Assembly (NCBI GenBank): GCA_964475485.1
Contig: CAYYWY010000007.1
Coordinates: 15,849-79,848, forward strand
DNA: 64,000 bases
Direction of reading: 5' to 3'
Source of the DNA: an uncultured Nitrospiraceae bacterium
Lineage (GTDB): Bacteria > Nitrospirota > Thermodesulfovibrionia > Thermodesulfovibrionales > UBA9159
Below, piece by piece: positions 1-64,000 of this stretch (positions within the stretch are counted from its first letter, which is position 1; the number at the start of each line of letters is the position of its first letter). Below the pieces are notes generated by a model. It was not told the DNA's origin and made no database searches. It saw only the letters and a program-made list of their open reading frames with translations. The position numbers and the translations under genes are program-made.

Positions 1-2
1 CA

Positions 3-479
3 ATGCCCGACCTTAATGGTATAGAGGCCACGCGGCAGATCGTCGCCGAATGCCCGGATGTAAAAGTCATAGCGGTCTCCATGCACTCTGACAAACGTTT
101 CGTGTCTGAGATGCTGAAGGCGGGCGCATCCGCCTATCTTTCGAAGGATTGCGCCTTCGACGAACTCGAAAACGCCATACGTACCGTGGTTACAGAGAAG
201 GTGTATCTCAGCCCGGATATTTCCGGTGTTGTTGTCGAAAATTATGTGCGCCGGTCGCCGAAGCCCGAATCTTCCGCTTTCTCCCTCCTGTCCGACAGGG
301 AAAGAGAGGTTTTGCAGCTTCTGGCGGAAGGAAAAACCGCAAAGGAGATCGCCGACCAGCTGCACGTAAGCATAAAGACAGTAGAGACGCACCGAACGAA
401 TATCATGGCGAAACTGAATATCCACAGGATCGCCGAGCTGACCAAATACGCCATCAGGGAAGGTCTGACGCCCCTATAA
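3..479 (+). CDS. LuxR/NarL-family response regulator, 5' end cut by the window edge (receiver tail plus LuxR HTH)
   Basis: The ORF is open to the window start. Receiver tail 'VIAVSMHSD..LKAGASAYLSKD'. LuxR HTH 'LSDREREVLQLLAEGKTAKEIADQLHVSIKTVETHRTNIMAKL'. Confidence 0.85.
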   Translation: MPDLNGIEATRQIVAECPDVKVIAVSMHSDKRFVSEMLKAGASAYLSKDCAFDELENAIRTVVTEKVYLSPDISGVVVENYVRRSPKPESSAFSLLSDREREVLQLLAEGKTAKEIADQLHVSIKTVETHRTNIMAKLNIHRIAELTKYAIREGLTPL

Positions 480-805
480 GATCGCTGAGAGGCTCTTATT
501 GCCTTCGTTGCGAAGAAGCCGTAATTCGTAACCGCCACGCGTAACTCGCCGCGAGTTCACAATTCCGGGTACGCGGCACATCCCTGAAAATAATACTCAC
601 AACACTCTTCCCCTGTTTCCATCCTTTTCACGGGTGGCATAGGGTCTTTTCCGTATCAAAATCAGGGGAAAACCCGATTGTTTTTCTTTCCTCCGAAGCC
701 GGATAATGAGATATGGACGGCAATTGTCGTGCAGACGGTCGCAAACAGTAATGAAGGAGCGGGGACGGCAATCCCGACACAAACAGCAGTAATGAAAGGA
801 GAAAT

Positions 806-1858
806 ATGTCAGGGGATAATTTGACACCAAGAGAGAGGGTGCTTAGATTTCTGAAGGGAGAAGATGTCGTCCGCCCGCCGATTTTCAGCGGGATGGGCAA
901 TGTGATAAAGCCCGTGCTTGACAAGTACGGGATAGTTTTCTCGAAGGTCCACAGGGATGCCGAATTGATGGCGAAGGCAGCGGGAGGAATGTACAGGGAG
1001 TTCGGTTACGAATGTGCGGTCGTGCCTTTCGACCTTGGGGTGGAGGCAGAGGCGCTTGGCGCGAAAATGAACTTCTATGACGATGTGGAAGGGCTCCTTT
1101 ATCCGACGATCAAGGAAAAATCGGTGAAGGAAGTCGATGACATCCGCATCCCCGAAGACCTGGAGCATGCAGGAAGGATACCGGTTGTCACAGGCGCGAT
1201 AAGAGCCCTTCGCAGAGAGCTCGGCGACGAGGTGGCCATCGGCACCTATGTCCTCGGGCCGTTCACGCTCGCTGGACAGGTGAAGGAGCTCGACGAACTC
1301 TTCGAGGAATCCTTCCTCGATCCCGACAAGACCAACAAGCTCCTCGAAAGGCTCTCGGATTTCATCGTGAGGGTATTCCGGATTTATGAAAAAGCAGGAG
1401 CGGATTATTTCACCCTCAGGGAAATGGGCGGTACATCGGACGTCATGAGTCCCAAAAGCTTTAGAAGCCTCATAAAGCCACACCTGGTAAGGATCATTGA
1501 GGAGATGCCGCGACCGAACATACTTCATATCTGCGGCGATACCAATTCCATAGTGAAAGACATGGCAGAGTGCGGGGCCGATGCCATAAGCGTGGATCAG
1601 AAGAACTGCATGGCCGAGACCAGGGAAAAACTCGGATCCGAAATCATTATTCTCGGCAACTTCGACCCCATAAAGGTTCTCCACAAGGGCGAGGCAGGCA
1701 ACGTGGGGCCTGCGGTACTTGAATCCCTCAGGGGCGGGGCGAGTGCAGTATGGCCGGGCTGCGATCTCTGGCCCGAGGTACCGAGGGAAAACATGGAGGC
1801 GCTGATGACAACCCTTAAGGCTGCTAAAAAGATGACCGCGCAGAAGGTCTTACGATGA
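806..1858 (+). CDS. URO-D family corrinoid methyltransferase (MtaA/MtbA-like), paralogue 1
   Basis: 350 aa with SD 'aaaggag' upstream of the ATG. Family pattern 'TPRERVLRFLKGEDVVRPP', 'VPFDLGVEAEALGA'. Zn-ligand-type motif 'LHICGDT' ... 'VWPGCDLWP'. Confidence 0.85.
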   Translation: MSGDNLTPRERVLRFLKGEDVVRPPIFSGMGNVIKPVLDKYGIVFSKVHRDAELMAKAAGGMYREFGYECAVVPFDLGVEAEALGAKMNFYDDVEGLLYPTIKEKSVKEVDDIRIPEDLEHAGRIPVVTGAIRALRRELGDEVAIGTYVLGPFTLAGQVKELDELFEESFLDPDKTNKLLERLSDFIVRVFRIYEKAGADYFTLREMGGTSDVMSPKSFRSLIKPHLVRIIEEMPRPNILHICGDTNSIVKDMAECGADAISVDQKNCMAETREKLGSEIIILGNFDPIKVLHKGEAGNVGPAVLESLRGGASAVWPGCDLWPEVPRENMEALMTTLKAAKKMTAQKVLR

Positions 1859-2472
1859 GGATTTTTCAGGTCGCAGGGTGGCTCGGCTCTGGGAAGACGA
1901 CGCTGATCATCGCCCTGAGCAGGGCTCTTGCTGAGAGGAATTGCAGGGTTGCAATACTGGTGAACGAGATAGGCGCAATCCCTGTGGACGGAAAAGTGAT
2001 TCAGGAATACGGTCTCACCGTCAAGGATATAGGAGGAGGATGCATCTGCTGCCAGGTGGCAGGCAACCTGATGAAGACGTTGCGACTCCTGTCACAGGGG
2101 GCCAAACCTGAGATAGTTATAATAGAGCCTACCGGCATAGCAGTTCCCAGCTCGATCAAGCAGACGATCCTTTCAGGAGCACAGCTTCCGGAAATATCGA
2201 TAGGTCCCACAATTGTCCTCTTCGACACCACAAGGGAGGAAAAACTCCTGAATTACGAATCGCTGAAGAGGCTGGTTGAGACGCAGTTGAGGGACGCCGA
2301 CATCATAGCCCTCAGCAAGGTGGATATGGTTTCTGAGGAGGTGATCTCCCGGGCCCGAGCAGCAGTACGCCGTATCAATCCCGCTGCCACGGTAATACTT
2401 CTTTCAACAACGAGGGGTGACGGGCTTGAAGTCCTCGTTCGGGCCACGCAGGAGATCCCGGCGAAGGTATGA
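1855..2472 (+). CDS. G3E-family P-loop GTPase (CobW/HypB/UreG-like), GTPase domain only
   Basis: Walker A 'GWLGSGKTT' and metal motif 'GGGCICCQ'. Start overlaps the previous stop (ATGA at 1855). Only 205 aa, so it lacks the C-terminal domain seen in the paralogue at 33002. Confidence 0.8.
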   Translation: MRIFQVAGWLGSGKTTLIIALSRALAERNCRVAILVNEIGAIPVDGKVIQEYGLTVKDIGGGCICCQVAGNLMKTLRLLSQGAKPEIVIIEPTGIAVPSSIKQTILSGAQLPEISIGPTIVLFDTTREEKLLNYESLKRLVETQLRDADIIALSKVDMVSEEVISRARAAVRRINPAATVILLSTTRGDGLEVLVRATQEIPAKV

Positions 2473-2924
2473 GCAAGCGCCTCAGACTGATAACCCCAAG
2501 CCCGCTGCATGAGGATATCAAAGCCTACTCGGTGAGTTTCGAACTGTCGAGGGACAAGGAAGTGGATAGTTGGGAACTGCGGGAATTTGCGGCCGAGCTG
2601 ATGAGGTCCGTCTCAGGTGCATGCATAACCAGGGGAGCAAAGGTGATAGGGCACATCAAGGCATATATCGAACATGGTTCTGGATTCCTCCATGCAAATA
2701 CCGTTGGTAAATCCGGCGATGTGACGGTCGACGGCAGGGACGGAGACCCGGTGGGGAGGTTCACCCTTGTGGTGAACTCCATTGTTTATGCGCTTACTGA
2801 GACCTTAGTAAGAGACGCGACTGTAATGGCAATTGAGGAGACGTCTTCGGCGTTCGGATTAAAGACGGCAATGATAAGTGAGGCGGCTACGGCCGATTTC
2901 ATAGAGAAAGGAGAAAAAGAATGA
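2469..2924 (+). CDS. Hypothetical 151-aa protein, possibly a detached CobW C-terminal-like domain
   Basis: ATGA start/stop overlaps on both sides (2469 and 2921) argue for a real, translationally coupled CDS. '[26 protein letters not shown]' loosely resembles the CobW_C pattern; this is inference only. Confidence 0.55.
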
Positions 2925-3751
2925 GAGAGTCTGTGCATCAGATGCCGCTCGAGATAAGCATGCAGGATTACAGAATAGAGAAGGAGCCCTTTTATCTTCC
3001 AATACAGGACGAGGTGAAGCTTTTCGAAATAGCTTATGAAAGCAAGCTTCCTCTTATGCTGAAAGGCCCCACCGGATGCGGGAAAACCAGATTCCTTTCA
3101 TATATGGCTTACAAGCTGGATCTCCCGCTCATCACTGTAGCCTGTCACGAAGACCTTACGGCGAGCGACCTGATAGGCCGTTATCTTCTTGACGGCTCCA
3201 CAACCCGCTGGCAGGATGGTCCAGTGACCCTTGCTGTCAGGTACGGAGGGATTTGTTATCTCGACGAGATAGTTGAGGCTAGGAAGGACACAACGGTTGT
3301 CATCCATCCCCTCACCGATGACAGGCGTGTCCTCCCTATTGAAAAGCGGGGTCAGATTATCGAGGCGACTGACAGTTTTATGCTCGCTATCTCCTATAAC
3401 CCCGGTTATCAGACTGTCCTGAAGGATCTAAAGCAGAGCACCAAGCAGCGGTTTGTTTCTATTGGTTTCGATTACCCTCCGGCACAACTTGAAGAGGAAA
3501 TAGTGATTCACGAAAGCAGCGTTGGCCGGAGCGAAGCGGCGACCCTGAGGAAGATTGCCGAGAAGTTCCGCGCAATGAAGGGCAGGGGTCTCGATGAAGG
3601 GGTGAGCACGAGACTCCTGATCTATGCAGGGACGCTCATCCAGAAGGGCGTCGATCCGCGTCGTGCATGCACGGTTGCGCTTATACGGCCGATAACTGAT
3701 GACCCTGAAATCCAGAAGACGCTGGAAGAGATCGTGTCGGCTGTGGTTTAA
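2921..3751 (+). CDS. MoxR-class AAA+ ATPase, CbbQ/NirQ/NorQ/GvpN family
   Basis: Family-typical strings along the whole length: '[14 protein letters not shown]' (Walker A), '[26 protein letters not shown]' (Walker B region), '[20 protein letters not shown]', '[15 protein letters not shown]'. Confidence 0.9.
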
Positions 3752-3770
3752 GGAAGGGAAAGAAGATAGG

Positions 3771-6464
3771 ATGCCGGGAAATGTAGTTCACTCTGAAATG
3801 GAAAGGACACTAATCGGGAAGCTCGGGAATGCCGAACTCGTGGAGGAGGCGCTCGGCAAGGTTGGCACCATACTGGATGAAGAAGGCATGCGGTCCTATC
3901 TTTTGCTCATCGATTCCTTTACTTCGCTGGATCCGTCATTCTCGGGTTTCCTGCTCAGTTCCGGCCACAGGATATTGTCAGCCCTCAGATCTCCCAGTGT
4001 CCGGGGGAAAGCACTTGAGTCCCTTCTTGGAATGGGCAGATCAAAATGGAGTGTCGTGGAGCACGCGTACAGGACTCTTCCCCATGTCTCTGAAATGCTG
4101 CCGGAGGTCATTGAAGAATGGCTGAGATGCGGAAGCTCGCTCGCCGATATAGATCAGGATGTGGCGATACAGTACTTCGAATCAAGCCCGGCAGTGTTTG
4201 AAGAGCTGGGTTCTGAGAAGCTTCGGCACTGGGCCTCCCTCGGGCTTGAGATAGTCGGTATGTCGTGGAAGGCAGCGAAGGAATACTTCAGATCGAGTCC
4301 CGAGGTCCTGAAGAGGATAGACAGCTGTGACCTTGAGCGCTGGGCTCGCATCGGAATGTATCTGATCGAGAAAAGTCCTCGTATCAAAGTGGAATATAGT
4401 GTGCACAGCATGCTCGCGCAGGGAATTCAGGCAGGCAAGGCAAAGATGATGAACCTCGCTGTTCAGTATTTCAAGTCGGCCCCTCAGATACTGGGGAGGC
4501 TTTCGATACAGGACATCGAAAACTGGGTCGAAAAGGGCCTTGAAGTTACCGACGCAAAGAAAGAAAAAGGAGAGGCATACTTCTCTCTACAGACCGAGAA
4601 GAGCAGGAAGGAGATGGAGACCCTCGTCAAGGGCCTTGAGCTAAAGAATGTCCTTATCGTGCTCAACTCTTACGCTGCTGCACTTTTCGGGAAAAAGGTA
4701 AGGATACGGTCGTCTTCGATCTTTTATAAGAACCTTCCCGGGTTGAGCAGGTTCTTTTCCGTCACCGACGGAACGAGGGTGTTTCTGCCGTCGCGGATCG
4801 AGACGTTTGAAGACGAGGAACTCAATTTTAAGACATATAAATGGGCGCTTACGCATGAAATCGGTCACATGCTCTTCGGGACATTTATGGTGAGTCCCGC
4901 AGACCTTCTGAGACTTGCAGAGTTTCAGGACCCTCTTCCGGCTTTCAAAATCTTCGAATTCCTCGAAGATGAGAGGGTCGATTATCTTATGGGACTTGAA
5001 TATCCCGGACTTGAAAAGGACAGACGGGTGATCATGGATGCCTATATTTCAAAACTGCCGCAGAAGGGGGAGGTCATAAGGTCGGTGTTCGAATCCCTCA
5101 GCTTCAGGGTGGCCAGGAATGCGGATGAGCCTGTTGTTAGGGACTGCAGGTTGATGCATCTGCTGAAGGAAGCCCTTCCGAAAGTGATGACTCCTGACTG
5201 TACAGCCCGTGAAGTACTTGACCTGACTGTCCGGATGTACGAATCCCTGAACGGAGACTCGTCCTGTGAGGTATGCGGAAAACGGGAGGCCTGGGACAGA
5301 GTCTTTTACAGAGGAGTGCTCGATTTCAGGCTTGTCGGGGAGACGCGCAAAGGTGTGTCGAAACTCGTTCTGAGCATGGTCGAACGGTTCAGCGAAAAGA
5401 ATATCGATGTGAAGCCCGAGCAGATCGAGGAAGCGCTCGACAGGATAGACGATGCAGAGGGTCCGGAATCGGAGGTCCTGCTATGGCAGATAACGGATCA
5501 GGAGAACCTTGACGAGCTCTTCGAAAAAGTGAAGACCGCCGTGGAGGAACTCGATGAGGAGAGGCGCTTCAGGAGGACTGTCTATTACGATGAGTGGGAT
5601 ATGAAGCTCGAGGACTACAAGAAGGACTGGTGTAGGGTGAGAGAGACGCAGATGCCCTCCACATCCATGCTTTTCTACGAGCAGACAATCAGGAAGTATT
5701 ACGGCATGGTGAGCCTCCTGAGGAGGCACTTCGGTTTGCTGCGCCCCGACCGGTTCAAGCGTTATTTCCGGGAGGAGCGCGGTGACGATCTCGACCTTGA
5801 CGCAGTCATCGAATCGGTCGTCGACCGTCACGCCGGTATGACCCCGTCCGACAGGGTCTACTTACGTCGGGACAAGAAACTGCGGGATGTCTCGGTGGCA
5901 TTTCTCATTGATATGAGCTATTCAACGGGTGAAGTGCTTCCCTCCGGGAAGAGAATTATCGATGTGGAGCGGGAGGGACTCGTCCTGATGGCTGAGGCGC
6001 TCGAAAGCATCGGCGACCGCTGGGCCGTGTTCGGATTTTCGACTGAACGGAGGGACAAGGCCGACTTCTTTGTGGTGCGGGACTTTGACGAACCCTTCAC
6101 AGATGCAGTGAAGATGCGTTTCGAGGGTATAAGACCGATCGCTCTTACCAGGCTGGGAGCTGCCATACGACATGCAAACAGCTTTCTTGAAAAGCAGGAT
6201 TCGCTTATACGGCTCCTGATCCTCCTCTCGGACGGAAGGCCTTATGACATTGATTACGGGGACGTCGACTACTCTGTTGAAGACACCCGTGTAGCCCTTT
6301 GGGAGGGCAGGAACAAAGGGATAAAGTCTTTCTGCATCACGGTGGACAAAAAGAGCAGGGACTACCTGCCCTATATGTATGGGGAGGCGAACTACACGAT
6401 CATCGACAACATCGAGGCGCTGCCTATAAGTCTCCCTTTGATATACAAGAAACTTACGATGTAA
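3771..6464 (+). CDS. Large VWA-domain protein, CbbO/NorD-like partner of the AAA+ ATPase, with an internal HExxH motif
   Basis: I prefer the ATG at 3771, preceded by 'aaggaagggaaagaag', over the ORF-track start at 3699, which overlaps the previous gene. C-terminal VWA domain with MIDAS 'DMSYS' (5910-5924) and 'LLSDGRP'. 'HEIGH' at 4854-4868. Three ~40-aa N-terminal repeats. Confidence 0.8.
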   Translation: MPGNVVHSEMERTLIGKLGNAELVEEALGKVGTILDEEGMRSYLLLIDSFTSLDPSFSGFLLSSGHRILSALRSPSVRGKALESLLGMGRSKWSVVEHAYRTLPHVSEMLPEVIEEWLRCGSSLADIDQDVAIQYFESSPAVFEELGSEKLRHWASLGLEIVGMSWKAAKEYFRSSPEVLKRIDSCDLERWARIGMYLIEKSPRIKVEYSVHSMLAQGIQAGKAKMMNLAVQYFKSAPQILGRLSIQDIENWVEKGLEVTDAKKEKGEAYFSLQTEKSRKEMETLVKGLELKNVLIVLNSYAAALFGKKVRIRSSSIFYKNLPGLSRFFSVTDGTRVFLPSRIETFEDEELNFKTYKWALTHEIGHMLFGTFMVSPADLLRLAEFQDPLPAFKIFEFLEDERVDYLMGLEYPGLEKDRRVIMDAYISKLPQKGEVIRSVFESLSFRVARNADEPVVRDCRLMHLLKEALPKVMTPDCTAREVLDLTVRMYESLNGDSSCEVCGKREAWDRVFYRGVLDFRLVGETRKGVSKLVLSMVERFSEKNIDVKPEQIEEALDRIDDAEGPESEVLLWQITDQENLDELFEKVKTAVEELDEERRFRRTVYYDEWDMKLEDYKKDWCRVRETQMPSTSMLFYEQTIRKYYGMVSLLRRHFGLLRPDRFKRYFREERGDDLDLDAVIESVVDRHAGMTPSDRVYLRRDKKLRDVSVAFLIDMSYSTGEVLPSGKRIIDVEREGLVLMAEALESIGDRWAVFGFSTERRDKADFFVVRDFDEPFTDAVKMRFEGIRPIALTRLGAAIRHANSFLEKQDSLIRLLILLSDGRPYDIDYGDVDYSVEDTRVALWEGRNKGIKSFCITVDKKSRDYLPYMYGEANYTIIDNIEALPISLPLIYKKLTM

Positions 6465-6479
6465 GGAAAGGAGTGCAGG

Positions 6480-6719
6480 ATGGAGACGTGTTACAAGTGT
6501 GGAAGAAGGGCGGATTTTATTTGCCCCGATTGCGGGAGCAAGATATGCCAGGCTCACATGGAATTGCGTTACACCGGACCCGACCGTGGCTTTAAGTCCC
6601 GGTATATGTGTCCGGTCTGCTGGAAGGTCAAGCGTAGGGTTCTCAACGAACAGATGATCAGGGCGAAGGACTTCAAGCCGAAACTCTACGTCTTTACGTC
6701 CAGGAAATTCGGCATATAG
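6480..6719 (+). CDS. Small zinc-ribbon protein (79 aa)
   Basis: Cys pairs 'CYKC', 'CPDC', 'CPVC'. Lies 16 nt after the VWA gene on the same strand. Confidence 0.55.
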   Translation: METCYKCGRRADFICPDCGSKICQAHMELRYTGPDRGFKSRYMCPVCWKVKRRVLNEQMIRAKDFKPKLYVFTSRKFGI

Positions 6720-6748
6720 TGCCGTGAGGACTGTGTAAGAAAGGCAAT

Positions 6749-7411
6749 TTGAAAGAGTCTGCCCTGGCAAAGAAGTTGAGTGAACTCGAGCAGTTCGCCC
6801 TCGAAAAAGGGGCGTATCGTGCAAAGGCCTTCCCGGCCAGACTGATCGTTATTGACGAACGGGTGAGGCTCAAATGTCAGATACCCCTCTGCCCTCACTT
6901 CGGCTGCACCCTCACCTGTCCGCCTAATGTCCCGACGGCGGAGGAATTCAGCAAGGCCTTGAAACGTTACAGGAAGGCCATTCTTATCCAGACCAGGAGC
7001 CCTCTGAGCGGGGAGATAGATACCTATGACAAGGAAGAAGTCATGAAGTATTTTGCAGCGCCAGACACAGCGTCCAGATCGAAAGGAGGTGAAAAGGCCG
7101 AGAAACTAAAGGATCTCGACAGCATGAAGATTGCGGCGATCAGATTGCATAAACTCGTAAACGATGTGGAAGGCAAGGCAATGACCCTCGGATTTCCTTA
7201 TGCACTCGGGCTTATCGGAGGCGAATGCATGCTATGCACCGAATGCGTGGGAGTTGATTCCGGACAAGCATGCCGTCGTCCTTATCAGGCAAGACCTTCG
7301 ATGGAAGGTGTAGGGATCGATGTAATCAGGACGAGCATCGGGGCCGGGCTTCCCTTCGATATGCCGCCAAAGAAAGAGATAATCTGGTCAGGACTGATCC
7401 TGATCGATTAG
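6749..7411 (+). CDS. DUF2284-like predicted metal-binding protein
   Basis: TTG start. Motifs 'CQIPLCPHFGCTLTCPP' and 'GGECMLCTEC', as in the Cys-rich family commonly found next to corrinoid methyltransferases. Confidence 0.65.
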   Translation: MKESALAKKLSELEQFALEKGAYRAKAFPARLIVIDERVRLKCQIPLCPHFGCTLTCPPNVPTAEEFSKALKRYRKAILIQTRSPLSGEIDTYDKEEVMKYFAAPDTASRSKGGEKAEKLKDLDSMKIAAIRLHKLVNDVEGKAMTLGFPYALGLIGGECMLCTECVGVDSGQACRRPYQARPSMEGVGIDVIRTSIGAGLPFDMPPKKEIIWSGLILID

Positions 7412-7488
7412 GTGAAGGTCATCGGTTCCTTTGGGGAACCGCACGGCGAATGGAATGAAGTTAAGAAGTATGAGATAGGAGGTAATCA

Positions 7489-8568
7489 ATGGCACAGGTT
7501 CTCACGAAAACTGAACAAATGACGAGTCTTGAGCGGGTCGGCACGACGTTTCAGCACAAGGAGCCGGATCGGGTACCCGCTGCACCTCTTGTATGTGGCG
7601 CTTCACACAGATTTTCGGGAATTACCTATGGAGAGTGGTCGCAGGGGACGAACGTGGACGCGATGATAAAGGGTCACCTGGATGCCCTGGACATGATCGG
7701 TCACGACGGAGTGGTGATGCTTATCGATCTCTCCGTCGAGGCCCATGCCTTCGGCTGCGAAATCATCTTTCCAGAGTTCGACACAGCCCATCCCAATTAC
7801 GACGATCCCTTTATCAAGGGGCCCGAGGATTACAAGAAAATCAAGAAGGTCAACCCGAGGAAGACCATGCGGATGAAGACCGTTATAGATCTGGCCTCGG
7901 GGCTTTCAAAGGAGATAGGCAAAACCCATGCTATCGTGGGATTTGTCTATGGATCCATAGGTGTGTTGAGTATGATGCGGGGGCCTGAAGCTTTCTTCAT
8001 GGACCTCATGGAGCATCCTGATGAGGTGATGGAGGCAATTCAGGTGGTGGACGACGTCCTTATCGAATACGCCCTTGCCCAGGTCGAAGCGGGCTGCCAT
8101 TCGGTTTGCTACGACAACCTATATGCGTCTCAGAGCATTCTGAGCAAGGAACTGTGGGAGAAGTTCGAGGGGATGTCTGTGAAGAAAGTATGTGACGCGG
8201 TCAGGAACGCAGGCGCTCTTGTGTCATTCCACAACTGTGGGAACGGCATATATTTCGACATGACAGAGAAATGGGGGAATCCGGTGGCGATCTCACACGC
8301 CTACGTAGCCGACGACGTTGACAGCTGGGAAGAACACAAGGAGAAATGGGGCAAGAAGATATCCACTATCGGTTGGGTGCCTCCGGGACCTGTGGCGATG
8401 CTCGGGACACCTGAAGAGATTGAAGAGGAGTGCAAGGCTGAGATAGAGATCTTCGGAAAGGACGGGGGCTTTGTGCTCGCCACGGGCTGCGAGTTCGGTC
8501 CGAATGCCCCCCTCCGGAACGCCAAGAGGATCGTGGAAGCAGCAAAGAAATACGGTGTCTACAAATAA
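7489..8568 (+). CDS. URO-D family corrinoid methyltransferase (MtaA/MtbA-like), paralogue 2
   Basis: 359 aa with SD 'taggagg'. 'LERVGTTFQHKEPDRVP', 'DLSVEAHAFGCEI'. Zn-type motif 'FHNCGNG' ... 'LATGCEFGP'. Confidence 0.85.
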   Translation: MAQVLTKTEQMTSLERVGTTFQHKEPDRVPAAPLVCGASHRFSGITYGEWSQGTNVDAMIKGHLDALDMIGHDGVVMLIDLSVEAHAFGCEIIFPEFDTAHPNYDDPFIKGPEDYKKIKKVNPRKTMRMKTVIDLASGLSKEIGKTHAIVGFVYGSIGVLSMMRGPEAFFMDLMEHPDEVMEAIQVVDDVLIEYALAQVEAGCHSVCYDNLYASQSILSKELWEKFEGMSVKKVCDAVRNAGALVSFHNCGNGIYFDMTEKWGNPVAISHAYVADDVDSWEEHKEKWGKKISTIGWVPPGPVAMLGTPEEIEEECKAEIEIFGKDGGFVLATGCEFGPNAPLRNAKRIVEAAKKYGVYK

Positions 8569-8617
8569 GGGGAAAGGGCAGACGCATCAACTCTAAAACA
8601 AAAGGAAGGAGAACGAA

Positions 8618-9289
8618 ATGGCAACGAAAGAAAAAGAGCAGGAGATAATCAAGAGACTGCAGGATGCAGTCATCAACTACAAGGTGACGGAAGCAAAGAA
8701 GGCAGCGGAGGAAGCGGTACAGCTCGGTCTTGACGCATACAAGATGACAATGGAAGGCCTTGCAGGCGGTATGGAGGTAGTCAGCCAGAAGTTCGACTGC
8801 CACGAGTATTTCGTGCCTGAGACGCTTCTATGCGCAAAAGCGCTTTACGCCGCCCTTGATGTTTTGAAACCTCACATCAAGGTCACGGGAAATGGAGCGA
8901 GGGGGCAGGTCGTGCTTGGGGTCATGCAGGGAGATGTCCATGACCTCGGGAAAAACCTCATTAAGGCGATATTCGAGGCAGCAGGATGGACGGTCCATGA
9001 CCTTGGCAGGGACGTCCCGCTGCAGAAATTCGTCGAAGAGCAGCTCAGAACCGATTCCGACATCGTGATGCTTTCCGCAATGATGACGACCTCGATGGTC
9101 GGTATCAAGAAACTGATCCCGATGATAAAGGAGAAGAACCCGAAGGTAAAGATCATGATTGGGGGGGCTCCCATCACCGAGAAGACTGTTGAAGAGTATG
9201 GAGCGGATACCACGGCCGACAACGCGCCCAACGCCCTTCGCGAGGCGATGAAGATGCTCGAGACGCTGAAGAGAGGAAAGGCGGCATAA
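8618..9289 (+). CDS. Corrinoid (B12-binding) protein, MtaC/MtbC-like
   Basis: N-terminal helical cap followed by a B12-binding Rossmann domain. Has the DxHxxG motif 'GDVHDLGKN', plus 'LSAMMTTSM' and 'IMIGGAP'. Confidence 0.9.
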   Translation: MATKEKEQEIIKRLQDAVINYKVTEAKKAAEEAVQLGLDAYKMTMEGLAGGMEVVSQKFDCHEYFVPETLLCAKALYAALDVLKPHIKVTGNGARGQVVLGVMQGDVHDLGKNLIKAIFEAAGWTVHDLGRDVPLQKFVEEQLRTDSDIVMLSAMMTTSMVGIKKLIPMIKEKNPKVKIMIGGAPITEKTVEEYGADTTADNAPNALREAMKMLETLKRGKAA

Positions 9290-9459
9290 GGTTTCTCCCG
9301 CCTGTGGGATGCTGATGCGGCAACTCCGAAGGTGCCGCATGAATATGGCCCTGCTCACGCACTCTTGCAGGGCTGTATTCGTCATCCAGTCTGCATCGAA
9401 GGGTCTTATTGAGCGGACGCAGAATGAGGAGAGCCCCGAAAAGGAGGATTTAAAACGAT

Positions 9460-11412
9460 ATGGAGCACACGATTATTTTTCAGCCTTCCGGCAGGCGAGG
9501 CAAGGTGCCTGAAGGCACCACGATCCTCGATGCCGCCCGAAGGCTGGGGGTAGGCATCGAAGCCGTTTGCGGTGAGCAGCTTGTCTGCGGGAAATGCCGC
9601 GTCAAGGTGATGGAAGGGTCGTTTCCGAAAGAGGGCATTACCTCGCACATAGATCACCTGAGCGACCTAGACGAGAAAGAGATCAGGGTCTTAAAGCGTA
9701 AGGATTCGGAAGAACACATACGCCTAGCCTGTTCCAGCCGGATAAAAGGGGATGTGCTTGTGTTCGTGCCCGAGGCAAGCCGTACAGGCAAGCAGGTAGT
9801 GAGCAAGGCAGCCGGCAAGATCAATGTAAGGGTGAAACCGGCGGTAAAGAAGTACTATGTTGAACTCCCGCAGCCTTTGTTGGACGACCCGGAAGGTGAT
9901 TTCGAGCGCCTTGAGCGCGTGCTTGCCGCGAAGCACGGCCTCAAGAAACTCTCGATAGACTACAGGGCTCTGCAGGAACTGCCCGATGTGCTCAGAAAAG
10001 GGGACTGGAAGGTGACCGTGACGGTTTGGCAGAACACCGAGGTTATCAGGGTGGAGCCAGGCGAGGTCGAGACGAACATAGGCCTTGCCGTTGATGTCGG
10101 GACGACTACCGTGGCAGGATATCTCACCGATCTCAACACCGGCGAGGTTCTGGTTACCGAGTCGATGATGAACCCACAGGTGCGTTACGGCGAGGATGTT
10201 ATGTCCCGTATCACCTATTGCATGATGAACGAGGGATCGGGCTTAAGAGAACTGCGGCAAAGCATAGTAGAGGGTTTGAATACGATTGCAAAACAGGCGG
10301 CTCACAAAGCCGGGCATTCGCCGGAGGACATCAGCGAGATGACCCTTGTCGGAAATACCGCAATGCACCACATCCTGCTCGGGATTAACCCCGAATACAT
10401 GGGAGTGGCGCCCTTCACTCCTGCCCTGCACCAGTCGATGGACATCAAGGCCGAGCGTTTCGGGATCGGGATCCTCCCGGCAGGCAATATCCATGTGCTT
10501 CCGATAGAGGCAGGCTTTGTCGGCGCCGATAACGTGGGTTGCCTCATAGCGGACGAACCCCATAAACGGAAGGAGATAACACTTTTGATTGATATAGGTA
10601 CCAATGGAGAGCTTGTCCTCGGAAACAGGGAGAAGCTTATCTCCTGTTCCTGTGCTACGGGCCCTGCCCTTGAGGGGGCACAAATAGAATTCGGAATGCG
10701 AGCCGCGCCTGGCGCCATAGAAAGGGTAAGGATAGACCCGGTCACTCTGGAGCCTATCTATAAAGTAATAGGGAACGACCGGTGGAGCGACGGCGAGATG
10801 AACATGCAGGCAAAGGGAATCTGCGGTTCCGCCATCATCGATGTCATAGCTGAGATGTTCAAGGCCGGGATACTGAAGAAGAACGGACAGATCAACATGG
10901 AGCCGAAGTCGCCGCGGTTGAGGAAGGGCAATAAGGGAATGAACGAGTACGTACTTGCATGGAGACACGAGACGTCAATCGATCAGGACATCGTTGTGAA
11001 TCAGAAGGATGTACGCGCCATACAGCTTGCCAAGGGGGCCCTTTATTCGGGCTGCCTCATCATGATGCGCAAGCTCGGCATTAAGGAATTCGACAGGTTG
11101 GCTGTGGCGGGCGCCTTCGGAAGCCACATAGACAAGGTCGAGGCCATGGTGATCGGGATGTTCCCGGACTGCGATCTGAAGAAGGTGAAGTACATCGGCA
11201 ATGCGGCCGGTGACGGGGCCCGCATCGCGCTTCTCAATGTGGACAAGAGGAAAGAGGCCAATGTGATTGCGAGGAAGGTGGAGTATGTGGAACTCGCCCT
11301 TGAAGAGGACTTCAATGATCGCTTCGGAGAAGCGATGCAGTTTCCCCATATGTTTGATGAGTTTCCGCACCTTGAAGGTATCTTGCCTTCTGAGACTGTG
11401 AGTGCGGATTAG
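9460..11412 (+). CDS. Corrinoid activation protein (RACE/RamA-like): 2Fe-2S ferredoxin domain fused to an ASKHA ATPase domain
   Basis: N-terminus 'IIFQPSGRRG..CGEQLVCGKCRVKV'. ASKHA motifs 'LAVDVGTTTVAGYL' and 'IDIGTNGELVLG'. 650 aa. Confidence 0.9.
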   Translation: MEHTIIFQPSGRRGKVPEGTTILDAARRLGVGIEAVCGEQLVCGKCRVKVMEGSFPKEGITSHIDHLSDLDEKEIRVLKRKDSEEHIRLACSSRIKGDVLVFVPEASRTGKQVVSKAAGKINVRVKPAVKKYYVELPQPLLDDPEGDFERLERVLAAKHGLKKLSIDYRALQELPDVLRKGDWKVTVTVWQNTEVIRVEPGEVETNIGLAVDVGTTTVAGYLTDLNTGEVLVTESMMNPQVRYGEDVMSRITYCMMNEGSGLRELRQSIVEGLNTIAKQAAHKAGHSPEDISEMTLVGNTAMHHILLGINPEYMGVAPFTPALHQSMDIKAERFGIGILPAGNIHVLPIEAGFVGADNVGCLIADEPHKRKEITLLIDIGTNGELVLGNREKLISCSCATGPALEGAQIEFGMRAAPGAIERVRIDPVTLEPIYKVIGNDRWSDGEMNMQAKGICGSAIIDVIAEMFKAGILKKNGQINMEPKSPRLRKGNKGMNEYVLAWRHETSIDQDIVVNQKDVRAIQLAKGALYSGCLIMMRKLGIKEFDRLAVAGAFGSHIDKVEAMVIGMFPDCDLKKVKYIGNAAGDGARIALLNVDKRKEANVIARKVEYVELALEEDFNDRFGEAMQFPHMFDEFPHLEGILPSETVSAD

Positions 11413-11459
11413 ATTGGATTGCACAGCCGCCGAGCGCGGTCGTGGGAAAGGAGAGGAAC

Positions 11460-11654
11460 ATGAAAGTGAAGTATGTCGGAGAAACCAAAGAAGTCAAAAC
11501 TATAAGCGGCAAGGATGCGAAGTTGGAAAAAGGCATGGAGCTTGACTGCATGGAGAAGGAGTATCACTCAGCCACGACAGTGAGAGCGATCCTGGCATCG
11601 GGCGAGCATGTGAAGGTCAGGAGGAACGAACTGCAGAAGGTCGAAGTGTGCTGA
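11460..11654 (+). CDS. Hypothetical small protein (64 aa)
   Basis: ATG at 11460 preceded by 'gggaaaggagagg'. No recognisable motif. Confidence 0.4.
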   Translation: MKVKYVGETKEVKTISGKDAKLEKGMELDCMEKEYHSATTVRAILASGEHVKVRRNELQKVEVC

Positions 11655-11769
11655 CGGTTCGTCCCGGGATTTTCGTCTTGGGAATTGAACGGCAACATCC
11701 GGGCTCAACGGCCTCTGCGTCGCCTCTTTTGGATGGTGTTGACGGGAAGTGCACGGGGAGCGAGGGACT

Positions 11770-12015
11770 ATGAAACTGTCGATAGAATATTGCGGAACCT
11801 GCAATTACAGACCGATTGCCGCCAGTTTGGCCATGGCTATAGAGAAGGCAATCAACATAAAAGCGGTTCTTGTACATTCCCGGGATATGGGTGCTCTTGA
11901 AGTAAGGGCAGACGGTGAGCTTATCTTTTCAAAAAAGGAGTCCGGGATTTTCCCCGATCATTCGGAGATCGTCGAGATGTTGAGAGCCCGGGAAATGATC
12001 AAGGCAAAGAAATGA
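11770..12015 (+). CDS. Rdx (SelW/SelT-like) thioredoxin-fold protein with a CxxC motif
   Basis: 'MKLSIEYCGTCNYRPIA' is the typical Rdx N-terminus. I prefer the ATG at 11770, preceded by 'ggggagcgaggga', over the ORF-track start at 11749. Confidence 0.6.
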   Translation: MKLSIEYCGTCNYRPIAASLAMAIEKAINIKAVLVHSRDMGALEVRADGELIFSKKESGIFPDHSEIVEMLRAREMIKAKK

Positions 12016-12016
12016 C

Positions 12017-12045
12017 TTGACAGGTAAATGATTTCATTATATATG
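12017..12045 (+). promoter_or_regulatory. Possible sigma-70-type promoter for the riboswitch-btuFCD transcript
   Basis: TTGACA at 12017-12022, a 17-nt spacer, then TATATG in an AT-rich stretch directly upstream of the riboswitch. Confidence 0.35.
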
Positions 12046-12049
12046 ATAA

Positions 12050-12240
12050 TAGTGACAAGGTGCCGGGAGGCTTAATAGGGAATCCCGTGAAGGTGAAAGC
12101 CGATTCGGGAGCGGTCCCGCCGCTGTGAACGGGGACAAAAGTCGACTTAGCCACTTTTCCGACTATCGGGATGGGAAGGCCGGCAAGTAGGATGATCCGT
12201 GAGCCAGAAGACCTGCCTGTAAACGACAGTGAGTGGCGTG
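12050..12240 (+). promoter_or_regulatory. Cobalamin riboswitch 1
   Basis: Core 'AATAGGGAATCCCGTGAAGGTGAAAGCC..GGTCCCGCCGCTGTGAACGGGGAC', 'GCCACT..GGGAAGGCCGG', and B12 box 'GAGCCAGAAGACCTGCC' (12201-12217). Lies upstream of a B12 ABC importer. Confidence 0.85.
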
Positions 12241-12339
12241 CTGTGATCAGCGAGCAGTCCTGAACAGCAATTACTGACACTGAAGCACTGTAAGGCTTCC
12301 CGAGGAGGAAGCGGAGGATGAAGTAAATCAGGGTGCAAT

Positions 12340-12376
12340 CCTCAGGGCAAAGGTGCCCTGAGGATTTTTGTTTTTG
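12340..12376 (+). terminator. Intrinsic terminator acting as the expression platform of riboswitch 1
   Basis: 9-bp stem CCTCAGGGC/GCCCTGAGG followed by 'ATTTTTGTTTTT', immediately before the btuF-like start. Confidence 0.7.
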
Positions 12377-12388
12377 GAGGTATTCCGA

Positions 12389-13237
12389 GTGAGTCTTGAC
12401 AAGAAGGACCGGATTTATGCAATTGCACTTCTCCTCTTTGTTCTATACTCTTTGCTTAGTGTTGCACATGCCTCCGAAACGCCGGGACGTATCGTCTCAC
12501 TGGCGCCGAGCATGACGGAAGTCCTATTTGCGATCGGGCTCGGGGACCATGTTGTCGGCGTCACAAATTTCTGTGACTTTCCCGAGGAAGCAAAGAAGAA
12601 ACCGAAGATAGGGGGGATGTCGACCCCATCCCTCGAGGCGGTCATTGCGCTGAAACCTGATATTGTAGTAATGACCGTGGACGGAAACCCAAAGGAGTTC
12701 GAGGAGAGAATCCGCTCCATGAATATTAAAACCTATGTCTTCAGGAGAACCCGGCTTTCGGAATTTTCTCAGGGAATAAGAGAGATGGGAGCCGCACTCG
12801 GGGTATCACAGAAGGCTGACCTGCTCGCCGGGAATATCGAAAAGACGCTTCTGAAATTCAGGACGGCAAAGCAGCCCGCCCGAAAGAAAAAGGTGCTTTT
12901 CATCGTTTGGCCTGAGCCGCTGATCGCTGCCGGACGGGGCAGCATCACTGACGACGCACTCACGCTCCTTGGAGAGAAGAACATTGCAGACGACTCGAAG
13001 ACGTCCTATCCGAAGTATTCCATCGAAGAGATCATCCGAAGGGCGCCCGACTTCATATTCATCGGCAAAGGTTCCGGTATGGAGAACATTTCCGAGGGGC
13101 TTCTGCGGCGCCTGAAGACTGTGCCCGCGGTGAAAAACGGCAAGGTCTTCTTTGTGGGCGACTACCTTTACCGGCTTACCCCCAGAACGGTTGAGGGCAT
13201 AGTGGAGCTGGCTGGCCACCTGGGACGGGAGAAATGA
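12389..13237 (+). CDS. btuF: Periplasmic cobalamin/siderophore-type ABC substrate-binding protein (BtuF-like)
   Basis: GTG at 12389, 8 nt after 'ggagg'. Signal peptide, then 'RIVSLAPSMTEVLFAIGLGDHVVGVTNFCDFP'. Riboswitch-controlled. Confidence 0.8.
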   Translation: MSLDKKDRIYAIALLLFVLYSLLSVAHASETPGRIVSLAPSMTEVLFAIGLGDHVVGVTNFCDFPEEAKKKPKIGGMSTPSLEAVIALKPDIVVMTVDGNPKEFEERIRSMNIKTYVFRRTRLSEFSQGIREMGAALGVSQKADLLAGNIEKTLLKFRTAKQPARKKKVLFIVWPEPLIAAGRGSITDDALTLLGEKNIADDSKTSYPKYSIEEIIRRAPDFIFIGKGSGMENISEGLLRRLKTVPAVKNGKVFFVGDYLYRLTPRTVEGIVELAGHLGREK

Positions 13238-14196
13238 AGACCAGACTCTTTACAGTCATCCTCATCCTGCTTGCGGTACTGGTCTCATCAGTGGTGCTCG
13301 GCCCGAAGATCATCAACCCTTTTGACATGGACGAGACATCAATTGAAATACTCCTCTTCGTAAGGGCTCCACGGAGCATCGTCGCCATGCTCATGGGGAT
13401 GGCCCTGGGAGCCTCTGGTGCTGTGCTTCAGGGGATTCTCAGAAACCCGCTCGCAGACCCTTACATACTCGGCATATCGAGCGGGGCATCTCTTTCAGCC
13501 GCTCTCGGCATACTCGGGGGGCTGACCTTTTTCGGCGCCTTCACGATTCCTCTTCTCGCGTTTTTAGGCGCAGTCGTCACAGGAGGGATGGTGGGCGTGA
13601 TGGGTTGGAAGAGGGGAGGCTTATGGCCTGAGAGGCTCCTCCTTGCAGGGGTGGGCCTTGGCTTCCTCTTCTCAGCGCTCCTCATGCTTCTGTTGAGCAT
13701 CTCATCGGACGAGGGCTTAAGAAGAGCGATCCTCTGGATATTCGGGGACCTTTCGATGTCCGAATGGGCGCGGGTACCCTACGGGATGGTCTTCGTAATG
13801 CCTGGCATTATCATATCGGTATCAAGGGCAAAGGCCTTGAATGCCCTTACTTTGGGTGACGAGTTCGCCCACAGTCTGGGTTTCACTCCACGTGTGGAGA
13901 GATTCATTCTCTTCATATCAGTGGGTCTGATGACGGCCGCTTCCGTGTCCCTCGGCGGCATGATAGGCTTTATCGGTCTGCTTGTCCCCCATATCATGCG
14001 GTTTTTCATAGGGGCGGACAGCAGGGTTCTCATCCCTGCATCCGCACTCGGGGGCGGAGCGCTCCTCTGCACAGCGGACGTTGTAAGCAGGTCCATACTG
14101 CCGCCAATGGAGCTTCCCGCAGGCATTGTTACCGCCATTCTCGGGTCTCCATACTTTCTGTACCTCTTGAGGAAAAGAAATGTTCTCGGGATGTAA
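13234..14196 (+). CDS. btuC: FecCD-family ABC permease (BtuC-like)
   Basis: 'GASGAVLQGILRNPLADPYILGISSGASL' and multiple TM segments. Start overlaps the btuF stop. Confidence 0.85.
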   Translation: MKTRLFTVILILLAVLVSSVVLGPKIINPFDMDETSIEILLFVRAPRSIVAMLMGMALGASGAVLQGILRNPLADPYILGISSGASLSAALGILGGLTFFGAFTIPLLAFLGAVVTGGMVGVMGWKRGGLWPERLLLAGVGLGFLFSALLMLLLSISSDEGLRRAILWIFGDLSMSEWARVPYGMVFVMPGIIISVSRAKALNALTLGDEFAHSLGFTPRVERFILFISVGLMTAASVSLGGMIGFIGLLVPHIMRFFIGADSRVLIPASALGGGALLCTADVVSRSILPPMELPAGIVTAILGSPYFLYLLRKRNVLGM

Positions 14197-15004
14197 CACC
14201 CCCATACTTCAGCTTGACCGGGTCAGTTTTTCCTATGGCAAGCAAGCTGCCTTTATAAGCGACCTGTCCTTAACTGTCGGAGAAGGAGAATTCATCGGCC
14301 TTCTGGGCGCCAACGGCTCCGGAAAATCAACAATCCTCAAGCTCGGAAGCGGCATCCTAAGGCCGTCATCAGGAACTGTGACGCTTTGGGGCAGGCCACT
14401 CCATGCTTACAATAACAGGGACAGGGCAAAACTTATAAGCTACCTGCCCCAGAGCCTCGATGTCACCGTGCCTTTTACCATCAGGGAGCTCGTGAGCATG
14501 GGCCTTTATCCCTATGACATTCCCCCTGCGATGACTCCTGAGGATGCCCTTGAAATGGTCGGGCTTAAAGAAAGGGCCGACGCCCGTCTTTCCGACCTCA
14601 GCGGAGGCGAGCGGAGAAGGACATTTGTCGCTATGACCCTGCTTCAGGGGGCCGGTCTTCTCCTACTGGATGAGCCGCTCGCAAATCTCGACATTCGCTA
14701 TCAGATAGAACTGGTAAAACTCCTGAGGAGTCTCAGGCGGGAAAGGAACATCTCTGTTGTGATGGCGCTTCATGATATCAATATCGCGCTCCAGTTTGAA
14801 AAGGTGGTTGTCATCAAGGACGGAGCTATACTCGGAGCCGGTGCGACGTCCGATGTCCTTACCGAGAGGCTGATAGAGAATGCCTTTGATGTTGATGTGG
14901 AAGTATTCACTCATCCGTACGGCAAGGCTTACGTGAGCTTTGAAAGCAGTTTCTTTCCGCAGGGGACGGAAAGGGCGGAAAGGAACGCGGAGAAGAGGGT
15001 ATGA
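14180..15004 (+). CDS. btuD: ABC ATP-binding protein (BtuD/FepC-like)
   Basis: Walker A 'GANGSGKST', signature 'LSGGERRR', Walker B 'LLLDEP'. Confidence 0.85.
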   Translation: MFSGCNTPILQLDRVSFSYGKQAAFISDLSLTVGEGEFIGLLGANGSGKSTILKLGSGILRPSSGTVTLWGRPLHAYNNRDRAKLISYLPQSLDVTVPFTIRELVSMGLYPYDIPPAMTPEDALEMVGLKERADARLSDLSGGERRRTFVAMTLLQGAGLLLLDEPLANLDIRYQIELVKLLRSLRRERNISVVMALHDINIALQFEKVVVIKDGAILGAGATSDVLTERLIENAFDVDVEVFTHPYGKAYVSFESSFFPQGTERAERNAEKRV

Positions 15005-15711
15005 CGACCACTCTTTATTTGATCAGGCACGGAGAGACAGAATGGAGCGGTGCAAGACGCTATTGCGGGAGCATCGATGTGCCCCTCAATGAGAAGGGGA
15101 TGGACCAGATGAGGAGAGCCGCCCTTTTCGTGAGAGAGCATCTGAAAACTTCGACTTTGTCAAAATACTCAAGCTATTTAAGGGACCTCAATAGCAAGGA
15201 AAGGGCGAGCTCGGAAAGCGCTGGTCTTCCGGAGTTCCCGGAGCCGGTCTTGTCCGCGGTCTATTCTTCAGATCTGCGGAGAGCCTTTAAGAGTGCGGAG
15301 ATCGTGGCCGGGTGCCACGGTTTACAGGCCGTTGCGGTACCGGATCTGAGGGAACGGAGCTTCGGTGTCTGGGAGGGCATGACGTTTACTGAAATAAGAG
15401 AGAGGTATCCTTCGGAGTTCGAGTCCTGGGCCGGCAACCCTCTGAAGTATCATCCCGTGGGCGGAGAGAGCACCCATGAGGTGCGGGACAGGGTCGTTCC
15501 GGCGATTGAGGGGACACTGCAGGGGCACTCAGGCAAGAACATCGCAGTGGTTGCCCACGGAGGAGTGAACAGGATAATCCTCTGCCACTTCCTAGGGATG
15601 CCGTTGAAGCACATCTTCAGGATCGAGCAGGACCACGGCGCTGTGAACATCATCGAATTTTGGGAGAGATATCCTGTCGTGAAACTCATAAACGGAGTAC
15701 CGTATGATTAG
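15001..15711 (+). CDS. cobC: Histidine-phosphatase family protein, probably alpha-ribazole phosphatase CobC, with a low-complexity insertion
   Basis: 'LYLIRHGETEWS' (RHG motif), 'SSDLRRA', 'VVAHGG'. Last gene of the btuFCD operon. Confidence 0.7.
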   Translation: MTTTLYLIRHGETEWSGARRYCGSIDVPLNEKGMDQMRRAALFVREHLKTSTLSKYSSYLRDLNSKERASSESAGLPEFPEPVLSAVYSSDLRRAFKSAEIVAGCHGLQAVAVPDLRERSFGVWEGMTFTEIRERYPSEFESWAGNPLKYHPVGGESTHEVRDRVVPAIEGTLQGHSGKNIAVVAHGGVNRIILCHFLGMPLKHIFRIEQDHGAVNIIEFWERYPVVKLINGVPYD

Positions 15712-15744
15712 CCGTTAATACACCTGCTTTCAGCAGGAAAAGAG

Positions 15745-15950
15745 GGGTATACAAGGGGAATCCCGTAGATCCGGGAACTGCCCCGCAACTGTGAAGGGAA
15801 CGAAAGCCATATAAGCTCGTGGCTCATGGTTAACAGCTCATAGTCTGTGAACTGAGACCTGCGAGCTTCGAGCCAAAGAGGCCACTCGGCTTTAAAAGCC
15901 GGGGAAGGCGGGCAAGTAGGTAGATGCCCTGAGTCAGGAAACCCTGGATA
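15745..15950 (+). promoter_or_regulatory. Cobalamin riboswitch 2, with an enlarged variable region
   Basis: 'AAGGGGAATCCCGTAGATCCGGGAACTGCCCCGCAACTGTGAAGGGAACG', 'GCCACTCGG..CCGGGGAAGGCGG', and B12-box-like 'GAGTCAGGAAACCCTGGA' (15931-15948). Lies upstream of the btuB-like receptor. Confidence 0.8.
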
Positions 15951-16098
15951 CCTCGGAAACGTTATCCTTCGAGGGAAAAGGAGGTTTGCTATGAGACGGA
16001 ATACATGATAGCCGGAAATCAGTCCATACCTTAGCGGATCCGCCTAGGCGGACAGTCAAGGGTCAATAATTGAAAATGATCAAAAAGGAGAAAGGGTT

Positions 16099-17955
16099 AT
16101 GAGTAGACTATGGGTATTGTTCGTCCTGACCTCACTCACTCTTCACTCTTCACTATTGTGGGCGGAGGAAAAAGTAACGGTCGGGGAGGTTGTGGTAACA
16201 GCCTCGAAGATTGAAGAAGGGATCGGAGAGACCACAAGCGGGGTCACAGTTATAAAAGGGGAGGAGATAGAAAATATGAACGTTGCGTTCGTCCCGGACG
16301 TCTTGCGAAAGGTGCCTGACTTGAGTGTTGTTCAGAGCGGAGGCGACGGGAAACTCGCCTCCGTCTTCCTGAGGGGCGGGGATCCCAAGCATACGCTTGT
16401 CATGATCGACGGGGTGAAGGTCAACGCCCCCTCAACAGGAGGGTATGACTTTTCCGGAATCTCTGTCGAAGACATTGAGAGGATAGAGATAGTGAAGGGA
16501 GCGCAGAGCACCATTTATGGTTCGGAGGCGATGGCTGGCGTTATTAACATCATTACGAAGAAGGGGGAGGGCAGACTGAAGCTGGATGCTTCCCTCGAGG
16601 GAGGCTCCTTCGGCACCTATCATCCTGCGCTCACGGTTTCAGGAAGCGAAAAAGAGCTGAGTTACCGGGTGACAACGCAATACTTCCATACGGACGGCAT
16701 ATCAGCCGCAAGAGACGGAACCGAACAGGATAAGTTCAGGTCTGCTTCCGTGTCATGGAAATTCGGCTACAAGCCAACAAAGAACACCGAACTCGAACTT
16801 TTCGGGAATTACTACGATGACCGCTCGGACCTCGACGATTTCGACTTCGTCACAGGCAGGGCCATTGATTCACTGAGCTTTGTGCAAAAAGGAAACCGGC
16901 ATCTCGTCTCTGCGCGAGGCAAGCTATATCTTTTCGACAAATGGGAGCAGATACTGTCGCTGTCGACTCTTCGGGATTCCCTCAAATTCAGAGACTCTGT
17001 AAATATCTTCAACGAGGCTGACATCGTCAACAAAAGGCAGGTCCTGGATTGGCAGCACAATCTCTATCTCATTGATGCGTTTACGCTCACAGCGGGCTTC
17101 GAATACAGAGAAGAGGGGGTGGAGAACTCAAGCCCGTTCGGCGGTTTCGAAGATACTGTCGCTAACAAGGCTGTTTATATCAACAGCAAGGTCAAACTGC
17201 TGCGGGACAATTTGATCCTCAACGCTGGCGTTAGATACGACGATCATGAAACCGCAGGCAATAAGACCACCTACAGGGTGGGTGCGGCATATACGGTAAA
17301 AGAAGCAGGCATTACATTCAGGACGAGCTATGGCACAGGTTTCCGCGCGCCTTCGCTGAACGATCTCTTCTTCCCGGGTTTTGGGAACCCGAATCTGAAA
17401 CCTGAAGACTCAAAATCTTTCGAGGCAGGTATTTCCAAGAGCCTATTCATGGAGAGACTGACGTTGTCTTTGACCTATTTCAAGCAGGACTTTGAGAACC
17501 TGATTCAGTCCGATCCGCTCACGTTCACCCCCGTCAACATAGCACAGGCGACGATCAAGGGAATCGAGACAACTGCCACTTTCAGGTTCACCGATTCCAT
17601 CGATCTGAAGGCGGGGTATTCGAACATCGATGCAAGGGACAAGAATACGAACCTGAGACTCATCAGGAGGCCCATAGACAAGTTCAGTTTCGGTGCGGGT
17701 TACACATCCCGTGCTTTCTCGGTTCTGGCCGACTATATCTATGTTGGTAATCGTTATGACTCCATCAGCGACGCAAAAAAAGGGGACAAGATGCCCTCCT
17801 ATTCCATAGTAAGCCTGAGCGGAAATTACCAGGTGACAAAGAAGTTCTCTGCATTCGGAAGGGTCGAAAACCTTCTTGATGAGGACTACGAAGAGGTGAA
17901 GGGCTTCGGTACCAAGGGTTTTTCTGTCTACGGAGGCGTGAGGGTGACCTTGTAG
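16099..17955 (+). CDS. btuB: TonB-dependent outer-membrane receptor (BtuB-like)
   Basis: Signal peptide, TonB box 'GEVVVTA', plug domain 'VQSGGDGKLASVFLRGGDPKHTLVMIDGVKVN', and a 618-aa beta-barrel. Confidence 0.85.
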   Translation: MSRLWVLFVLTSLTLHSSLLWAEEKVTVGEVVVTASKIEEGIGETTSGVTVIKGEEIENMNVAFVPDVLRKVPDLSVVQSGGDGKLASVFLRGGDPKHTLVMIDGVKVNAPSTGGYDFSGISVEDIERIEIVKGAQSTIYGSEAMAGVINIITKKGEGRLKLDASLEGGSFGTYHPALTVSGSEKELSYRVTTQYFHTDGISAARDGTEQDKFRSASVSWKFGYKPTKNTELELFGNYYDDRSDLDDFDFVTGRAIDSLSFVQKGNRHLVSARGKLYLFDKWEQILSLSTLRDSLKFRDSVNIFNEADIVNKRQVLDWQHNLYLIDAFTLTAGFEYREEGVENSSPFGGFEDTVANKAVYINSKVKLLRDNLILNAGVRYDDHETAGNKTTYRVGAAYTVKEAGITFRTSYGTGFRAPSLNDLFFPGFGNPNLKPEDSKSFEAGISKSLFMERLTLSLTYFKQDFENLIQSDPLTFTPVNIAQATIKGIETTATFRFTDSIDLKAGYSNIDARDKNTNLRLIRRPIDKFSFGAGYTSRAFSVLADYIYVGNRYDSISDAKKGDKMPSYSIVSLSGNYQVTKKFSAFGRVENLLDEDYEEVKGFGTKGFSVYGGVRVTL

Positions 17956-18693
17956 GTGATGCACATCAGAAACACCATAGTATTCTCTTTTTTTCTCCAT
18001 ACGTTCTTTCTCACTGCGGCGCTGGTGTCTGCAAAATACATTGTCTCAGCAGAGAGGATATTCGTGGTGGAGCTAAGGGATGATCGTGCCGCTGAGCCGG
18101 CGAAGGCCGGGAATGACATTCCGGAGGCGAAGAAGGAGATAAAGAAAGGCGTTGTGAAGAATCCTCCGGGAAAAGACAGGAGGATTGTCTCATTTCAGCC
18201 TACTGCAAAGGGAGCAGAGAGGACGCCAGGAGAGGATGCTGCGGATGTTAGGGTAGAACAGATACTTGATAGAGACGCGAAAGGAGAGAACGCCTTCTCA
18301 GGGGAGGGGGTTACGATGCGGTCCGGCTCAGGTGAAGGCGGTCTCCCTTCCGCTTCCGGACCGGATGGTGCGGCACGTCAGGGAATGAGTTCCGCGATAA
18401 CGGTGGAGCTTCATGGTTCGGGAGGCGGCGACCAGGGGCTGTTGCGGCAGATAAAGGAAGCTATTGAGCGGGCCAAGGTATATCCTGACCTTGCACGGAA
18501 GAGGAGGCAGGAGGGGACAGTTGTCATGGAATTCCTGATAAATTCGAGAGGGATACCCGAGGATATTAGAATAACAAAGAGTTCCAGTTTCGACCTTCTG
18601 GATTCTGCTGCGAAGAGGACTATCGTAAGGGCAGCTCCCTTTCCTGTCGTCAAAGGAAGGATAGAGGTGCCGATTACATTCGTCCTGAAATGA
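17956..18693 (+). CDS. tonB: TonB-family energy transducer
   Basis: N-terminal TM segment, charged and Pro/Gly-rich linker, and C-terminal TonB domain 'YPDLARKRRQEGTVVMEFLINSRG..LDSAAKRTIV'. Confidence 0.75.
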   Translation: MMHIRNTIVFSFFLHTFFLTAALVSAKYIVSAERIFVVELRDDRAAEPAKAGNDIPEAKKEIKKGVVKNPPGKDRRIVSFQPTAKGAERTPGEDAADVRVEQILDRDAKGENAFSGEGVTMRSGSGEGGLPSASGPDGAARQGMSSAITVELHGSGGGDQGLLRQIKEAIERAKVYPDLARKRRQEGTVVMEFLINSRGIPEDIRITKSSSFDLLDSAAKRTIVRAAPFPVVKGRIEVPITFVLK

Positions 18694-18766
18694 GGACTCG
18701 GCTGCAAAGAAGCGCGTTATCGGTTACAATAGACCCGGAACAGCACCGGCTGGAGAAAGGATTTCC

Positions 18767-19285
18767 ATGCGAAGAGGATATATTCAGGTGTACACCGGCA
18801 ACGGTAAGGGAAAGACGACAGCGGCGCTGGGGCTTGCCCTGCGGGCGGCAGGCGCGGGCCTCAGGGTTTTTATTGTCCAGTTCATCAAGAAGAGGAGATG
18901 CAGCGAGCACAGGATGCTTGAGAGATTCAAGGATGCGGTCACCGTACGGCAGTACGGCAAGGGTTTTATTCTCGGACGAAAGGCGGATGGGGCGGACATA
19001 AGGGCGGCACAGCTTGGTCTTGAAGAGGTCAGAAAGGTGATTCAGTCAAAGAACTACGACGTCGTGATCCTCGATGAGGCTACCGTTGCGGTGAATTGCG
19101 GTCTTCTCAGGGTTGAGGATCTCCTGGATATAATGAGCCTGAAGCCGAAGAGCATCGAACTGGTCATTACAGGAAGATATGCGGACAAGAGGATCATCAG
19201 GGCAGCGGACCTGGTCACGGAGATGAAGGAAGTCAAACATTACAAGAAGAAGGGAGTGAAGGCAAGGGCCGGCATCGAGTGGTGA
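18767..19285 (+). CDS. cobO: Cob(I)yrinic acid a,c-diamide / cob(I)alamin adenosyltransferase (CobO/BtuR type)
   Basis: 'GYIQVYTGNGKGKTTAALGLALRAAGAG' and 'DVVILDE'. 172 aa. Confidence 0.85.
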   Translation: MRRGYIQVYTGNGKGKTTAALGLALRAAGAGLRVFIVQFIKKRRCSEHRMLERFKDAVTVRQYGKGFILGRKADGADIRAAQLGLEEVRKVIQSKNYDVVILDEATVAVNCGLLRVEDLLDIMSLKPKSIELVITGRYADKRIIRAADLVTEMKEVKHYKKKGVKARAGIEW

Positions 19286-20001
19286 ACAGGCTCTGTATCA
19301 TAGGCATCGGCTACAGGCCGCTTTACGAGAAAGCGAGGGAGATCGTTCTTCGTTCGGACGTCATCCTCGCATCCGGAAGGCTTTTCGATATTTTCAGGAG
19401 ATACGAGGAATTTAAGAGCGTAAGGGACAGGGTAGAGGTCATCGACAACGTCGAGGCAACCATGAACTTCATAAGGAGCTGTTTCGCAGGTACCGAGCAC
19501 GGGACTTCGAACTTGGAGGGTAAGACCGTAGTTCTTCTTGCCTCCGGCGACCCCATGTTCTTCGGCATCGGGAGAAGGACGGTGGAGGAGTTCGGAAAGG
19601 TCGTGGTAGAGGTATTCCCCGATCTTTCGAGCATTCAGGTTGCCTTTTCGAAGATAAAGGAGCCGTGGGATGACGTATTTTTCATGAGTCTGCACGGAGG
19701 TCCGGATCCGCAAAAAAGAAGGAAACTGAGGCATGAGAAAAGTGATATACCGTTTTTGCTTGCAAAACATCACAAGATTGCCATTCTCACAGATAAAGAA
19801 AATAATCCTGGTGCCATAGCAAAAATTCTTGCCCAATCACCAATTACCAATCACCAATCACTGATAATGTACGTCTGCGAAAAACTCGGGTATCCGGATG
19901 AAAGAATCACTGAAGGGGCTCCAGAAGATATCGCAAAGGGGGTGTTTTCCGATCCGAACGTAGTCATACTTATCGCGGGGAATGATCTTTCCGGAGATTG
20001 A
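19279..20001 (+). CDS. cbiE: Precorrin-6Y C5,15-methyltransferase subunit CbiE-like (tetrapyrrole methylase fold)
   Basis: 'LCIIGIGY', 'VVLLASGDPMFFGIGRR'. No cbiT or other cbi genes follow it. Confidence 0.7.
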   Translation: MVNRLCIIGIGYRPLYEKAREIVLRSDVILASGRLFDIFRRYEEFKSVRDRVEVIDNVEATMNFIRSCFAGTEHGTSNLEGKTVVLLASGDPMFFGIGRRTVEEFGKVVVEVFPDLSSIQVAFSKIKEPWDDVFFMSLHGGPDPQKRRKLRHEKSDIPFLLAKHHKIAILTDKENNPGAIAKILAQSPITNHQSLIMYVCEKLGYPDERITEGAPEDIAKGVFSDPNVVILIAGNDLSGD

Positions 20002-20205
20002 CATGCTTGAGATTATCAGGCAAAGGGAAGCGTCAGGTCTTATCTTAAGAAAGAGGGCGAGAAGGAAAAGCTGAACAAGGCACTCAAGGCCGCCATATTC
20101 TCGCCATCCCGGTTGATCATTGTGCCCAATGCCTTCTGTCCATAGGGTATCCCGCTTTCTATTTCATGTGCTATATTAAGAAAAAAAGATGAAGGTGAGA
20201 TAATC

Positions 20206-20796
20206 ATGTCAGAGAAGGAAAAGCCTTTGCCGAGACCTCCGAAAACCCCCTTCGGAAGAAGGCGCTTTGACCAGGGGGAAGGAAATGCTCCCCTTATGGC
20301 CGAGAGGATGGCAGTTGCGATGGCACAGGGGAAACTGGATGATTTTATGAAGGAAGAGATGCCTGACAACGACTATGCAAGGACTCTTGCTGCGATGATG
20401 ATGGGAATGACGGGAATGATGGTCCCCGGGGGCATGCCTTCAGGTGGCGAGAAAAGAGAAGAGGAGCATTCAGGGAAGGGAGAAGTGGTGAGGCCCTCCG
20501 AGGAAGTGCGTTCCGGGCAATCCTCTGAGGGGGTGATCAGTGCCGCACTGGCAGGGGACGTAAAGGGGTTGATGGAGATACTTGCCACTGAACACAAGAA
20601 GAGGATGCCGGAGCCGGGATCCGATCCTGCTGGAGAGAAAGAGATGCAGGAATCACCGGGACTCAGTGGCCTCGAAAGGAAGACCCTTGACCGGATCGTA
20701 GGAATCGCCTCTGAGAACAATGTGAGCGTCGACTGGATTGTGATGAGGGCATTGAAACTGTATATACAGGAGTATCAGAAAACCGGCCGGCTGTAG
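20206..20796 (+). CDS. Hypothetical protein with a Met/Gly-rich disordered region and a C-terminal ribbon-helix-helix-like segment
   Basis: 'AAMMMGMTGMMVPGGMP', and C-terminus 'LDRIVGIASENNVSVDWIVMRALKLYIQEY'. Confidence 0.5.
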   Translation: MSEKEKPLPRPPKTPFGRRRFDQGEGNAPLMAERMAVAMAQGKLDDFMKEEMPDNDYARTLAAMMMGMTGMMVPGGMPSGGEKREEEHSGKGEVVRPSEEVRSGQSSEGVISAALAGDVKGLMEILATEHKKRMPEPGSDPAGEKEMQESPGLSGLERKTLDRIVGIASENNVSVDWIVMRALKLYIQEYQKTGRL

Positions 20797-20810
20797 TCAA
20801 AGGAGGTTCG

Positions 20811-21164
20811 TCACGATGATTGGATCGATCCACTGCTTCTGCTTAACTTTCCGCTATCGATGAATGTGATGCTCACGTCTTTCGGAAGGGCGAACCCGGC
20901 CTCCACCTCCATAGCCTTCAAGATGCCCGACGGCACGGGACAGGTGACATGCTTCAGATGTTTCGAGGCTGAACGGTAGACAGGGTTGTCGAGGAACCGG
21001 ACGAATACCGTCATCATATCCAGATACTCAACGTCCCCGGCCATCTTGCTCACCATCTCACAATCAGACGCAAGCGAGATGCGTATCTTCTTTCCGGCGG
21101 TTTTCTCAGCTGCTATTGTAGTCGTGAAACCGCAGATACCCGACTTTACAACGACCTTGGTCAT
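20811..21164 (-). CDS. Small Cys-containing hypothetical protein (117 aa), last gene of the minus-strand row
   Basis: 'VVVKSGICGFTTTI', 'SDCEMV', 'HVTCPVPSGILKAMEVEAG'. I cannot assign a family with confidence. Confidence 0.5.
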   Translation of the reverse strand: MTKVVVKSGICGFTTTIAAEKTAGKKIRISLASDCEMVSKMAGDVEYLDMMTVFVRFLDNPVYRSASKHLKHVTCPVPSGILKAMEVEAGFALPKDVSITFIDSGKLSRSSGSIQSS

Positions 21165-21210
21165 TCTTATATCCCTTTTATTATATCATGGAATGTCCGG
21201 GCAAAATCCG

Positions 21211-22020
21211 TCACACTTCCGGGATGTTACGGACATGGGCGAACATCCCGTTTATGGTTCTCGTCTTTTCCCTCTCTTTGGCAAGGAACAGGAGGATATC
21301 CTTCCTTATGGCATTGAGTTCGGCGCTCGTCCTGTCCCTGGGCCGGGGGATATCCACCTTGAGCATCTTTCCGATCTCGGCAGGCCTCGATGTCAGACAG
21401 ATGATCTCATCTCCAAGAAAAACAGCCTCTTCCACATTGTGTGTGACGAAAAGCACGGTCTTTCCTGTCTTTTCCCATACGTGCAGGAGGGCCACCTGCA
21501 TGTAGTTCCTTGTCTGGCAGTCAAGGGAGACGAACGGTTCATCCATGAGCAGCACCTTTGGTTCCACTACGAGGGCCATCGCAAGGGCAACCTTCTGTTT
21601 CATCCCCCCCGAGATCTCCTTGGGGTAAAAGTCCTTGAAATCCTGAAGCTCCACGAGCTCCAGGGCGTTTAGAGCCTTCTCCCTCCTCTGCTCTTTGGGA
21701 AGTCCCGCAATCTCAAGCCCGAACTCCACATTCCGTATCACTGTTCTCCAGGGCAGGAGGGCTGGCTCCTGAAAGATATACCCGATCTCCCTCGCCGGTG
21801 CGGTAATCTCCTTATCCCCGAGAAATACCCTTCCCCTGTCAGGCCTTTCGAGACCCGAGATCATCCTCAGAAGGGTTGTCTTTCCACAGCCGCTGGGGCC
21901 TATGATGCAGACAAATCTACCCTCGGATACTGTGAAAGAGATGTTACTTATGGCGTCTATCCTTCCCTCCTCCGTTGTGCTCACGAAGGACTTGTGAAGA
22001 GCGGTCACCCTCAGCTCCAT
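21211..22020 (-). CDS. ABC ATP-binding protein, NitT/TauT (nitrate/sulfonate/taurine) type
   Basis: 'GPSGCGKTTLLRMISGLERPDRG', 'ISGGMKQKVALAMAL', 'LLMDEPF'. Confidence 0.85.
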   Translation of the reverse strand: MELRVTALHKSFVSTTEEGRIDAISNISFTVSEGRFVCIIGPSGCGKTTLLRMISGLERPDRGRVFLGDKEITAPAREIGYIFQEPALLPWRTVIRNVEFGLEIAGLPKEQRREKALNALELVELQDFKDFYPKEISGGMKQKVALAMALVVEPKVLLMDEPFVSLDCQTRNYMQVALLHVWEKTGKTVLFVTHNVEEAVFLGDEIICLTSRPAEIGKMLKVDIPRPRDRTSAELNAIRKDILLFLAKEREKTRTINGMFAHVRNIPEV

Positions 22021-22021
22021 C

Positions 22022-22789
22022 TCATCTCCATCTAAGGAGCCTGCGTTCTGCGCTCCTTATGAGAAAATCCATGATGTATCCTATCGCTCCGATCACAGCC
22101 ATCCCGGCAATAATCTGGTCCGGCCGCTGAATGTCCCTTGCAGTCATGATCATGTATCCGAGGCCGTAGCCGCTCTTCACCCCGGTGAATTCCGCCGCCA
22201 CAAGGGTCATCCACCCGATGCCCATGGCTATCCTTATCCCTGTAATGATGGAGGGCATCGCCCCCGGGGCAAGTACCTTGATGAGGAAAGCCGCTTTCTT
22301 TGCGCCTAATATTCTCGATGACTCAATAAGTCTTCTGTTGATGGACATCACCCCTCCGGTCGTGTTCAGGAGGATAGGGAAAAAGGCGCCGAGGAATATG
22401 ATGAAGGATGAGGACTTGTCGCCTATGCCAAACCAGAGAATTGCTATGGGTACCCATGCAAGGGGAGGTATGGGCCGTATCATCTCCACAAAGGGAGTGA
22501 GGAGATCCCTTACCTTCCCCCAGTATCCCATGAATATTCCCAGGGGCAGGGCCGCGACTATGGCTATGGCCACGCCGCCCAATACCCTCTTCAAACTCCC
22601 GATACAGTGACCGATAAGGTGATACCCGGGAGGCAGACCATCTGTTACGAGTTCCGTGAAACCATGGAGTATCGTGACTGGAGAAGGAAGCCTGTTGCCG
22701 GGGATGACACCATAGAAGGACAGAGTTTCCCAGAGGATGATAAGGCCAAAGACCGGAAGATAGCGGAGCGCTTTATATGCCCCTGGCAT
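22022..22789 (-). CDS. ABC permease, NitT/TauT type
   Basis: Six-TM BPD-type permease with 'EMIRPIPPLAWVPIAILWFG'. Confidence 0.85.
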   Translation of the reverse strand: MPGAYKALRYLPVFGLIILWETLSFYGVIPGNRLPSPVTILHGFTELVTDGLPPGYHLIGHCIGSLKRVLGGVAIAIVAALPLGIFMGYWGKVRDLLTPFVEMIRPIPPLAWVPIAILWFGIGDKSSSFIIFLGAFFPILLNTTGGVMSINRRLIESSRILGAKKAAFLIKVLAPGAMPSIITGIRIAMGIGWMTLVAAEFTGVKSGYGLGYMIMTARDIQRPDQIIAGMAVIGAIGYIMDFLIRSAERRLLRWR

Positions 22790-22830
22790 GCTCTTGCTCT
22801 CCCTGTCTGAAGTGAAGGAGAATCATCCGC

Positions 22831-23793
22831 CTATCTTGTTGCGTCCCTGATCATCTTCGTGTCAAGAAATTCGAGGGCGAAGGCGTCTATATCAAGTGGC
22901 TTCACATATCCGAGCTTGAGGAGATAGGTTACATACTCCTTTATGTCCTCCTCTCTCGGAGAATGATTGTAGTCGATGTGCCTTATCGCCTCCCTGACCG
23001 TGGCTTCGTCCATTCCCGTATATTTCGTGCCGACCTTCAGGGCCTCCTCCCGGTTCTTCTTTATGAATTCAGTCGCCTTCACGTGGGCCTTCACAAAGGC
23101 CTTCACGACCTGAGGATTTTCCCTGTAGAAGCCCTCCTCCACCGCAACGATACAGCAGGGATGGCCTTTCCATATCATGGGAGACGAGGTGAGGACCCTG
23201 CCCTTGCCTCTGGTCACCGCCTTTGAGGGATGGGGCTCCCATGCGATAAATGCATCTATCTGTCTTGATTCCAGGGCCACGAGCATCTCAGGGGGCTTGA
23301 TCACGATGATGTTCACCTTCCTGGGGTCGACCCCTGCTCCCTCCAGGGCCTTCCTCAAAAGAAAATCCTGCACGCTGGAATAACCGGGGATTGCAACTGT
23401 CTTCCCTATCAGGTCCTTCACATTCCTTATTGCCGAGTCCTTCCCCACCACTATTGAAGAGCCCTCCGCATTTGCGAGGGCGACCGCCTTCACGGAAGCG
23501 GACCTGTTCGCTACCCCCGTTGCACTCGGCGCAACTCCGATGTAGCCTATGTCGAGGCTCTTTGAGGCAAAGGCAGACATCTCCTCGGGGCCGGCATTGA
23601 ATATCCCTGCTACTTCCACTTCGATCCCCTCGTCCTTAAAGAAACCCCTTTCCATCGCCACCCATGCAGCGAGGTGATGGAGGTCATTCCTCAGGTAACC
23701 GAGCCTGACCTTCTTGGGTGGAGCAGCAAAGACCAGCGTACAGAGCACGATCAGTATTACTGAGACCGCCGTCAAGATCCATTTCGATTTCAT
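22831..23793 (-). CDS. ABC substrate-binding protein, NMT1/SsuA-like
   Basis: Signal peptide, then 'KVRLGYLRNDLHHLAAWVAMERGFFKDEGIEVEV'. Confidence 0.8.
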   Translation of the reverse strand: MKSKWILTAVSVILIVLCTLVFAAPPKKVRLGYLRNDLHHLAAWVAMERGFFKDEGIEVEVAGIFNAGPEEMSAFASKSLDIGYIGVAPSATGVANRSASVKAVALANAEGSSIVVGKDSAIRNVKDLIGKTVAIPGYSSVQDFLLRKALEGAGVDPRKVNIIVIKPPEMLVALESRQIDAFIAWEPHPSKAVTRGKGRVLTSSPMIWKGHPCCIVAVEEGFYRENPQVVKAFVKAHVKATEFIKKNREEALKVGTKYTGMDEATVREAIRHIDYNHSPREEDIKEYVTYLLKLGYVKPLDIDAFALEFLDTKMIRDATR

Positions 23794-23804
23794 CTCTTCT
23801 CCCT

Positions 23805-25778
23805 TTATGCTTTTATTTCCACTATGCTCTCTGACTTTTCGAGCATCGCCTTCAGATTCGGAAATTTATCTTTCATGTGGGGGATATGCATTGCCTGCAT
23901 GAACTCCTTTTCGAATGACGGGTCAGTGGCTATCTCAAGGAACTCGACCCATCTTGCCCTTTCATTGGCCTCAACCCTTTTCCCCTTGTTAAGAAGGGCC
24001 ATCCTTGCGCCGTCTCCCGCCGCATTGCCCACGGCGTACACCTTTTCAATGGGACAGTCGGGGAACATGCCGAGGGTGAGGGAGGCTTCCCTGTCGATGT
24101 GGCTGCCGAAGGCCCCTGCGAGCACAACCCTGTCGAGCTTTGCGATCCCGAGCCTCTTCATCATCAGTTTCGCCCCTGTGTACAGGGCTCCCTTCGCGAG
24201 TTGAAGGGCTCTCACGTCCGCCTGTGTGATCGTGATATCGGTTCCGATCGACGTCTCTTCAGCCCAGGCAAGGACATACTCAGGTTTGCCTTCCGCATCC
24301 TTCCGTACTCTCGGTGTGCCGAGGTCCATCACGAATCTTCCCGACTTGTCTATAATCCCGGCCTTGAACATCTCGGCAACAATCTCTATTATCCCTGACC
24401 CGCAGATGCCCTTCGCATTCACCTTCTCGAGATAGGTATGCCAGTCTGCCTTTCCGATGACCTTGTAAAGGGGCTCCTTTGTGACAGGGTCGATCTTGAC
24501 CTTCTCGATGGCGCCGGGCGCCGCTCTCATGCCGAACTTGATCTGGGCGCCTTCAAAGGCAGGCCCCGTGGCGCACGAGGTCGAGCAGACCTTCTCCCTG
24601 TTGCCGAGGAGAAGTTCGCCGTTTGTCCCGATGTCGATGATGAGTACCATCTCGTCCTGATTGTAGGGTTCCTCCGCAATTAAGACCCCCACGTTGTCCG
24701 CACCAACGAAGCCTGCCTCTATGGGCAGGACATGGATATATGCAGCGGGATTGATCTTCAGGCCGATATCCCTTGCCTTGATGTTTAGTGAACTCTGCAC
24801 TGCAGGTATAAAGGGGGAGCGTCCGATATATTCAGGGTTGAACCCGAGCAGTATATGGTGCATGGCGGTATTGAAGACGATGGTGAGGTCATCTATTGCA
24901 AAGCCGGGGTTCGAACCGTCCTTTCTGATCTCTGTCACCACTTTTTCGATAATCTCGTTCAAGCCATCGATGATGGCCTTCTGCATTATTTTAAGACCAT
25001 CAGGGTTGCTCATGGCATAGGTTATGCGGGACATCACGTCTTCTCCGTAGGGCACCTGAGGGTTCATCATCGATTCGGTATTCACGACCCTGCCTGTGTT
25101 CAGGTCGGAGAGATATCCGACGCAGGTTGTGGTTCCCACGTCCACTGCAAGGCCGTAGCAAGTCTCTACAAAGCCCGGCTCGACCTTAATGATCTCCCTG
25201 TCCATCCATACCGTTACGGTCGCCTTCCAGTTGCCCTTTCTCAGAACGTCCTGAAGATCCCTAAGCACCATGTAATCGAACGTAAGGTTCTTGAGGCCAT
25301 AATCCTCTTCGAGGAATCTGAGCACCCTCTCATAATCACCGGTCGTCATGTCATGAAGTGTTGGGGGAACAAGGTCGACGTTGTACTTCTTGACAGCCGG
25401 ATCCAAGGCTATGGAAAGTTCCTTTGCCGCCTTCCGTACGACCTGCTTGCCCGCCCTTGAACGTTCTGGGACGAAGACCTTTACATCGCCGTACACCTCG
25501 GCAGTGCAGGCAAGACGGATCCCGGGGCCGTCCTCGGGTTTGATATGTTTCTTTTCAGCCTCGGTGATGGGGGAGAGATGGGCCATGCCTGACTCCATCC
25601 CGTCTTTTTCAAAGTACCCCTCCTCAATCCTTACCTTGCATTTTCCGCAGACCTTCTTGTTTCCGCAGAGGGCCTCAATGTCTACCCCGAGGGACTGGGC
25701 GGCTTCAAGGAGCGTCTTTCCCTCCTCAATCTCCCCCCTTCGTCCCGAAGGCTGGAATATGACTCTATGTTTTGCCAT
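23805..25778 (-). CDS. Second corrinoid activation protein (RACE/RamA-like; 2Fe-2S + ASKHA)
   Basis: 'VIFQPSGRRGEIEEG..CGNKKVCGKCKVRI', 'LAVDVGTTTCVGYL', 'IDIGTNGELLLG'. Colinear with the paralogue at 9460. Confidence 0.9.
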   Translation of the reverse strand: MAKHRVIFQPSGRRGEIEEGKTLLEAAQSLGVDIEALCGNKKVCGKCKVRIEEGYFEKDGMESGMAHLSPITEAEKKHIKPEDGPGIRLACTAEVYGDVKVFVPERSRAGKQVVRKAAKELSIALDPAVKKYNVDLVPPTLHDMTTGDYERVLRFLEEDYGLKNLTFDYMVLRDLQDVLRKGNWKATVTVWMDREIIKVEPGFVETCYGLAVDVGTTTCVGYLSDLNTGRVVNTESMMNPQVPYGEDVMSRITYAMSNPDGLKIMQKAIIDGLNEIIEKVVTEIRKDGSNPGFAIDDLTIVFNTAMHHILLGFNPEYIGRSPFIPAVQSSLNIKARDIGLKINPAAYIHVLPIEAGFVGADNVGVLIAEEPYNQDEMVLIIDIGTNGELLLGNREKVCSTSCATGPAFEGAQIKFGMRAAPGAIEKVKIDPVTKEPLYKVIGKADWHTYLEKVNAKGICGSGIIEIVAEMFKAGIIDKSGRFVMDLGTPRVRKDAEGKPEYVLAWAEETSIGTDITITQADVRALQLAKGALYTGAKLMMKRLGIAKLDRVVLAGAFGSHIDREASLTLGMFPDCPIEKVYAVGNAAGDGARMALLNKGKRVEANERARWVEFLEIATDPSFEKEFMQAMHIPHMKDKFPNLKAMLEKSESIVEIKA

Positions 25779-25875
25779 ATGATTCCTCCGAAAATAATTT
25801 TATGGATTCGTCTTTAAACCAAAGGTCATCATTAAAGGTTACGCGACAGGCAATGTGACTGAGCGCGAGCCCGGC

Positions 25876-26541
25876 CTACCCTGCCTTGCAGGAAACAGCC
25901 GAACCTTTCCGGGGCACCTTCCTTCCGTAAGGACATATGTTCACGCACAATCCACAGTTTGGCTTGCCGTTGAGGCTCCTCGCATTCCCCTTATGAGAAC
26001 GGCACTTGTCCAACCGTATTAGTTCGACAAAAGGTTCGTATCGGGACCATTGCCCTCCCGTGATCGCATTGGATGGACAGAAATCAGCGCAGAGATTACA
26101 TTCCCCACACATGCTGAACTCAACAGGTGCATCCGCCGGGACAGGGGCGTCCGTAAGAACCGTTGCAAGTGAGAGTCTGGGACCGAAGTCAGGGCTGATC
26201 AGGAGGCCATTTCTGCCGACCCAGCCCAGTCCCGCAGAGGTAGCGGCCATCTTATGGTTGAAAAGCGGGTAAAGCCTTGATACGAACGTGCCCCTCACCC
26301 TGTCCGAGTCCGGGGGGATGCAGAGGTACCTGTATCCCTTCCTCTTAAGATACTGGGCAGCCTTTTTCTGCAGCCTGACGAGCAGGAGGATTGTATCCTC
26401 GTTCAACTTCCTGGCGACCCCTATGGAAATTGCGGTCTCAAGGTGTGCAATCTCTTCCCCGAGCACTCCCCGCAAGTGTGCATAGCCCACGACCGTGGCG
26501 CCTGCCTTCAGAAGTTCACTCTTTAGGGTCCTGGCTATCAC
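25876..26541 (-). CDS. Short QueG/RdhA-like 4Fe-4S protein
   Basis: 'HKMAATSAGLGWVGRNGLLISPDFGPRLSLATVLTDAPV' and two Cys clusters 'CGECNLCADFCP', 'CGLCVNICPYG'. I prefer the GTG at 26541, which overlaps the upstream stop (GTGA), over the ORF-track start at 26649. Confidence 0.7.
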   Translation of the reverse strand: MIARTLKSELLKAGATVVGYAHLRGVLGEEIAHLETAISIGVARKLNEDTILLLVRLQKKAAQYLKRKGYRYLCIPPDSDRVRGTFVSRLYPLFNHKMAATSAGLGWVGRNGLLISPDFGPRLSLATVLTDAPVPADAPVEFSMCGECNLCADFCPSNAITGGQWSRYEPFVELIRLDKCRSHKGNARSLNGKPNCGLCVNICPYGRKVPRKGSAVSCKAG

Positions 26542-27227
26542 GCTCTCTTTGCCTCGGCCTCTTCCTTGAGTTTCTTGAGTGAGCTGATCATATTGATGGC
26601 ATCCTTCAAAGCGTTGTTCGCATCCTTTGCATACCCGTCTGCTCCCCACTTCTCTGCGATGTCCTGTGAAACAGGCGCGCCGCCGATCATGATCTTTACG
26701 TTTGGATTCTTCGCATGGAGGTTGTCGATGACCTTCTTCATGCCCGTCATCGTAGTGGTCATCATGGCAGAGAGGCAGACGAGGTCCGAATCGGTCCTCA
26801 GCTGTTCTTCCACAAACTTGTCAAGAGGGACGTCGCGGCCGAGGTCGTACACCGTGAAACCTGCGACATCGAACATCATCTTCACGATATTCTTGCCGAT
26901 GTCGTGGACATCGCCTTCCACTGTACCGATGACCACCGAGCCTTTTACCCCAAGGTCGAGCTGCTTGACGTGCGGTTTCAGTATGTCCAGTCCGGCATAG
27001 AGGGCGTCGGCGCACATGAGGAGCTCGGGCACAAAGTACTCCTGTGCCTCAAAGAGCCTACCTACCTCCTCCATGCCGCTCACCAGACCGTTAAAGATCG
27101 CTTCATTTGCATCCATGCCCACATCCAGCGCCTCCTGCGCAGTCTCTTTCGCCGCATCCTCGTCATACTGTATCACGGCGTTTCTCAGTCTCTCTAAAAG
27201 CTCTTTCTTTTTTTCTTCTGTTACCAT
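26538..27227 (-). CDS. Second corrinoid (B12-binding) protein
   Basis: ATG at 27227 preceded by 'caggaggtagaa'. DxHxxG motif 'GDVHDIGKN', plus 'LSAMMTTTM' and 'IMIGGAP'. Confidence 0.9.
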   Translation of the reverse strand: MVTEEKKKELLERLRNAVIQYDEDAAKETAQEALDVGMDANEAIFNGLVSGMEEVGRLFEAQEYFVPELLMCADALYAGLDILKPHVKQLDLGVKGSVVIGTVEGDVHDIGKNIVKMMFDVAGFTVYDLGRDVPLDKFVEEQLRTDSDLVCLSAMMTTTMTGMKKVIDNLHAKNPNVKIMIGGAPVSQDIAEKWGADGYAKDANNALKDAINMISSLKKLKEEAEAKRA

Positions 27228-27229
27228 TT

Positions 27230-28267
27230 CTACCTCCTGTAATTTCTTACTTCGTCCATCATTGCCAGAATGTTTTCGGCCGGGACGGTGGGCCATATGT
27301 CGCAGCCGGGCCAGACCGCGCTCACCCCATCGTCCATGCATTTCTTCATGGTTTGTCTCACCAGCTTGGTGGTCCCTGCCACAAGGATATTGTAAGGATC
27401 GTAGTTGCCGAAGATCAGGGCGTCCCTGCCCAGCTTCTTTCGGGACTCAGCCACGTCGTTTTTCTGGTCGACGCTTATCGCCTTTGCACCGGTCTCCATC
27501 ATAAAGGGGACGATGTCGTTGGTCTTGCCGCATATATGAAGAACGCTCGGGACGGTGAGCCTGTCGAATATCTTCTTCAGATAAGGCTGTATGAGGTTCT
27601 TGAAGACTCTGGGGCTAAGGACGTCCGACGTCGCACCCATCTCCCTCACCGTGAGGTAATCTACCCCTGCCTTCTCATACCGGCCGGCCACTGCTATAAT
27701 GGCATCGGCGAGCAGGTCGAGGAGGCTCCCGACCTTGTCCGGCTTCTTGAATGAGAGTTTCAGCAGGTCGTTCAGTTCCATGATCTGTCCTGCAAGAGTG
27801 AACGGACCGAGGACATAGGAGCCCACAGGGACCTCCTCGCCTATCTGATTCTTTAACAGTCCGATGGCCTCGCATACAAGGGATATCCTGCCCTTTTCCT
27901 GAAAGTCGGCGGATACCGAGATTCCCATCTCCTCCTCACTGGTGATGAGTTTCTTTTTGATGGTGGGATAGAGAAGGTCTTCGGAATGGGCATACACGTT
28001 TATCTCACAGCCCAGCGCCTCTGCCTCGACGCAGAGGTCAAATGGTACCACACCGCACTCAAATCCGAAAAGTCTGTAGGTCGACGCCGCCGCGTCGGCC
28101 ATCATCTTTGCATCGAGATGAGAAGCCGCGAACTTATATCCGAGGGACTTCAACCCCTCTGCAGTGACATTTCCCATCCCGCTGAAACAGGGCGGACGGT
28201 CAACCTCTTCCCCTGCAAAGAGTCTGGCTATCCTTTCTTTAGGTGTTACGGTTGTGATCGACATCAT
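27230..28267 (-). CDS. URO-D family corrinoid methyltransferase, paralogue 3 (closest to paralogue 1)
   Basis: 'TPKERIARLFAGEEVDRPPCFSGMGNV', 'VPFDLCVEAEALGC', 'LHICGKT' ... 'VWPGCDIWP'. Confidence 0.85.
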   Translation of the reverse strand: MMSITTVTPKERIARLFAGEEVDRPPCFSGMGNVTAEGLKSLGYKFAASHLDAKMMADAAASTYRLFGFECGVVPFDLCVEAEALGCEINVYAHSEDLLYPTIKKKLITSEEEMGISVSADFQEKGRISLVCEAIGLLKNQIGEEVPVGSYVLGPFTLAGQIMELNDLLKLSFKKPDKVGSLLDLLADAIIAVAGRYEKAGVDYLTVREMGATSDVLSPRVFKNLIQPYLKKIFDRLTVPSVLHICGKTNDIVPFMMETGAKAISVDQKNDVAESRKKLGRDALIFGNYDPYNILVAGTTKLVRQTMKKCMDDGVSAVWPGCDIWPTVPAENILAMMDEVRNYRR

Positions 28268-28300
28268 TCCTCCTTAAGATAATAAAGTTATGCGCGATAA

Positions 28301-29248
28301 TTACTTGCGTGCTCCTCCAAGTGTCAGTTTTTCTATGAAATCGGAGAAGAATTTCCTTATAGGCAGACCCCTGTTCTCGGGCATATGCTTTGTTTCATCA
28401 TACACAAGGGTGGTAAGCAGGATGTGCGCTGTTGCTACCGCAGGGAATATCCTCGGTGCGGTTACAATGGGTCCATAGAAATTGAAATCGCTCCACAAAA
28501 CCGAAGACATGCCCTGGGCTACTGCATCCATAGCCCTGAAACCGTCCAGACCCCAGACCGTCTTCGCATCTTTCCACATGTGCGTGCCGTTGGAATAGGC
28601 GCCGCCGCATGGAAGGCCCAGTTTCTCCTTTATGAGTCTGTTTGCGAGGAGGGAAAAGGACGTGGCAGGTAGGTTCATCACGGAAGTATCCACGATGACA
28701 GTGTCAAAGCTGTCCGCCCCCTGAGCAAGAATGCTTTCCAGGGACTTGAGACGGCCTGCCGGTGATTGGTCCGTGTCGTCGAATGCCTGTATCACCACAT
28801 GCCTTATGCCGAGGTCTTTGAGTTTGTTCACCTGCCCCATTATGTCCTTGTCCCAAGGGGTGATGCTGTTATACAGGAACTTGTCCTGCACACCGAGTTT
28901 CGATACGTACTCTGTTGCCTTTGCCCTTTTTTCGGCGACCCACATATCTATGCCGAAAGGCATAGAGGTCGTCTCGAGATAGAAGTCTATGTAAACCTGA
29001 GCTTCTTCAGGGGTATTTGCCACCATCGCCACCATTCCGGGGATTCCGGTGGAGGCTGAGAGCTCTTCCTGTTTCCTGATAAGTTCCTTTGCCTTCTGCC
29101 TGTCGAAGTTTCCCTTCCTGTCCACAAGGATCTTGTCCTTATTGTGAAACATTGAAGCAATGAGCAGAGGCGGGTATTCTCCCGGCTGACCGCCTATCCT
29201 TATTCCCGACAAATCGAAAACCTTCTGTTCAGTTGTGAAATTAAACAT
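28301..29248 (-). CDS. MtrH-like pterin (tetrahydrofolate/tetrahydromethanopterin) : corrinoid methyltransferase
   Basis: N-terminus 'MFNFTTEQKVFDLSGIRIGGQPGEYPPLLIASMFH' matches the MtrH family signature. The ATG at 29248 is chosen; the upstream extension in the ORF track has no homology pattern. Confidence 0.8.
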   Translation of the reverse strand: MFNFTTEQKVFDLSGIRIGGQPGEYPPLLIASMFHNKDKILVDRKGNFDRQKAKELIRKQEELSASTGIPGMVAMVANTPEEAQVYIDFYLETTSMPFGIDMWVAEKRAKATEYVSKLGVQDKFLYNSITPWDKDIMGQVNKLKDLGIRHVVIQAFDDTDQSPAGRLKSLESILAQGADSFDTVIVDTSVMNLPATSFSLLANRLIKEKLGLPCGGAYSNGTHMWKDAKTVWGLDGFRAMDAVAQGMSSVLWSDFNFYGPIVTAPRIFPAVATAHILLTTLVYDETKHMPENRGLPIRKFFSDFIEKLTLGGARK

Positions 29249-29337
29249 TTCTTCTCCTCGTTCTTGAATCAAGACACAACCCTTCCCTGAAATGCAGGAA
29301 ATTGCGGGGGAGGCAGCGCCTCCCCCGTGCACAGCGA

Positions 29338-29784
29338 TTAGTACACACCATGGTCGAACTTAGGCTGCGGCAGATACTCCCAGCTCTCTCCCTTTCTGTA
29401 CTTTGCCTCGATATCAAGACATTTCAGTGCGTATTCGAAGGCGTAAGGTATTCCAGGTCCGCCGGGCACAAAGCCTGCCAGGATCATGCCAACGGCCGCT
29501 GCCTCGAATATCTCACCGGTGGTCGCTCCTGCGTCGATGGCAGGGATTACATGGATAATGCAGCGAGGCGAGCAGTAACCCACTCCTCCCGCCATGAACA
29601 TGAGTTCCTTCACTTTCTTGGACAGAGCTCCGTCTCCGAAGATCGTGGCATAGAAGTCAGCAAATGTCTTTCCCGGATCAGGGGTGACCGTGTTGATGAT
29701 CTGGAACATCCTCGGGACAAATCCCATCTTGTTCTTCATGTAATCATTCACTTCCTGAGCCGACATCTTTTTCTCTTCTGCCAT
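29338..29784 (-). CDS. Carboxymuconolactone decarboxylase / AhpD-like family protein
   Basis: ATG at 29784 preceded by 'aaaggagg'. 'LSKKVKELMFMAGGVGYCSPRCIIHVIPAIDAGATTGEIFEAAAV' resembles the CMD core, but with C-x3-C spacing. Confidence 0.55.
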   Translation of the reverse strand: MAEEKKMSAQEVNDYMKNKMGFVPRMFQIINTVTPDPGKTFADFYATIFGDGALSKKVKELMFMAGGVGYCSPRCIIHVIPAIDAGATTGEIFEAAAVGMILAGFVPGGPGIPYAFEYALKCLDIEAKYRKGESWEYLPQPKFDHGVY

Positions 29785-29904
29785 TGTTGCCTCCTTTTGG
29801 TGGCCGGAAGGCGCCTTCCGGACGAACAGTTTTCTCACCTCATCAAAAATCCCCATGGTCTACCTCCGTTACATCGGGTTGCTCTCTTTCACCTCCTTCA
29901 GTCC

Positions 29905-30942
29905 TCAGAGTTTCCACTGAAACGCCACATCGTGGAATCTCTTAAGGTTTTCGTATGGTATGGTTGGCGGTATGTCGCATCCCGGCACGAGAACGAATCC
30001 CCCGTCCTTGCCAGCGATTTCTATCACCTCTCTGCACGCCTGTTCGACCTCATCTGCCGTTTTGTTGAGCAGTACGTGAACAGGGGCGATATTCCCTCCG
30101 AAGCACATCTTGCCGAAGAGGACTTCCTTTGCCTTCCTGATATCAACCTTCTGGTCAAAGAATATGGTGCTTGCGCCTGTCACCGGGAAAAGCTCGAGGC
30201 GGTCGCTGGTATCTCCGCAAATGTGCAGGATGGTATGAACCTTCCTTGCCCTTGCCCAGTCAGTCATTTTTTTCAGCGGAGGCACGGCAAAACGTTCCAT
30301 CTGCTTTCTGTTTATCAGGTCTCCGGATGCGGTCGGGTCCGCGATACTGATGCACTCAAGCCCGTCCGAGACAAGAGGCTCGTAAAGATGGATGAGAAGG
30401 TCCGCGCAAAAGTCCGCCATCTTTTCGACGAAGGCGGGCTTTTTGAATATGGCCTTCATAAACGGCTCTTCACCCACCATACGAGCTGCAAGGGTAAAGG
30501 GACCCCAGCAGGTCATAGTTACGAGGTGCCTGTTGCCGATTTTTTCCTTCACCCTCCTTGTGGCTTCCATCACGGTCTGAACGACCGGCTCCTTGTGCAC
30601 ATCCCCGATATCGAGCTTTGCGATATCCTCCTCGGAATTGATAAAGTGGGTGGTTAGGTCGGGAGCTCCTATTTCGCGGTACTTGATCCCAGCGCCGAAA
30701 GCCTTGCCGAGGGCGAAAGCATGGAAGTTGTTATAGCCGGAACCGACGTATACCACATCGCTCCTTATCCTCTCTGCCTCCGCGACGCACATGTCGGTCA
30801 TCTTGCCGGGGTCGAGAGAGAGTTCTTCGAAGCTTGTGCCGTAATCCTTGATAGACCACATACCCCCTCCGAAAAGGGTAACCGGAACCCTTTCTGGTTT
30901 TCCCATCTCAAAAGCCCTCAGTACGATTTCCCTCGGCGTCAT
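29905..30942 (-). CDS. URO-D family corrinoid methyltransferase, paralogue 4
   Basis: 'TPREIVLRAFEMGKPERVPV', 'LHICGDTSDRL' ... 'LVPGCDIPP'. Confidence 0.85.
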   Translation of the reverse strand: MTPREIVLRAFEMGKPERVPVTLFGGGMWSIKDYGTSFEELSLDPGKMTDMCVAEAERIRSDVVYVGSGYNNFHAFALGKAFGAGIKYREIGAPDLTTHFINSEEDIAKLDIGDVHKEPVVQTVMEATRRVKEKIGNRHLVTMTCWGPFTLAARMVGEEPFMKAIFKKPAFVEKMADFCADLLIHLYEPLVSDGLECISIADPTASGDLINRKQMERFAVPPLKKMTDWARARKVHTILHICGDTSDRLELFPVTGASTIFFDQKVDIRKAKEVLFGKMCFGGNIAPVHVLLNKTADEVEQACREVIEIAGKDGGFVLVPGCDIPPTIPYENLKRFHDVAFQWKL

Positions 30943-30962
30943 ACAAGATCCTCCTTTTATAG

Positions 30963-31316
30963 CTAAAATGGATGGAATAATGCTCCAAAACCGCGAACAT
31001 CCCTGATAGTCCTCCTGAACTCCTCAAGGTCAAGGGGCGACCTCATGCTCACCACATCACTATCGGGTCTATCAGGCCCTACGAAAATGACCACAATGTC
31101 AGGGGACTCGCTCCGAATGATCTGCGCCGCTTCATCGGCGGAAAGTCCAAAGGAGTCCGAATCGATTATGACGGCACGAAACTTTCTCCGGAAGACCATC
31201 TGGACAGCAAGGGCGGAATGATCCACAGTCTCAACACTGAAACCCTCATCTCTAAGTATCCCGTAGAGGTTTTTGATCAGGATGGGATTATGTGTACATA
31301 AAAGGACTTCATTCAC
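30963..31316 (-). CDS. Stand-alone CheY-like receiver domain with a degenerate acidic pocket
   Basis: GTG start. 'AVIIDSD' could hold the phospho-Asp, but the N-terminal DD/DE pair is replaced by 'CTHN'. 117 aa. Confidence 0.5.
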   Translation of the reverse strand: MNEVLLCTHNPILIKNLYGILRDEGFSVETVDHSALAVQMVFRRKFRAVIIDSDSFGLSADEAAQIIRSESPDIVVIFVGPDRPDSDVVSMRSPLDLEEFRRTIRDVRGFGALFHPF

Positions 31317-31328
31317 GATATATATACA

Positions 31329-31346
31329 GGCAACTTTGGTGCCAAC
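31329..31346 (-). promoter_or_regulatory. Sigma-54 (-24/-12) promoter
   Basis: The minus strand reads GTTGGCACCAAAGTTGCC, i.e. TGGCAC-N5-TTGC with exact GG-N10-GC spacing. It lies directly upstream of the receiver/methyltransferase genes. Confidence 0.6.
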
Positions 31347-31416
31347 AAGAAACGATTGAAAAAGAAAGAGAATTCGTCATGTCCAATTAATAGGGATGAA
31401 ATATGCCCCACAGTCA

Positions 31417-31435
31417 TGGGGAAAAATTCCCCATA
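31417..31435 (-). terminator. Hairpin just after the metF stop (weak terminator or processing site)
   Basis: Perfect 8-bp stem ATGGGGAA/TTCCCCAT with a 3-nt loop. There is no clear U-tract on the minus strand. Confidence 0.3.
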
Positions 31436-31437
31436 TC

Positions 31438-32328
31438 TTATGTTGAGGAAGGTGAGGATGAGGGAAGGATGCTCAATGCACTGATGATTTCGCTGACAGA
31501 ATCCGACCTGTTCATGGTGTAGAAGTGGAGATACCTGACACCGTTTTTCAAGAGGTCTTCACACTGTTTGATAGCGTACTCCGTTCCGATCTTTCTCATC
31601 TCCTCTGGTTTATCGAGAACGGATGCCATCCTGTCCATCACCGCCTTTGGGATCGTCGCGTTGCAGAAGTTCGCAAACTCCTCTATCTTTCTGCAGTCAA
31701 AAATGGGCATGATGCCGGGCAGAACAGGAATTACGATACCCAGTTTCATTGCCCTGTCCATGAAGTCATAGAAGTACCGGTTATCGAAAAACATCTGGGT
31801 AACACCGAAGTCGGCCCCCGCATCGATTTTCTGTTTTGTATATTCCATGTCCTTTTCAATGCTGGGGGATTCCGGATGACCTTCGGGGTAGACCGCAACG
31901 GCTATCGAGAAGTAATTGTATTTCCCGGTGAACTCCACGAGATCCCTTGCATATTTGAATTCACCCCTTGACGAATCGAAGTCAGGCACGTTCCTCGGCG
32001 GGTCTCCCCTGAGGGCGAGGATGTTGTCTATGCCAGCGGCCATATAATCCCTGAGAAGAGCGTCTATGGATTCCCTGGTCGCGCCGATGCAGGTCAGATG
32101 TGACATCACCGTGAGGTCGGTCTCCTCCCTTATCCATTTGAGGGTGTTGGAAGTCCTTTCCCGCGTACTGCCTCCCGCCCCGTAGGTGACGGAGACATAC
32201 AGTGGGTCGTAATGTCGGAGGTCATTCACGACCTTCATGAAACTCCACCTTGCTTCCGGGGATTTTGGGGGAAAGAACTCGAACGACACGCCCCTTTTCC
32301 TCACCCTCAAGACTTCTCTGATCTTCAA
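31438..32328 (-). CDS. metF: Methylenetetrahydrofolate reductase
   Basis: 'VSFEFFPPK', 'YVSVTYGAGGSTRERT', 'MSHLTCIG'. 296 aa. Confidence 0.9.
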   Translation of the reverse strand: MKIREVLRVRKRGVSFEFFPPKSPEARWSFMKVVNDLRHYDPLYVSVTYGAGGSTRERTSNTLKWIREETDLTVMSHLTCIGATRESIDALLRDYMAAGIDNILALRGDPPRNVPDFDSSRGEFKYARDLVEFTGKYNYFSIAVAVYPEGHPESPSIEKDMEYTKQKIDAGADFGVTQMFFDNRYFYDFMDRAMKLGIVIPVLPGIMPIFDCRKIEEFANFCNATIPKAVMDRMASVLDKPEEMRKIGTEYAIKQCEDLLKNGVRYLHFYTMNRSDSVSEIISALSILPSSSPSST

Positions 32329-32331
32329 GGC

Positions 32332-32862
32332 TCACTCCCCTTCAGATTTTCTATTTATCATGACGGCACCGGAGACGGATGTCGGTTTCACGAGACTGTC
32401 CACCACAGGGCAGCGGGCGATCACCTTTTCCGCGAGTTCCCTTATCTTTTCTTCATCATCAGGCGTCTCAATAGTAAGAATATATTTTATACCCTTAAGG
32501 CCGGCTGGTATGTCGTCGATCATGAAAAGGCCCCTCAAATCGAGAGTCCCTTCGACCTCCACAGAGAGCGAATGTATCGTATAGCCCTGATGCACGGCAA
32601 ACTCGTAGAACGCTGCCTCAATGCAGGCTGCCATGGCAGAGAGCAGAAGCTCTATGGGGTTCGGCCCAAGGTTTGTGCCTCCTGCTGCCTCGCCGTAGTC
32701 GGACCGGACAAGATGCTCCCTCACCTTTGTCTCCGTACAGAGCCCTTCCACGTGGCGTGACGAGACTCTCGGCTTGTAGATGGCAGCTTCGGGCTTTCTC
32801 CTGAAAAACTCCAGCCTCCTCGACACGATCTCCTCCAGATCTTTCCCGCGTCCCTCTCTCAT
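32332..32862 (-). CDS. OsmC/Ohr-family protein
   Basis: 'GPNPIELLLSAMAACIEAAF' and 'IARCPVVDSL' (two-Cys OsmC pattern). ATG at 32862 preceded by 'gaaggagaagg'. The 341-aa version in the ORF track is rejected. Confidence 0.75.
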   Translation of the reverse strand: MREGRGKDLEEIVSRRLEFFRRKPEAAIYKPRVSSRHVEGLCTETKVREHLVRSDYGEAAGGTNLGPNPIELLLSAMAACIEAAFYEFAVHQGYTIHSLSVEVEGTLDLRGLFMIDDIPAGLKGIKYILTIETPDDEEKIRELAEKVIARCPVVDSLVKPTSVSGAVMINRKSEGE

Positions 32863-33001
32863 AGGCCTTCTCCTTCGTTTCCTGACAACCACGACCCTAT
32901 TAAACATTTTAGCGAAATTCCGGGAAAATGATATGATGAAGGTCAGCGAATGGGAGAAGATCCTATCCATTATATTATAATAATATTGTGGAGATACCGT
33001 C

Positions 33002-33913
33002 TTGAAGACAACTATTGTTTGCGGACTGCTCGGAGCAGGGAAGACGACCTTTATCCGGCACGTTGCGAAAGGTTCGGCGGAAAAGACGGTCATCCTTGTC
33101 AATGACTTCGGAAAGGCCGGTATCGACGGCGAGATATTCTCCTCGGGCGGTCTCGAATCGATTGAATTGCCCAGCGGGTGCGTCTGCTGCACCCTCAAGT
33201 TTGATCTTATCACCACGATACAGGGAATAATGGAGACGCTGTCTCCCGAACATCTCCTCATCGAACCGAGCGGCGTGGCCTCGCCCTCCGGAGTCCTGGA
33301 CGCCCTAAATACCCTCAAGATCGCTCCGGTGACGGTGGTAGGGATAGTGGATGCCACTGAATTCGTAGAGCTCCACGAGACCGGGATGTACGGCTATTTT
33401 TTCGAAGACCAAATTGTGAACTCCGACATTATCCTAGTGAACAAGACCGACCTTGCTGGCAGAGAGAGGACAGACGGGACGGTTACTCTTGTGGAGAGCA
33501 TTAACCCTCGGGCAATAGTACTCAGGACAGTGAACGCAGCACTTCGGGACCCGATTCCTCTTGTATTGCACGCAAAGCGGACCATAGGCAGAAATCTCCC
33601 GCACTTTCGGTTCGATACACTGTCGCTGAGGCTCAAAGCCGCGAGGAAAAAGACTCTCTACGAGAAGTTCTTTGATGACATGGCAAAGGGTATCTACGGA
33701 AACGTGGTGAGGGCAAAAGCTCTTGTCCAGACGGACGAGGGTCCCTTCAGGTTCGACCTTTCTTACGGCTCCGTTGACAAGAGCCCTTTCCCGCGGGAAA
33801 TCACAGAGAGCAGGCTTGTGGTGATCGGTGAGGATTTGGGAGAAGAAAGATTTGACCTTATTGCAGGCGCGGCTGATGGCCTTTCCCGTGATCACCCAGA
33901 TTCACTAATATAA
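33002..33913 (+). CDS. Full-length CobW-type G3E GTPase (GTPase plus C-terminal domain)
   Basis: TTG start. 'GLLGAGKTTFI', 'GCVCCT', 'ILVNKTD'. C-terminal domain 'VVRAKALVQTDEGPFRFDLSYG..LVVIGEDL'. Confidence 0.8.
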   Translation: MKTTIVCGLLGAGKTTFIRHVAKGSAEKTVILVNDFGKAGIDGEIFSSGGLESIELPSGCVCCTLKFDLITTIQGIMETLSPEHLLIEPSGVASPSGVLDALNTLKIAPVTVVGIVDATEFVELHETGMYGYFFEDQIVNSDIILVNKTDLAGRERTDGTVTLVESINPRAIVLRTVNAALRDPIPLVLHAKRTIGRNLPHFRFDTLSLRLKAARKKTLYEKFFDDMAKGIYGNVVRAKALVQTDEGPFRFDLSYGSVDKSPFPREITESRLVVIGEDLGEERFDLIAGAADGLSRDHPDSLI

Positions 33914-33933
33914 GAGAAATGATAAGATAAACA

Positions 33934-35433
33934 ATGGATGAAGCATGCGCGGCACCTGAGATGTTGGAGAGGCAAAACAAGAGGCTCTCCATCCTCTATC
34001 AAATCGCTCTCACTGTAAGCAAGTCCCTCGACCTTAAGAGCATTCTCAACGATGTCCTTGAAATCATCATAGACTTTATGGGGGTGGATTCCGGAGTCAT
34101 TTATGTGATAAATGACGAAACCCTGGAGATGATACCCGTTACCTTCAGGAACCTAACCGATGAAGTGGTAAGAGACCTCTGTGAGAACAGGGTGAAGGTT
34201 GGTGAATGCATGTGCGGCACCATCGCCCAGTGCGACAAAGAGGTAATCATCCTTGAAAAGGCATCGGACGATCCAAGGTTTACCCGGGGAGTTCTCAAGA
34301 AGGAGGGGATGGAGTTTTACGCAGGGCTGCCTCTCAAGGCAAAGGGCAAGGTGGTGGGGGTGCTCTGTGTCATCACTCATGCTGCATATTCGCTGGATGA
34401 CGAACTCCTGGATGTGTTGCGGGCTGCAACAGTTCCGATCGGCCTTGCTATAGAGAACGCCAGACTTTTCGAAGATACAAAGAAAGAAGCAGAGTCCCGG
34501 ATGAGGTATTACAACTTCGAAGGTATCATCGCTAACAGTCCGAAGATGGGGGAGGTATTAAGGTTAGTGAGGAAAGTGACAAATGTCCCTTCGAGCATCC
34601 TCATCTATGGTGAGAGCGGTACAGGGAAGGAGCTGATTGCCAGGGCCATTCATTTCAACAGTGTCAGGAAGGGCAAGCCTTTCATCGCTGTGAACTGCAC
34701 TGCGATTCCCGAGACCCTTCTGGAGTCGGAGCTCTTCGGATATGTTAAGGGTGCCTTCACCGGAGCTTCTGCCGACAAGATGGGGCTCTTCGAGGCTGCG
34801 AACGGAGGCACGATCTTCCTTGACGAAGTGGAGGCTATGTCCAGGAATCTACAAGTGAAGCTTCTGAGGGTTCTGCAGGACAGCACATTCTTTAAAGTGG
34901 GCAGCCCACGACCTCTTACGGTGGACATAAGGATAATCGCGGCAACAAACCAGGACCTTGAAGAAAAGGTAAGGGCTAAACACTTCAGGGAGGATCTTTA
35001 TTACAGACTGAAGGTGATAAAGATAGAGCTGCCCCCTTTAAGGGAGAGGAGGGAGGACATTCCCTTGCTTATAAGGTACTTCATCAACAAGTTCAACAGG
35101 AAAATGGGAAAGAATGTCAGGAGAGTCTCGGATGACGCGTTCGGAATCCTTATCAACTATTCATGGCCTGGCAATATCAGGGAACTGGAGCATACGGTCG
35201 AAAGGGCCATCGTCATTGCGGAGACCGATGAACTGATGCGGGAAGATCTTGCGCTCGAAATAACTCCGCACACTGACGAGAGGAGCGATTGGAGAATGGA
35301 ATCCATAGAGAGGGAACATATACTCAGGGTTTTGGGCCTCACCGGATGGAACAAGAAAAAGGCCTCGGGCCTGCTTGGGATGGATGCAGCCACCCTTTGG
35401 AGAAAACTGAAGAAATACGGCATACCACTCTGA
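33934..35433 (+). CDS. Sigma-54-dependent transcriptional activator with an N-terminal GAF domain
   Basis: GAF-like N-terminus, AAA+ 'YGESGTGKE', sigma-54 contact loop 'GAFTGA', and C-terminal Fis-type HTH 'KKASGLLGMDAATLWRKLKKYGI'. Confidence 0.9.
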   Translation: MDEACAAPEMLERQNKRLSILYQIALTVSKSLDLKSILNDVLEIIIDFMGVDSGVIYVINDETLEMIPVTFRNLTDEVVRDLCENRVKVGECMCGTIAQCDKEVIILEKASDDPRFTRGVLKKEGMEFYAGLPLKAKGKVVGVLCVITHAAYSLDDELLDVLRAATVPIGLAIENARLFEDTKKEAESRMRYYNFEGIIANSPKMGEVLRLVRKVTNVPSSILIYGESGTGKELIARAIHFNSVRKGKPFIAVNCTAIPETLLESELFGYVKGAFTGASADKMGLFEAANGGTIFLDEVEAMSRNLQVKLLRVLQDSTFFKVGSPRPLTVDIRIIAATNQDLEEKVRAKHFREDLYYRLKVIKIELPPLRERREDIPLLIRYFINKFNRKMGKNVRRVSDDAFGILINYSWPGNIRELEHTVERAIVIAETDELMREDLALEITPHTDERSDWRMESIEREHILRVLGLTGWNKKKASGLLGMDAATLWRKLKKYGIPL

Positions 35434-35783
35434 GTGAATTCGGCGGCGATATGGATGCGGATTGTATGAGAACTTCCTTTATTTTAAGATTGAGGAGACG
35501 ACGTGCATGAGAGATCAAAATAAAAAAGAGATAGAATGGAAGCCTCTGTGACAGCTTGAAGTAGGAACAGGAAAAGAAGAAACCGAAATTCCTCTTTTTC
35601 TCAAAATACCGCCAGAATCCGGATCCATTCGTCATGCTTCTGTGTTGAGAAACCTCATTTTTGTGTTCTATATTGAAATTAGAAAGCTTGAACGAGCGCT
35701 GAACCTTGCAGGGGTTCGGATCGGGCCGGTAAAACCGGAACGTTTTCTCTTTGTCAAACATTCTGCAGGAAGGAGGTTTGGAT

Positions 35784-36461
35784 ATGGCGACTTCTACAAA
35801 GACAATTGAGGAAATGCGGGAAGAAAAGAAGTCTCTGAGAACGTTGATAAGCGGCTCAGTTGCTGAGAGCATATTCAGCGGCGCCGCTATCGTGCTTGCG
35901 CTTATGGGTCTTTCAGGTATAATGCCTCAGACGTTGCTCCCTGTGGCTGTGATAGTAATGGGTGCGGCTTTTCTCTTTGAGGGTGGGGCTATCTCGATAA
36001 GGTTTTCGAAGCTGTTGTCTGGAGCAAGGAAAGACCCCCTTGATCAGTTTGAATTAGGTCTCGGTGTGACTTCTGAGTTCGTCGGAGGAGTTGCCGGTGT
36101 AGTTCTCGGTATCCTTGCTCTTCTTGGGATGTATCCGATGGTGATGATTCCGGCTGCTATAGTCGTATTCGGCGGGACGTTGGTAATCAGCAGCATTGTG
36201 ACGCTGCGTCTCAACACTCTTGAGCTTGAAGGATATGAAGAGACGACTCCCTTCAAGAAGATCGCCCGTGAGGCGATGATGGCGTCCGCGGGGGTAGAGA
36301 TTCTGTTTGGCCTTGGCGCCCTTGTTCTCGGTATCGTGGCGCTCGGTGAGACACCCGCTGCGGCTACCATCAGTTTTGCCGGACTTCTTGTGGTAGGCAT
36401 CTCGGGTTTTGTCACCGGAGCTTCAATAACGGCAAGGCTGTTTCCGGCGTTAACCCGATAG
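35784..36461 (+). CDS. Integral membrane protein built from three repeated two-helix units
   Basis: ATG at 35784 preceded by 'aggaaggagg'. Gly/Ala/Val-rich TM pairs recur three times. Confidence 0.6.
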   Translation: MATSTKTIEEMREEKKSLRTLISGSVAESIFSGAAIVLALMGLSGIMPQTLLPVAVIVMGAAFLFEGGAISIRFSKLLSGARKDPLDQFELGLGVTSEFVGGVAGVVLGILALLGMYPMVMIPAAIVVFGGTLVISSIVTLRLNTLELEGYEETTPFKKIAREAMMASAGVEILFGLGALVLGIVALGETPAAATISFAGLLVVGISGFVTGASITARLFPALTR

Positions 36462-36467
36462 CAGCAA

Positions 36468-36505
36468 AAAGGGCGCTGTTTTTTCCGAACGCGCCCTTTC
36501 TTAAT
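36468..36505 (+). terminator. Probable intrinsic terminator
   Basis: 9-bp stem AAAGGGCGC/GCGCCCTTT (36468-36476 and 36491-36499) with a T-rich tail, directly after the stop codon. Confidence 0.5.
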
Positions 36506-36785
36506 TCAATATCTCGTTGCATTTTGCAATTCGGCGAAAGCTTGAATTCTGAGCAAGTCTGGTACCTTCCCGATGGCCCGCCAGTTACTCCTTTACAGTA
36601 ATTGCAATTTGCAATTGTAAAAGAAGTGTCTCCGTTCAGCCCGGAGGAAAAGCTGGATGGGCAACCCTTTGAAAACTAATGGATTTATCTTGGATGATGG
36701 TCGGTTCTCCGCTTCAGGGGTTTTGGCAAGCAAATTGCTTGTATTTGAGAAGGAGAAAGAAACTAAAGAAAAGGAGGCAACGAGT

Positions 36786-37325
36786 ATGACAGTGGCGACA
36801 GTTATAAACGGGCTCGACCCGGAAAAGCTCATGAAGGTTGTGGAGACCGTCAAACAGAACTGGGAGACGGGAAGAACGGTATGGAAGGCTTCAACCACGT
36901 GGAAGGGCGGATTTAAGGTTGAAACCTGCTCACGGGAATTTACGCTTCTTGCAGACGAGCCCGAGATGCTCTGCGGGACGAATACGGCAGCGAACCCTGT
37001 AGAAATGGTCCTGCAGGCATACGGGGCATGCCTTACAATCGGTTACGCCATGAATGCGGCAGCTAGGGGAATCAGGATAGACGACATAAAGATCGACCTG
37101 GAGGGAGAGATAGATCTCCCCGGTTTTCTCGGTCTTGAGCCGCCTGAAAAATATGGGATGGATAAACTTCCGGGGTTCAAGAGCATTACTGCAAAGGTGA
37201 AGATCAAGGCTGATGCTGACGAGAAGACCCTGATTGAACTCCATGAGCAGGTTAACAAGACGTCTCCCGTGGGCCTCACTCTCTCTCGACCTGTAAAGCT
37301 TTCGTCCAGCCTCGAGGTATGGTAG
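36786..37325 (+). CDS. OsmC-like protein (variant)
   Basis: ATG at 36786 preceded by 'aaaggagg'. 'AANPVEMVLQAYGACLTIGYA'. The position of the second OsmC Cys reads 'KTSPVGL'. Confidence 0.7.
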   Translation: MTVATVINGLDPEKLMKVVETVKQNWETGRTVWKASTTWKGGFKVETCSREFTLLADEPEMLCGTNTAANPVEMVLQAYGACLTIGYAMNAAARGIRIDDIKIDLEGEIDLPGFLGLEPPEKYGMDKLPGFKSITAKVKIKADADEKTLIELHEQVNKTSPVGLTLSRPVKLSSSLEVW

Positions 37326-37473
37326 CGACAGGACATTCTGAGCGGCCTTGAGACATGAAGACCCTCGCCCTGCCGGTCGTAGACAGTGACTCCCAAATCC
37401 CTCCGGCCCGCCGATCCCCCCCAATGGCGGGTCTTATCATTGTCTGCGACTCGCAGGGCGAGGGACTTGCGTT

Positions 37474-37491
37474 CCGGCAAAATAATTGCAA
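37474..37491 (+). promoter_or_regulatory. Sigma-54-type promoter upstream of the DsrE-like gene
   Basis: CCGGCAAAATAATTGCAA has GG-N10-GC spacing and a perfect TTGCA -12 element. The -24 element is CGGCA rather than TGGCA. Confidence 0.5.
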
Positions 37492-37530
37492 CCTGTTAAG
37501 AAAGTAAATAAAAATAAAAGGGGTGAGGTA

Positions 37531-37968
37531 ATGACGACTAAGGAAAATCTCGAAAATCCCTCTTATGAATTGTTGGCGAAAGAACAAGCCGTTAACGAGA
37601 CAGAGGATATCTTCATCGTCCTTTGTGCCTCGGGGTTTGAAAACAGCGCAAGGATGCGGTCGGCCCTGATGTTTGCCACCCTGGCGGCGTCTGCAAATTT
37701 CAGGACGATCCTTTATTGTATCCAGAACGCCGTTGATGTGATGGTGAGAGGGGCTATCGAGAGAAACGAAGTTCCGCAGCCCGGAGTTCCGACACTCAGT
37801 CAGAGACTTCAGGAAGCGAGGGAGATGGGTGTGGAAATCCAGTGCTGTACGCAGACCATGGCGAATAAGGGAATCGTGGGAGAAGATCTCATAGAAGGTG
37901 TAAAGGCCGCGGGCGCTATGAGTCTTATCGATCTCAGTACTAGGGCCAGGGGGACACTCTGTTTTTGA
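37531..37968 (+). CDS. DsrE/DsrF-like family protein
   Basis: ATG at 37531 preceded by 'aaaggggtgagg'. 'IFIVLCASGFENSARMRSALMFATLAA', 'GVEIQCCTQTMANKGI'. Confidence 0.55.
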   Translation: MTTKENLENPSYELLAKEQAVNETEDIFIVLCASGFENSARMRSALMFATLAASANFRTILYCIQNAVDVMVRGAIERNEVPQPGVPTLSQRLQEAREMGVEIQCCTQTMANKGIVGEDLIEGVKAAGAMSLIDLSTRARGTLCF

Positions 37969-37998
37969 GTGCCGTAATGGGTGCCACCATGCCGTGGA

Positions 37999-39723
37999 TC
38001 AGCCCTGGTGCGATCCCGCACCACTAAGCCGGTATTTCCGGATCTTTCTGACTATCGTGGAATGGTCCACTCCAAGCAAGCGGGCGATCTCCCGTGTAGT
38101 ACGCTTCATCTTCAGGGCTTGAGCGAGCATGGCTTTTTCCGTATTCTCTCTGGCTCGGCTGAGGGGAAGGATTCCGGGGCTGCCGTTTTCGAGCCGGCAG
38201 CCTTCGCCCTCTCCTCTGTGATGGATGCTTCTCGGCAGATGTTCCGGTCTCAGTATATCGGAGTCGCCTGTCACCACGAGGCGTTCGATAGTGTTCTGAA
38301 GCTCCCTTACGTTTCCGGGCCATGTATGCGCTTCAAGAACCGTGATAAGTTCTGATGAGAAGGTTTTTGACTGTCTGTACTTCTGGTTGTACTGCTTGAG
38401 GAAATGCCATGTCAGGGGGAAAATATCTTCTCTCCGTTCCCTCAATGGAGGGACTTCTATGGGCACCACATAGAGTCGGTAAAAGAGGTCTTCCCTGAAT
38501 CTTCCCTCCTTCACGAGATCGCGAAGGGTGCGGTTCGTTGCCGCAATAACACGGACGTCGAACTTCACCGGCTTTATTCCTCCGACCCTATACACCTCCA
38601 TGTCCTGAAGGACCTTAAGCAGTTTTACCTGGAGACTGAGGGGCATTTCACCTACCTCGTCGAGAAAAATTATCCCACCGTTTGCCAGCTCGAACAACCC
38701 AGGCTTGCCTTCTTTCCATGCCCCTGTGAAGGAGCCTTTTTCGTAGCCAAAGAGTTCGGACTCCAGAAGCTGCTCGGGGATGGCGGCGCAATTAATCGAT
38801 ATGAAAGGTCCCTGACTCCTGTTGCTCAGGCGGTGGATCAGCCGAGCAATTACCTCCTTGCCGGTGCCACTCTCACCCTGAATCAAGACGGCAGAGTCCA
38901 CCGGAGCCACTCTTACGGCAAGATCGATCGCGCGCTTCATTGCAGGGCTCTCGACAATAATATTCTCGTTTGCCAGTCCTGTTGCGAGATTGTCATCCGG
39001 CGCTGAAAGATATAGGGCTGTGAGACGCGAGACCTGTTCCTGCAGGCGCTGGAGTTCCGTGACATCACGGATGTTCACCGTTACATGATCTATCTTGCCG
39101 TCACAGAGGGCAGGGGTCCCCGTTATATAGATCTCGTTGCCGCGGTGCATCCGCCGCATGATCGTGACGCTCTTTTTTTTCTGATGCACAAGATGGAAGA
39201 CCTCATTTATCGATTTGAGGCAGACGTGAGCGCTGTCTGAGAGATCCGAGACGGGCCTGCCTTCCACCTTCTCTTTCTTCAGCCCGGATATTCTTAGAAA
39301 GCTGCTGTTCACCTTCACTATCTTTTCATGGTCGGTAAGAATGATGCCGTCATGAGAGCCTTCCATAATCGATTCCACTTGTGGGGGATGACATTCTGAG
39401 ACCTCCTGGATACAATAAAGCACACCGACAGCCCTCTTTTGCGAACGTATGAAGTTCTTCACTATGAGAAGCCTCCTTCTGTTTCGGTAGTGCATGATTG
39501 AAGGGATCCCCTCAGCCGGCATGGCGGCTGATTCTGCGTATAGACCAAGGTCGGACATGGCTTTTCCAATCAGATCGCCCGCCATCATGCCGAATATCTC
39601 TTCCGCTTTTCTATTCGCTCTGACAATGAACCCCCCTGCGTCTGTTGCGATGATCCCCAAAGGAAGCGATTTAACTATTTGATCGGCACTAAACGGAGAG
39701 CTAATCCGGACAGCCTTCTTCAT
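37999..39723 (-). CDS. Sigma-54-dependent transcriptional activator with N-terminal PAS domains
   Basis: PAS-like 'LPLGIIATDAGGFIVRANRKAEEIFG', AAA+ 'QGESGTGKE', 'GSFTGA' loop, and HTH 'REIARLLGVDHSTIVRKIRKY'. Confidence 0.9.
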   Translation of the reverse strand: MKKAVRISSPFSADQIVKSLPLGIIATDAGGFIVRANRKAEEIFGMMAGDLIGKAMSDLGLYAESAAMPAEGIPSIMHYRNRRRLLIVKNFIRSQKRAVGVLYCIQEVSECHPPQVESIMEGSHDGIILTDHEKIVKVNSSFLRISGLKKEKVEGRPVSDLSDSAHVCLKSINEVFHLVHQKKKSVTIMRRMHRGNEIYITGTPALCDGKIDHVTVNIRDVTELQRLQEQVSRLTALYLSAPDDNLATGLANENIIVESPAMKRAIDLAVRVAPVDSAVLIQGESGTGKEVIARLIHRLSNRSQGPFISINCAAIPEQLLESELFGYEKGSFTGAWKEGKPGLFELANGGIIFLDEVGEMPLSLQVKLLKVLQDMEVYRVGGIKPVKFDVRVIAATNRTLRDLVKEGRFREDLFYRLYVVPIEVPPLRERREDIFPLTWHFLKQYNQKYRQSKTFSSELITVLEAHTWPGNVRELQNTIERLVVTGDSDILRPEHLPRSIHHRGEGEGCRLENGSPGILPLSRARENTEKAMLAQALKMKRTTREIARLLGVDHSTIVRKIRKYRLSGAGSHQG

Positions 39724-39849
39724 GCGTTATTATAGCATGGTTGGTGGAAAGATGCACCGCTTTCCGGCCAAATGGTGACCTATTGCACCAATTCTCTCCA
39801 AGAAAGGCCACCCAGGGATTGTTTTTTGAGAACAATTGGGGAGATGATG

Positions 39850-39867
39850 TTGGCATATAAGATGCTA
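39850..39867 (+). promoter_or_regulatory. Sigma-54 (-24/-12) promoter upstream of the ABC transporter operon
   Basis: TTGGCATATAAGATGCT has GG (39852-53), 10 nt, then GC (39864-65). It sits about 60 nt upstream of the ATG at 39925 and is divergent from the PAS activator gene. Confidence 0.6.
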
Positions 39868-39924
39868 GCAGGGGAAAGAAGTAGTTACTAAAAGGGAAAG
39901 AGCATCCAGAAAAGGAGGAGGTAA

Positions 39925-41124
39925 ATGAAAAGGCGGGAGGAAACGGACGAATTGGTCGGGGAGTCCGAAAAAGGAAGAATGGACCGTAGGACTTTTATGA
40001 GAAGGGCCGTTGCCATGGGTCTGACCATGTCTGGCGCAGGCGCCTTTTTGTCTGCCGGCGGAAAGGTAGCAGGTGAGGCATTTGCGCAGACCACGCTGGC
40101 AGGCAAACCGGTGAATATAGGAGTCGGTTATTTCCCGAGCTGGGTCGGAGGATGGTCAGGCGCCATAATAAAGCATAAGGAGCTCTGGAGGAAATATCTT
40201 CCTGCGGGAAGCAAGATAGATTGGGATGTGCATGTGGTCGGGGCACCAGTTGCGAATAACCTGCTTGCCGGTAAACTGCAGATCGGGTACCTGGGGGACA
40301 CACCCGGTTTTGTGGCTACGACAAAGAGAAACATAGCAGACTTGCGGATCGTCTCGATAAATATATTCTCGAACACTGGACAGATATGCGCCGACATGTT
40401 GCTCAGGAGTGACGCCCCGCACTTTAAGAGCGCGGATGAGGCGATCAGGTGGTTGAATGGGAAGAAGATCGGTGTTTCCGGAAAGGGTTCCTGCGGTGAC
40501 CGGTTTGTTTCAGGACTTGTGAAGAAATACAATATCAAGGCCGAAGTCCAGTATCTTGATCCTACAATAATAAAAACAGTCCTTCAATCCAAAAAGATCG
40601 ATGCTGCACAGAGCTTCCAGCCGCATGTGGCGCAAATCTCGGATGGCGGACACGGGAAGGTGGCGTTCACCGGTGCCGAATGGGGATGGCAGGAAGGGAG
40701 CGTTATTCTTATGCGGAAGGACTTCATCGACAGCCACAGGGAAATTGCAAAGGGGTGGCTGAAGGCGGATATCGAGGCGCTTCAGTTCATGCTGAAGAAT
40801 CCATATGAGACGGTGAAACTCATTTCTCAGGATTTGCCTGGTTTTTCTACGAAGGACCTCTGGACGGCACTTTACGGGCGATACCCTGAAAACATCAAGG
40901 CATCGGAAATCAATGCAGTGGCTTTGGTGCCGTTTGACGGACAGATTATGGAATACATAAACGAGGCTTTTCAGTTCCTGCATTCCATCGGCGCTGTTAC
41001 GGTCGATAAGCCCATGCAGGGCGCTATATTCCCCGAACTACTGGATCAGGCGGCAAAGGAGATGGGTGTCAAGCTGCCGTTAGGAGAGTTCAAGGGGCGC
41101 CCGGCCGGCGAATTCAAAGGGTGA
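39925..41124 (+). CDS. ABC substrate-binding protein (NitT/TauT/SsuA-like) with a twin-arginine signal
   Basis: Strong SD 'aaaggaggagg' before the ATG at 39925; an alternative ATG at 39979 is possible. Tat motif 'DRRTFMRRAVAMGL', AxA-like 'AFA' cleavage site, and 'NIGVGYFPSW'. Confidence 0.75.
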   Translation: MKRREETDELVGESEKGRMDRRTFMRRAVAMGLTMSGAGAFLSAGGKVAGEAFAQTTLAGKPVNIGVGYFPSWVGGWSGAIIKHKELWRKYLPAGSKIDWDVHVVGAPVANNLLAGKLQIGYLGDTPGFVATTKRNIADLRIVSINIFSNTGQICADMLLRSDAPHFKSADEAIRWLNGKKIGVSGKGSCGDRFVSGLVKKYNIKAEVQYLDPTIIKTVLQSKKIDAAQSFQPHVAQISDGGHGKVAFTGAEWGWQEGSVILMRKDFIDSHREIAKGWLKADIEALQFMLKNPYETVKLISQDLPGFSTKDLWTALYGRYPENIKASEINAVALVPFDGQIMEYINEAFQFLHSIGAVTVDKPMQGAIFPELLDQAAKEMGVKLPLGEFKGRPAGEFKG

Positions 41125-41140
41125 CGGGGACGCCGAAAAC

Positions 41141-41578
41141 ATGTCCGCAACGAGGGACGTAAGACGGAAAAAACGGAAGGAAGTAAAGATCGTCTGGGAT
41201 GTGACCATCGGGAATGAGGCGCTCTTTGAGGACAGGCTCTGTCTCATTCAGCACACGGCGGAAGTGATCCGTAAGAACGGTATGGCTCCGAATTTCGTGA
41301 TCGTTATCCACGGCCCTGCAACTAAATTCGTTGCCAATTCCATCAGCAAGACCAAGTTCGGCAACGAATGTCTCGGGAGGCTCCCAGCTATTCAGAAGAT
41401 AATCGTGGAGATGAACGAAGACGGGATGCGCTTTGTCCAGTGCCAGGTCCCGATGATCAGGAAAGATGTCTCCAAAGACAACATTCTTCCATTTGTCAGT
41501 GTCTCTGAAACCGTCTTTTACGACCTTGCTATCCTCCAGATGAAAGGATATGCATATATCCCCATCTATGAAATGTGA
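41141..41578 (+). CDS. DsrE-related small protein (COG1416-like)
   Basis: 'KIVWDVT', 'FVIVIHGPATKF', and C-terminus 'YDLAILQMKGYAYIPIY', typical of the DsrE-related family. Confidence 0.55.
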   Translation: MSATRDVRRKKRKEVKIVWDVTIGNEALFEDRLCLIQHTAEVIRKNGMAPNFVIVIHGPATKFVANSISKTKFGNECLGRLPAIQKIIVEMNEDGMRFVQCQVPMIRKDVSKDNILPFVSVSETVFYDLAILQMKGYAYIPIYEM

Positions 41579-41641
41579 GCTGCAGGGAGTATGGGGAAAT
41601 GATGTGGTATTATCTTCTTAGGGCATCAAGGAGGCTTTTCG

Positions 41642-42454
41642 GTGATTAGTCGCGTATGGGCGAGACTTTCAGACCCGAAGCTGCTCAGGGCCGCTGCAGG
41701 GATTTTCCTTTTTGTAGGTCTCTGGTATCTGTTCACTGCGGTACTGAACCTCCCTCGGTTCAAGCTGATCCCCAACCCTATTGCGGTACTTAAGGAATGG
41801 TTAAGCTTCACACCGATATCGGGACGTTCCATCTTCACAAAAATCTATTATCTCGATATCGCTTATAGTGTGGGAAGGACGCTGGCCGCCTTTACCATCG
41901 CGACGCTGCTAGGAGTGACACTTGGTCTCCTTATGGGGTGGAGCAGGACTTTTTACGATTTCACTTTCCCTGTGGTCGAGATACTGAGGCCCATGCCGCC
42001 CTTGAGCTGGATACCACTTGCGGTTCTGATCCTCCCCGGCGTGGAGATGGCGGTTGTCTATGTCACATTTATCGCAGCTTTTTTTGCAACGGTCCTCAAC
42101 ACGTTGCTGGGGGTCTTTTCCATTGACAAGAATTACTTTCTGGCTGCGCGATGCCTGGGATCGAAGCAGAAGGACATCTTCCTGAATGTGATAGTCCCCG
42201 GCGCACTGCCTTTCATCTTCACCGGATTACAGATAGGCATGGGTATATCGTGGATGTCCCTTGTCGCAGGGGAGATTATCGCTGGCAAGCAGGGGCTCGG
42301 CTATGCCATATATGAAGGATACTTTCTCTACCAGTTTGAACATGTCATAAGCTATATGTTCACCCTCGGGATTCTTGGTTATATGAGCAGCGCGGGCATC
42401 AGGGCGTTGGGAAGAAGGCTGATGGCCTGGGAAGCGAGAAGGAGGGGTGCATAG
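41642..42454 (+). CDS. ABC permease 1, NitT/TauT type
   Basis: 'EILRPMPPLSWIPLAVL' and six predicted TM segments. Confidence 0.85.
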   Translation: MISRVWARLSDPKLLRAAAGIFLFVGLWYLFTAVLNLPRFKLIPNPIAVLKEWLSFTPISGRSIFTKIYYLDIAYSVGRTLAAFTIATLLGVTLGLLMGWSRTFYDFTFPVVEILRPMPPLSWIPLAVLILPGVEMAVVYVTFIAAFFATVLNTLLGVFSIDKNYFLAARCLGSKQKDIFLNVIVPGALPFIFTGLQIGMGISWMSLVAGEIIAGKQGLGYAIYEGYFLYQFEHVISYMFTLGILGYMSSAGIRALGRRLMAWEARRRGA

Positions 42455-43293
42455 TGACAGCGAATGGACTGAATCACCACGGAGAGATCTTGATAAGGGA
42501 TGTCACTAAGATATACGACCCGGAAGGGGTCCATGTGGTAGCCATGAAGGACTGCTCCTTTGATATAGCCGCAGGAGAATTCGCTGTCATCGTGGGACCG
42601 TCGGGATGTGGAAAGACCACTCTCCTGAACGCGATCGCCGGGTTCGATACAATCACTTCAGGGGAGATATATCTCGACGGCGAGCTTATTTCTTCCCGCG
42701 ATACGCAGATAAGTCCCGACGTAGAGCGGATGGTTGTCTTCCAGAACGGAGCGCTTTTCCCATGGAAAACGGTCATGGAAAATATCGTTTACGGCCCTGT
42801 CGTCCAGAAGAGGATGAAAAGGAGAGAGGCGATAGAAACCGCCAGAGGGATGCTGAAACAGGTCGGGCTGAACGGCATCGAGGACAAATACCCCGAAGAG
42901 CTTTCTTCAGGTGTCCAGAGGAGGGTCGAGATACTGAGGGCCTTGATAAACAAGCCGAAAGTCGTGATGCTCGACGAACCCTTCAGGGGTCTTGATGCCG
43001 TGGCAAAGACCGTCATGCACGAGTTTCTCATGGAGATATTCTGCGATTCTCCCCGTACAATGTTCTTCATTACCCATGACCTTGATGAAGCCATTTTTCT
43101 CGGCGGCAAGGTGATCATCATGACGACCCGCCCAGCACAGGTCAAGAAGATAGTTTATGTCAATTTGCCGTGGCCGCGCGAACACCACATGATGGGTACT
43201 GAGACCTATCTCGAACTCAAGAGGGAGGTGCTCGAGGCCGTTCACGAGGAGGCCAGGAAGGCCTTTGAGGCAGGAGAAAGGGAGATGGCCTGA
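42454..43293 (+). CDS. ABC ATP-binding protein 1
   Basis: 'GPSGCGKTTLLNAIAGFD', 'LSSGVQRRVEILRAL', 'VMLDEPF'. Confidence 0.85.
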   Translation: MTANGLNHHGEILIRDVTKIYDPEGVHVVAMKDCSFDIAAGEFAVIVGPSGCGKTTLLNAIAGFDTITSGEIYLDGELISSRDTQISPDVERMVVFQNGALFPWKTVMENIVYGPVVQKRMKRREAIETARGMLKQVGLNGIEDKYPEELSSGVQRRVEILRALINKPKVVMLDEPFRGLDAVAKTVMHEFLMEIFCDSPRTMFFITHDLDEAIFLGGKVIIMTTRPAQVKKIVYVNLPWPREHHMMGTETYLELKREVLEAVHEEARKAFEAGEREMA

Positions 43294-43296
43294 GCC

Positions 43297-44097
43297 ATGG
43301 AGATGACTCAGGAACTAAAAGTGAAGAGGGAATTCAAGAAAGTCTTTAATGTAAGGCTCCTGAGAGGGTTACTTTCCATCGTCACGTTTGCCGTCCTGTG
43401 GCAGCTCGTTGTGTTCTTGAAAGTCCCCTATCTCGAAAATCTGCCCTACCCGAAGGATGTCGCGATCGACGCCATTGATGCGGCCGGTTCCAGGACCTAT
43501 TGGTTCGGCTGGGGGATCAGCCTCTCACGCATATTTGTAGGATTCGTCGTTGCTCAGCTCGTCGGTATCCCTCTCGGTCTTGCGATGGGCATCAGCAGGG
43601 CATTCAAGGACTTCACCTTCCCGGTGTTCGAGATGATGAGACCCGTTCCCCCCATAGCATGGATTCCCCTGGCCATACTCTTTTGGCCGACAAGGGAACT
43701 GTCGATATATTTTCTCGTATTTATTGGAGCCTTCTTCATCATCGTGATAAACGTCATACAGGGGGTCTCAAATATCTCCGTCTCTGTCAAATGGGCGGCC
43801 TCTTCCCTCGGTGCGGGGCCGAAGGACATATTCTGGAGAATCCTGGTGCCCGGCTCCCTTCCCTCCATCATTACGGGGATGACCGTTGGAATGGGCGTTA
43901 CATGGAATGTTCTCATCGCCGCAGAGATGATCGCGGGGCAGGGGGGGCTCGGCAGGATGACCTGGGAGGCGTATACGAACAACAACATCCCTTTCATTGT
44001 TGTCGGGATGGTCAGCATAGGCGTGGCGGGCTATCTTTGCAGCATGCTCGTGAGATGGCTGGGCGAAAAGGCCATGCCATGGAAGAGAAGGTTTTAG
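43297..44097 (+). CDS. ABC permease 2, NitT/TauT type
   Basis: 'EMMRPVPPIAWIPLAILFW'. Paralogous to permease 1. Confidence 0.85.
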   Translation: MEMTQELKVKREFKKVFNVRLLRGLLSIVTFAVLWQLVVFLKVPYLENLPYPKDVAIDAIDAAGSRTYWFGWGISLSRIFVGFVVAQLVGIPLGLAMGISRAFKDFTFPVFEMMRPVPPIAWIPLAILFWPTRELSIYFLVFIGAFFIIVINVIQGVSNISVSVKWAASSLGAGPKDIFWRILVPGSLPSIITGMTVGMGVTWNVLIAAEMIAGQGGLGRMTWEAYTNNNIPFIVVGMVSIGVAGYLCSMLVRWLGEKAMPWKRRF

Positions 44098-44109
44098 AGG
44101 AGGCTGACT

Positions 44110-44991
44110 GTGCCCGGAAAAAATGGCGAGGGCGTATTGACTAGAGGTGGTTTCGGTGAAGTGCGGATAGAAGATGTCACGAAGGTTTACGAAAAGGGTG
44201 AAGAGAGCCAGAAAGTCCTAGACGGGTGCAGCTTCCGCATAGAGCGGGGAAAGCTGACGGTTCTCATGGGACCGTCCGGGTGTGGAAAGACTGTGCTCAT
44301 AAACCTCATTGCCGGATACGAAAAGCCCTCGGCAGGCCGCATATCCATCGATGGAAGCCCTGTGGCAGGGCCGGGTTCCGACCGCCTGGTCGTGTTCCAG
44401 GAGACGGCCCTCTTTCCCTGGATGACCGTGTACTCCAATGTGACGTTCGGATGTCAGGTGCAGGGACTCGGCAAGGGGGAGACAAGGGACAGGGCGGAGC
44501 TGATCCTGAAGAAAGTGGGGCTCTATGAATTTAGGGATAAATACCCGACTCAACTCTCGGGAGGCATGCAGAGAAGGGCTGAGCTCGCCCGTGCCATGAT
44601 CAACGACCCGAAGATCATGATGCTCGATGAGCCTTTCAGGGGGCTGGATGCCATGACCCGCCAGCTGATGCAGGAATTTTACGTCGGACTTTTCGAGGAA
44701 GTGGGCAGGACGAACCTCTTTGTAACCCATGAGATCGATGAGGCGGTATTTCTTGCCGACAGGGTGGTCATTATGACTTTCCAGCCAGGCACGGTAAAGG
44801 CGGAAATAGAGGTCGACCTTCCGAGGCCCAGGGAGTTCCATATGCTTGCATCACCGCGCTTTATGGAGATACGCGAACAGATCATCGATCTCCTGTATGA
44901 GGAGGCAGCGAAAGCCTTCGCGGCGGGTAGCAAAACCGCGTATGACCTGGTAGGAGCTATTGTTGCGCGCAAGGGCTTCTGTGAGAAGTGA
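44110..44991 (+). CDS. ABC ATP-binding protein 2
   Basis: 'GPSGCGKTVLINLIAGYEKPSAG', 'LSGGMQRRAELARAM', 'MMLDEPF'. Confidence 0.85.
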   Translation: MPGKNGEGVLTRGGFGEVRIEDVTKVYEKGEESQKVLDGCSFRIERGKLTVLMGPSGCGKTVLINLIAGYEKPSAGRISIDGSPVAGPGSDRLVVFQETALFPWMTVYSNVTFGCQVQGLGKGETRDRAELILKKVGLYEFRDKYPTQLSGGMQRRAELARAMINDPKIMMLDEPFRGLDAMTRQLMQEFYVGLFEEVGRTNLFVTHEIDEAVFLADRVVIMTFQPGTVKAEIEVDLPRPREFHMLASPRFMEIREQIIDLLYEEAAKAFAAGSKTAYDLVGAIVARKGFCEK

Positions 44992-45006
44992 ACATGGCGG
45001 GCCGGG

Positions 45007-45450
45007 ATGGTTCCAGAAAAAGTCCTTATCGGAATCCTAATATTTATCGCTTCCCTGCTCCAGGGGGTATTCGATTTCACCTTTATGCTCATCGCGTTGC
45101 CACTGCTTTCACTCTTTCTGAGTGTCAAGGTTGCGGTTCCCCTGCTGTCGTTCTTCCTGGCCCTGCTGTCGGGAATTCTGGCCTTCCGGTTCAGGAGCAA
45201 GTTCGATCTGAAGGACGTCATGCCGCTCCTGTCATGTGCGCTCATCGGGATACCTCTCGGCATCCTGTTTCTCATTGAGTTCAGCGACAAGTTCATAAAG
45301 ACGACCCTGGGGCTGCCTCTCATCGGGTATTCGGTTTATTCGCTCTTTATGAGAAAGATACCTTCCCGGCTGCCCAGGTGGACAGGATGTATTGCCGGAT
45401 TTTCGGCAGGAGCGCGGGCGGTGCCTTCAATATTACCGGCCCCCCAGGTA
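45007..45450 (+). pseudogene. TauE/SafE (DUF81) sulfite-exporter-family remnant, frameshifted and 3'-truncated
   Basis: The N-terminal TM pattern 'LLQGVFDFTFMLIALPLLSLFLSVKVAVPLL' is in one frame. The family motif 'GGAFNITGPP' appears only in a second frame (ORF 45378..45566). Homology stops about 17 nt before the convergent FtsX gene's stop at 45467. Confidence 0.6.
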
Positions 45451-45466
45451 ATTCAGCCGGCTCAGG

Positions 45467-46630
45467 TCACACCCGCAAGGAGTCGACGATATTCATCCGT
45501 GCGGCCCTGGCAGCAGGGAGTACGCCTCCCACAAAACCCATAACGAGAGAGAACGTCAGGGACTGATAGATGATCTTTCCTGTGAGGGTGAAGGAGAATG
45601 CCAGTTCCGAAAATGTCTGCCAGTTAATGGTCGAGATGGTGAGGAGCTGCAAAAAGGAAGCGAAAAAAAGGCCTGCACATCCTCCTGTGAGACCGAGAAG
45701 CATCGATTCGGCAAGAAAGGCGGCGAGGATGCTTCTCCTCTGATAGCCGAGGGCGCGGAGCGTCCCTATCTCAGCGGTCCTGTTCGCCACTGCTGCGTAC
45801 ATCGTGATCATCGCGCCTATCATCGCACCGAGGGAGAAGATGATGGTCAGGGATATCCCGAGGATCCTCAGGAACTTCGCCATCACCTCGGACTGGTCGG
45901 CATAGTACTGCGTTTCGCGCTTTGCCTCAAGGGTGAGACGGGGATCACTCTCTATGCGCTCCTTGAAGCTACGGAACTCCGCAGGGTCGCGGAGCTTGAA
46001 CAGTACGGATGAGTACACTGGTCTCCTGAATGCCTGCATCAACTGGTCGGCATCGCCCCATATCTCGGAGCTGTAGCCGGTCTTCCCAGCCTCGAATATG
46101 CCCACTACTGTCCAGTCACGCATTCCGAAGCGGAGCTTCTCTCCGAGACCCCCTCCCTTGAATCTCCTCGCGATGCTTTCTCCGGCAATGATCTCAGACG
46201 AACCCGGTCTCGGCAGACGTCCCTCCTTGATCCTGGCCTGGGGCCTCAGGGCGAGTGAAAATTCGCCGATCCCCCTGATTGTCACATTGGAAGGCTTGTC
46301 TGTGCCTCTCTTCGGAAGGTTTATCAATACCACCAGCTCTTTCGCAAGGAAAGGTCTACCGCCTTCGCCTCCGGCCACTTCAGGCTGCGTCCCCACTATA
46401 GACGCCGAGGTCCGGTCCACCCCGCTCTGCATTTCAGAGGCGGAGGCGCGTCTTATCACGATAACGTTATCGTACGAGCCCGTTTCGATCAGGGTCTGGC
46501 GCAGCCCTTCGGCCAGCATCAGCACCGAGGCAAACACGAAGACGACAAGGGCCATTCCTGAGGCGGTGAGCACAGTGGTCAGCCGCCTTGTCCAGAGGTT
46601 TCTGAAGCTGTAGGAAATGGGGATCCCCAT
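45467..46630 (-). CDS. FtsX-family ABC permease (MacB/LolE-like), copy B
   Basis: 'FRNLWTRRLTTVLTASGMALVV' and a C-terminal FtsX four-helix region. 387 aa. Confidence 0.85.
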   Translation of the reverse strand: MGIPISYSFRNLWTRRLTTVLTASGMALVVFVFASVLMLAEGLRQTLIETGSYDNVIVIRRASASEMQSGVDRTSASIVGTQPEVAGGEGGRPFLAKELVVLINLPKRGTDKPSNVTIRGIGEFSLALRPQARIKEGRLPRPGSSEIIAGESIARRFKGGGLGEKLRFGMRDWTVVGIFEAGKTGYSSEIWGDADQLMQAFRRPVYSSVLFKLRDPAEFRSFKERIESDPRLTLEAKRETQYYADQSEVMAKFLRILGISLTIIFSLGAMIGAMITMYAAVANRTAEIGTLRALGYQRRSILAAFLAESMLLGLTGGCAGLFFASFLQLLTISTINWQTFSELAFSFTLTGKIIYQSLTFSLVMGFVGGVLPAARAARMNIVDSLRV

Positions 46631-46667
46631 ATCGTTTATCGCTCTCGGAGAATGCGCCGCATCGAGT

Positions 46668-46748
46668 CGTCATTGCGAACGCAGTGAAGTAATCTTAAGG
46701 CCGGATTGCCGCATCGTCCCGATCGAGCCGGGACTCCTCGCAATGACG
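46668..46748. repeat. Palindromic intergenic element (REP/MITE-like)
   Basis: 11-bp terminal inverted repeat CGTCATTGCGA (46668-46678) / TCGCAATGACG (46738-46748). An internal 9-mer, GCCGCATCG, occurs at 46656 and 46708. Confidence 0.5.
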
Positions 46749-46754
46749 GCATAG

Positions 46755-47912
46755 TCATCCTATCCTCCTAAGCCCGTCAGCGACCCTGAGTTTTATTGCC
46801 CGCCAGGTCGGAAACAGGGCAGCGACGAATCCCACGACGACCGAGGCAACGATATCCATGTAGATGGACTCAGGTTCAACGATAAAGACAGGGAAATACT
46901 GGCTCAATGAATCGCCGAACATCTTTGCCGCAGGAAAGGTAAGCGCAATCCCAAGCGCGCATCCAAGGGATGAAATGAACAACGACTCCCCGAATATGAG
47001 TTTTGCGATATGCCAGCCGCCGAACCCGAGGGTCTTCATGATGGCATATTCCCCCATACGCTCCCTCGCGGTCATGGCCATGGTGTTTGCCATCACCGCC
47101 ATGATGATGACGATTACGACGAACGATACGATCTGAATGACGATGACGATGGCCTCTGTCATCGCGATGAAACCGAGCTGGAAGGCCTTCTCTGTTTCCG
47201 TTATCGTCTCGGCAAGGGAGTTCTTGAACATCTTGTCGATGGCCACCGCCACTTCGGCTGCCAGCTCGGGTTTCGTTACCCCCACGACATACCAGCCTAC
47301 CTGATCGGCCCGGTGCGGGGCCGTCTTCTTCAGGGATTCGTTGAGGTAATCCCAATGGAAAAAGAACTGAGTCTCGTCGGTGCCCTCCTGCGCTCCTCGA
47401 TAGATGCCACGAATGTTGAATTCCCAGTTGCCCGGGAATATAGTCCCCTTGAGCGTGATCGTGTCGCCTATCTTCCAGCCGAACCTTTCAGCGGTTTTTA
47501 TGCCGACAACGGCTCCTTTCCTGTCCCTGAAAAAGGAGTTCTTCTGTACCTCCGGCAACAGGAATTCGGGGAAAAGGTCAAGGGCGCTTCTTGCTTCCGT
47601 CGCAAAACTGGGAAAGAAATTCTTTTCGGAGATGTACACGCCCCCGAACCAGTATGAGTAACCCACTTCCTTCACTCCCGGTACCTGGCGGATCTTGTCC
47701 TTGTATGAAAGGGGAAGAAAAAAGACGAGGGAAATGGAATTCCTCGTGATCAACCTGGTCGCCGAGGACGCCTCCACGCCGGCATACCACGCGCTCACCA
47801 CAGTGCGCAGGAGGCCGAAGGCAAGGATCGCTATGGTGATACCCAGGACAGTGAGACCGGTGCGGAGTTTATGTCGAAACGCGTTTCTGAAAAGCAGTTT
47901 CAGTATGTGCAT
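46755..47912 (-). CDS. FtsX-family ABC permease (MacB/LolC-like), copy A
   Basis: '[24 protein letters not shown]' plus a periplasmic domain and FtsX C-terminus. 385 aa. Confidence 0.85.
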   Translation of the reverse strand: MHILKLLFRNAFRHKLRTGLTVLGITIAILAFGLLRTVVSAWYAGVEASSATRLITRNSISLVFFLPLSYKDKIRQVPGVKEVGYSYWFGGVYISEKNFFPSFATEARSALDLFPEFLLPEVQKNSFFRDRKGAVVGIKTAERFGWKIGDTITLKGTIFPGNWEFNIRGIYRGAQEGTDETQFFFHWDYLNESLKKTAPHRADQVGWYVVGVTKPELAAEVAVAIDKMFKNSLAETITETEKAFQLGFIAMTEAIVIVIQIVSFVVIVIIMAVMANTMAMTARERMGEYAIMKTLGFGGWHIAKLIFGESLFISSLGCALGIALTFPAAKMFGDSLSQYFPVFIVEPESIYMDIVASVVVGFVAALFPTWRAIKLRVADGLRRIG

Positions 47913-48621
47913 TCAGGATGCCTTTTTCGAGATGTCTGATGGCATGGGCCTTCTCCGCTGCGCGGGGGTCGTGCGTCACCATGATAATGGTCTTTCCGAT
48001 CTCATGAACAAGACGTTCCATGAGGTCCAGTATCTCCACGGCAGAGACCCTGTCCAAGTCACCCGTCGGCTCATCAGCCACGAGGATGGTCGGATCGGTA
48101 ACAACGGCGCGGGCAATGGCGACGCGCTGCTGTTGTCCGCCGGAAAGCTGGGAAGGGTAGTGGTCCATGCGGTCGGTAAGATTGACCATCCCAAGGGTGA
48201 TTTCCACATGCTCCCTGCGCTCCTTCTTCGAAAGATTGGTGAGCAATAATGGAAGTTCCACATTTTCGAAAGCGGTGAGCACAGGGATCAGGTTGTAGAA
48301 CTGGAAGATAAAACCGACGTTGAAGGCCCGCCAGTGAGCAAGCTCGGTCTCGGTGAGGGAGGTGATATCGAGGCCTCCGACGAGAATCGTGCCGCTGTCG
48401 GGCCTGTCTATCCCGGCGATGAGATTTAGCAGTGTTGTCTTGCCGGACCCCGATGGTCCCATCAGGGCGAGGAATTCACCTTGCGCAATGTCGAGATTTA
48501 TGTCCTGGAGCACAGGCAGTGTCTGGTTGCCGCGCCGGTAGGATTTGTTGAGACCCCTGATTGTTACAATAGGCTCTTTGATTTCCATGGTTTTGGATAC
48601 CTTCGCCCTGTCTTCATTCAT
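47869..48621 (-). CDS. ABC ATP-binding protein (MacB/LolD-type)
   Basis: '[23 protein letters not shown]', '[15 protein letters not shown]', '[11 protein letters not shown]'. An alternative start at 48588 is possible. Confidence 0.85.
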
Positions 48622-48643
48622 CCGGGCAGGAGCGATGGGTTGA

Positions 48644-49891
48644 TTACTTTTCAGCGACCTTCACCCGGATACCGCTCTTCAGTTTCTCGAGAGGCTTCAA
48701 TACTACTCTGTCACCGGTCTTAACACCTTCGAGCGCCTCCGTCATGTCCCCGATACGTTCCCCAAGAGTCACCGGTGTTTCGACAGCCCTGTCTCCCCTG
48801 ACGAGAAAAACCACCGTCTTCCCGTTGCGCGTCGTTATCGCCGCAGGATTAACGGCCGTGCGGGGTCTCTTTTCCGCCTCTCTTACCTCTCTTTCGAGAA
48901 AGGCGACCTTCGCGCTCATTTCAGGCAGTATCCGGCCGTCTCTGTCCAAAAAACGCACTTTCACCAATACCGTGGCCTTGGTACGATCTGCGGTGGGTAC
49001 GATCATGTGCACCACGCCCCGGAAGCGCGTCTCCGGAAGAGCATCGAGTTGTATCTCGCAGGGCTGCCCCACTTTCACCTGTTCGAGATTCGATTCGGAG
49101 ACATCCACCTCCACCTGAAGGGAACCCATGTCTGCAATGTTGACGACAGCCGCTTTTGCGTTCGCCGCAGCGCCCAATGGGGTGACGATGTCGCCTATGT
49201 CCGCGTTCTTGGTCAGCACAACGGCGTCAAAGGGGGCCCTGATGAATGTGTACTCCACAGCGACGTCGGCGTTCTTCAGGGCGGCAGCGCTTGCCTTCAC
49301 TGCAGCCTCGGCGCCTGCAACCGCGGCGGCCGCCTTTCTGTATCGTGCCTCAGATGCATCGAATTCCGCCTTCGAGATATATCCCTTCCCTACCAGATCC
49401 ACGTTCCGTTGAAAGAGCAGCATGGCGTCGTCCAGCTCCGCCCTGGCCTGCTCTAGACCTTGTTGCGCCACGCTCAGGTTCGCGGCAGCCTGCTCCCTGA
49501 CAGCGATCACATCGTCACCTTCAAGACGTGCGATCACCTCCCCCCTTTTTACACTGTTGCCCTCCTCCACGAAAAGGGAGACGAGACGGCTCGTGATCTT
49601 TGACGACACGGCTGCCTTTCTCTGGGCGACCACATAGCCGCTGGCGTTGAGGAGGGTGAATGTCTGCGACGCATAGATCTGTGTGACGCTGGTTGTCTCA
49701 ACGGTAACTGCAGGGGCAAGGATGCCGGTAAAATAGAGAAATCCAAGGACAACAACAAGCGCAGAGGCAGCAGCCCAGCGGAGGAGGCGCTTCTGCCTCC
49801 TCGGCCGGACCATTGCCTCTGCCTTGTCGATCCTCAGCTTTGAAATGTCTTCATCAGGCATACAGATGCTCCTTGGAAAAATATCTGTCAT
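48644..49891 (-). CDS. Efflux periplasmic adaptor (HlyD/MacA family)
   Basis: N-terminal TM anchor, long Ala-rich coiled-coil, and beta-barrel C-terminus. 415 aa. Confidence 0.8.
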   Translation of the reverse strand: MTDIFPRSICMPDEDISKLRIDKAEAMVRPRRQKRLLRWAAASALVVVLGFLYFTGILAPAVTVETTSVTQIYASQTFTLLNASGYVVAQRKAAVSSKITSRLVSLFVEEGNSVKRGEVIARLEGDDVIAVREQAAANLSVAQQGLEQARAELDDAMLLFQRNVDLVGKGYISKAEFDASEARYRKAAAAVAGAEAAVKASAAALKNADVAVEYTFIRAPFDAVVLTKNADIGDIVTPLGAAANAKAAVVNIADMGSLQVEVDVSESNLEQVKVGQPCEIQLDALPETRFRGVVHMIVPTADRTKATVLVKVRFLDRDGRILPEMSAKVAFLEREVREAEKRPRTAVNPAAITTRNGKTVVFLVRGDRAVETPVTLGERIGDMTEALEGVKTGDRVVLKPLEKLKSGIRVKVAEK

Positions 49892-50129
49892 TATAACAGA
49901 TTCTTCCTCGCCCTAACCCGGTTTGTTCGTAGGTTTCCTTGTTTGAGTTGGCATCCGTCTCTCGGCAAGACAACAGCCGTTGCCGACAGTACTGGGCTCT
50001 CTGCACCCAAGGGCACTTTGTTCACATGCATCGTAAATGTCCCGAGTTTTAGGACCTGCACATAACCCGGGTCTTGCCTTTCGAGCCGGACATTCAACTC
50101 TGTTTATGAATAAGCCGGGCCGAAGGTGA

Positions 50130-50720
50130 CTATTCTGTTCTACACCGGATCTTAATGGAAAGGAGAGGGAGGGAAATGAGAACAAGGATACCGCCCTGGA
50201 TTACGATCAGGGTCTTCACACCTGCGATGGTTATAAGATAAAAAGATGTGAGGAGAGTCCCCATGATACTCCCGAAGGTCGAAAGTGCGTAGAGGGTCCC
50301 TATCGTCCTTCCGGACGTATGGAGACTGCAGATCATGAGCCTTGCCGTATATGGGCTCACGACGCCGAGAAAAACAGAGGGTATGAAGAAAAGGATCGTG
50401 GAGGCAAGAAGGGGGCTCAGTCTCATGCCCATGTCCTTGGCAAATATCCAGTCGGACACGGGGTTGCCGTAAAGGGGAAAAGTGATGAAGAGGACGCCAG
50501 ATGAGATGATAATCAAGCCCAATTTTCGCGAGGAAGGATTCATGTCGGCTATCTTCCCTCCGAGGTAGTATCCCGCCGAAAGCCCGGCAAGGAAAACGCT
50601 GATAAGACTGCCCCAGACGAATACGGAGTTCCCGAAATTCGGGGCAAGCACCCTGCTACCCAGTATCTCGAAGGACATGACCACCGCGCCGCAGACAAAG
50701 ACGATTATCTTGATCATCAT
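50130..50720 (-). CDS. Membrane protein resembling the N-terminal membrane module of fused 'MFS/spermidine synthase' proteins
   Basis: 'FVCGAVVMSFEILGSRVLAPNFGNSVFVWGSLISVFLAGLSAGYYLGG' and 5-6 TM segments. Confidence 0.6.
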   Translation of the reverse strand: MMIKIIVFVCGAVVMSFEILGSRVLAPNFGNSVFVWGSLISVFLAGLSAGYYLGGKIADMNPSSRKLGLIIISSGVLFITFPLYGNPVSDWIFAKDMGMRLSPLLASTILFFIPSVFLGVVSPYTARLMICSLHTSGRTIGTLYALSTFGSIMGTLLTSFYLITIAGVKTLIVIQGGILVLISLPLLSIKIRCRTE

Positions 50721-50733
50721 CGAATTTCTCGTA

Positions 50734-51711
50734 TCAGTTATCGGCTTTCATATGCCTGTAAAGATTCACTGGGGCAAAATCATCCGTAAGGACCTTTGCA
50801 TTTGTCCTGTACTCGTCGCAGTATTCGCACGTGCTGCCAATAGCCGACAGATCGACATCCATTTTCTTCATCGACTGGATCCTCCGGGCCTTTGTGGAGA
50901 TCTCCTCGTTACTCTTTATTGTCTTGCTCTTTGTTGCGATGAATATGAAATTGTTCGACCTTCTGCCCTTAAAGATGTAGAGGTGGGGGAATTCCTTCTC
51001 GTATGTAGCGACCATGGAGTTGAAGAATCTGTTTCTGAACTGCGAGAGGATATTCGCGACCACGACGCCGTCATCCTTCAGCTTCCCCTTCACCTCTCTG
51101 AGGAATTCTACTGTCGTGAGGTGAAAAGGTATATCACCGCCCTGATACGCGTCCAGGAAAATAATATCATATTTCTTAGGCGTCCTCTTGATATACACCC
51201 TGCCGTCGCTGACATGGACCTTCATATTGTTGTTTTCGGTGAAGTAAAAATACTTTTTTGCTATCTCAACAACATCAGGGTCAAGCTCGACGACATCGAC
51301 CGTCGCCTCAGGGTAATACTTGTTGAAATACCTGGGCATTGAGCCTGAACCGAGACCGATGTAGAGAACTTCCCTCGGCTCTCTGTCAAGGAAGGCAAGG
51401 GAGACAAAGGAGATCTGCGCATACTCGAAAAGGAGCCTGTCGGGGGCGTTCAGATAAATTCCGCCTTGTATCCCGTCCCTCTTGTTGCTGTAGTAAAACC
51501 TTTCTCCTTTTGAGGAGTCCTCCAGCACGACCAAGCGCTGATAGAGAGAATCCTTTTCATATATAACCTTCTCCGTCTTCTGCCCCGCCAGGCAGGGGAG
51601 ATGGAACAACAAAAGATAAATGACGATTGTTGCCGCAAATAACTTTCTTATCACCGCGCTCAGCTCCCTTTGTAGTTTACTACATTTTCTCCGGATGAAG
51701 GAAGCCGGCAT
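50734..51711 (-). CDS. Spermidine/spermine synthase-like SAM-dependent transferase with an N-terminal membrane anchor
   Basis: 'VLYIGLGSGSMPRYF', 'VDVVELDPDVVEIAKKYF', 'DIIFLDAY'. The ATG at 51711 avoids overlap with the upstream gene. Confidence 0.7.
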   Translation of the reverse strand: MPASFIRRKCSKLQRELSAVIRKLFAATIVIYLLLFHLPCLAGQKTEKVIYEKDSLYQRLVVLEDSSKGERFYYSNKRDGIQGGIYLNAPDRLLFEYAQISFVSLAFLDREPREVLYIGLGSGSMPRYFNKYYPEATVDVVELDPDVVEIAKKYFYFTENNNMKVHVSDGRVYIKRTPKKYDIIFLDAYQGGDIPFHLTTVEFLREVKGKLKDDGVVVANILSQFRNRFFNSMVATYEKEFPHLYIFKGRRSNNFIFIATKSKTIKSNEEISTKARRIQSMKKMDVDLSAIGSTCEYCDEYRTNAKVLTDDFAPVNLYRHMKADN

Positions 51712-51718
51712 ATTCGTT

Positions 51719-52327
51719 CTATCGAAGTGGAGCGCCATTTAAGAATGCCTCAAACCTATCTATCCCTTTAAGGAAGGTCGGTATCCTTGCGGGAATTCTT
51801 TTAGTTCTATATATGGGCTTGAACTCAAGGGTGTTTGCCTCTCCTTCTCCAAGACTTATCTCCACCTCCGTGAAGTAGTTGTCCTCATGAAGACCAAAGA
51901 ATACTTTGTGTGTCCCCGCTTGAAGTCTTACTTTCTTTTCAAGAACGTACTTTACACCTTCCCCTGCTTCCGGATCACGGCTTGTTTTGCCGTCCTCAGC
52001 ATGCGCTGGTTTACTGTCTTTCATGCCTTCCGCTTTCCATGTTCTGACATGGCCATCGATGTTGATCAGGAACGGATAGGCCGGCTTACCGTGGAGCGAT
52101 TCCCTTGATTCGCCGATGTAATATCCTTCGACATGGGTTTTGATATTCGCTTTGATGATAAGGTCGGCAAAGCCGTTAGGAACCGCACCCCCGTTTTCTA
52201 TCTCCGTGAAGATATCTGTCTTTTCACCATGCGCCTTGATCTGTATTTGCCTGGCAGCCGTCCCGCAGCCTGCAAGTATCCCCAAAAGCAAGACCGCTGC
52301 AGCAATCACCGTTATTTTTATTTTCAT
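51719..52327 (-). CDS. Lipoprotein, function unknown
   Basis: Signal peptide with lipobox 'LGILAGC'. Confidence 0.65.
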   Translation of the reverse strand: MKIKITVIAAAVLLLGILAGCGTAARQIQIKAHGEKTDIFTEIENGGAVPNGFADLIIKANIKTHVEGYYIGESRESLHGKPAYPFLINIDGHVRTWKAEGMKDSKPAHAEDGKTSRDPEAGEGVKYVLEKKVRLQAGTHKVFFGLHEDNYFTEVEISLGEGEANTLEFKPIYRTKRIPARIPTFLKGIDRFEAFLNGAPLR

Positions 52328-52361
52328 TAATATGTCTCCATCCTTATGTGGTTAAAGTGTT

Positions 52362-52694
52362 CTATAAAATCTCACCCCTGCCGATCTTATATGCCCTGCT
52401 GACCTCAGAGACGTAGATCTTCCCATCACCGCGAAGGCCTGTACGGGAAGCCCTGTCGATCACCGCTGCAATCTCGTTCGTAAGGGCGTCCTCACAGAAA
52501 ATTTCGATCTTCACATATTTCGCAAAGTCAATAAGCTCATCAACCGATGGACACGATGCATCCTTTTCTTCACGGCGTCCGAACCCCCGGACGTCCATTA
52601 TGGTCATTCCTCTGAGGCCCTCCACTTTCTGAAGTGCCATTGCAACGTCGTTCAGTTTGTGCGGCTTGATGTATGCCTGAATCTGTTTCATCAC
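52362..52694 (-). CDS. PII-like (GlnB-superfamily) signal protein linked to the RND pump
   Basis: 'MKQIQAYIKPHKLNDV..MTIMDVRGFGRR', 'GDGKIYVSEV'. 110 aa, 8 nt downstream of the RND gene. Confidence 0.75.
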   Translation of the reverse strand: MMKQIQAYIKPHKLNDVAMALQKVEGLRGMTIMDVRGFGRREEKDASCPSVDELIDFAKYVKIEIFCEDALTNEIAAVIDRASRTGLRGDGKIYVSEVSRAYKIGRGEIL

Positions 52695-52701
52695 ATCCTC
52701 C

Positions 52702-55700
52702 TCATTTCATCACCGTTTCCTCTTCAGGGTTTATGGCAAACCACCGGTACAGGGCCGGAATCACCAGCAGCGTCAGAATGGTGGACGTGACCAACCCGCC
52801 GATTACTACTGTGGCAAGAGGCCGCTGGACCTCGCTCCCTGTACCGCTCGAAAGGACCATGGGCACAAGTCCGAGCGCTGCGGCTAGTGCCGTCATAAGC
52901 ACCGGCCTTAACCTCAGGCAGGCCCCCTGAATACAGGTCTCCTCCATAGGGAGTCCTCCTCGAAGAAGCTGATTCAGATAGGTCACGAGGACCATGCCGT
53001 TCGCAAGGGCGATACCGAAGAGAGCGATGAACCCGACAGAGGCAGGGACGGAGAGGTTCTGGCCGGTGATCCAGAGGCCCAAAACGCCGCCCACGAGGGC
53101 AAGCGGGATGTTCAGGAGTATCAGGAAGGAGTTCTTCAATGAGCTAAACGACAAATACAGGAGGAGGAACACTATCAGGAACGTGACAGGTATCACCAGT
53201 ATAAGCCTTCTGTTTGCCTCTTGCTGAAGCTCGAATTGCCCTCCCCAGCTGGAAAGATATCCCGGTGGCAGACTGACCTTGGCATTAATCGCGGCCTGGG
53301 CATCCTTCACAAAAGAGCCGATGTCCCGGTTCCTCACATTGCACTGGACTGTGATGAAGCGCTGGTTGTTTTCCCGCGTCACCTGCCGGGGACCCACGAT
53401 TTCTTCAATCTTCGCAAGCTCGGCAAGAGGCACCTTCGGCCCTCCGGGCGCAGGGACAAGGATATTGCCTATCGCCTCGGCACTGTCTCTCGTTCCTTGT
53501 GTATAGCGCACTAGGATGTCAAACCGCTTGATTCCCTCGAAGACTTGTCCCGCCTTCTCACCGCCGACAGCGGTTCTGATAATCTCCTGGACATCCTGCA
53601 CGTTAATGCCGTAACGGGAAATGGCCTGCCGGTTTATCGTTATCCTTAGCTGGGGCGTTCCCGCCGCCTGGTCCTTCTGCACATCCGCCGCACCCGGCAC
53701 TTCCCCGATAACCTTCTCGATCTCCCCGGCCTTTTCTTTCAGCACTTCCAAGTCCGGCCCGAATATCTTGATCGCAATGTCTGCCTTGATGCCGGTCAGA
53801 AGCTCATCAACGGCAGCAGCTATGGGCTGAGTGAAATTGAACTGGACCCCCGGGAAATCCTCAAATGTCTTGCTCATCTTGTAAGTGAGTGCATCAAGGG
53901 ACTTTGCCGTTTTCCATTCACTTCTCGACTTTAATCCTACAAATGCCTCTGCGTTGTTTACAGGGTCCGCATGCGCCCCGACCTCTCCTCTTCCGACACG
54001 CGTTACGACCCTGGTCACTTCGGGGAATTTCGACATGAGCCTCTTTTCGAACCGAAGCATGGTGTCGCGCGCTTCCTCAAGCGAGATGGAGGGTGCCATG
54101 GTTGCGCGGACAAGCATGTCCCCTTCGTTCAGCCGGGGGACGAACTCTGATCCGAGAAAGAAGAAGAGAGCGCCGCCCATGGCTACGAGAAGAAGGGAAA
54201 TTGTGATTGCTGTCTTCGGGCATCTGACGAAGTGGGTCACGGCAGGACGGTAGTACTTTAGAAGCCAGCGAATGGCAAAAACATCGGAATGGCCTTCTTG
54301 AGCGGTTGCCTTTGGCCTTCTTATAAGAAATGTGCCGAGCACGGGGACAAAGAGCATTGCGAAGAAGAGAGAACCGAGCATCGCAAACGACATGGTCTGG
54401 GCGAGGGGCCTGAACGTTTTGCCTTCGACACCCTGGAGAGCGAAGAGGGGGAGAAAGACGATTGCAATGATCAGGAGCGAAAAAAGGATGGGTTTCGCAA
54501 CCTCAATGCATGAGCGGGCGATGACATGGATGAAGGGCTCGTCGGGGTCCGCATCTCTCAGGTGCCGATCTATATTCTCGACCATGACAACAGCGCCATC
54601 GACCAGAAGACCGAGTGCAATCGCAAGGCCGCCGAGGGACATGAGGTTGGCCGAGACTCCGAAATACCGCATGAGGAGAAAGGCGAAGGCGAGAGAGAAG
54701 GGAATCGCGCTCAGCACGACGATGCTCGGACGTATCCCGCCGAGCATGACGAACTGAATGGCGATAACCAGCGCCACAGCTTCAGCAAGTGCTTTTGTGA
54801 CGGTCGCAATACACTTCTTTACAAGCGTTGCCTGATCATAATAGGGGACAACCCTGACCCCGTGCGGGAGTACCTTGTTGATCTCCTCCATCCTTTTCTT
54901 TATGTCGGCAATTACCGTAGAGGTGTTTGTGCCGATCAGTTTGAGCACCATGCCTACGACCGCCTCGCCGGCGCCGTTCATTGTTGCCAGACCTCTTCGG
55001 ATCTCACCGCCGATGGCCACTTCTGCTACTTGGCTCAGAAAGACAGGCGTGCCCTTCCTCGATTTGAGGACGATGTTTTCGAGATCAGAGATCTTTTCGG
55101 CGAGGCCGACGGACCTAACTATGTATTCCTCGGCATTTCTGACGATAAACTGCGCGCCGACGTTAGAGTTATTCGCCTTTACGGACTCGATGATATCCTT
55201 CAGTGAAAGGTCATATCGCAACAGGTCGGGGGGCCTGATCCTGATGTGGAACTGCTTGACTTCGCCGCCGAGGGAGAGCACTTCGGTCACGCCGGGGACT
55301 GTCTGGATGTTGAATTTGATGAGCCAGTCCTGTATCTCGCGCATCTCCTCGGGGGTCCGCTTGCCGGTTTTATCCTCCAGTACATAGAAAAGGACCTGGC
55401 CCAATCCCGTAGAGACCGGTCCCATCTCAGGGACGCCGAACCCTTCGGGTATCTCCTCGCGCGCGTGCTGAAGCCGCTCGTTGACGAGTTGACGGGCAAA
55501 GTAGGTGTCCGTCCCGTCCTTGAAGTAGATGTTTATGACGGAGAGGCCGAAGTTCGAGACAGAGCGGATTTCCTTAAGGTCGGGCAGGCCGCTCATCGCA
55601 GCCTCGACAGGGTAGGTGACATATTTTTCCACTTCCTCGGGCGCAAGTCCCTCCGTCTCTGTGAAGATCTGAACCAAACTCGGCGTAACATCCGGAAAGG

Positions 55701-55812
55701 CGTCAACCGGGAGCTTCACATAGCTGTAATATCCGGCCGCCAGCACCAGCAAGGCGATCATGCTTATGAGGAGACGGTTCCTGAGCGAGAAATAGATTAT
55801 CTTGTCCATCAC
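52702..55812 (-). CDS. Heavy-metal-efflux-type RND inner-membrane pump (CusA/CzcA family)
   Basis: 1036 aa, 12-TM RND architecture, 'GLLVDGAVVMVENI' in TM4, flanked by adaptor and TolC-like genes. Confidence 0.85.
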   Translation of the reverse strand: MMDKIIYFSLRNRLLISMIALLVLAAGYYSYVKLPVDAFPDVTPSLVQIFTETEGLAPEEVEKYVTYPVEAAMSGLPDLKEIRSVSNFGLSVINIYFKDGTDTYFARQLVNERLQHAREEIPEGFGVPEMGPVSTGLGQVLFYVLEDKTGKRTPEEMREIQDWLIKFNIQTVPGVTEVLSLGGEVKQFHIRIRPPDLLRYDLSLKDIIESVKANNSNVGAQFIVRNAEEYIVRSVGLAEKISDLENIVLKSRKGTPVFLSQVAEVAIGGEIRRGLATMNGAGEAVVGMVLKLIGTNTSTVIADIKKRMEEINKVLPHGVRVVPYYDQATLVKKCIATVTKALAEAVALVIAIQFVMLGGIRPSIVVLSAIPFSLAFAFLLMRYFGVSANLMSLGGLAIALGLLVDGAVVMVENIDRHLRDADPDEPFIHVIARSCIEVAKPILFSLLIIAIVFLPLFALQGVEGKTFRPLAQTMSFAMLGSLFFAMLFVPVLGTFLIRRPKATAQEGHSDVFAIRWLLKYYRPAVTHFVRCPKTAITISLLLVAMGGALFFFLGSEFVPRLNEGDMLVRATMAPSISLEEARDTMLRFEKRLMSKFPEVTRVVTRVGRGEVGAHADPVNNAEAFVGLKSRSEWKTAKSLDALTYKMSKTFEDFPGVQFNFTQPIAAAVDELLTGIKADIAIKIFGPDLEVLKEKAGEIEKVIGEVPGAADVQKDQAAGTPQLRITINRQAISRYGINVQDVQEIIRTAVGGEKAGQVFEGIKRFDILVRYTQGTRDSAEAIGNILVPAPGGPKVPLAELAKIEEIVGPRQVTRENNQRFITVQCNVRNRDIGSFVKDAQAAINAKVSLPPGYLSSWGGQFELQQEANRRLILVIPVTFLIVFLLLYLSFSSLKNSFLILLNIPLALVGGVLGLWITGQNLSVPASVGFIALFGIALANGMVLVTYLNQLLRGGLPMEETCIQGACLRLRPVLMTALAAALGLVPMVLSSGTGSEVQRPLATVVIGGLVTSTILTLLVIPALYRWFAINPEEETVMK

Positions 55813-55820
55813 CGTCTCCT

Positions 55821-57035
55821 TTAGTGTGCGTGGCCGTCGCCGAAGGCGCCCTTGCCGAGCTGTGCCTTGAGGGTAAAACCGCCTTTTGCCACGTAGCGCT
55901 GACCGGTCTTGAGTCCTGACGTCACTTCCACGTTCATGTTATCGGACCTGCCTATCTTTATCGGCTGGAGACTGAAGCCCTCGTCAGTTTCGACAAAGAT
56001 CTCCGTCTTCTCGCCCTCCATGACAAGAGCTGTCTTCGGCACGAGGAGAGGAACGTTCACTTCATCCACCATTATCTTCGCGGTTACAAACAGCCCGGGG
56101 CGAAGCACGCTGTTCGGATTGGGCAATACGACGCGGGCGACTGCCGTCCTCGTCTCCTCTCCGGTGACCGGAGAAATATATGAGATGAGCCCTTTTGTGT
56201 CAGGTACCCTGCCGCCTGCCGATATCGTCACCTCCTGACCATTTCTGACGTACGGCATGTCCTTCTGGTAGACACTGATGTTCACCCAGACGGAGCTCAG
56301 GTCGGCGATCACGAAGGCGTCTTTATCGTCCTTCAGATATTCTCCCAACGCGATGTGTTTCTCGAGCACGGTACTGCCGAAAGGTGCCCTGATCTCGTAA
56401 TTTGTATAAGTCACGTCGGGCTGCAATGGGAGTTTTTCGACATATTCTTCGGAAAGGCCCAGCGCATGTAACTTCTGTTCCGCGGACTTCAACTCGATTT
56501 GTGCTTCGTCAAAGGTCTTTCTGGCCTCGAGAAAGTCGATCTCGGGAGAAATTCTCTTCTTCCAGAGCTCTTCTTCGCGCTTCATGTTCGCCCGTGCTAT
56601 TTCAAGCCGTTTGAGAGCGCCGAGGTACGCTGCCTTGGCGTCTGCAAGTTCCCCGCTGTCGATTACAGCGAGGAGTTCTCCAGCCTTCACCGTCTCACCG
56701 GCATTCTTAAGAACCCAGCGAACGACACCTGCAACACGGGGGACGATATGAGCGAGCCTGTTGGCATTCAGAACGATCTCACCGGGGAGCTCACGCTGCA
56801 CCGAGAGTCTCCCGGGACCGGCCTCTTTTACCTCGATGCCGAATTCTTTGATATCCTCGGGGTGGATCTTCACGAGTTTCTTATCGTCCCGTACCTCCTC
56901 CTTCCCTCCACCACGTCTCTCTTCTTTATGTTTTTCGGTCCCTGCCTTCTGAGGAGCCGGTAAATATTTCATCGAAAGCGCTCCGATGATCATTCCGGAA
57001 ATCGCAGCGAATATGATCAGTCCCTTGTTCTTCAT
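55821..57035 (-). CDS. RND periplasmic adaptor (CzcB/CusB-like)
   Basis: 404 aa with an N-terminal anchor, coiled-coil hairpin and beta-barrel domains. Sits between the TolC-like and RND genes. Confidence 0.8.
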   Translation of the reverse strand: MKNKGLIIFAAISGMIIGALSMKYLPAPQKAGTEKHKEERRGGGKEEVRDDKKLVKIHPEDIKEFGIEVKEAGPGRLSVQRELPGEIVLNANRLAHIVPRVAGVVRWVLKNAGETVKAGELLAVIDSGELADAKAAYLGALKRLEIARANMKREEELWKKRISPEIDFLEARKTFDEAQIELKSAEQKLHALGLSEEYVEKLPLQPDVTYTNYEIRAPFGSTVLEKHIALGEYLKDDKDAFVIADLSSVWVNISVYQKDMPYVRNGQEVTISAGGRVPDTKGLISYISPVTGEETRTAVARVVLPNPNSVLRPGLFVTAKIMVDEVNVPLLVPKTALVMEGEKTEIFVETDEGFSLQPIKIGRSDNMNVEVTSGLKTGQRYVAKGGFTLKAQLGKGAFGDGHAH

Positions 57036-57037
57036 TC

Positions 57038-58357
57038 TTATTCCACCTTCTCTTTGGTATCGTTCATTAGAAAAGCGCCGGTCAGTCTCTGAACATCGGC
57101 TTTTGATTTCTGATAGGCGGCAAGGGTTTCCACGTATTTCACCTTGGACTCAAATAGTGTCCTCTGAGTATCGAGAACGTCGAGATAGCCTAACTTCCCG
57201 TAACTGTATCCTTCGTGGACGGCATCGTAGGCACTTTGCAGGGCGGGAAGGACGCTATCTCTCAGTGTCTTCGCTTCAAGGAAGGAGGTTGACAGGGCCT
57301 GGTATGTCTCGGATAGTGCTGTTTGCGCCTTTAAAATGGCCGCCTTTTTTTCTTCCCCTGCCTTCGAAAGCCTTTTTTCCGCCTCCAGTATCCCGCCCTG
57401 ATTTCTGTTGAATATGGGCAGCGGTATTGTCATCCCCATGATGAAGGCGCTGGCGTGCGTTTCGTTAAGCCGTCTTATGCCTCCCGACAGAACTATGTCT
57501 GGAAAGCGGGCTGCTCTTTCCACCTTTAATGCGGCCTTACGTCGTTCAATCTCGTCATCCCACCGGGCGATATCCGGATTGATGGGAACCCGACTTGACA
57601 AGTCCTCATAGGTGGGAATTGAAGGGTCTATATCCAACCTTCCTTCGACTTTCTTGAAGTCAGCCAGGGGGCTTCCCCACGTGGCGGATAAACGCTTTCG
57701 TGCTGCCTCAAGAGAGCGTTTGGCGCGCTCCACTTCTATTCTTGTGAGAGATAATGTGGCTGATGCCTTTGTCTCGTCAATGGGTGAGACCTTTCCGGCC
57801 TGAACACGTGCAGAAGCCGTCCTGAATGCTTCCTCAGCGAGGCGCACGAGTTCTTCGGTCAGGGCCAGGCGGTCCTGTTCTATGACCACATCAATGAATG
57901 CCTTTGATACTTCTGCAACAAGATCGAGCCTCTTTGCCCTGTAGTCCCATTCAGATAGCTCCAGCTCCCGTGCAGCCAGCTCGACCCTCTTCGATATCTT
58001 GCCCCCGAGGAGTATGGGTTGGCTCAAAGTTACGGTTGACTCGGCTGCGTCAAAACGGCGGAACTCCTTGTTACCGTAAAAGTTCTCAAATTCAAGGTTG
58101 AACTCGGGGTTCGGAAGGAGCCGTGATTGCAGAACCAGCGCTTCACGGGCCTTTATCTCTATTAATGATGCCAGAAGATCGGGATTTCTCGAAAAGGCGA
58201 GAGAGAGAGCTTGATTCAAAGTCAGGACTTCCGCGGATGACGGTCTTCCTTTCAGAGCCTGAACGGCGGAATTGACAGGGCCGGCCGTTGCCTGAAATAT
58301 CCAGATCAGGGTTGTCAATAGGGCAACGGGATAAGCTAAGAAATATCTTAAATGCAT
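57038..58357 (-). CDS. TolC-family outer-membrane factor (CzcC-like)
   Basis: 439 aa with a signal peptide and duplicated helical-repeat pattern. First large gene of the operon. Confidence 0.8.
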   Translation of the reverse strand: MHLRYFLAYPVALLTTLIWIFQATAGPVNSAVQALKGRPSSAEVLTLNQALSLAFSRNPDLLASLIEIKAREALVLQSRLLPNPEFNLEFENFYGNKEFRRFDAAESTVTLSQPILLGGKISKRVELAARELELSEWDYRAKRLDLVAEVSKAFIDVVIEQDRLALTEELVRLAEEAFRTASARVQAGKVSPIDETKASATLSLTRIEVERAKRSLEAARKRLSATWGSPLADFKKVEGRLDIDPSIPTYEDLSSRVPINPDIARWDDEIERRKAALKVERAARFPDIVLSGGIRRLNETHASAFIMGMTIPLPIFNRNQGGILEAEKRLSKAGEEKKAAILKAQTALSETYQALSTSFLEAKTLRDSVLPALQSAYDAVHEGYSYGKLGYLDVLDTQRTLFESKVKYVETLAAYQKSKADVQRLTGAFLMNDTKEKVE

Positions 58358-58446
58358 ATAGATCCTCCTCGTGTGATTCTTGCCTCAGGCTGGCGACTCA
58401 GAGGCGTGCTCCTCCATAGAGCATAAGCGGAGAGACTACAGATGAA

Positions 58447-58866
58447 TCAGATAAGGAGGATGACGGTGCGGATGCTTTCGAGATAATCCTTGGATGGTAA
58501 GGGGGGAGAGGGCAGGAAAATATGACCTCCCTGATTCGTCAGAGAGACTGCCCGTGTTTGAAAGACGATAGCGACTGCATCAAGGAAAGACTTTGCATAT
58601 ACGGGCGCTCTTATGGTCAGTGCACTGCTTACAGATGGGATATCGGTGCACGGTCCGCAGCCGTCCTGAGGAGCATCGGTCAGCATTGAGGATACGACAT
58701 GCTTTCCACCCTCCTGATTGTTGCATCCGTCAACGAACTCAATGCCGAAATGTCCGTCTTCTCCAAGGCATAATACAGAGCCCTCCACCCTGAAAACGGC
58801 TGACAGGGCAAACAAAAGTAATAAAGAAGAGACAGGGAGTTTCACGAAGCGCCTCTTTTTACACAT
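58447..58866 (-). CDS. Exported Cys-containing hypothetical protein upstream of the RND operon
   Basis: The ATG at 58866 gives 'MCKKRRFVKLPVSSLLLLFALSAVF', a signal peptide. Contains several Cys, including 'DGCGPC'. Confidence 0.45.
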   Translation of the reverse strand: MCKKRRFVKLPVSSLLLLFALSAVFRVEGSVLCLGEDGHFGIEFVDGCNNQEGGKHVVSSMLTDAPQDGCGPCTDIPSVSSALTIRAPVYAKSFLDAVAIVFQTRAVSLTNQGGHIFLPSPPLPSKDYLESIRTVILLI

Positions 58867-59013
58867 ATTAAGTTCATTCTCACAGATCAAAGTATAATAA
58901 GTCAAGCGATTTCAAAATCCCCTCGGTTTACCGTTTCATCCAGATGACCTTCTGACGGCAGGGGGATTGGTTTCTCGGCCAGTACATGATCACGAAAACG
59001 CCTGAGAGGCATA

Positions 59014-60957
59014 TCATAGTACTGCCATCGCCTGTTTGGCGGCCCTGCGGCCTTCCTCGATCGCTCCGACCCAGTGCTGGTGACCGTTCAGTTCCGAGTG
59101 GCCGAAGGAGATCCTGCCGAAACGCTTCCTGAGAAGATAGCGGGGCGCGGGTGAGCCATCTTTGCCGAAATAGAAGCCCGGCTGCGGATTTACAAACGCA
59201 TGACCCCACCGGTTCAGGATAATTCCTGCGATATCCCTCCTTGGGTCAAATCCCAACCTGCCGAAAAGTCCGAGCATCTGTTCTCTTATTTTCATCTCAT
59301 AAGCAGAATAACCTGTCGAGAGCAGTTCCATGCGCCCCTTAATCCCCTGATCTTTAGCGGGAAGCCCGGGATAATAGAAGGGCACATAGAAAGTTATGAT
59401 AGCCGGCCTTTCAGGATCCAGGGAAGGCCTATAGTCTCCGACGATCATGGGCTGACGGATATTGCAGCTGAAACCGAATCCGTCGAACCACCGGCAGGCC
59501 GTCACTCCAAGCTTGTAAAGGAAACGCCAGTTCGTGACAGCGACATTGACGACCATGAAAGCAGAATGATGGAAATTGCTCAATGCCTGTCCGTATTCCC
59601 CGGGAAGGTCGCTTACGATCCTGCGGCTCACCTGCCCACCTGAAGCCACTACAGCGCAACGCGCCTTCAGGCGGTAAAGCTTCCCTCCCTTAAAATAGGT
59701 GATGAGGAGAAAATCTGATTTCTCCGGCTCGGAATCATGCCTTATCCGGACTGCCGTAGCGCCGAGGCGCATCCTGATACTGTTTTCAGAGTTGTCGAGG
59801 GCTCCGAAGTCGATAGGCCCATTGAGGATGTCTTCGAACCTCACGGAGCCTGAAATTGCCCCGGGGATAAGGGCCTTCACAAGATGACGCACAATGCCGT
59901 CATTGCCTCCCGGAAGGGAATGCCAGTCGCTTTCTTTTATAAGCGCAAGCCTCGAGTATCCTCCCGTAAAACCCTGAAAACCGGGCATCGCCACCTGATA
60001 TGCACCGAAGGCTGAAATGGCATCGCATCCCAAACCGATGCTGCTTGCGAGCACAGGGTCTGCGTACCTTGTGACGGCAGGGTTCAGACCCATCACTTTC
60101 TCGATATAGTTTTTGTAGGTCATGGTATCGAGCCACTGCTCAAAATCGTCGCCTTCATGGTATCTCTTCGTGCCGTCCCTCCAGATGAGAAGGTCCTTTC
60201 TTACCTCCTCGGGAAAGGGACTTCCCTCAAGACGGCGCTTCCATATATCCGGCATCCATCCGGATTCTCCGGTTTGGCGGTCTTTAAAGAGATATCCTAC
60301 GCTCGCGTGGATGTCGTGCCACAGCATGAAGCCGTAGTTTGTTCTGTCGAAGCGGAACATTGCGAGGTCCGGGTTCAAGTTCTGGTATTGGAAGTGACGG
60401 GGAATACCCAGCTCGGAGTATATGCGATAGCCATAAGCGGTGGGCTCATCAATTACGATAAAAGAGTTCGAACCCTGTGGTCCGATCAGTCTCTGGCCAT
60501 TGACAATGAACTCGTTCCGTTTCGCCTCGCCTCCGAAGACCTGATGGTTTTCGAGAATAAGGCACTTCTGACCGGGACGGCTCATCTTCTTGAAGTGATA
60601 GGCAGCCCCCAGTCCGCTCATACCGCCTCCGATGATAACAAGGTCGAAGATCTCTCGTGTATCGGTGACGTCCGCCGCAGCATCCGCGAAACGTCCGTCT
60701 CGCATCTCATGGGCGATTCGTATCACCTCTTCCGTATCGCCATTGGAGTTCGCATAATCGCCTACACCTCCATAACTGTCCCAGGAACCGGCCTGGGCTC
60801 TTAGATGAAGCGGGGCTGGGAGATCCAACAAGAGGGCGCCTGCTCCTATGAGGGTTGCATTGATAAAATCCCTGCGGGTTATTTTTCTGTCGATTCCAAG
60901 GAGGTTTCGATAGCGGGAGGACATTCTTTGTTCCGGCATCTCTTCGCCCCTGTTCAT
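59014..60957 (-). CDS. Tat-exported FAD/NAD(P)-binding oxidoreductase (amine-oxidase-like fold)
   Basis: Tat motif 'ITRRDFINATLIGAGALLL' and dinucleotide fold 'DLVIIGGGMSGLGAAY'. 647 aa. Confidence 0.7.
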   Translation of the reverse strand: MNRGEEMPEQRMSSRYRNLLGIDRKITRRDFINATLIGAGALLLDLPAPLHLRAQAGSWDSYGGVGDYANSNGDTEEVIRIAHEMRDGRFADAAADVTDTREIFDLVIIGGGMSGLGAAYHFKKMSRPGQKCLILENHQVFGGEAKRNEFIVNGQRLIGPQGSNSFIVIDEPTAYGYRIYSELGIPRHFQYQNLNPDLAMFRFDRTNYGFMLWHDIHASVGYLFKDRQTGESGWMPDIWKRRLEGSPFPEEVRKDLLIWRDGTKRYHEGDDFEQWLDTMTYKNYIEKVMGLNPAVTRYADPVLASSIGLGCDAISAFGAYQVAMPGFQGFTGGYSRLALIKESDWHSLPGGNDGIVRHLVKALIPGAISGSVRFEDILNGPIDFGALDNSENSIRMRLGATAVRIRHDSEPEKSDFLLITYFKGGKLYRLKARCAVVASGGQVSRRIVSDLPGEYGQALSNFHHSAFMVVNVAVTNWRFLYKLGVTACRWFDGFGFSCNIRQPMIVGDYRPSLDPERPAIITFYVPFYYPGLPAKDQGIKGRMELLSTGYSAYEMKIREQMLGLFGRLGFDPRRDIAGIILNRWGHAFVNPQPGFYFGKDGSPAPRYLLRKRFGRISFGHSELNGHQHWVGAIEEGRRAAKQAMAVL

Positions 60958-60995
60958 AAAGAACTCATGACGCTATCGGGCGAAGCATGAAGCGA

Positions 60996-62342
60996 TTATC
61001 TTCTCGCAGGCTCATCGATGCCGTATTTCTTCAGCTTGAGATAGAGGGTCTTCCTGTCGATGCCGAGGATCTGGCTTGCCTTTGACTGATTGCCGTTGGA
61101 TTCCTTGAGCACCGTAATGATGTAGTCCCTCTCCATATTCTCCAGGGTGGAGTGTATTCCCTGCTCCCTCTGTGCCTGCACGAAGGGGATCGAGAGGTCT
61201 TCAGCGCTTATATTTTCCGAGTCACAGAGGATCACCGCTCTTTCGATGATGTTCTCCAGTTCCCTTACATTCCCCGGCCAGTCATAATTTCCGAGTGCCT
61301 CCGTTGCCTCGGGGGTAAATCCGGAGATCTCCTTCGACAACTTCTGTCCATATTTTTTCAGAAAATACAGTGAGAGCTCAGGAATATCCTCCTTCCTTTC
61401 CCTGAGAGGGGGGATAGTGATGTTGATGACATTAAGGCGGTAATAGAGATCCTGTCTGAACCCTCCTGTCCTGATGAGGTCGGAGAGATCTTTGTTTGTG
61501 GCTGCGATCACCCGGACATCCACGGAAAGGGTCTTGTTTCCTCCGACCCTCCTGAACTCTCCTGAGTCGAGGAACCGTAGAAGCTTTGCCTGAAGCCCCA
61601 GGGGCATCTCTCCTATCTCATCAAGAAAAAGCGTTCCTTTGTCAGCCACCTCAACTATGCCATACTTGGTCTGGTGTGCACTGGTAAAGGCGCCTTTTTC
61701 GTGCCCGAAAAGTTCTGACTCCATGAGGTTTTCGGAGAGGGTTGCACAGTTCAGGGCGATGAGCGGGAAACCGCTCCTCTTGCTGTAATGCCACAGTGTA
61801 TTTGCCACCAGTTCCTTCCCTGTGCCGCTTTCTCCCTGAATGAAGACTGTGGAATCAGTGGGAGCTATCTTCCGGATGAGGGCGAGGATATTCCTGATCT
61901 TGACGCTCCTTCCGATGAAGTCAACGGGAGATTCCTGCCTGAGCAGTTCCTGCTGGAACTGCTGGTTCCGTATCTTGAGCATACCGTACTCATATGCCCT
62001 GTTTATGACGATCACCAGTTCGTCGAGTTTGTAAGGCTTTGTGAGGTAGTCATATGCGCCGTGTTTCATGGCCTCAACCGCCGTCTCTACGGTGGCCTTG
62101 CCGGTCAGGACAATGATGACCGGCGCTTCCGGGTCGGCCTTCAGCCTTTTCATGAGAGAGACGCCGTCAATGCCGGGCATGATAATATCGAGAAGGACAA
62201 CATCATATGCATTCCGCTTGATGAGATTCACGGCCGTCTCCCCGTCAGGGGCGACTTCCACAGAGAATCCCTTTCTGGAAAGCTCCTTCTTCAGGAGCCT
62301 TCTGAAGGGCTCCTCGTCATCAACTGCCAGTACCCTTATCAT
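60996..62342 (-). CDS. NtrC-family sigma-54-dependent response regulator
   Basis: Receiver '[18 protein letters not shown]', AAA+ 'GESGTGKE', 'GAFTSA' loop, and HTH '[22 protein letters not shown]'. Confidence 0.9.
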
Positions 62343-64000
62343 GTTCCCTTTGCAGGCAGGCGGATCGTGAAAGTCGTTCCCCTGCCCGCTTCGCTTTCCA
62401 CGTCTATGCTGCCGTTATGCTCCTCCACAATCTTATGACAGATGGCAAGACCGAGTCCTGTGCCTTCTCCTACAGGTTTGGTTGTGAAGAACGGGTCGAA
62501 GACCTTGGCTATGATGTCGGCCGGGATTCCAGGACCGGTGTCCGAGATGCACACCATGATCATGCCTGCATCCTCGCCAAACTCACGGGAGGAAGTGTCA
62601 GGTGAAGTGGTGATGACAATGCTTCCGCCTTCAGGAGTGAAGTACATTGAATTAATGATGATATTCATGAAGAGCTGCCGCAGGCTTCCCGGGTCCGCCT
62701 TAATCTTCGGCAGTTCCCTGTTCAGCCTGAGTTCAATGCTATGATTCAGTTTCGCGGCCTTATGGTTCACAAGGAGGATTACTTCCTTTATAAGCTCGTT
62801 GATATCGATTTCGCGGAATGTCCCTCCGTGGGGCCTGGCGAACTCAAGGAGAGTGCCGAGTATCCTCTTGCACCTGAATATCTCATTGTGGATCGTCTCA
62901 AGGTACTCGGGAAAATCTTCAAACTCCTCAACTCTCAAGAGGGTGCCTTCCCTCGCCCTCTCGATGAGGGCCTCCGAATAGCCCGCGATAATGCCGAGGG
63001 GATTGTTTATCTCGTGGGCGATGCCCGCCACAAGCGTTCCGAGGGATGCGAGCTTGTCAGTCCTTATGAGCTGTTGTTCCAGACGTTTTTGCGCGGTAAC
63101 GTCCTTAAGGTAGTGAACGATTGCGTAGAGCTGGGCGTCTTCGTCAGTTAGAGGGTACGCCCAGAAATGGAAGATGCTTCCGCTGCTGCCCTTCAGCTCG
63201 AGGAAGGAAGGTCTTCTTGTGGAGATCGTTGTCGAACAGAGGCACTCTACAGGGCCTATGCCGATCCTGTCCAGGACTTCCGCGCACTGTTTCCCTATTA
63301 TCTCGACAAGGGAGAAGCCCGTCTTTGCCAGAAGAGTGCGGTTTGCACGGAGCACGCGCTGTTTCCTGTCTTCAATCCAGACCATGTCAGTGATGGCATC
63401 GAATGTCCCCTCCCATTCCTTTTTCTCCCTCGAGATTTCTTCGAACAGGAGTGCGTTTTCGAGGGCTATCGAAATATGCTTTGAGACAGAGAGTAGTAAT
63501 TTAAGGTCTTTTCCGGAGTATTTCGAGGGTTCGGTGCTGTCGAGGTTGAATACCCCCAGCATCTTATCCTGGACAAGGGGAATGCTGATAGTCGACCGTA
63601 TTCCTTCGTCCCGGAGTTTAGCGTCCAGGGGGAACTTGACCTCGGCCCTGAGGTCCTCGTTTATCCACGGCCTGTTGTTCTTTATTACCCAGCCGGCGCT
63701 TATGCCTTCAAGGGGGGCCCTTACACCCCTTTTCAAGATCGTTTTCATATTCGTGTCCAGGGCATAGATGAGGAGATTGTTTTCCTTTTCGTTGAAGAGG
63801 AGTATGCTTCCCCTGTCATAGTCGACGAGTTTACGTATCTCCGACATCATAATCCTGAAGACGGTGCCGATGCTGAGGCTTGAGTTGATGACGCCGCTCA
63901 GCTCATTGGTAAGCCTGATCTCCCTCATCTTCTCCCTTAGCTGTCCGATGAGTTTCGCGTTCTCGATGGCAACTCCGAGTTCGCTTGCGATGGTCGTCAG
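62339..64000 (-). CDS. Sensor histidine kinase (GAF + PAS + HisKA + HATPase), 5' end beyond the window
   Basis: H-box 'IAHEINNPLG', 'DTGPGIP', 'GTGLGL'. The frame stays open upstream of the ORF-track Met (63928) to nt 64000 and reads 'LTTIASELGVAIENAKLIGQLREK', a typical GAF-domain end. Confidence 0.85.
   Translation of the reverse strand: MTTIASELGVAIENAKLIGQLREKMREIRLTNELSGVINSSLSIGTVFRIMMSEIRKLVDYDRGSILLFNEKENNLLIYALDTNMKTILKRGVRAPLEGISAGWVIKNNRPWINEDLRAEVKFPLDAKLRDEGIRSTISIPLVQDKMLGVFNLDSTEPSKYSGKDLKLLLSVSKHISIALENALLFEEISREKKEWEGTFDAITDMVWIEDRKQRVLRANRTLLAKTGFSLVEIIGKQCAEVLDRIGIGPVECLCSTTISTRRPSFLELKGSSGSIFHFWAYPLTDEDAQLYAIVHYLKDVTAQKRLEQQLIRTDKLASLGTLVAGIAHEINNPLGIIAGYSEALIERAREGTLLRVEEFEDFPEYLETIHNEIFRCKRILGTLLEFARPHGGTFREIDINELIKEVILLVNHKAAKLNHSIELRLNRELPKIKADPGSLRQLFMNIIINSMYFTPEGGSIVITTSPDTSSREFGEDAGMIMVCISDTGPGIPADIIAKVFDPFFTTKPVGEGTGLGLAICHKIVEEHNGSIDVESEAGRGTTFTIRLPAKGT

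Follow-up and report, generated by a model that had tools for sequence, protein, structure and literature searches.

The window analysed here, a stretch of 64,000 nucleotides from an uncultured Nitrospiraceae bacterium, contains an ABC importer locus on the plus strand. The locus starts with the gene for a binding protein (SBP, 39925-41124, 399 aa) and continues with a cytoplasmic DsrE-fold protein (41141-41578, 145 aa), permease 1 (41642-42454), ATPase 1 (42454-43293), permease 2 (43297-44097), ATPase 2 (44110-44991) and a TauE/SafE (TSUP) pseudogene (45004-45446). The genes were taken from the ORF list and assigned to families with Pfam and NCBIfam, giving NMT1_2/SsuA_fam for the SBP, BPD_transp_1 for both permeases (E=2.4e-19 and E=3e-24, respectively), ABC_tran for both ATPases (E=1.4e-32 and E=6.5e-34, respectively) and TauE. 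Every element from SBP to ATPase 2 listed in an earlier sequence-only reading of this DNA was found where that reading had placed it. The intergenic gaps measure only -1 to 63 nt, indicating that the genes from SBP to TauE form one operon. The same gene order was found again in more than 70 loci and is therefore not due to chance.

The two permeases share 37.7 % identity and the two ATPases 45.3 %. The heterodimeric two-plus-two transporter proposed earlier thus consists of two distinct permeases and two distinct ATPases, and it is no local oddity: both permease paralogues were present in 67 of the 72 related loci, which come from many phyla. Assignment of the paralogues was unambiguous, permease 1 being a distinct orthologous lineage across loci. 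Because of this distribution, two permeases and two ATPases are considered ancestral to a distinct NitT/TauT subfamily. ATPase 1 has an intact Walker A, Walker B and H-loop, and its signature reads LSSGVQRR, with LSSG where LSGG is expected; LSSG was kept in 61 of 71 ATPase 1 orthologues. ATPase 2 has the canonical signature LSGGMQRR (LSGGM in 68 of 71 orthologues). The genes of the locus make up a sigma-54-controlled operon encoding an ABC importer that depends on a binding protein and belongs to a distinct, conserved NitT/TauT (SsuABC/TauABC-like) subfamily, which is common across bacteria and so far uncharacterised. The importer is a specialised one, as had been proposed, and falls within the sulfonate/nitrate importer family, with a two-plus-two layout.

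A sigma-54 (-24/-12) promoter-like element, TGGCAT-N5-ATGCT, was read from the sequence at 39851-39866 on the plus strand, 59 nt before the SBP ATG; counting the leading T, it starts 75 nt ahead of this ATG. The same element precedes the operon in L004, L006, L009 and L034 and a leading porin gene in L003, L007, L008 and L027. It is enriched, the background being 0.011 per 450 nt. Divergently transcribed is a sigma-54 enhancer-binding activator (37999-39723, minus strand; Pfam Sigma54_activat E=5e-71, two PAS domains, HTH_50), the presumed regulator of the importer operon, and in 28 loci a sigma-54 activator adjoins the transporter. In four close relatives the operon starts with a gene for an OprO/P-type anion porin, which argues for an anionic solute.

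At the other end of the operon, the TauE-family remnant noted earlier proved genuine. The TauE-like ORF spans 45007-45543 and matches positions 3-141 of the 237 positions of the Pfam TauE profile. Using tblastn with intact orthologues, homology was traced over residues 2-139 in frame (45004-45414) and, after a frameshift near 45400-45414, over residues 136-150 (45402-45446), and then ended. The C-terminal ~90 residues are gone, compared with 241-243 aa for intact TauE in relatives, and a convergent FtsX/MacB-type gene ends at 45467.

Residues 1-54 of the SBP form a Tat-type signal, with an acidic n-region helix, the twin arginines R21-R22 and an AFA cleavage site. The 'RRTFMRR' described in the sequence-only reading (residues 21-27) is followed by AVAMGLTMSGAGAFL and then by AFA (52-54) and Q55, and the RR motif is translated from both candidate starts. 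The upstream ATG at 39925 is preceded by a strong AGGAGGAGG Shine-Dalgarno sequence, and the 18 residues that it adds were kept in 84 homologues. Over these 84 sequences the consensus was DRRTF[IM]K with a conserved n-region, and the entire ~54-residue signal, including the acidic helix ahead of the twin arginines, was kept across phyla. The evidence for Tat targeting is the motif together with its conservation, as the Pfam TAT_signal HMM did not match the SBP. The RR motif belongs to the clade of ~50-100 % identity, whereas a sister clade (~40 % identity) carries Sec or lipoprotein signals. ABC binding proteins are indeed uncommon substrates of Tat export, as had been remarked, although cases have already been reported, e.g. 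in Brucella and Achromobacter.

The structural model of the SBP (pLDDT 88.8) gave TauA and SsuA as top Foldseek matches, and its mature part is SsuA/TauA-like. The pocket was mapped by HMM alignment to TauA and set against the published TauA contacts. In this alignment G106, G124 and S189 correspond to the sulfonate-binding Gly61, Gly79 and Thr132 of TauA. Gln30, Glu106 and Asp205, which determine selectivity in TauA, are not retained; at the position of the sulfonate-binding Gln30 the SBP family has Phe or His. Two cysteines, C155 (codon 40387-40389) and C190 (codon 40492-40494), were present in 81 of 81 SBP homologues from the loci. Of the 52 representatives of the wider family, 40 carry both; the remaining 12 include 7 that have lost the pair. 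C190 adjoins the Thr132 equivalent and C155 abuts the hinge residue Glu106, from which we infer that the two cysteines line the cleft. They could also be a mere structural disulfide; DsbA would be encountered by the clade that is exported through Sec. A C-x-[D/N]-R motif is invariant or nearly so; together with the conservation of the signal across phyla, it is compatible with the possibility of folded export with a cofactor or metal, as the sequence-only reading had it.

The closeness of TauA and SsuA in sequence and structure, together with the retained backbone-amide sulfonate site, would suit a conventional alkanesulfonate/taurine-type importer for sulfur assimilation or sulfonate respiration. 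TauE/SafE, linked in 24 loci and annotated as an exporter of sulfite or sulfonate, would then export the released sulfite, the DsrE-like and OsmC proteins would be bystanders and the cysteines structural. Indeed, an ordinary sulfonate would be just as compatible with the amide site and TauE. However, the SBP scored 97 against a cutoff of 163.5 for SsuA_fam and 47.9 against 490 for TauA, the TauA selectivity residues are lost, with Phe or His replacing Gln30, and the pocket has two invariant cysteines. Moreover, no desulfonating enzyme (SsuD-, TauD-, Xsc- or glycyl-radical-type) was found, either among the 79 clustered loci or in others that were read, and the recurring partners are sulfur-carrier and methyltransferase genes. 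A plain sulfonate is therefore not supported as the substrate, and a conventional sulfonate importer seems distinctly unlikely. Of the sulfonate or organosulfur uptake proposed earlier, the sulfur-related role finds support, since it fits the DsrE-like, TusA, OsmC and TauE proteins and the URO-D thiol-type methyltransferases.

The inserted 145-aa ORF itself had no match in Pfam or NCBIfam. Its earlier label as DsrE-related was borne out by PF02635 in 15 of 55 homologues and by its AlphaFold model (pLDDT 92.8), which matches the DsrE-family structures ST0148, MTH1491, Swol_2425, YchN and DsrEFH. It has a single near-invariant cysteine, Cys101 (codon 41441-41443), and lacks the signal peptide carried by periplasmic paralogues in L005, L009, L034, L063 and L085. 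In four of these loci (L005, L009, L034 and L085) signal-peptide-bearing and cytoplasmic DsrE-like genes stand in tandem between SBP and permease; the periplasmic form is absent from this window. A second DsrE/DrsE_2-type protein (37486-37968, plus strand, 160 aa; Pfam DsrE E=1.1e-12, DrsE_2 E=1.7e-7) has several cysteines and the motif 'IQCCTQTM'. It was found again in 7 loci and represents a separate subfamily, as its hhalign probability with the 145-aa family was only 0.28.

DsrE-like genes adjoin the transporter in 21 loci. TusA is found near it in L082 and L085. L063, L072 and L074 combine DsbD and TlpA-like reductants with an adjoining DsrE-like gene of the periplasmic type. SBP56/methanethiol-oxidase-like genes are present in L083 and L067, MauG-like genes in L083, L063 and L072, and SCO1/SenC in L083. 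In loci of sulfur oxidisers GcvH-like, TlpA/DsbD and methanethiol-oxidase genes recur; methanethiol oxidase is a periplasmic enzyme from which sulfane sulfur is released (PMC5739008, PMC10936201). The importer probably takes up a reactive sulfur compound. As a tentative reading, which we hold with somewhat less than even confidence, this would be a small anionic reduced or S-methylated sulfur compound that is passed to DsrE-type carriers. The SBP would be exported folded by Tat, perhaps with its pocket cysteines protected or preloaded thereby, and would catch a thiol-, persulfide- or S-methyl-bearing anion in the periplasm. The anionic head would be held at the backbone-amide site (G106, G124, S189) and the sulfur-bearing end by C155 and C190, with an aromatic lid of F70, W73 and W77 above. 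The SBP would dock on the asymmetric permease pair, and import would be powered by ATP hydrolysis at the asymmetric ATPase pair with its one non-canonical LSSG site. In the cytoplasm the DsrE-like protein may take up the sulfur moiety, relatives adding TusA, the second DsrE type and OsmC-like proteins. A methyl group, if any, would be removed by adjoining URO-D/corrinoid/MtrH methyltransferases, and an anionic by-product would leave through TauE, which is broken in this window. Candidate substrates are persulfide or polysulfide sulfur, methylmercaptopropionate or mercaptopropionate, coenzyme-M-type thioether sulfonates and methanethiol-derived anions.

URO-D/corrinoid/MtrH methyltransferase genes recur near the transporter (URO-D in 16 loci, B12-binding protein in 12, DUF1638 in 10, RACo in 8). 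The importer may accordingly be the uptake arm of corrinoid-dependent demethylation of an S-methylated organosulfur anion, e.g. 3-methylmercaptopropionate or a methyl-coenzyme-M-like thioether. URO-D would demethylate the import, an MtrH/Pterin_bind protein would pass the methyl group to tetrahydrofolate, TauE would export the thiol and the DsrE-like protein would handle released sulfur only. URO-D enzymes do include methylthiol and MMPA:cob(I)alamin methyltransferases (bioRxiv 10.1101/548461), and genetic evidence links DUF1638 with B12-dependent methyl transfer (PMC5764234). Desulfobacterota loci and one Bacillota locus (L017) have the order SBP-permease-ATPase-permease-ATPase-DUF1638-TauE (TauE missing in L017 and a few others), adjoined by URO-D, Pterin_bind and B12-binding genes and often RACo. 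In the Nitrospirota, genes for URO-D, MtrH and B12-binding proteins are found within 3-7 kb. In L068 and L071 the transporter is followed by MTHFR-like genes, and L056, L059 (ligase only), L075 and L083 have an acyl-CoA ligase, an acyl-CoA dehydrogenase or MetY as neighbour. However, corrinoid genes are missing from most proteobacterial loci, and the periplasmic DsrE-like proteins and the DsbD and TlpA genes would be left unexplained. The window carries two URO-D/corrinoid modules, but the nearest corrinoid (URO-D/MtrH) operon has its own conventional one-plus-one-plus-one importer. We regard a dedicated demethylation role as unlikely; it overlaps with uptake of a reduced or S-methylated sulfur anion and does not exclude it. 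DsrE linkage is kept in Nitrospirota and many Proteobacteria, while Desulfobacterota and Bacillota loci lack DsrE-like genes and have corrinoid methyltransferase genes instead. Since these neighbours vary by phylum, either a single substrate must cover mixed contexts or the substrates differ.

The cysteine pair, the near-invariant C-x-[D/N]-R motif and the conserved Tat signal would also accord with uptake of a thiophilic trace element. Either a selenium species (selenite, methylselenides) or a soft metal or metalloid would be bound by the two cysteines and Asp/Asn192, or the SBP would be loaded in the cytoplasm with a Cys2-Asp metal cofactor, accounting for its export by Tat; DsrE, TusA and OsmC would be selenium or metal chaperones. 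Selenium starvation in Methanococcus induces URO-D/corrinoid (Sdm) genes, TusA/TusD and transporters (PMC11097638), and copper acquisition was suggested by Berben et al. for two-plus-two ABC genes beside thiocyanate dehydrogenase (PMC5328954). The SAO system likewise combines a NitT/TauT-like importer with a DsrE-like protein and has a proposed organometallic substrate (bioRxiv 10.1101/2022.07.06.499078), but the SaoX, SaoP and SaoA scores were far under cutoff here. No MerB-like protein or selenoprotein was found among the scanned neighbours, the OprO/P-type porin counts against a metal cation, and large operons under sigma-54 control that include MtrH and MTHFR suggest catabolism more than the scavenging of a trace element. 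Uptake of a trace element is thus highly improbable.

The OsmC-like protein of the window (36657-37325, plus strand; Pfam OsmC E=7.5e-21) weakly matches the 'OsmC-related (seleno)protein' model, a point in favour of the trace-element reading (OsmC_like_Se, 57.5 bits, cutoff 95). Its true start is probably an internal ATG near 36786, and the second OsmC cysteine is replaced ('TSPVG'). OsmC lies beside the transporter in 10 loci and a short form in 6 more. Together with the GcvH-like and Lpd-like neighbours, it could belong to a lipoyl-dependent peroxidase module apart from transport.

The operon at 39925-44991 comprises six genes, all on the + strand, with intergenic gaps of -1 to 63 nt. The gene for a substrate-binding protein (SBP) of the NMT1_2/SsuA-like type (39925-41124) is followed by a DsrE-like ORF of 145 aa (41141-41578), permease 1 (41642-42454), ATPase 1 (42454-43293), permease 2 (43297-44097) and ATPase 2 (44110-44991); a TauE fragment (45007-45543, + strand) comes next. 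The ORF listing, together with Pfam and NCBIfam scans, confirmed the gene order and anatomy proposed in a sequence-only reading of this DNA. Close homologues of the SBP and the DsrE-like protein are annotated as Thermodesulfovibrionales or Nitrospirota MAGs.

Upstream of the SBP gene, a strong Shine-Dalgarno sequence (AGGAGGAGG, 39913-39921, + strand) and a sigma-54 -24/-12 element (TGGCAT-N5-ATGCT, 39851-39866, + strand) were found, and family scans identified a divergent PAS/sigma-54 activator (37999-39723, - strand). A scan for terminators and sigma-70 promoters inside the operon gave nothing meaningful. The sigma-54 element is kept upstream of the operon in close relatives. Using a strict pattern, it was detected in 16 of 79 loci against a background expectation of 0.011 per 450 nt, which is a strong enrichment. 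The strict pattern demanded a pyrimidine before TGG and so missed the closest relatives; with a corrected pattern that drops this demand, the element was present in most Nitrospirota relatives.

Further upstream, the family scans showed an OsmC-like gene (36657-37325, + strand) and a second gene of the DsrE/DrsE_2 type (37486-37968, + strand). The latter is unrelated to the 145-aa ORF; hhalign gave a probability of 0.28, and the two DsrE-type proteins were rejected as paralogues. The OsmC-like ORF is probably annotated too long, its orthologues beginning at an internal Met near 36786, and its product is without the second catalytic cysteine ('TSPVG' versus 'HCPV' in relatives). A 236-aa ORF without a family match (35751-36461) and a GAF/sigma-54 activator (33934-35433) lie beyond it. 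In this activator the DsrE/OsmC genes may have a further regulator; an equivalent one is located after TauE in L085, one of the homologous loci from other genomes (handles L001-L085).

A scan of the genome collection returned 78 loci, in which the paralogues were assigned by tblastn with the window proteins. Assignment was unambiguous (minimum bit-score ratio 1.16-1.25). Of 72 loci examined for permeases, 67 had both paralogues; for the ATPases this was so in 69 of 71. The dominant orders were SBP-P1-A1-P2-A2 and P1-A1-P2-A2-SBP (P, permease; A, ATPase). The two-plus-two layout is ancestral to the subfamily, and the heterodimeric arrangement first read from the gene order was upheld. A conventional one-plus-one-plus-one NitT/TauT system at 21211-23793 provides an internal contrast within the window. 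Identity is 37.7% between the two window permeases and 45.3% between the two ATPases. Pfam and a motif census identified the permeases as BPD_transp_1 and the ATPases as ABC_tran with Walker A, Walker B, signature and H-loop; among NCBIfam models the permeases matched SaoP, NtrB and TauC best, the ATPases SaoA, NtrCD and TauB. The signature of ATPase 1 deviates from the canonical LSGG, with LSSG[M/V]QRR in 61 of 71 orthologues (loci L001-L080); ATPase 2 keeps it, with LSGGM[Q/K]RR in 68 of 71. Judged from these motifs, the split suggests functionally asymmetric ATP sites in a type I importer.

The SBP shares its fold with TauA (PDB 6ssy) and SsuA (2x26, 3ksx; Foldseek E 1e-16 to 1e-18), as well as, by sequence alignment, an anion site built from glycine and Ser/Thr backbone amides, and the permeases and ATPases belong to the same families as those of TauABC and SsuABC. 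The latter are homodimers, whereas the window system has two distinct permeases and two distinct ATPases. In addition, the window SBP differs from TauA and SsuA by an invariant Cys pair, by Phe or His in place of Gln30 and by a Tat-type signal with a conserved n-region, and unlike TauABC and SsuABC the system is without a linked desulfonation enzyme; no such enzyme was found in any locus scanned. NCBIfam equivalog scores were 97 for SsuA_fam (cutoff 163.5), 47.9 for TauA (490), 135 and 132 for TauC (342) and 191 and 230 for TauB (357). Every score was well below the curated cutoff, and SsuABC or TauABC at the equivalog level was therefore rejected. The sulfonate or organosulfur uptake proposed by the sequence-only reading thus retained its sulfur-related context, and a plain sulfonate was not supported; an ordinary sulfonate importer, which the common fold and anion site would suit, is unlikely. 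If the substrate were an ordinary sulfonate, the value of the analysis would be limited to a better annotation of a widespread transporter clade.

NrtABCD and CmpABCD belong to the same ABC family and likewise have two different ATPase genes; the structure search placed NrtA and CmpA near the SBP. The SBPs of these systems are lipoproteins. Unlike the window system, they have one permease gene, and NrtC/CmpC carry a fused SBP-like regulatory domain (PDB titles); they are also without the cysteine pair and without DsrE linkage.

A parallel in composition is the SAO system, which combines a NitT/TauT-like importer with the DsrE-like SaoD and with SBPs that have Cys-lined pockets. Its only permease is homodimeric and carries Sec or Cys at the gate, and the system further contains the MerB-like SaoL, SaoE, SaoC and SaoT (Haft & Gwadz, bioRxiv 10.1101/2022.07.06.499078). 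The window operon resembles it in its importer type, its DsrE-like protein and its pocket cysteines, and SaoP, SaoA and SaoX were among the best NCBIfam models for the window proteins. The scores were 145 and 140 for SaoP (cutoff 295), 198 and 222 for SaoA (360) and 33 for SaoX (300). The DsrE-like protein had no NCBIfam (Sao) match, and the MerB-like SaoL, SaoB, SaoC, SaoE and SaoT were absent among the window genes scanned. SAO membership was rejected on these scores, which lie far below cutoff, and on the absent partner genes. Uptake of selenium or a metal, or a metal-loaded SBP, would agree with cysteines in the pocket and with this partial likeness; we consider it very unlikely.

Two-permease/two-ATPase NitT/TauT genes have been described by Berben et al. 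2017 (PMC5328954) next to thiocyanate dehydrogenase in Thioalkalivibrio and thiocyanate hydrolase in Thiobacillus thioparus. Sigma-54-type regulators, DsrE-like genes and TusA are found near these clusters, for which copper acquisition was speculated; no SBP is annotated in those of Thioalkalivibrio (PMC5328954). The match of these clusters to the window family is by description only. Locus L063 of T. thioparus DSM 505 (NZ_KB891326.1, about 207.8-212.3 kb) belongs to the window family and is not the scn locus. The transporter kind itself is already known. The NitT/TauT subfamily is conserved, and neither an NCBIfam model nor the literature searched covers its combination of the ancestral two-plus-two layout, the invariant Cys pair, the cross-phylum signal, the LSSG ATPase and the paired periplasmic and cytoplasmic DsrE-like partners.

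Residues 20-27 of the SBP read D-R-R-T-F-M-R-R, followed by AVAMGLTMSGAGAFL, then K47 in the c-region and AFA|Q55, which gives a predicted mature protein Q55-G399. This conforms to the pattern of Tat signals, which combine the motif S/T-R-R-x-F-L-K, a weakly hydrophobic h-region, here rich in Gly, Ser and Thr, and an A-x-A cleavage site. In a set of 84 homologues spanning several phyla, conservation is 96-100% for the twin arginines and 99% for the Phe at +3. The 18 residues ahead of the RR pair are conserved as well, which is unusual for a signal peptide: D at position -16 relative to RR (96%), E at -15 (86%), L at -14 (93%), I at -10 (90%) and G at -4 (89%). Together with a helix predicted over residues 6-15 in the structure model, this conservation indicates that the upstream ATG is the real start of the SBP; the RR motif is translated from either candidate start, as the sequence-only reading had assumed. 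Neither Pfam (E<=1) nor NCBIfam (E<=0.01) gave a TAT_signal match (PF10518/TIGR01409), short models being easily lost in the HMMER filters; three N-terminal peptides searched against Pfam for this model yielded only a spurious YqhI match. With the Pfam Tat HMM silent, we infer Tat targeting from motif and conservation, and the SBP is a predicted Tat substrate. A sister clade of about 40% identity with the motif ITYGYHPYWTGGW has Sec signals, and a few of its members are lipoproteins; the question whether orthologues carry conventional Sec signals thus has a divided answer, RR being kept across the 84 homologues and Sec being found in the sister clade. A plain Sec signal is present on the other NMT1-type SBP in the window. 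Export of ABC binding proteins by Tat is already known in other bacteria, so the Tat signal is not novel by itself and its conservation is the notable part. In cofactor enzymes, Tat signals are bound by chaperones. By analogy, the conserved n-region may bind a partner, and its conservation across phyla hints at a dedicated chaperone or loading step; no candidate chaperone gene was conserved in the family loci.

The AF2 model of the SBP (pLDDT 88.8) had TauA, SsuA, NrtA and CmpA as top Foldseek matches, and the protein is a class II SBP of the NMT1/SsuA type (Pfam NMT1_2, E=1.2e-6; profile against TauA, E=9e-13). In TauA the backbone amides of Gly61, Gly79 and Thr132 hold the sulfonate, Gln30 makes a side-chain contact and Glu106 a hinge contact (PMC6906117). 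The pocket was mapped by aligning the SBP profile with TauA and reading it against these published contacts, a correspondence at the level of sequence alignment only. The three backbone-amide positions are conserved as G106, G124 and S/T189, respectively. F70 takes the place of Gln30 (Phe or His in the family), C155 abuts the equivalent of Glu106, and C190 directly follows the Thr132 equivalent, at a position for which no role is listed in TauA. The position of the TauA Asp205 contact is variable in this alignment.

Both C155 and C190 are present in 81 of 81 homologues of the fetched loci. In the wider family (128 representatives at E<=1e-30), cysteines were counted in the 52 members with full coverage; 40 have both and 7 of the other 12 have lost both. 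This pattern fits a functional pair. The cysteines are predicted to form a pair in the pocket, where they may bind the ligand as a dithiol, act as a redox pair or be joined in a disulfide. In the residual case the cysteines would be structural and the neighbouring genes incidental. A paralogous SBP (about 53-55% identity) occurs in some loci and has a third cysteine in the first pocket loop ('TFCYTTQW' versus 'GVGYFPSW'). It was noted in the proteins P0074, P0077, P0079, P0080, P0085 and P0088 and at 9741-10937 of L005, where it is the second SBP of the same operon.

The 145-aa ORF had no match in the Pfam and NCBIfam scans, the PF02635 threshold included, and its family was established through homologues, a profile and a structure model. 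Of 55 close homologues, 15 do contain PF02635, and ST0148 is detected with the profile at E=0.0046. The model (pLDDT 92.8) has the DsrE alpha/beta fold; Foldseek returned ST0148, MTH1491, Swol_2425, SSO1126, YchN and DsrEFH, with target-normalised TM-scores of 0.86-0.88 against ST0148 and MTH1491. The relationship to DsrE noted at first sight was therefore correct. C101 occurs in all 25 sequences of set A3 and in nearly all of set A2; the alignment places it on the Cys of ST0148 and MTH1491. The closest structural relatives have no known function. The protein shares its fold with DsrEFH, TusBCD, DsrE3, ST0148 and MTH1491, but differs from the DsrE/TusD carriers in forming a separate subfamily with the motifs WDxTxGD, HGPATKF and GYAYIP, in a window copy below Pfam detection and in having periplasmic paralogues with signal peptides.

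DsrE-like homologues flank the transporter in 21 loci and were found in none of the Desulfobacterota and Bacillota loci, so the insert, whose retention in orthologous loci the sequence-only reading proposed to check, is kept in part of the family. The gene exists in two forms, a cytoplasmic one, the only form in the window, and one with an N-terminal signal peptide. In four loci (L005 6932-7929, L009 7002-8051, L034 11166-12160 and L085 11225-12256) both forms stand in tandem between SBP and permease 1, the first with and the second without signal peptide. In L063, L072 and L074 the periplasmic form lies beside DsbD and a TlpA-like redoxin.

The TauE gene of the window is a remnant, as had been read from the sequence. 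Residues 2-139 are in frame, a frameshift puts residues 136-150 in another frame, and homology then ends; the Pfam match covers profile positions 3-141 of 237 and the last ~90 residues are lost. TauE orthologues are intact (241-243 aa), and TauE follows the transporter in 24 loci. The remnant ends (45400-45470) exactly where a convergent MacB/FtsX-type exporter cluster begins (FtsX, FtsX, ABC ATPase and HlyD-like, 45467-49891). A genuine rearrangement would account for this junction, as would an assembly join in a MAG.

Besides DsrE-like and TauE genes, the neighbours counted across the family, leaving out ORF clusters 3, 11 and 35 (antisense artefacts in high-GC loci), were a sigma-54 activator (28 loci), URO-D (16), a B12-binding protein (12), DUF1638 (10), OsmC (10, plus 6 with a short form), RACo/RamA (8), the second DsrE type (7), MetY and acyl-CoA ligase (5 each) and a GcvH-like protein (4-8). 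The typical order in Nitrospirota is [porin]-SBP-[periplasmic DsrE]-DsrE-P-A-P-A-TauE, with OsmC, TusA, DsrE and the regulator upstream and URO-D, MtrH and corrinoid genes within 3-7 kb. In four relatives (L003 1283-2584; L007, L008 and L027) the gene for an outer-membrane protein of the OprO/P type, a phosphate-selective porin family, is the first after the sigma-54 promoter, directly upstream of SBP. Such a leading anion-selective porin points to a hydrophilic anionic solute. In Desulfobacterota the order is typically SBP-P-A-P-A-DUF1638-TauE, beside URO-D, Pterin_bind and B12-binding genes and often RACo. In L017, the Bacillota locus, these methyltransferase genes and DUF1638 lie upstream, and TauE is missing. 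DUF1638 has been genetically tied to B12-dependent methyl transfer (PMC5764234).

Loci of Proteobacteria, sulfur oxidisers included, contain DsrE-like genes of either form, OsmC, GcvH-like, Lpd-like reductase, TlpA/DsbD and TusA genes; tetrahydromethanopterin genes, MTHFR-like genes and MetY also occur. In the sulfur-oxidising members the SBP gene is followed by a short OsmC and a GcvH-like lipoyl protein in variable order (L083 11182-15766, L063 11148-14560 and L082 11175-12005). An Lpd-like flavoprotein disulfide reductase is also present in L083 and L063. These genes may make up a lipoyl-dependent OsmC peroxidase module, or else one for sulfur oxidation of the LbpA type. L083 further contains a redoxin and an SBP56/methanethiol-oxidase-like gene, the latter also found in L067; MauG-like genes occur in L083, L063 and L072 and SCO1/SenC in L083, where the SCO1/MauG genes lie upstream. 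Methanethiol oxidase is periplasmic (PMC5739008) and has been reported to release sulfane sulfur (PMC10936201).

The retained anion site, the two cysteines of the pocket and its aromatic lid, together with the anion-selective porin and the gene neighbourhood, led us to favour, tentatively and at somewhat less than even chances, a small anionic reduced or S-methylated sulfur compound over a plain sulfonate as the substrate. The neighbours behind this reading are sulfur carriers on both membrane sides, periplasmic thiol reductants, thiol-type corrinoid methyltransferases and methanethiol oxidase. Within it, sulfane-sulfur and S-methyl-thioether versions are roughly equally likely. Other candidates for substrate or mechanism are methanesulfonate as a corrinoid methyl donor, thiocyanate, DMSP or other onium compounds, and a Zn-thiolate capture site. 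If the reduced or S-methylated sulfur anion is right, the subfamily would mark a step in the uptake of reactive or methylated sulfur compounds that has so far gone unrecognised. The family counts at least 128 representatives (50% identity, E<=1e-30) and ranges over Nitrospirota, Desulfobacterota, Bacillota, Alpha-, Beta- and Gammaproteobacteria and sponge symbionts. It is placed where periplasmic sulfur chemistry meets cytoplasmic DsrE/TusA relays and corrinoid methyl transfer, and gives candidates for the entry of sulfane sulfur or small thiols in sulfur oxidation, disproportionation and the anaerobic degradation of methylated sulfur compounds.

A more specific proposal, which we regard as a long shot, is that the subfamily is a dedicated import route for extracytoplasmic sulfane (zero-valent, persulfidic) sulfur into the cytoplasm. 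A periplasmic DsrE-like carrier, reduced by DsbD and TlpA, would load the SBP cysteines or hand over a small persulfide anion, the heterodimeric ABC unit would translocate the sulfur species, and a cytoplasmic DsrE-like or TusA relay would receive the sulfur for oxidation, reduction or disproportionation. If true, such a route would explain the linkage to enzymes that produce sulfane sulfur in the periplasm, methanethiol oxidase among them and possibly thiocyanate dehydrogenase. It would also bear on a long-standing problem in sulfur oxidisers and disproportionators, the passage of sulfur across the membrane.

The window contains further clusters related to methyl transfer. A complete corrinoid methyltransferase operon on the - strand (21211-33357) has its own conventional NitT/TauT importer, consisting of an ATPase (21211-22020), a permease (22022-22789) and an SBP with a Sec signal (22831-23793). 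Next come, in order of coordinate, the genes for RACo (23805-25778), Fer4 (25876-26649), a B12-binding protein (26538-27341), URO-D (27230-28267), MtrH (28301-29332), a second URO-D (29905-30942), MTHFR (31438-32328) and a 341-aa protein with a C-terminal OsmC domain (32332-33357). A second methyltransferase-type cluster on the + strand (806-11412) contains URO-D, CobW, a CbbQ-like AAA protein, a 921-aa protein without Pfam match (3699-6464, + strand), DUF2284, URO-D, a corrinoid protein and RACo. A likeness exists to the 'mlp' clusters proposed by Kountz & Balskus for methyl-sulfur or methyl-selenide metabolism; their mlp-cluster paper reports no links to a transporter, TauE or DsrE. Genes for a BtuF-like binding protein, a FecCD permease, a TonB-dependent receptor and TonB (12368-18693), located between the two methyltransferase clusters, probably serve corrinoid or iron-complex uptake.

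Follow-up and report, generated by a model that had tools for sequence, protein, structure and literature searches.

A PII-associated heavy-metal efflux operon probably nested in a polyamine-like envelope module in an uncultured Nitrospiraceae bacterium

The window, a stretch of 64,000 nucleotides from an uncultured Nitrospiraceae bacterium, carries genes for an RND-type heavy-metal pump followed by genes for a PII-like protein (g5), a lipoprotein (g6), a spermidine-synthase-like protein (g7) and a membrane module (g8), and the locus raises the question of whether the genes beyond the PII gene are part of the pump system. The original prediction had treated g6, g7 and g8 as one extension of the pump operon. 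When we compared the locus with related genomes, this extension fell into two parts: g6 belongs with the pump, and g7-g8 are partnered with an SpdH-like gene on the other side of the operon. Based on these observations, we suggest that the region probably consists of two units, the g1-g6 efflux operon being nested in an SpdH-like/g7/g8 envelope module, and that the pump does not include g7-g8.

Gene arrangement and transcription

The eight genes are ORFs running on the minus strand from 58866 to 50130 (Table 1), in agreement with the co-oriented array that had been predicted, and the predicted identities were also borne out by profile families for g2-g5, g7 and g8, by the lipobox of g6 and by a signal-like segment and Cys residues in g1. 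The intergenic gaps are 89 nt (g1-g2), 2 nt (g2-g3), 8 nt (g3-g4), 7 nt (g4-g5), 34 nt (g5-g6) and 13 nt (g7-g8), and the g6-g7 spacing is set by the choice of the g7 start. The longest g7 ORF reaches 51738, which gives a 20-nt overlap with g6; with the GTG start at 51654, which has the RBS AAGGGAG 7 nt upstream, the product has the 306 aa typical of the homologues and the spacing is 64 nt. The predicted range of 2-34 nt from the TolC-like gene onward therefore holds for most gaps but not for g6-g7 with this start.

Within the g1-g8 array, no site resembling a terminator or promoter stood out from shuffled sequence, and an Rfam search of the region found no element. As they are closely spaced and free of internal terminator-like signals, g1-g8 are probably co-transcribed in this genome. 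Sites like the promoter candidate upstream of g1 are as frequent in the region as expected from shuffled sequence, and a small hairpin with a U-run lies just after the SpdH-like stop codon.

Table 1. Features of the two units in the window.
Feature	Position	Strand	Evidence
SpdH-like FAD amine dehydrogenase, possibly also heme	59014..60957	-	Tat signal; beyond the region of the original prediction
Weakly supported sigma-70-type promoter candidate, pump operon	58876..58905	-	TTGACT-18-GAGAAT, upstream TG, 9/12 matches
g1, small exported Cys4/His protein	58447..58866	-	N-terminal signal-like segment
g2, outer-membrane factor (OMF), TolC/CzcC-like	57038..58357	-	PF02321 OEP, E 4.8e-52, two repeats
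g3, periplasmic adaptor, CzcB-like MFP	55821..57035	-	HlyD_D23, E 2.7e-43
g4, HME-RND inner-membrane pump	52702..55812	-	TIGR00914 CusA/CzcA, 1143 bits (cut-off 701)
g5, PII-family signal protein	52362..52694	-	PF00543 P-II, 66 bits (cut-off 25)
g6, lipoprotein	51719..52327	-	Lipobox L-A-G-C at residues 18-21
g7, signal-anchored spermidine-synthase-fold transferase	50734..51654	-	PF01564 and NF037959, 128.5 bits
g8, 6-TM MFS-like half-transporter	50130..50720	-	NF037959, 122.8 bits

The efflux operon and its accessory genes

The OMF, MFP and RND genes are the same, and in the same order, as in CzcCBA, ZneCAB and CusCBA of Cupriavidus metallidurans and E. coli, but the operon in the window adds conserved g1, PII and g6 genes and is without czcD/RS-type genes. 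Among the NCBIfam models, g2 comes closest, under the cut-off, to the divalent-metal exporter subunit IhpA; g3 scores 141.5 bits against TIGR01730 RND_mfp (cut-off 94.9), its best specific matches being CzcB/NccB and IhpB. The closest solved structures to g4, whose probable ATG start is at 55809, are ZneA (1.7e-218) and CusA (3e-211), with AcrB only at about 1e-85. In TM4, g4 has ALG-DGA-VEN where CzcA has DFG-DGA-VEN, the first acidic residue of the motif being missing.

Upstream of the OMF gene, g1 homologues are found in 11 loci (L005, L007, L008, L014, L019, L023, L047, L053, L062, L072 and L074). The g1 protein matches nothing in Pfam or NCBIfam. Its N-terminus contains four K/R residues and a hydrophobic stretch followed by conserved Cys and His; C33, G38, H39, E43, C48, D68, G71, C73 and D75 are invariant in the family, and C70 is kept in at least 90% of the sequences. 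We suggest that g1 is probably a periplasmic metal-binding accessory.

The g5 protein aligns over its full length to GlnB (E 4e-19), retaining the B-loop TGxxGDGK and K58, with Tyr51 missing and Gln39 replaced by Arg. Compared with GlnK, the nucleotide-binding B-loop and K58 are likewise kept, but the T-loop differs and Tyr51 is absent. Its gene lies beside a pump, and from this context we assign g5 a PII-NG-type setting. The original prediction had described the PII-RND link as a known association without a mechanistic explanation, and the literature agrees: PII-NG is a PII subgroup linked to RND pumps (Sant'Anna 2009, as cited in PMC7726332). The PII-NG-czc cluster of G. sulfurreducens (GSU2134-2137), which is co-transcribed, Co(II)-induced and Fur-controlled (PMC7726332), likewise combines a PII gene with a czc-type pump and is followed by a lipoprotein gene, GSU2133. 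This gene is likened to g6 by its position after the pump; homology between the two could not be demonstrated, and no cultured Geobacter was present among 281 relatives of the g6 homologue from a Geobacteraceae MAG. In the Geobacteraceae locus (L028), g7-g8 are absent.

When we searched with g6, no known family was matched, and none of its 313 homologues contains a Pfam domain. The family has 37 invariant residues including H79, and H65 and H140 are kept in at least 90%; the AF2 model (pLDDT 81) is all-beta and has no PDB neighbour. Homologues of g6 lie downstream of an RND or P-type ATPase gene in 52 genome loci. Of the species-representative loci, 41 extend at least 4 kb upstream of g6; 32 of these have an HME-RND gene there in the same orientation, and at least 14 have the PII gene immediately upstream; in L018, the homologue follows a Zn/Cd P-type ATPase gene instead of an RND gene. 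Nothing is conserved downstream of g6 across the loci. As judged from sequence and gene context, g6 represents a new, well-conserved lipoprotein family, normally encoded by the last gene of metal-efflux operons, and g1-g6 make up an ordinary operon for heavy-metal efflux that includes genes for a PII regulator and a lipoprotein, of a type that is recurrent in Nitrospirota and Desulfobacterota.

The SpdH-like/g7/g8 module

The SpdH-like protein is homologous to P. aeruginosa SpdH (PA3713; PDB 7d9f-j) over its full length (E 7e-58, residues 26-641 of 647), and the N-terminal Tat signal and the FAD dinucleotide-binding motif are common to both. After the Tat motif ITRRDFI (residues 26-32) come a hydrophobic stretch and AQA, and TRRDFL occurs in all 17 homologous hits examined in the loci (14 distinct genes). 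SpdH is predicted to be periplasmic and converts spermidine to 1,3-diaminopropane and 4-aminobutanal (PMC11107197). In the related loci, SpdH-like homologues adjoin g7-g8 in L002/3, L004 and L072-L075; the three genes are contiguous with gaps of 17-72 nt in L002, L072, L073 and L074, and about 530 nt separate the SpdH-like gene from g7 in L004. By this homology and adjacency, the SpdH-like gene is the conserved partner of g7-g8, a pairing that is not described for SpdH.

Both g8 and g7 score above the cut-off of NF037959, the NCBIfam "fused MFS/spermidine synthase" family, and together they span the whole profile. Because g8 matches positions 2-182 (the N-terminal half) and g7 positions 241-478 (the C-terminal half), the pair is assigned as a split, order-swapped form of this family. 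The usual forms are single proteins of 450-650 aa or double-module proteins of more than 650 aa, whereas here there are two genes in reversed order, the enzyme first and the membrane module second. We found no studied member of the family in the literature. The g8-type module, whose identity is 71-81% across the Nitrospirota loci, is widespread, with 12,773 cluster representatives, most of which carry an SpdSyn-like domain in the same protein. PF07690 MFS_1 is matched by 11 of 18 family modules (best E 1.8e-7) and not significantly by g8 itself, and a search of the family profile against PDB sequences found no MFS protein. In 96 of 97 fused relatives, exactly one TM segment lies between module and enzyme domain, and in 86 of these 97 the positive charge is found towards the module; g7 has a single N-terminal TM segment. 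The g7 domain is thus predicted to face the periplasm, from the positive-inside rule and the MFS analogy only. The cofactor and catalytic-type residues of g7 are nearly invariant in 120 relatives. We know of no cofactor supply for a periplasmic enzyme with an intact SAM/dcSAM-type site, which counts against this topology.

One might take g7 for a spermidine synthase of the ordinary cytoplasmic kind, with g8 as its membrane anchor or a polyamine exporter. The AF2 model of g7 (pLDDT 87) has aminopropyltransferases and METTL13 as top PDB neighbours, the aminopropyltransferase fold and N-terminal beta domain match with TM-scores of 0.58-0.68, the PF01564 cut-off is exceeded, and Asp168 sits at the catalytic position. 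However, the scores against the speE equivalogs are far under the cut-offs (62.9 vs 249.6 for TIGR00417; 77.6 vs 260 for PRK00811), and in sequence g7 is closest to an uncharacterised protein of C. glutamicum and to METTL13, a methyltransferase. In true spermidine synthases the Asp of the GGGDG motif selects decarboxylated SAM; in g7 this Asp is replaced, motif I reading IGLGSGS (GLGAGA in the family). Together with the predicted extracytoplasmic position of the domain, these features make an ordinary synthase very unlikely.

Linkage of the two units and its possible meaning

We next consider whether the two units are neighbours by chance. Conservation of the eight-gene order, which the original prediction had proposed as a check, fails for the exact order and holds for the neighbourhood. 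Of the species-representative g6 loci, 41 reach at least 2 kb further downstream, and g7 directly follows g6 in none of them; the exact order recurs only in a close relative (L062; 91-95% identical, with lower values for g1, 80%, and g6, 74%) and in another lineage (L008/9). The trio also occurs without any pump (L002/3, L004, L073 and L075), and the loci are metal-gene-rich islands, which makes chance proximity likelier. These points favour a pure passenger relationship, in which a czc-PII-lipoprotein cassette landed by chance in or beside the SpdH-like/g7/g8 operon, the adjacency is functionally meaningless and g7-g8 are read through simply for want of a terminator in between. On the other side, 8 of the 12 well-flanked trio contexts have a czc-type RND gene no more than 10 kb away, in five arrangements, a small sample from one phylum with shared ancestry ignored; counting the flank-limited L064, L066, L067 and L068, the ratio is 8/16. 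Seen from the pump, the link is rare, g7/g8 lying within 10 kb of g6 in 2 of 51 species-representative loci. The binomial tail for 8/12 is 0.03, even were 36% of random 20-kb windows pump-bearing, and the pump-linked contexts are interspersed on the g7+g8 tree. In L074, the SpdH-like gene, g7 and g8 directly follow the PII gene with gaps of 55-72 nt, both units forming one array, and L019 and L072 show divergent-promoter layouts of pump and trio. L008 has the order of the window with another pump paralogue at the same site (RND 49%, PII 36%, but g8 78% identical); the flanking sigma-54 regulator and the SpdH-like gene are common to L004, L008 and the window. We found no repeats or mobile-element scars flanking the cassette. 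A pure passenger relationship seems less likely to us, and the proximity within 10 kb in 8 of 12 contexts and five arrangements suggests real coupling.

The opposite extreme, a single eight- or nine-gene machine whose polyamine-type enzymes produce or alter a compound exported or required by the pump, such as a metal-chelating amine, would fit the co-orientation and tight spacing and the single array of L074, and the parts of the trio (aminoalkyl transferase, dehydrogenase and MFS exporter) may be likened to Cnt/staphylopine metallophore pathways. However, the trio is absent from most such pump operons in Nitrospirota and from all seen in Desulfobacterota, the trio also stands alone, and both enzymes are predicted to work in the periplasm, whereas known metallophore synthases are not periplasmic. 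We consider such a machine improbable.

The two-unit arrangement allows a working model. Pumps of the CusA/CzcA family export metal cations with the power of the proton gradient, and unit 1 would do so across the envelope. GlnK-AmtB, in which a PII trimer is encoded beside a trimeric membrane transporter, may serve as a model for g5: by analogy, its trimer would sense ATP/ADP and gate the pump, likewise a trimer, by docking from the cytoplasmic side. In the periplasm, g1 and g6 may act as metal-binding or assembly accessories. In the trio, g8 probably dimerises, and the MFS-like part may carry an amine, polyamine or cofactor over the inner membrane, where a single TM helix holds g7; the g7 enzyme domain would modify this cargo at the periplasmic face, and the Tat-exported SpdH-like enzyme might oxidise or cleave the g7 product. 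In this lineage, unit 1 lies between the SpdH-like gene and g7-g8. Envelope polyamines responding to divalent-cation conditions are also the theme of the PmrAB-controlled speD2/speE2 (PA4773-4774) of P. aeruginosa, but these encode soluble, cytoplasmic, genuine dcSAM-dependent enzymes and, unlike the window, come without MFS fusion, SpdH pairing or RND linkage.

Taken together, SpdH-like/g7/g8 form an uncharacterised three-gene "polyamine-like" envelope module found repeatedly beside pumps in Nitrospirota. Since the units recur as neighbours in this phylum, a joint use of pump and trio under metal stress is probable, and a coupling of efflux to polyamine or envelope chemistry is a live idea with modest support.

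Gene layout and expression signals of the array

All eight co-oriented minus-strand genes of the original prediction were found as ORFs at the predicted coordinates, and they encode a small exported Cys4/His protein (g1), an outer-membrane factor (OMF, g2), an MFP adaptor (g3), an HME-RND pump (g4), a PII protein (g5), a lipoprotein (g6), a spermidine-synthase-fold protein (g7) and a six-TM MFS-like module (g8). A homologue of spermidine dehydrogenase (SpdH-like) is encoded just upstream of g1, and we refer to the SpdH-like gene, g7 and g8 as the trio. The spacing is 89 nt between g1 and g2, 2 nt between g2 and g3, 8 nt between g3 and g4, 7 nt between g4 and g5, 34 nt between g5 and g6, and 13 nt between g7 and g8. 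The longest g7 ORF overlaps g6 by 20 nt, and the alternative GTG start is preceded at 7 nt by the ribosome-binding site AAGGGAG. Since this site and the length of the g7 homologues, nearly all of which have 306 aa, favour the GTG, the g6-g7 gap is probably 64 nt.

Features of the array and its surroundings in the window
Feature	Coordinates	Strand	Description
g1	58866..58447	-	ORF, small exported Cys4/His protein
g2	58357..57038	-	ORF, OMF
g3	57035..55821	-	ORF, MFP
g4	55812..52702	-	ORF, RND pump
g5	52694..52362	-	ORF, PII
g6	52327..51719	-	ORF, lipoprotein
g7	start 51738 (longest ORF) or GTG 51654; end 50734	-	ORF
g8	50720..50130	-	ORF
SpdH-like	60957..59014	-	647-aa ORF, 147 nt from g1
Stretch before g7 GTG	51655-51738	-	in frame, K/R-rich
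Two-component genes	60996-63928	-	GAF-PAS histidine kinase, sigma-54-dependent response regulator
MacA/MacB/FtsX-type genes	46755-49891	-	MacA-like adaptor, MacB-type ABC ATPase, FtsX-type permease
Cobalamin riboswitch aptamer	12041-12234	+	100.2 bits
Cobalamin riboswitch aptamer	15703-15964	+	50 bits

When we scanned positions 49800-59200 for expression signals, 7 promoter-like sites (6.7 in shuffles) and 10 terminator-like sites (9.2 in shuffles) were found, with neither kind in the g6-g7 gap and with the region after g8 likewise at the shuffle level. RNA folding of the intergenic stretches was unremarkable (z -1.8 to +1.1), and positions 49800-61200 gave no Rfam match, the NiCo/czcD element being absent there. 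Sigma-54 promoter matches numbered 41 in the window against 48 expected, none of them in the relevant gaps by the sigma-54 regulator, the SpdH-like gene, g1 and g7. Because no signal rose above the shuffles and no Rfam element was present, co-transcription through the array is plausible, and a single transcript may start at g1, or at a point still farther upstream, and extend to the end of g8.

Upstream of the SpdH-like gene lie the two-component genes, near which no -24/-12 promoter match was found. The MacA/MacB/FtsX-type genes follow g8 after a gap of 238 nt; such genes also follow g8 in L062 (L-numbers denote loci collected from other genomes and contigs by homology to array genes), and in L008 they stand beyond an inserted CbiM/NikR cluster. 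Both cobalamin aptamers score above the Rfam gathering score.

Pump, PII and lipoprotein genes

The pump genes form a tripartite RND system, with the OMF and MFP genes adjoining the RND gene in the same orientation. The g2 product matches PF02321 OEP (E 4.8e-52), identifying it as an outer-membrane factor, and g3 encodes a CzcB-like adaptor with an RND_mfp score above the cut-off. The g4 product, the only HME-RND protein encoded in the 64-kb window, matches TIGR00914 (CusA/CzcA family) over its full length with 1143.3 bits against a curated cut-off of 701.45, and among solved structures ZneA (1.7e-218) and CusA (3e-211) are closest to it, with AcrB far behind. The proton relay of CzcA lies in TM4, in the motif DFG-DGA-VEN with residues D402, D408 and E415. 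The corresponding g4 sequence is IALGLLVDGAVVMVEN, that is ALG-DGA-VEN, in which the second Asp and the Glu are kept, whereas Ala stands in place of the first Asp, as it does in CusA.

The g5 product matches PF00543 with 66 bits (gathering threshold 25) and aligns end to end with GlnB, keeping the nucleotide-binding B-loop TGLRGDGK and K58. It lies outside canonical GlnB/GlnK: Tyr51, the uridylylation site, and Gln39 are both replaced, and the score against the GlnB/GlnK equivalog PRK10858 is 77.5 (cut-off 202). PII-NG, defined by Sant'Anna et al. 2009 (cited in PMC7726332), is a PII subgroup linked in the genome to cation or heavy-metal efflux genes. Co(II) induction and Fur regulation are described in G. 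sulfurreducens for the PII-NG gene GSU2134 together with czcABC (GSU2135-2137), the gene for the lipoprotein GSU2133 and hypothetical genes close by (PMC7726332). Directly following the pump gene, g5 has the linkage of PII-NG, a likeness of genomic context alone, and the PII-pump pairing is a further example of a published but mechanistically unsolved association. In L014 (8188-8884) and L016 (3448-4366), the RND gene is followed by a tandem pair of PII genes, one with about 39% and the other with about 56% identity to g5, which suggests, from sequence, two PII subtypes tied to different pump paralogues. The recent PDB entry 9p1x combines two distinct P-II family chains, one in 12 copies and the other in 6, each with weak similarity to g5.

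Neither g1 nor g6 matched a Pfam or NCBIfam family. The g1 product has a signal-like N-terminus, and its homologues, which precede the OMF gene in 11 loci, share the invariant residues C33, G38, H39, E43, C48, D68, G71, C73 and D75, with C70 in at least 90%. The lipobox LAGC at residues 18-21 of g6, with G20 and C21 invariant in 19 sequences, marks it as a lipoprotein. In the family 37 residues are invariant, H79 and several acidic ones among them, and H65 and H140 occur in at least 90% of the sequences, a pattern that would fit metal binding. The AF2 model of g6 (pLDDT 81) is all-beta, and the search of the PDB with this fold gave no significant neighbour (best E 0.039, TM-score 0.22), matches too weak to derive a function from.

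The g6 family has 313 homologues, and scanning one genome per species gave 52 loci in Nitrospirota and in Syntrophales, Smithellaceae and Geobacteraceae. Among the 41 loci with at least 4 kb of upstream flank, an HME-RND gene lies upstream of g6 on the same strand in 32, within 700 nt in 24, and at least 14 have a recognisable PII gene immediately before g6. In L018 (3811-10600), and also in L011, L012, L016 and L017, the order is RND-PII-ResB-CcsB-VKOR/thioredoxin-Zn/Cd P-type ATPase-g6, so that g6 is the last gene of an array with both an RND pump and a P-type ATPase; ResB and CcsB are proteins of cytochrome c biogenesis. No family was common to more than four loci among the genes after g6, and g7 was downstream of g6 in none of the 41 loci with at least 2 kb of downstream flank. 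We thus regard g6 as a new predicted lipoprotein family that closes metal-efflux operons in two phyla. The G. sulfurreducens cluster likewise pairs PII, a czc pump and a lipoprotein gene, the likeness of the lipoproteins being one of gene context alone: a search for homology to GSU2133 from the g6 homologue of a Geobacteraceae MAG, whose locus is without g7-g8, returned uncultured organisms only.

A split fused family and its SpdH-like neighbour

The g7 product matches PF01564 and, with 128.5 bits, positions 241-478 of the NF037959 profile ('fused MFS/spermidine synthase'), while g8 matches positions 2-182 of the same profile with 122.8 bits (cut-off 40). Usual members are one polypeptide with the membrane module first, an order found in L069-L071 and in most representatives, whereas the window has two genes with the enzyme first. 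Judged by these profile matches, g7 and g8 are a split form of NF037959 with its halves in reverse order. A frameshifted fused gene was ruled out, since the halves stand in reverse order and each of the two ORFs is intact and conserved. The in-frame stretch before the g7 GTG contains 8 K/R in 32 residues and resembles the basic linker before the last TM helix of fused members; it may be left over from an ancestor in which the two were fused.

The g8 module has 12,773 cluster representatives (E up to 0.001). Among the best 150 of these, 63 have 451-650 aa with one module and the enzyme domain, 62 exceed 650 aa and usually have two modules, and 19 are standalone (up to 300 aa). PF07690 MFS_1 was matched by 11 of 18 family modules (best E 1.8e-7), g8 itself having no Pfam match, and a profile search of the PDB for a relation of g8 to MFS proteins gave none. 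The TM2-TM3 loop of g8, GGKIADMNP, resembles motif A. A literature search on the fused family found nothing relevant.

In 96 of 97 fused representatives, a single hydrophobic segment stands between the last module and the enzyme domain. The linker before it has a net charge of +1.8 (10 K/R in 33-37 residues in the examples) and the 30 residues after it -1.3, the linker being the more positive side in 86 of the 97. MFS termini are normally cytoplasmic, and together with the linker charge this leads us to predict a periplasm-facing spermidine-synthase-fold domain, which would share its compartment with the Tat-exported SpdH-like protein, g6 and g1.

The AF2 model of g7 (pLDDT 87) shows a TM helix, an N-terminal beta domain and a Rossmann-like core, with aminopropyltransferases and METTL13 as best structural neighbours; in sequence it comes closest, among solved proteins, to an uncharacterised one from C. 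glutamicum (3gjy) and to the methyltransferase METTL13. It matches SpeE in fold alone, scoring 62.9 against the TIGR00417 equivalog cut-off of 249.55. In true spermidine synthases the Asp of GGGDG selects decarboxylated SAM; motif I of g7 is GLGSGS (GLGAGA in the family), and this Asp is absent. The residues G100, G102, E123, D125, D150 and D168 and the C-terminal LTDDxAP are kept in at least 90% of 120 relatives, and since these are of cofactor and catalytic type, the domain looks like an active enzyme, whose SAM-type site, if periplasmic, would need a supply there.

The SpdH-like protein has weak FAD/NAD-binding matches alone in Pfam, and its residues 26-641 align with P. aeruginosa spermidine dehydrogenase SpdH (PDB 7d9f-j) at E 7e-58. 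This full-length homology to a solved enzyme is accompanied by a Tat signal, in which the twin-arginine motif ITRRDFI is followed by a hydrophobic stretch and AQA; TRRDFL is present in all 17 homologous matches in the collected loci (14 distinct genes). SpdH converts spermidine to 1,3-diaminopropane and 4-aminobutanal and is predicted to be exported to the periplasm by Tat (PMC11107197). The SpdH-like gene adjoins g7-g8 in 13 of 16 contexts, and the large, unstudied fused family has, in a new finding, a steady partner in Nitrospirota in this Tat-exported SpdH homologue. The most unusual element of the locus is that a conserved SAM-transferase-fold domain, paired with this homologue, is predicted to have a periplasmic orientation.

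Two units in other genomes and their possible coupling

Homology searches with g7 gave 489 matches, every named source being uncultured Nitrospirota/Thermodesulfovibrionales, and a metagenome scan with g8 gave 8 loci, several of them short. The trio is contiguous with no pump nearby in L002/3, L004, L073 and L075. The sigma-54 regulator of the window also adjoins the SpdH-like gene in L004 and L008 (72-89% identity). Based on comparisons of loci collected with g7, g6 and g1, we recognise g1-g6 as one recurrent operon type and the trio as another; in the window, the pump operon lies between genes of the trio. Direct and inverted repeats around the cassette were short, chance-level matches, and no mobile-element traces flank it. 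The PII protein and the lipoprotein, proposed together with the polyamine-type genes as one extension of the pump, are genuine conserved pump accessories, but g7 and g8, the polyamine-synthase-like pair, form the end of the separate trio module.

Conservation of the eight-gene order was found in part: the exact order of the window recurs only in L062 and L008/9, while other layouts differ. L062 is from a close relative, with proteins 91-95% identical except g1 (80%) and g6 (74%). In L008/9, the flanks and g6-g8 are kept (54-83% identical), and the segment from g1 to PII is a different paralogue (RND 49%, PII 36% identical). L005, L007/15 and probably L013 have czc-PII-g6, then the SpdH-like gene, then g7-g8. 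In L074 (1277-11572), g1-OMF-MFP-RND-PII is followed directly by the co-oriented trio with gaps of 55-72 nt and no g6, a second way of joining both units in one array. Pump and trio are arranged divergently in L072 and L019. The order in L001/L029 is ArsR-g7-g8-heavy-metal P-type ATPase, and a czc-g6 operon lies at a distance of 7 kb. The trio is thus repeatedly located beside PII-linked metal pumps, which is new.

Whether this adjacency reflects chance or coupling can be weighed from both sides. A czc-type pump lies within 10 kb of the trio in 8 of 12 well-flanked contexts, or 8 of 16 when four contigs with limited flanks are scored as negative. If 36% of random 20-kb windows hold an HME-RND gene, 8 of 12 has a binomial tail of 0.03, and at 5% one of 2e-8, values that are only suggestive because shared ancestry and the metal-island character of the loci are ignored. 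In a tree of g7 and g8, pump-linked contexts are interspersed with pump-free ones, and from the pump side g7/g8 is linked to g6 in 2 of 51 loci. Rather than a pump component, the trio seems to be a companion that some pumps have as an option. Of the suggested coupling of efflux to envelope or polyamine chemistry, the recurrence of the modules as neighbours in Nitrospirota speaks in favour, but the link is rare from the pump side; a physiological coupling through envelope amine chemistry under metal stress is plausible.

The flanks of the trio in L001, L004, L005, L008, L072 and L074 are rich in metal-homeostasis genes (ArsR, heavy-metal P-type ATPase, CDF, NicO, CbiM/CbiQ, NikR, HupE/UreJ and FeoB).

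As a speculative reading, which we consider rather unlikely, the trio would be an extracytoplasmic amine-remodelling pathway that is used alongside PII-controlled metal efflux and tunes how the envelope binds cations. The MFS-like half-transporter would pass a cytoplasmic polyamine or adenosyl cofactor outward to the periplasm-facing spermidine-synthase-fold transferase, whose product would then be processed by the Tat-exported dehydrogenase. Beyond family membership, we infer every mechanistic step. If true, the SAM/dcSAM-transferase fold would gain its first periplasmic enzyme, and a family comprising over 12,000 protein clusters would receive a function. If the coupling is not real, the locus would be an ordinary metal-resistance operon with neighbours; if it is real, envelope polyamine chemistry would be connected with metal resistance, and a way would be opened into a very large, functionally uncharacterised family.
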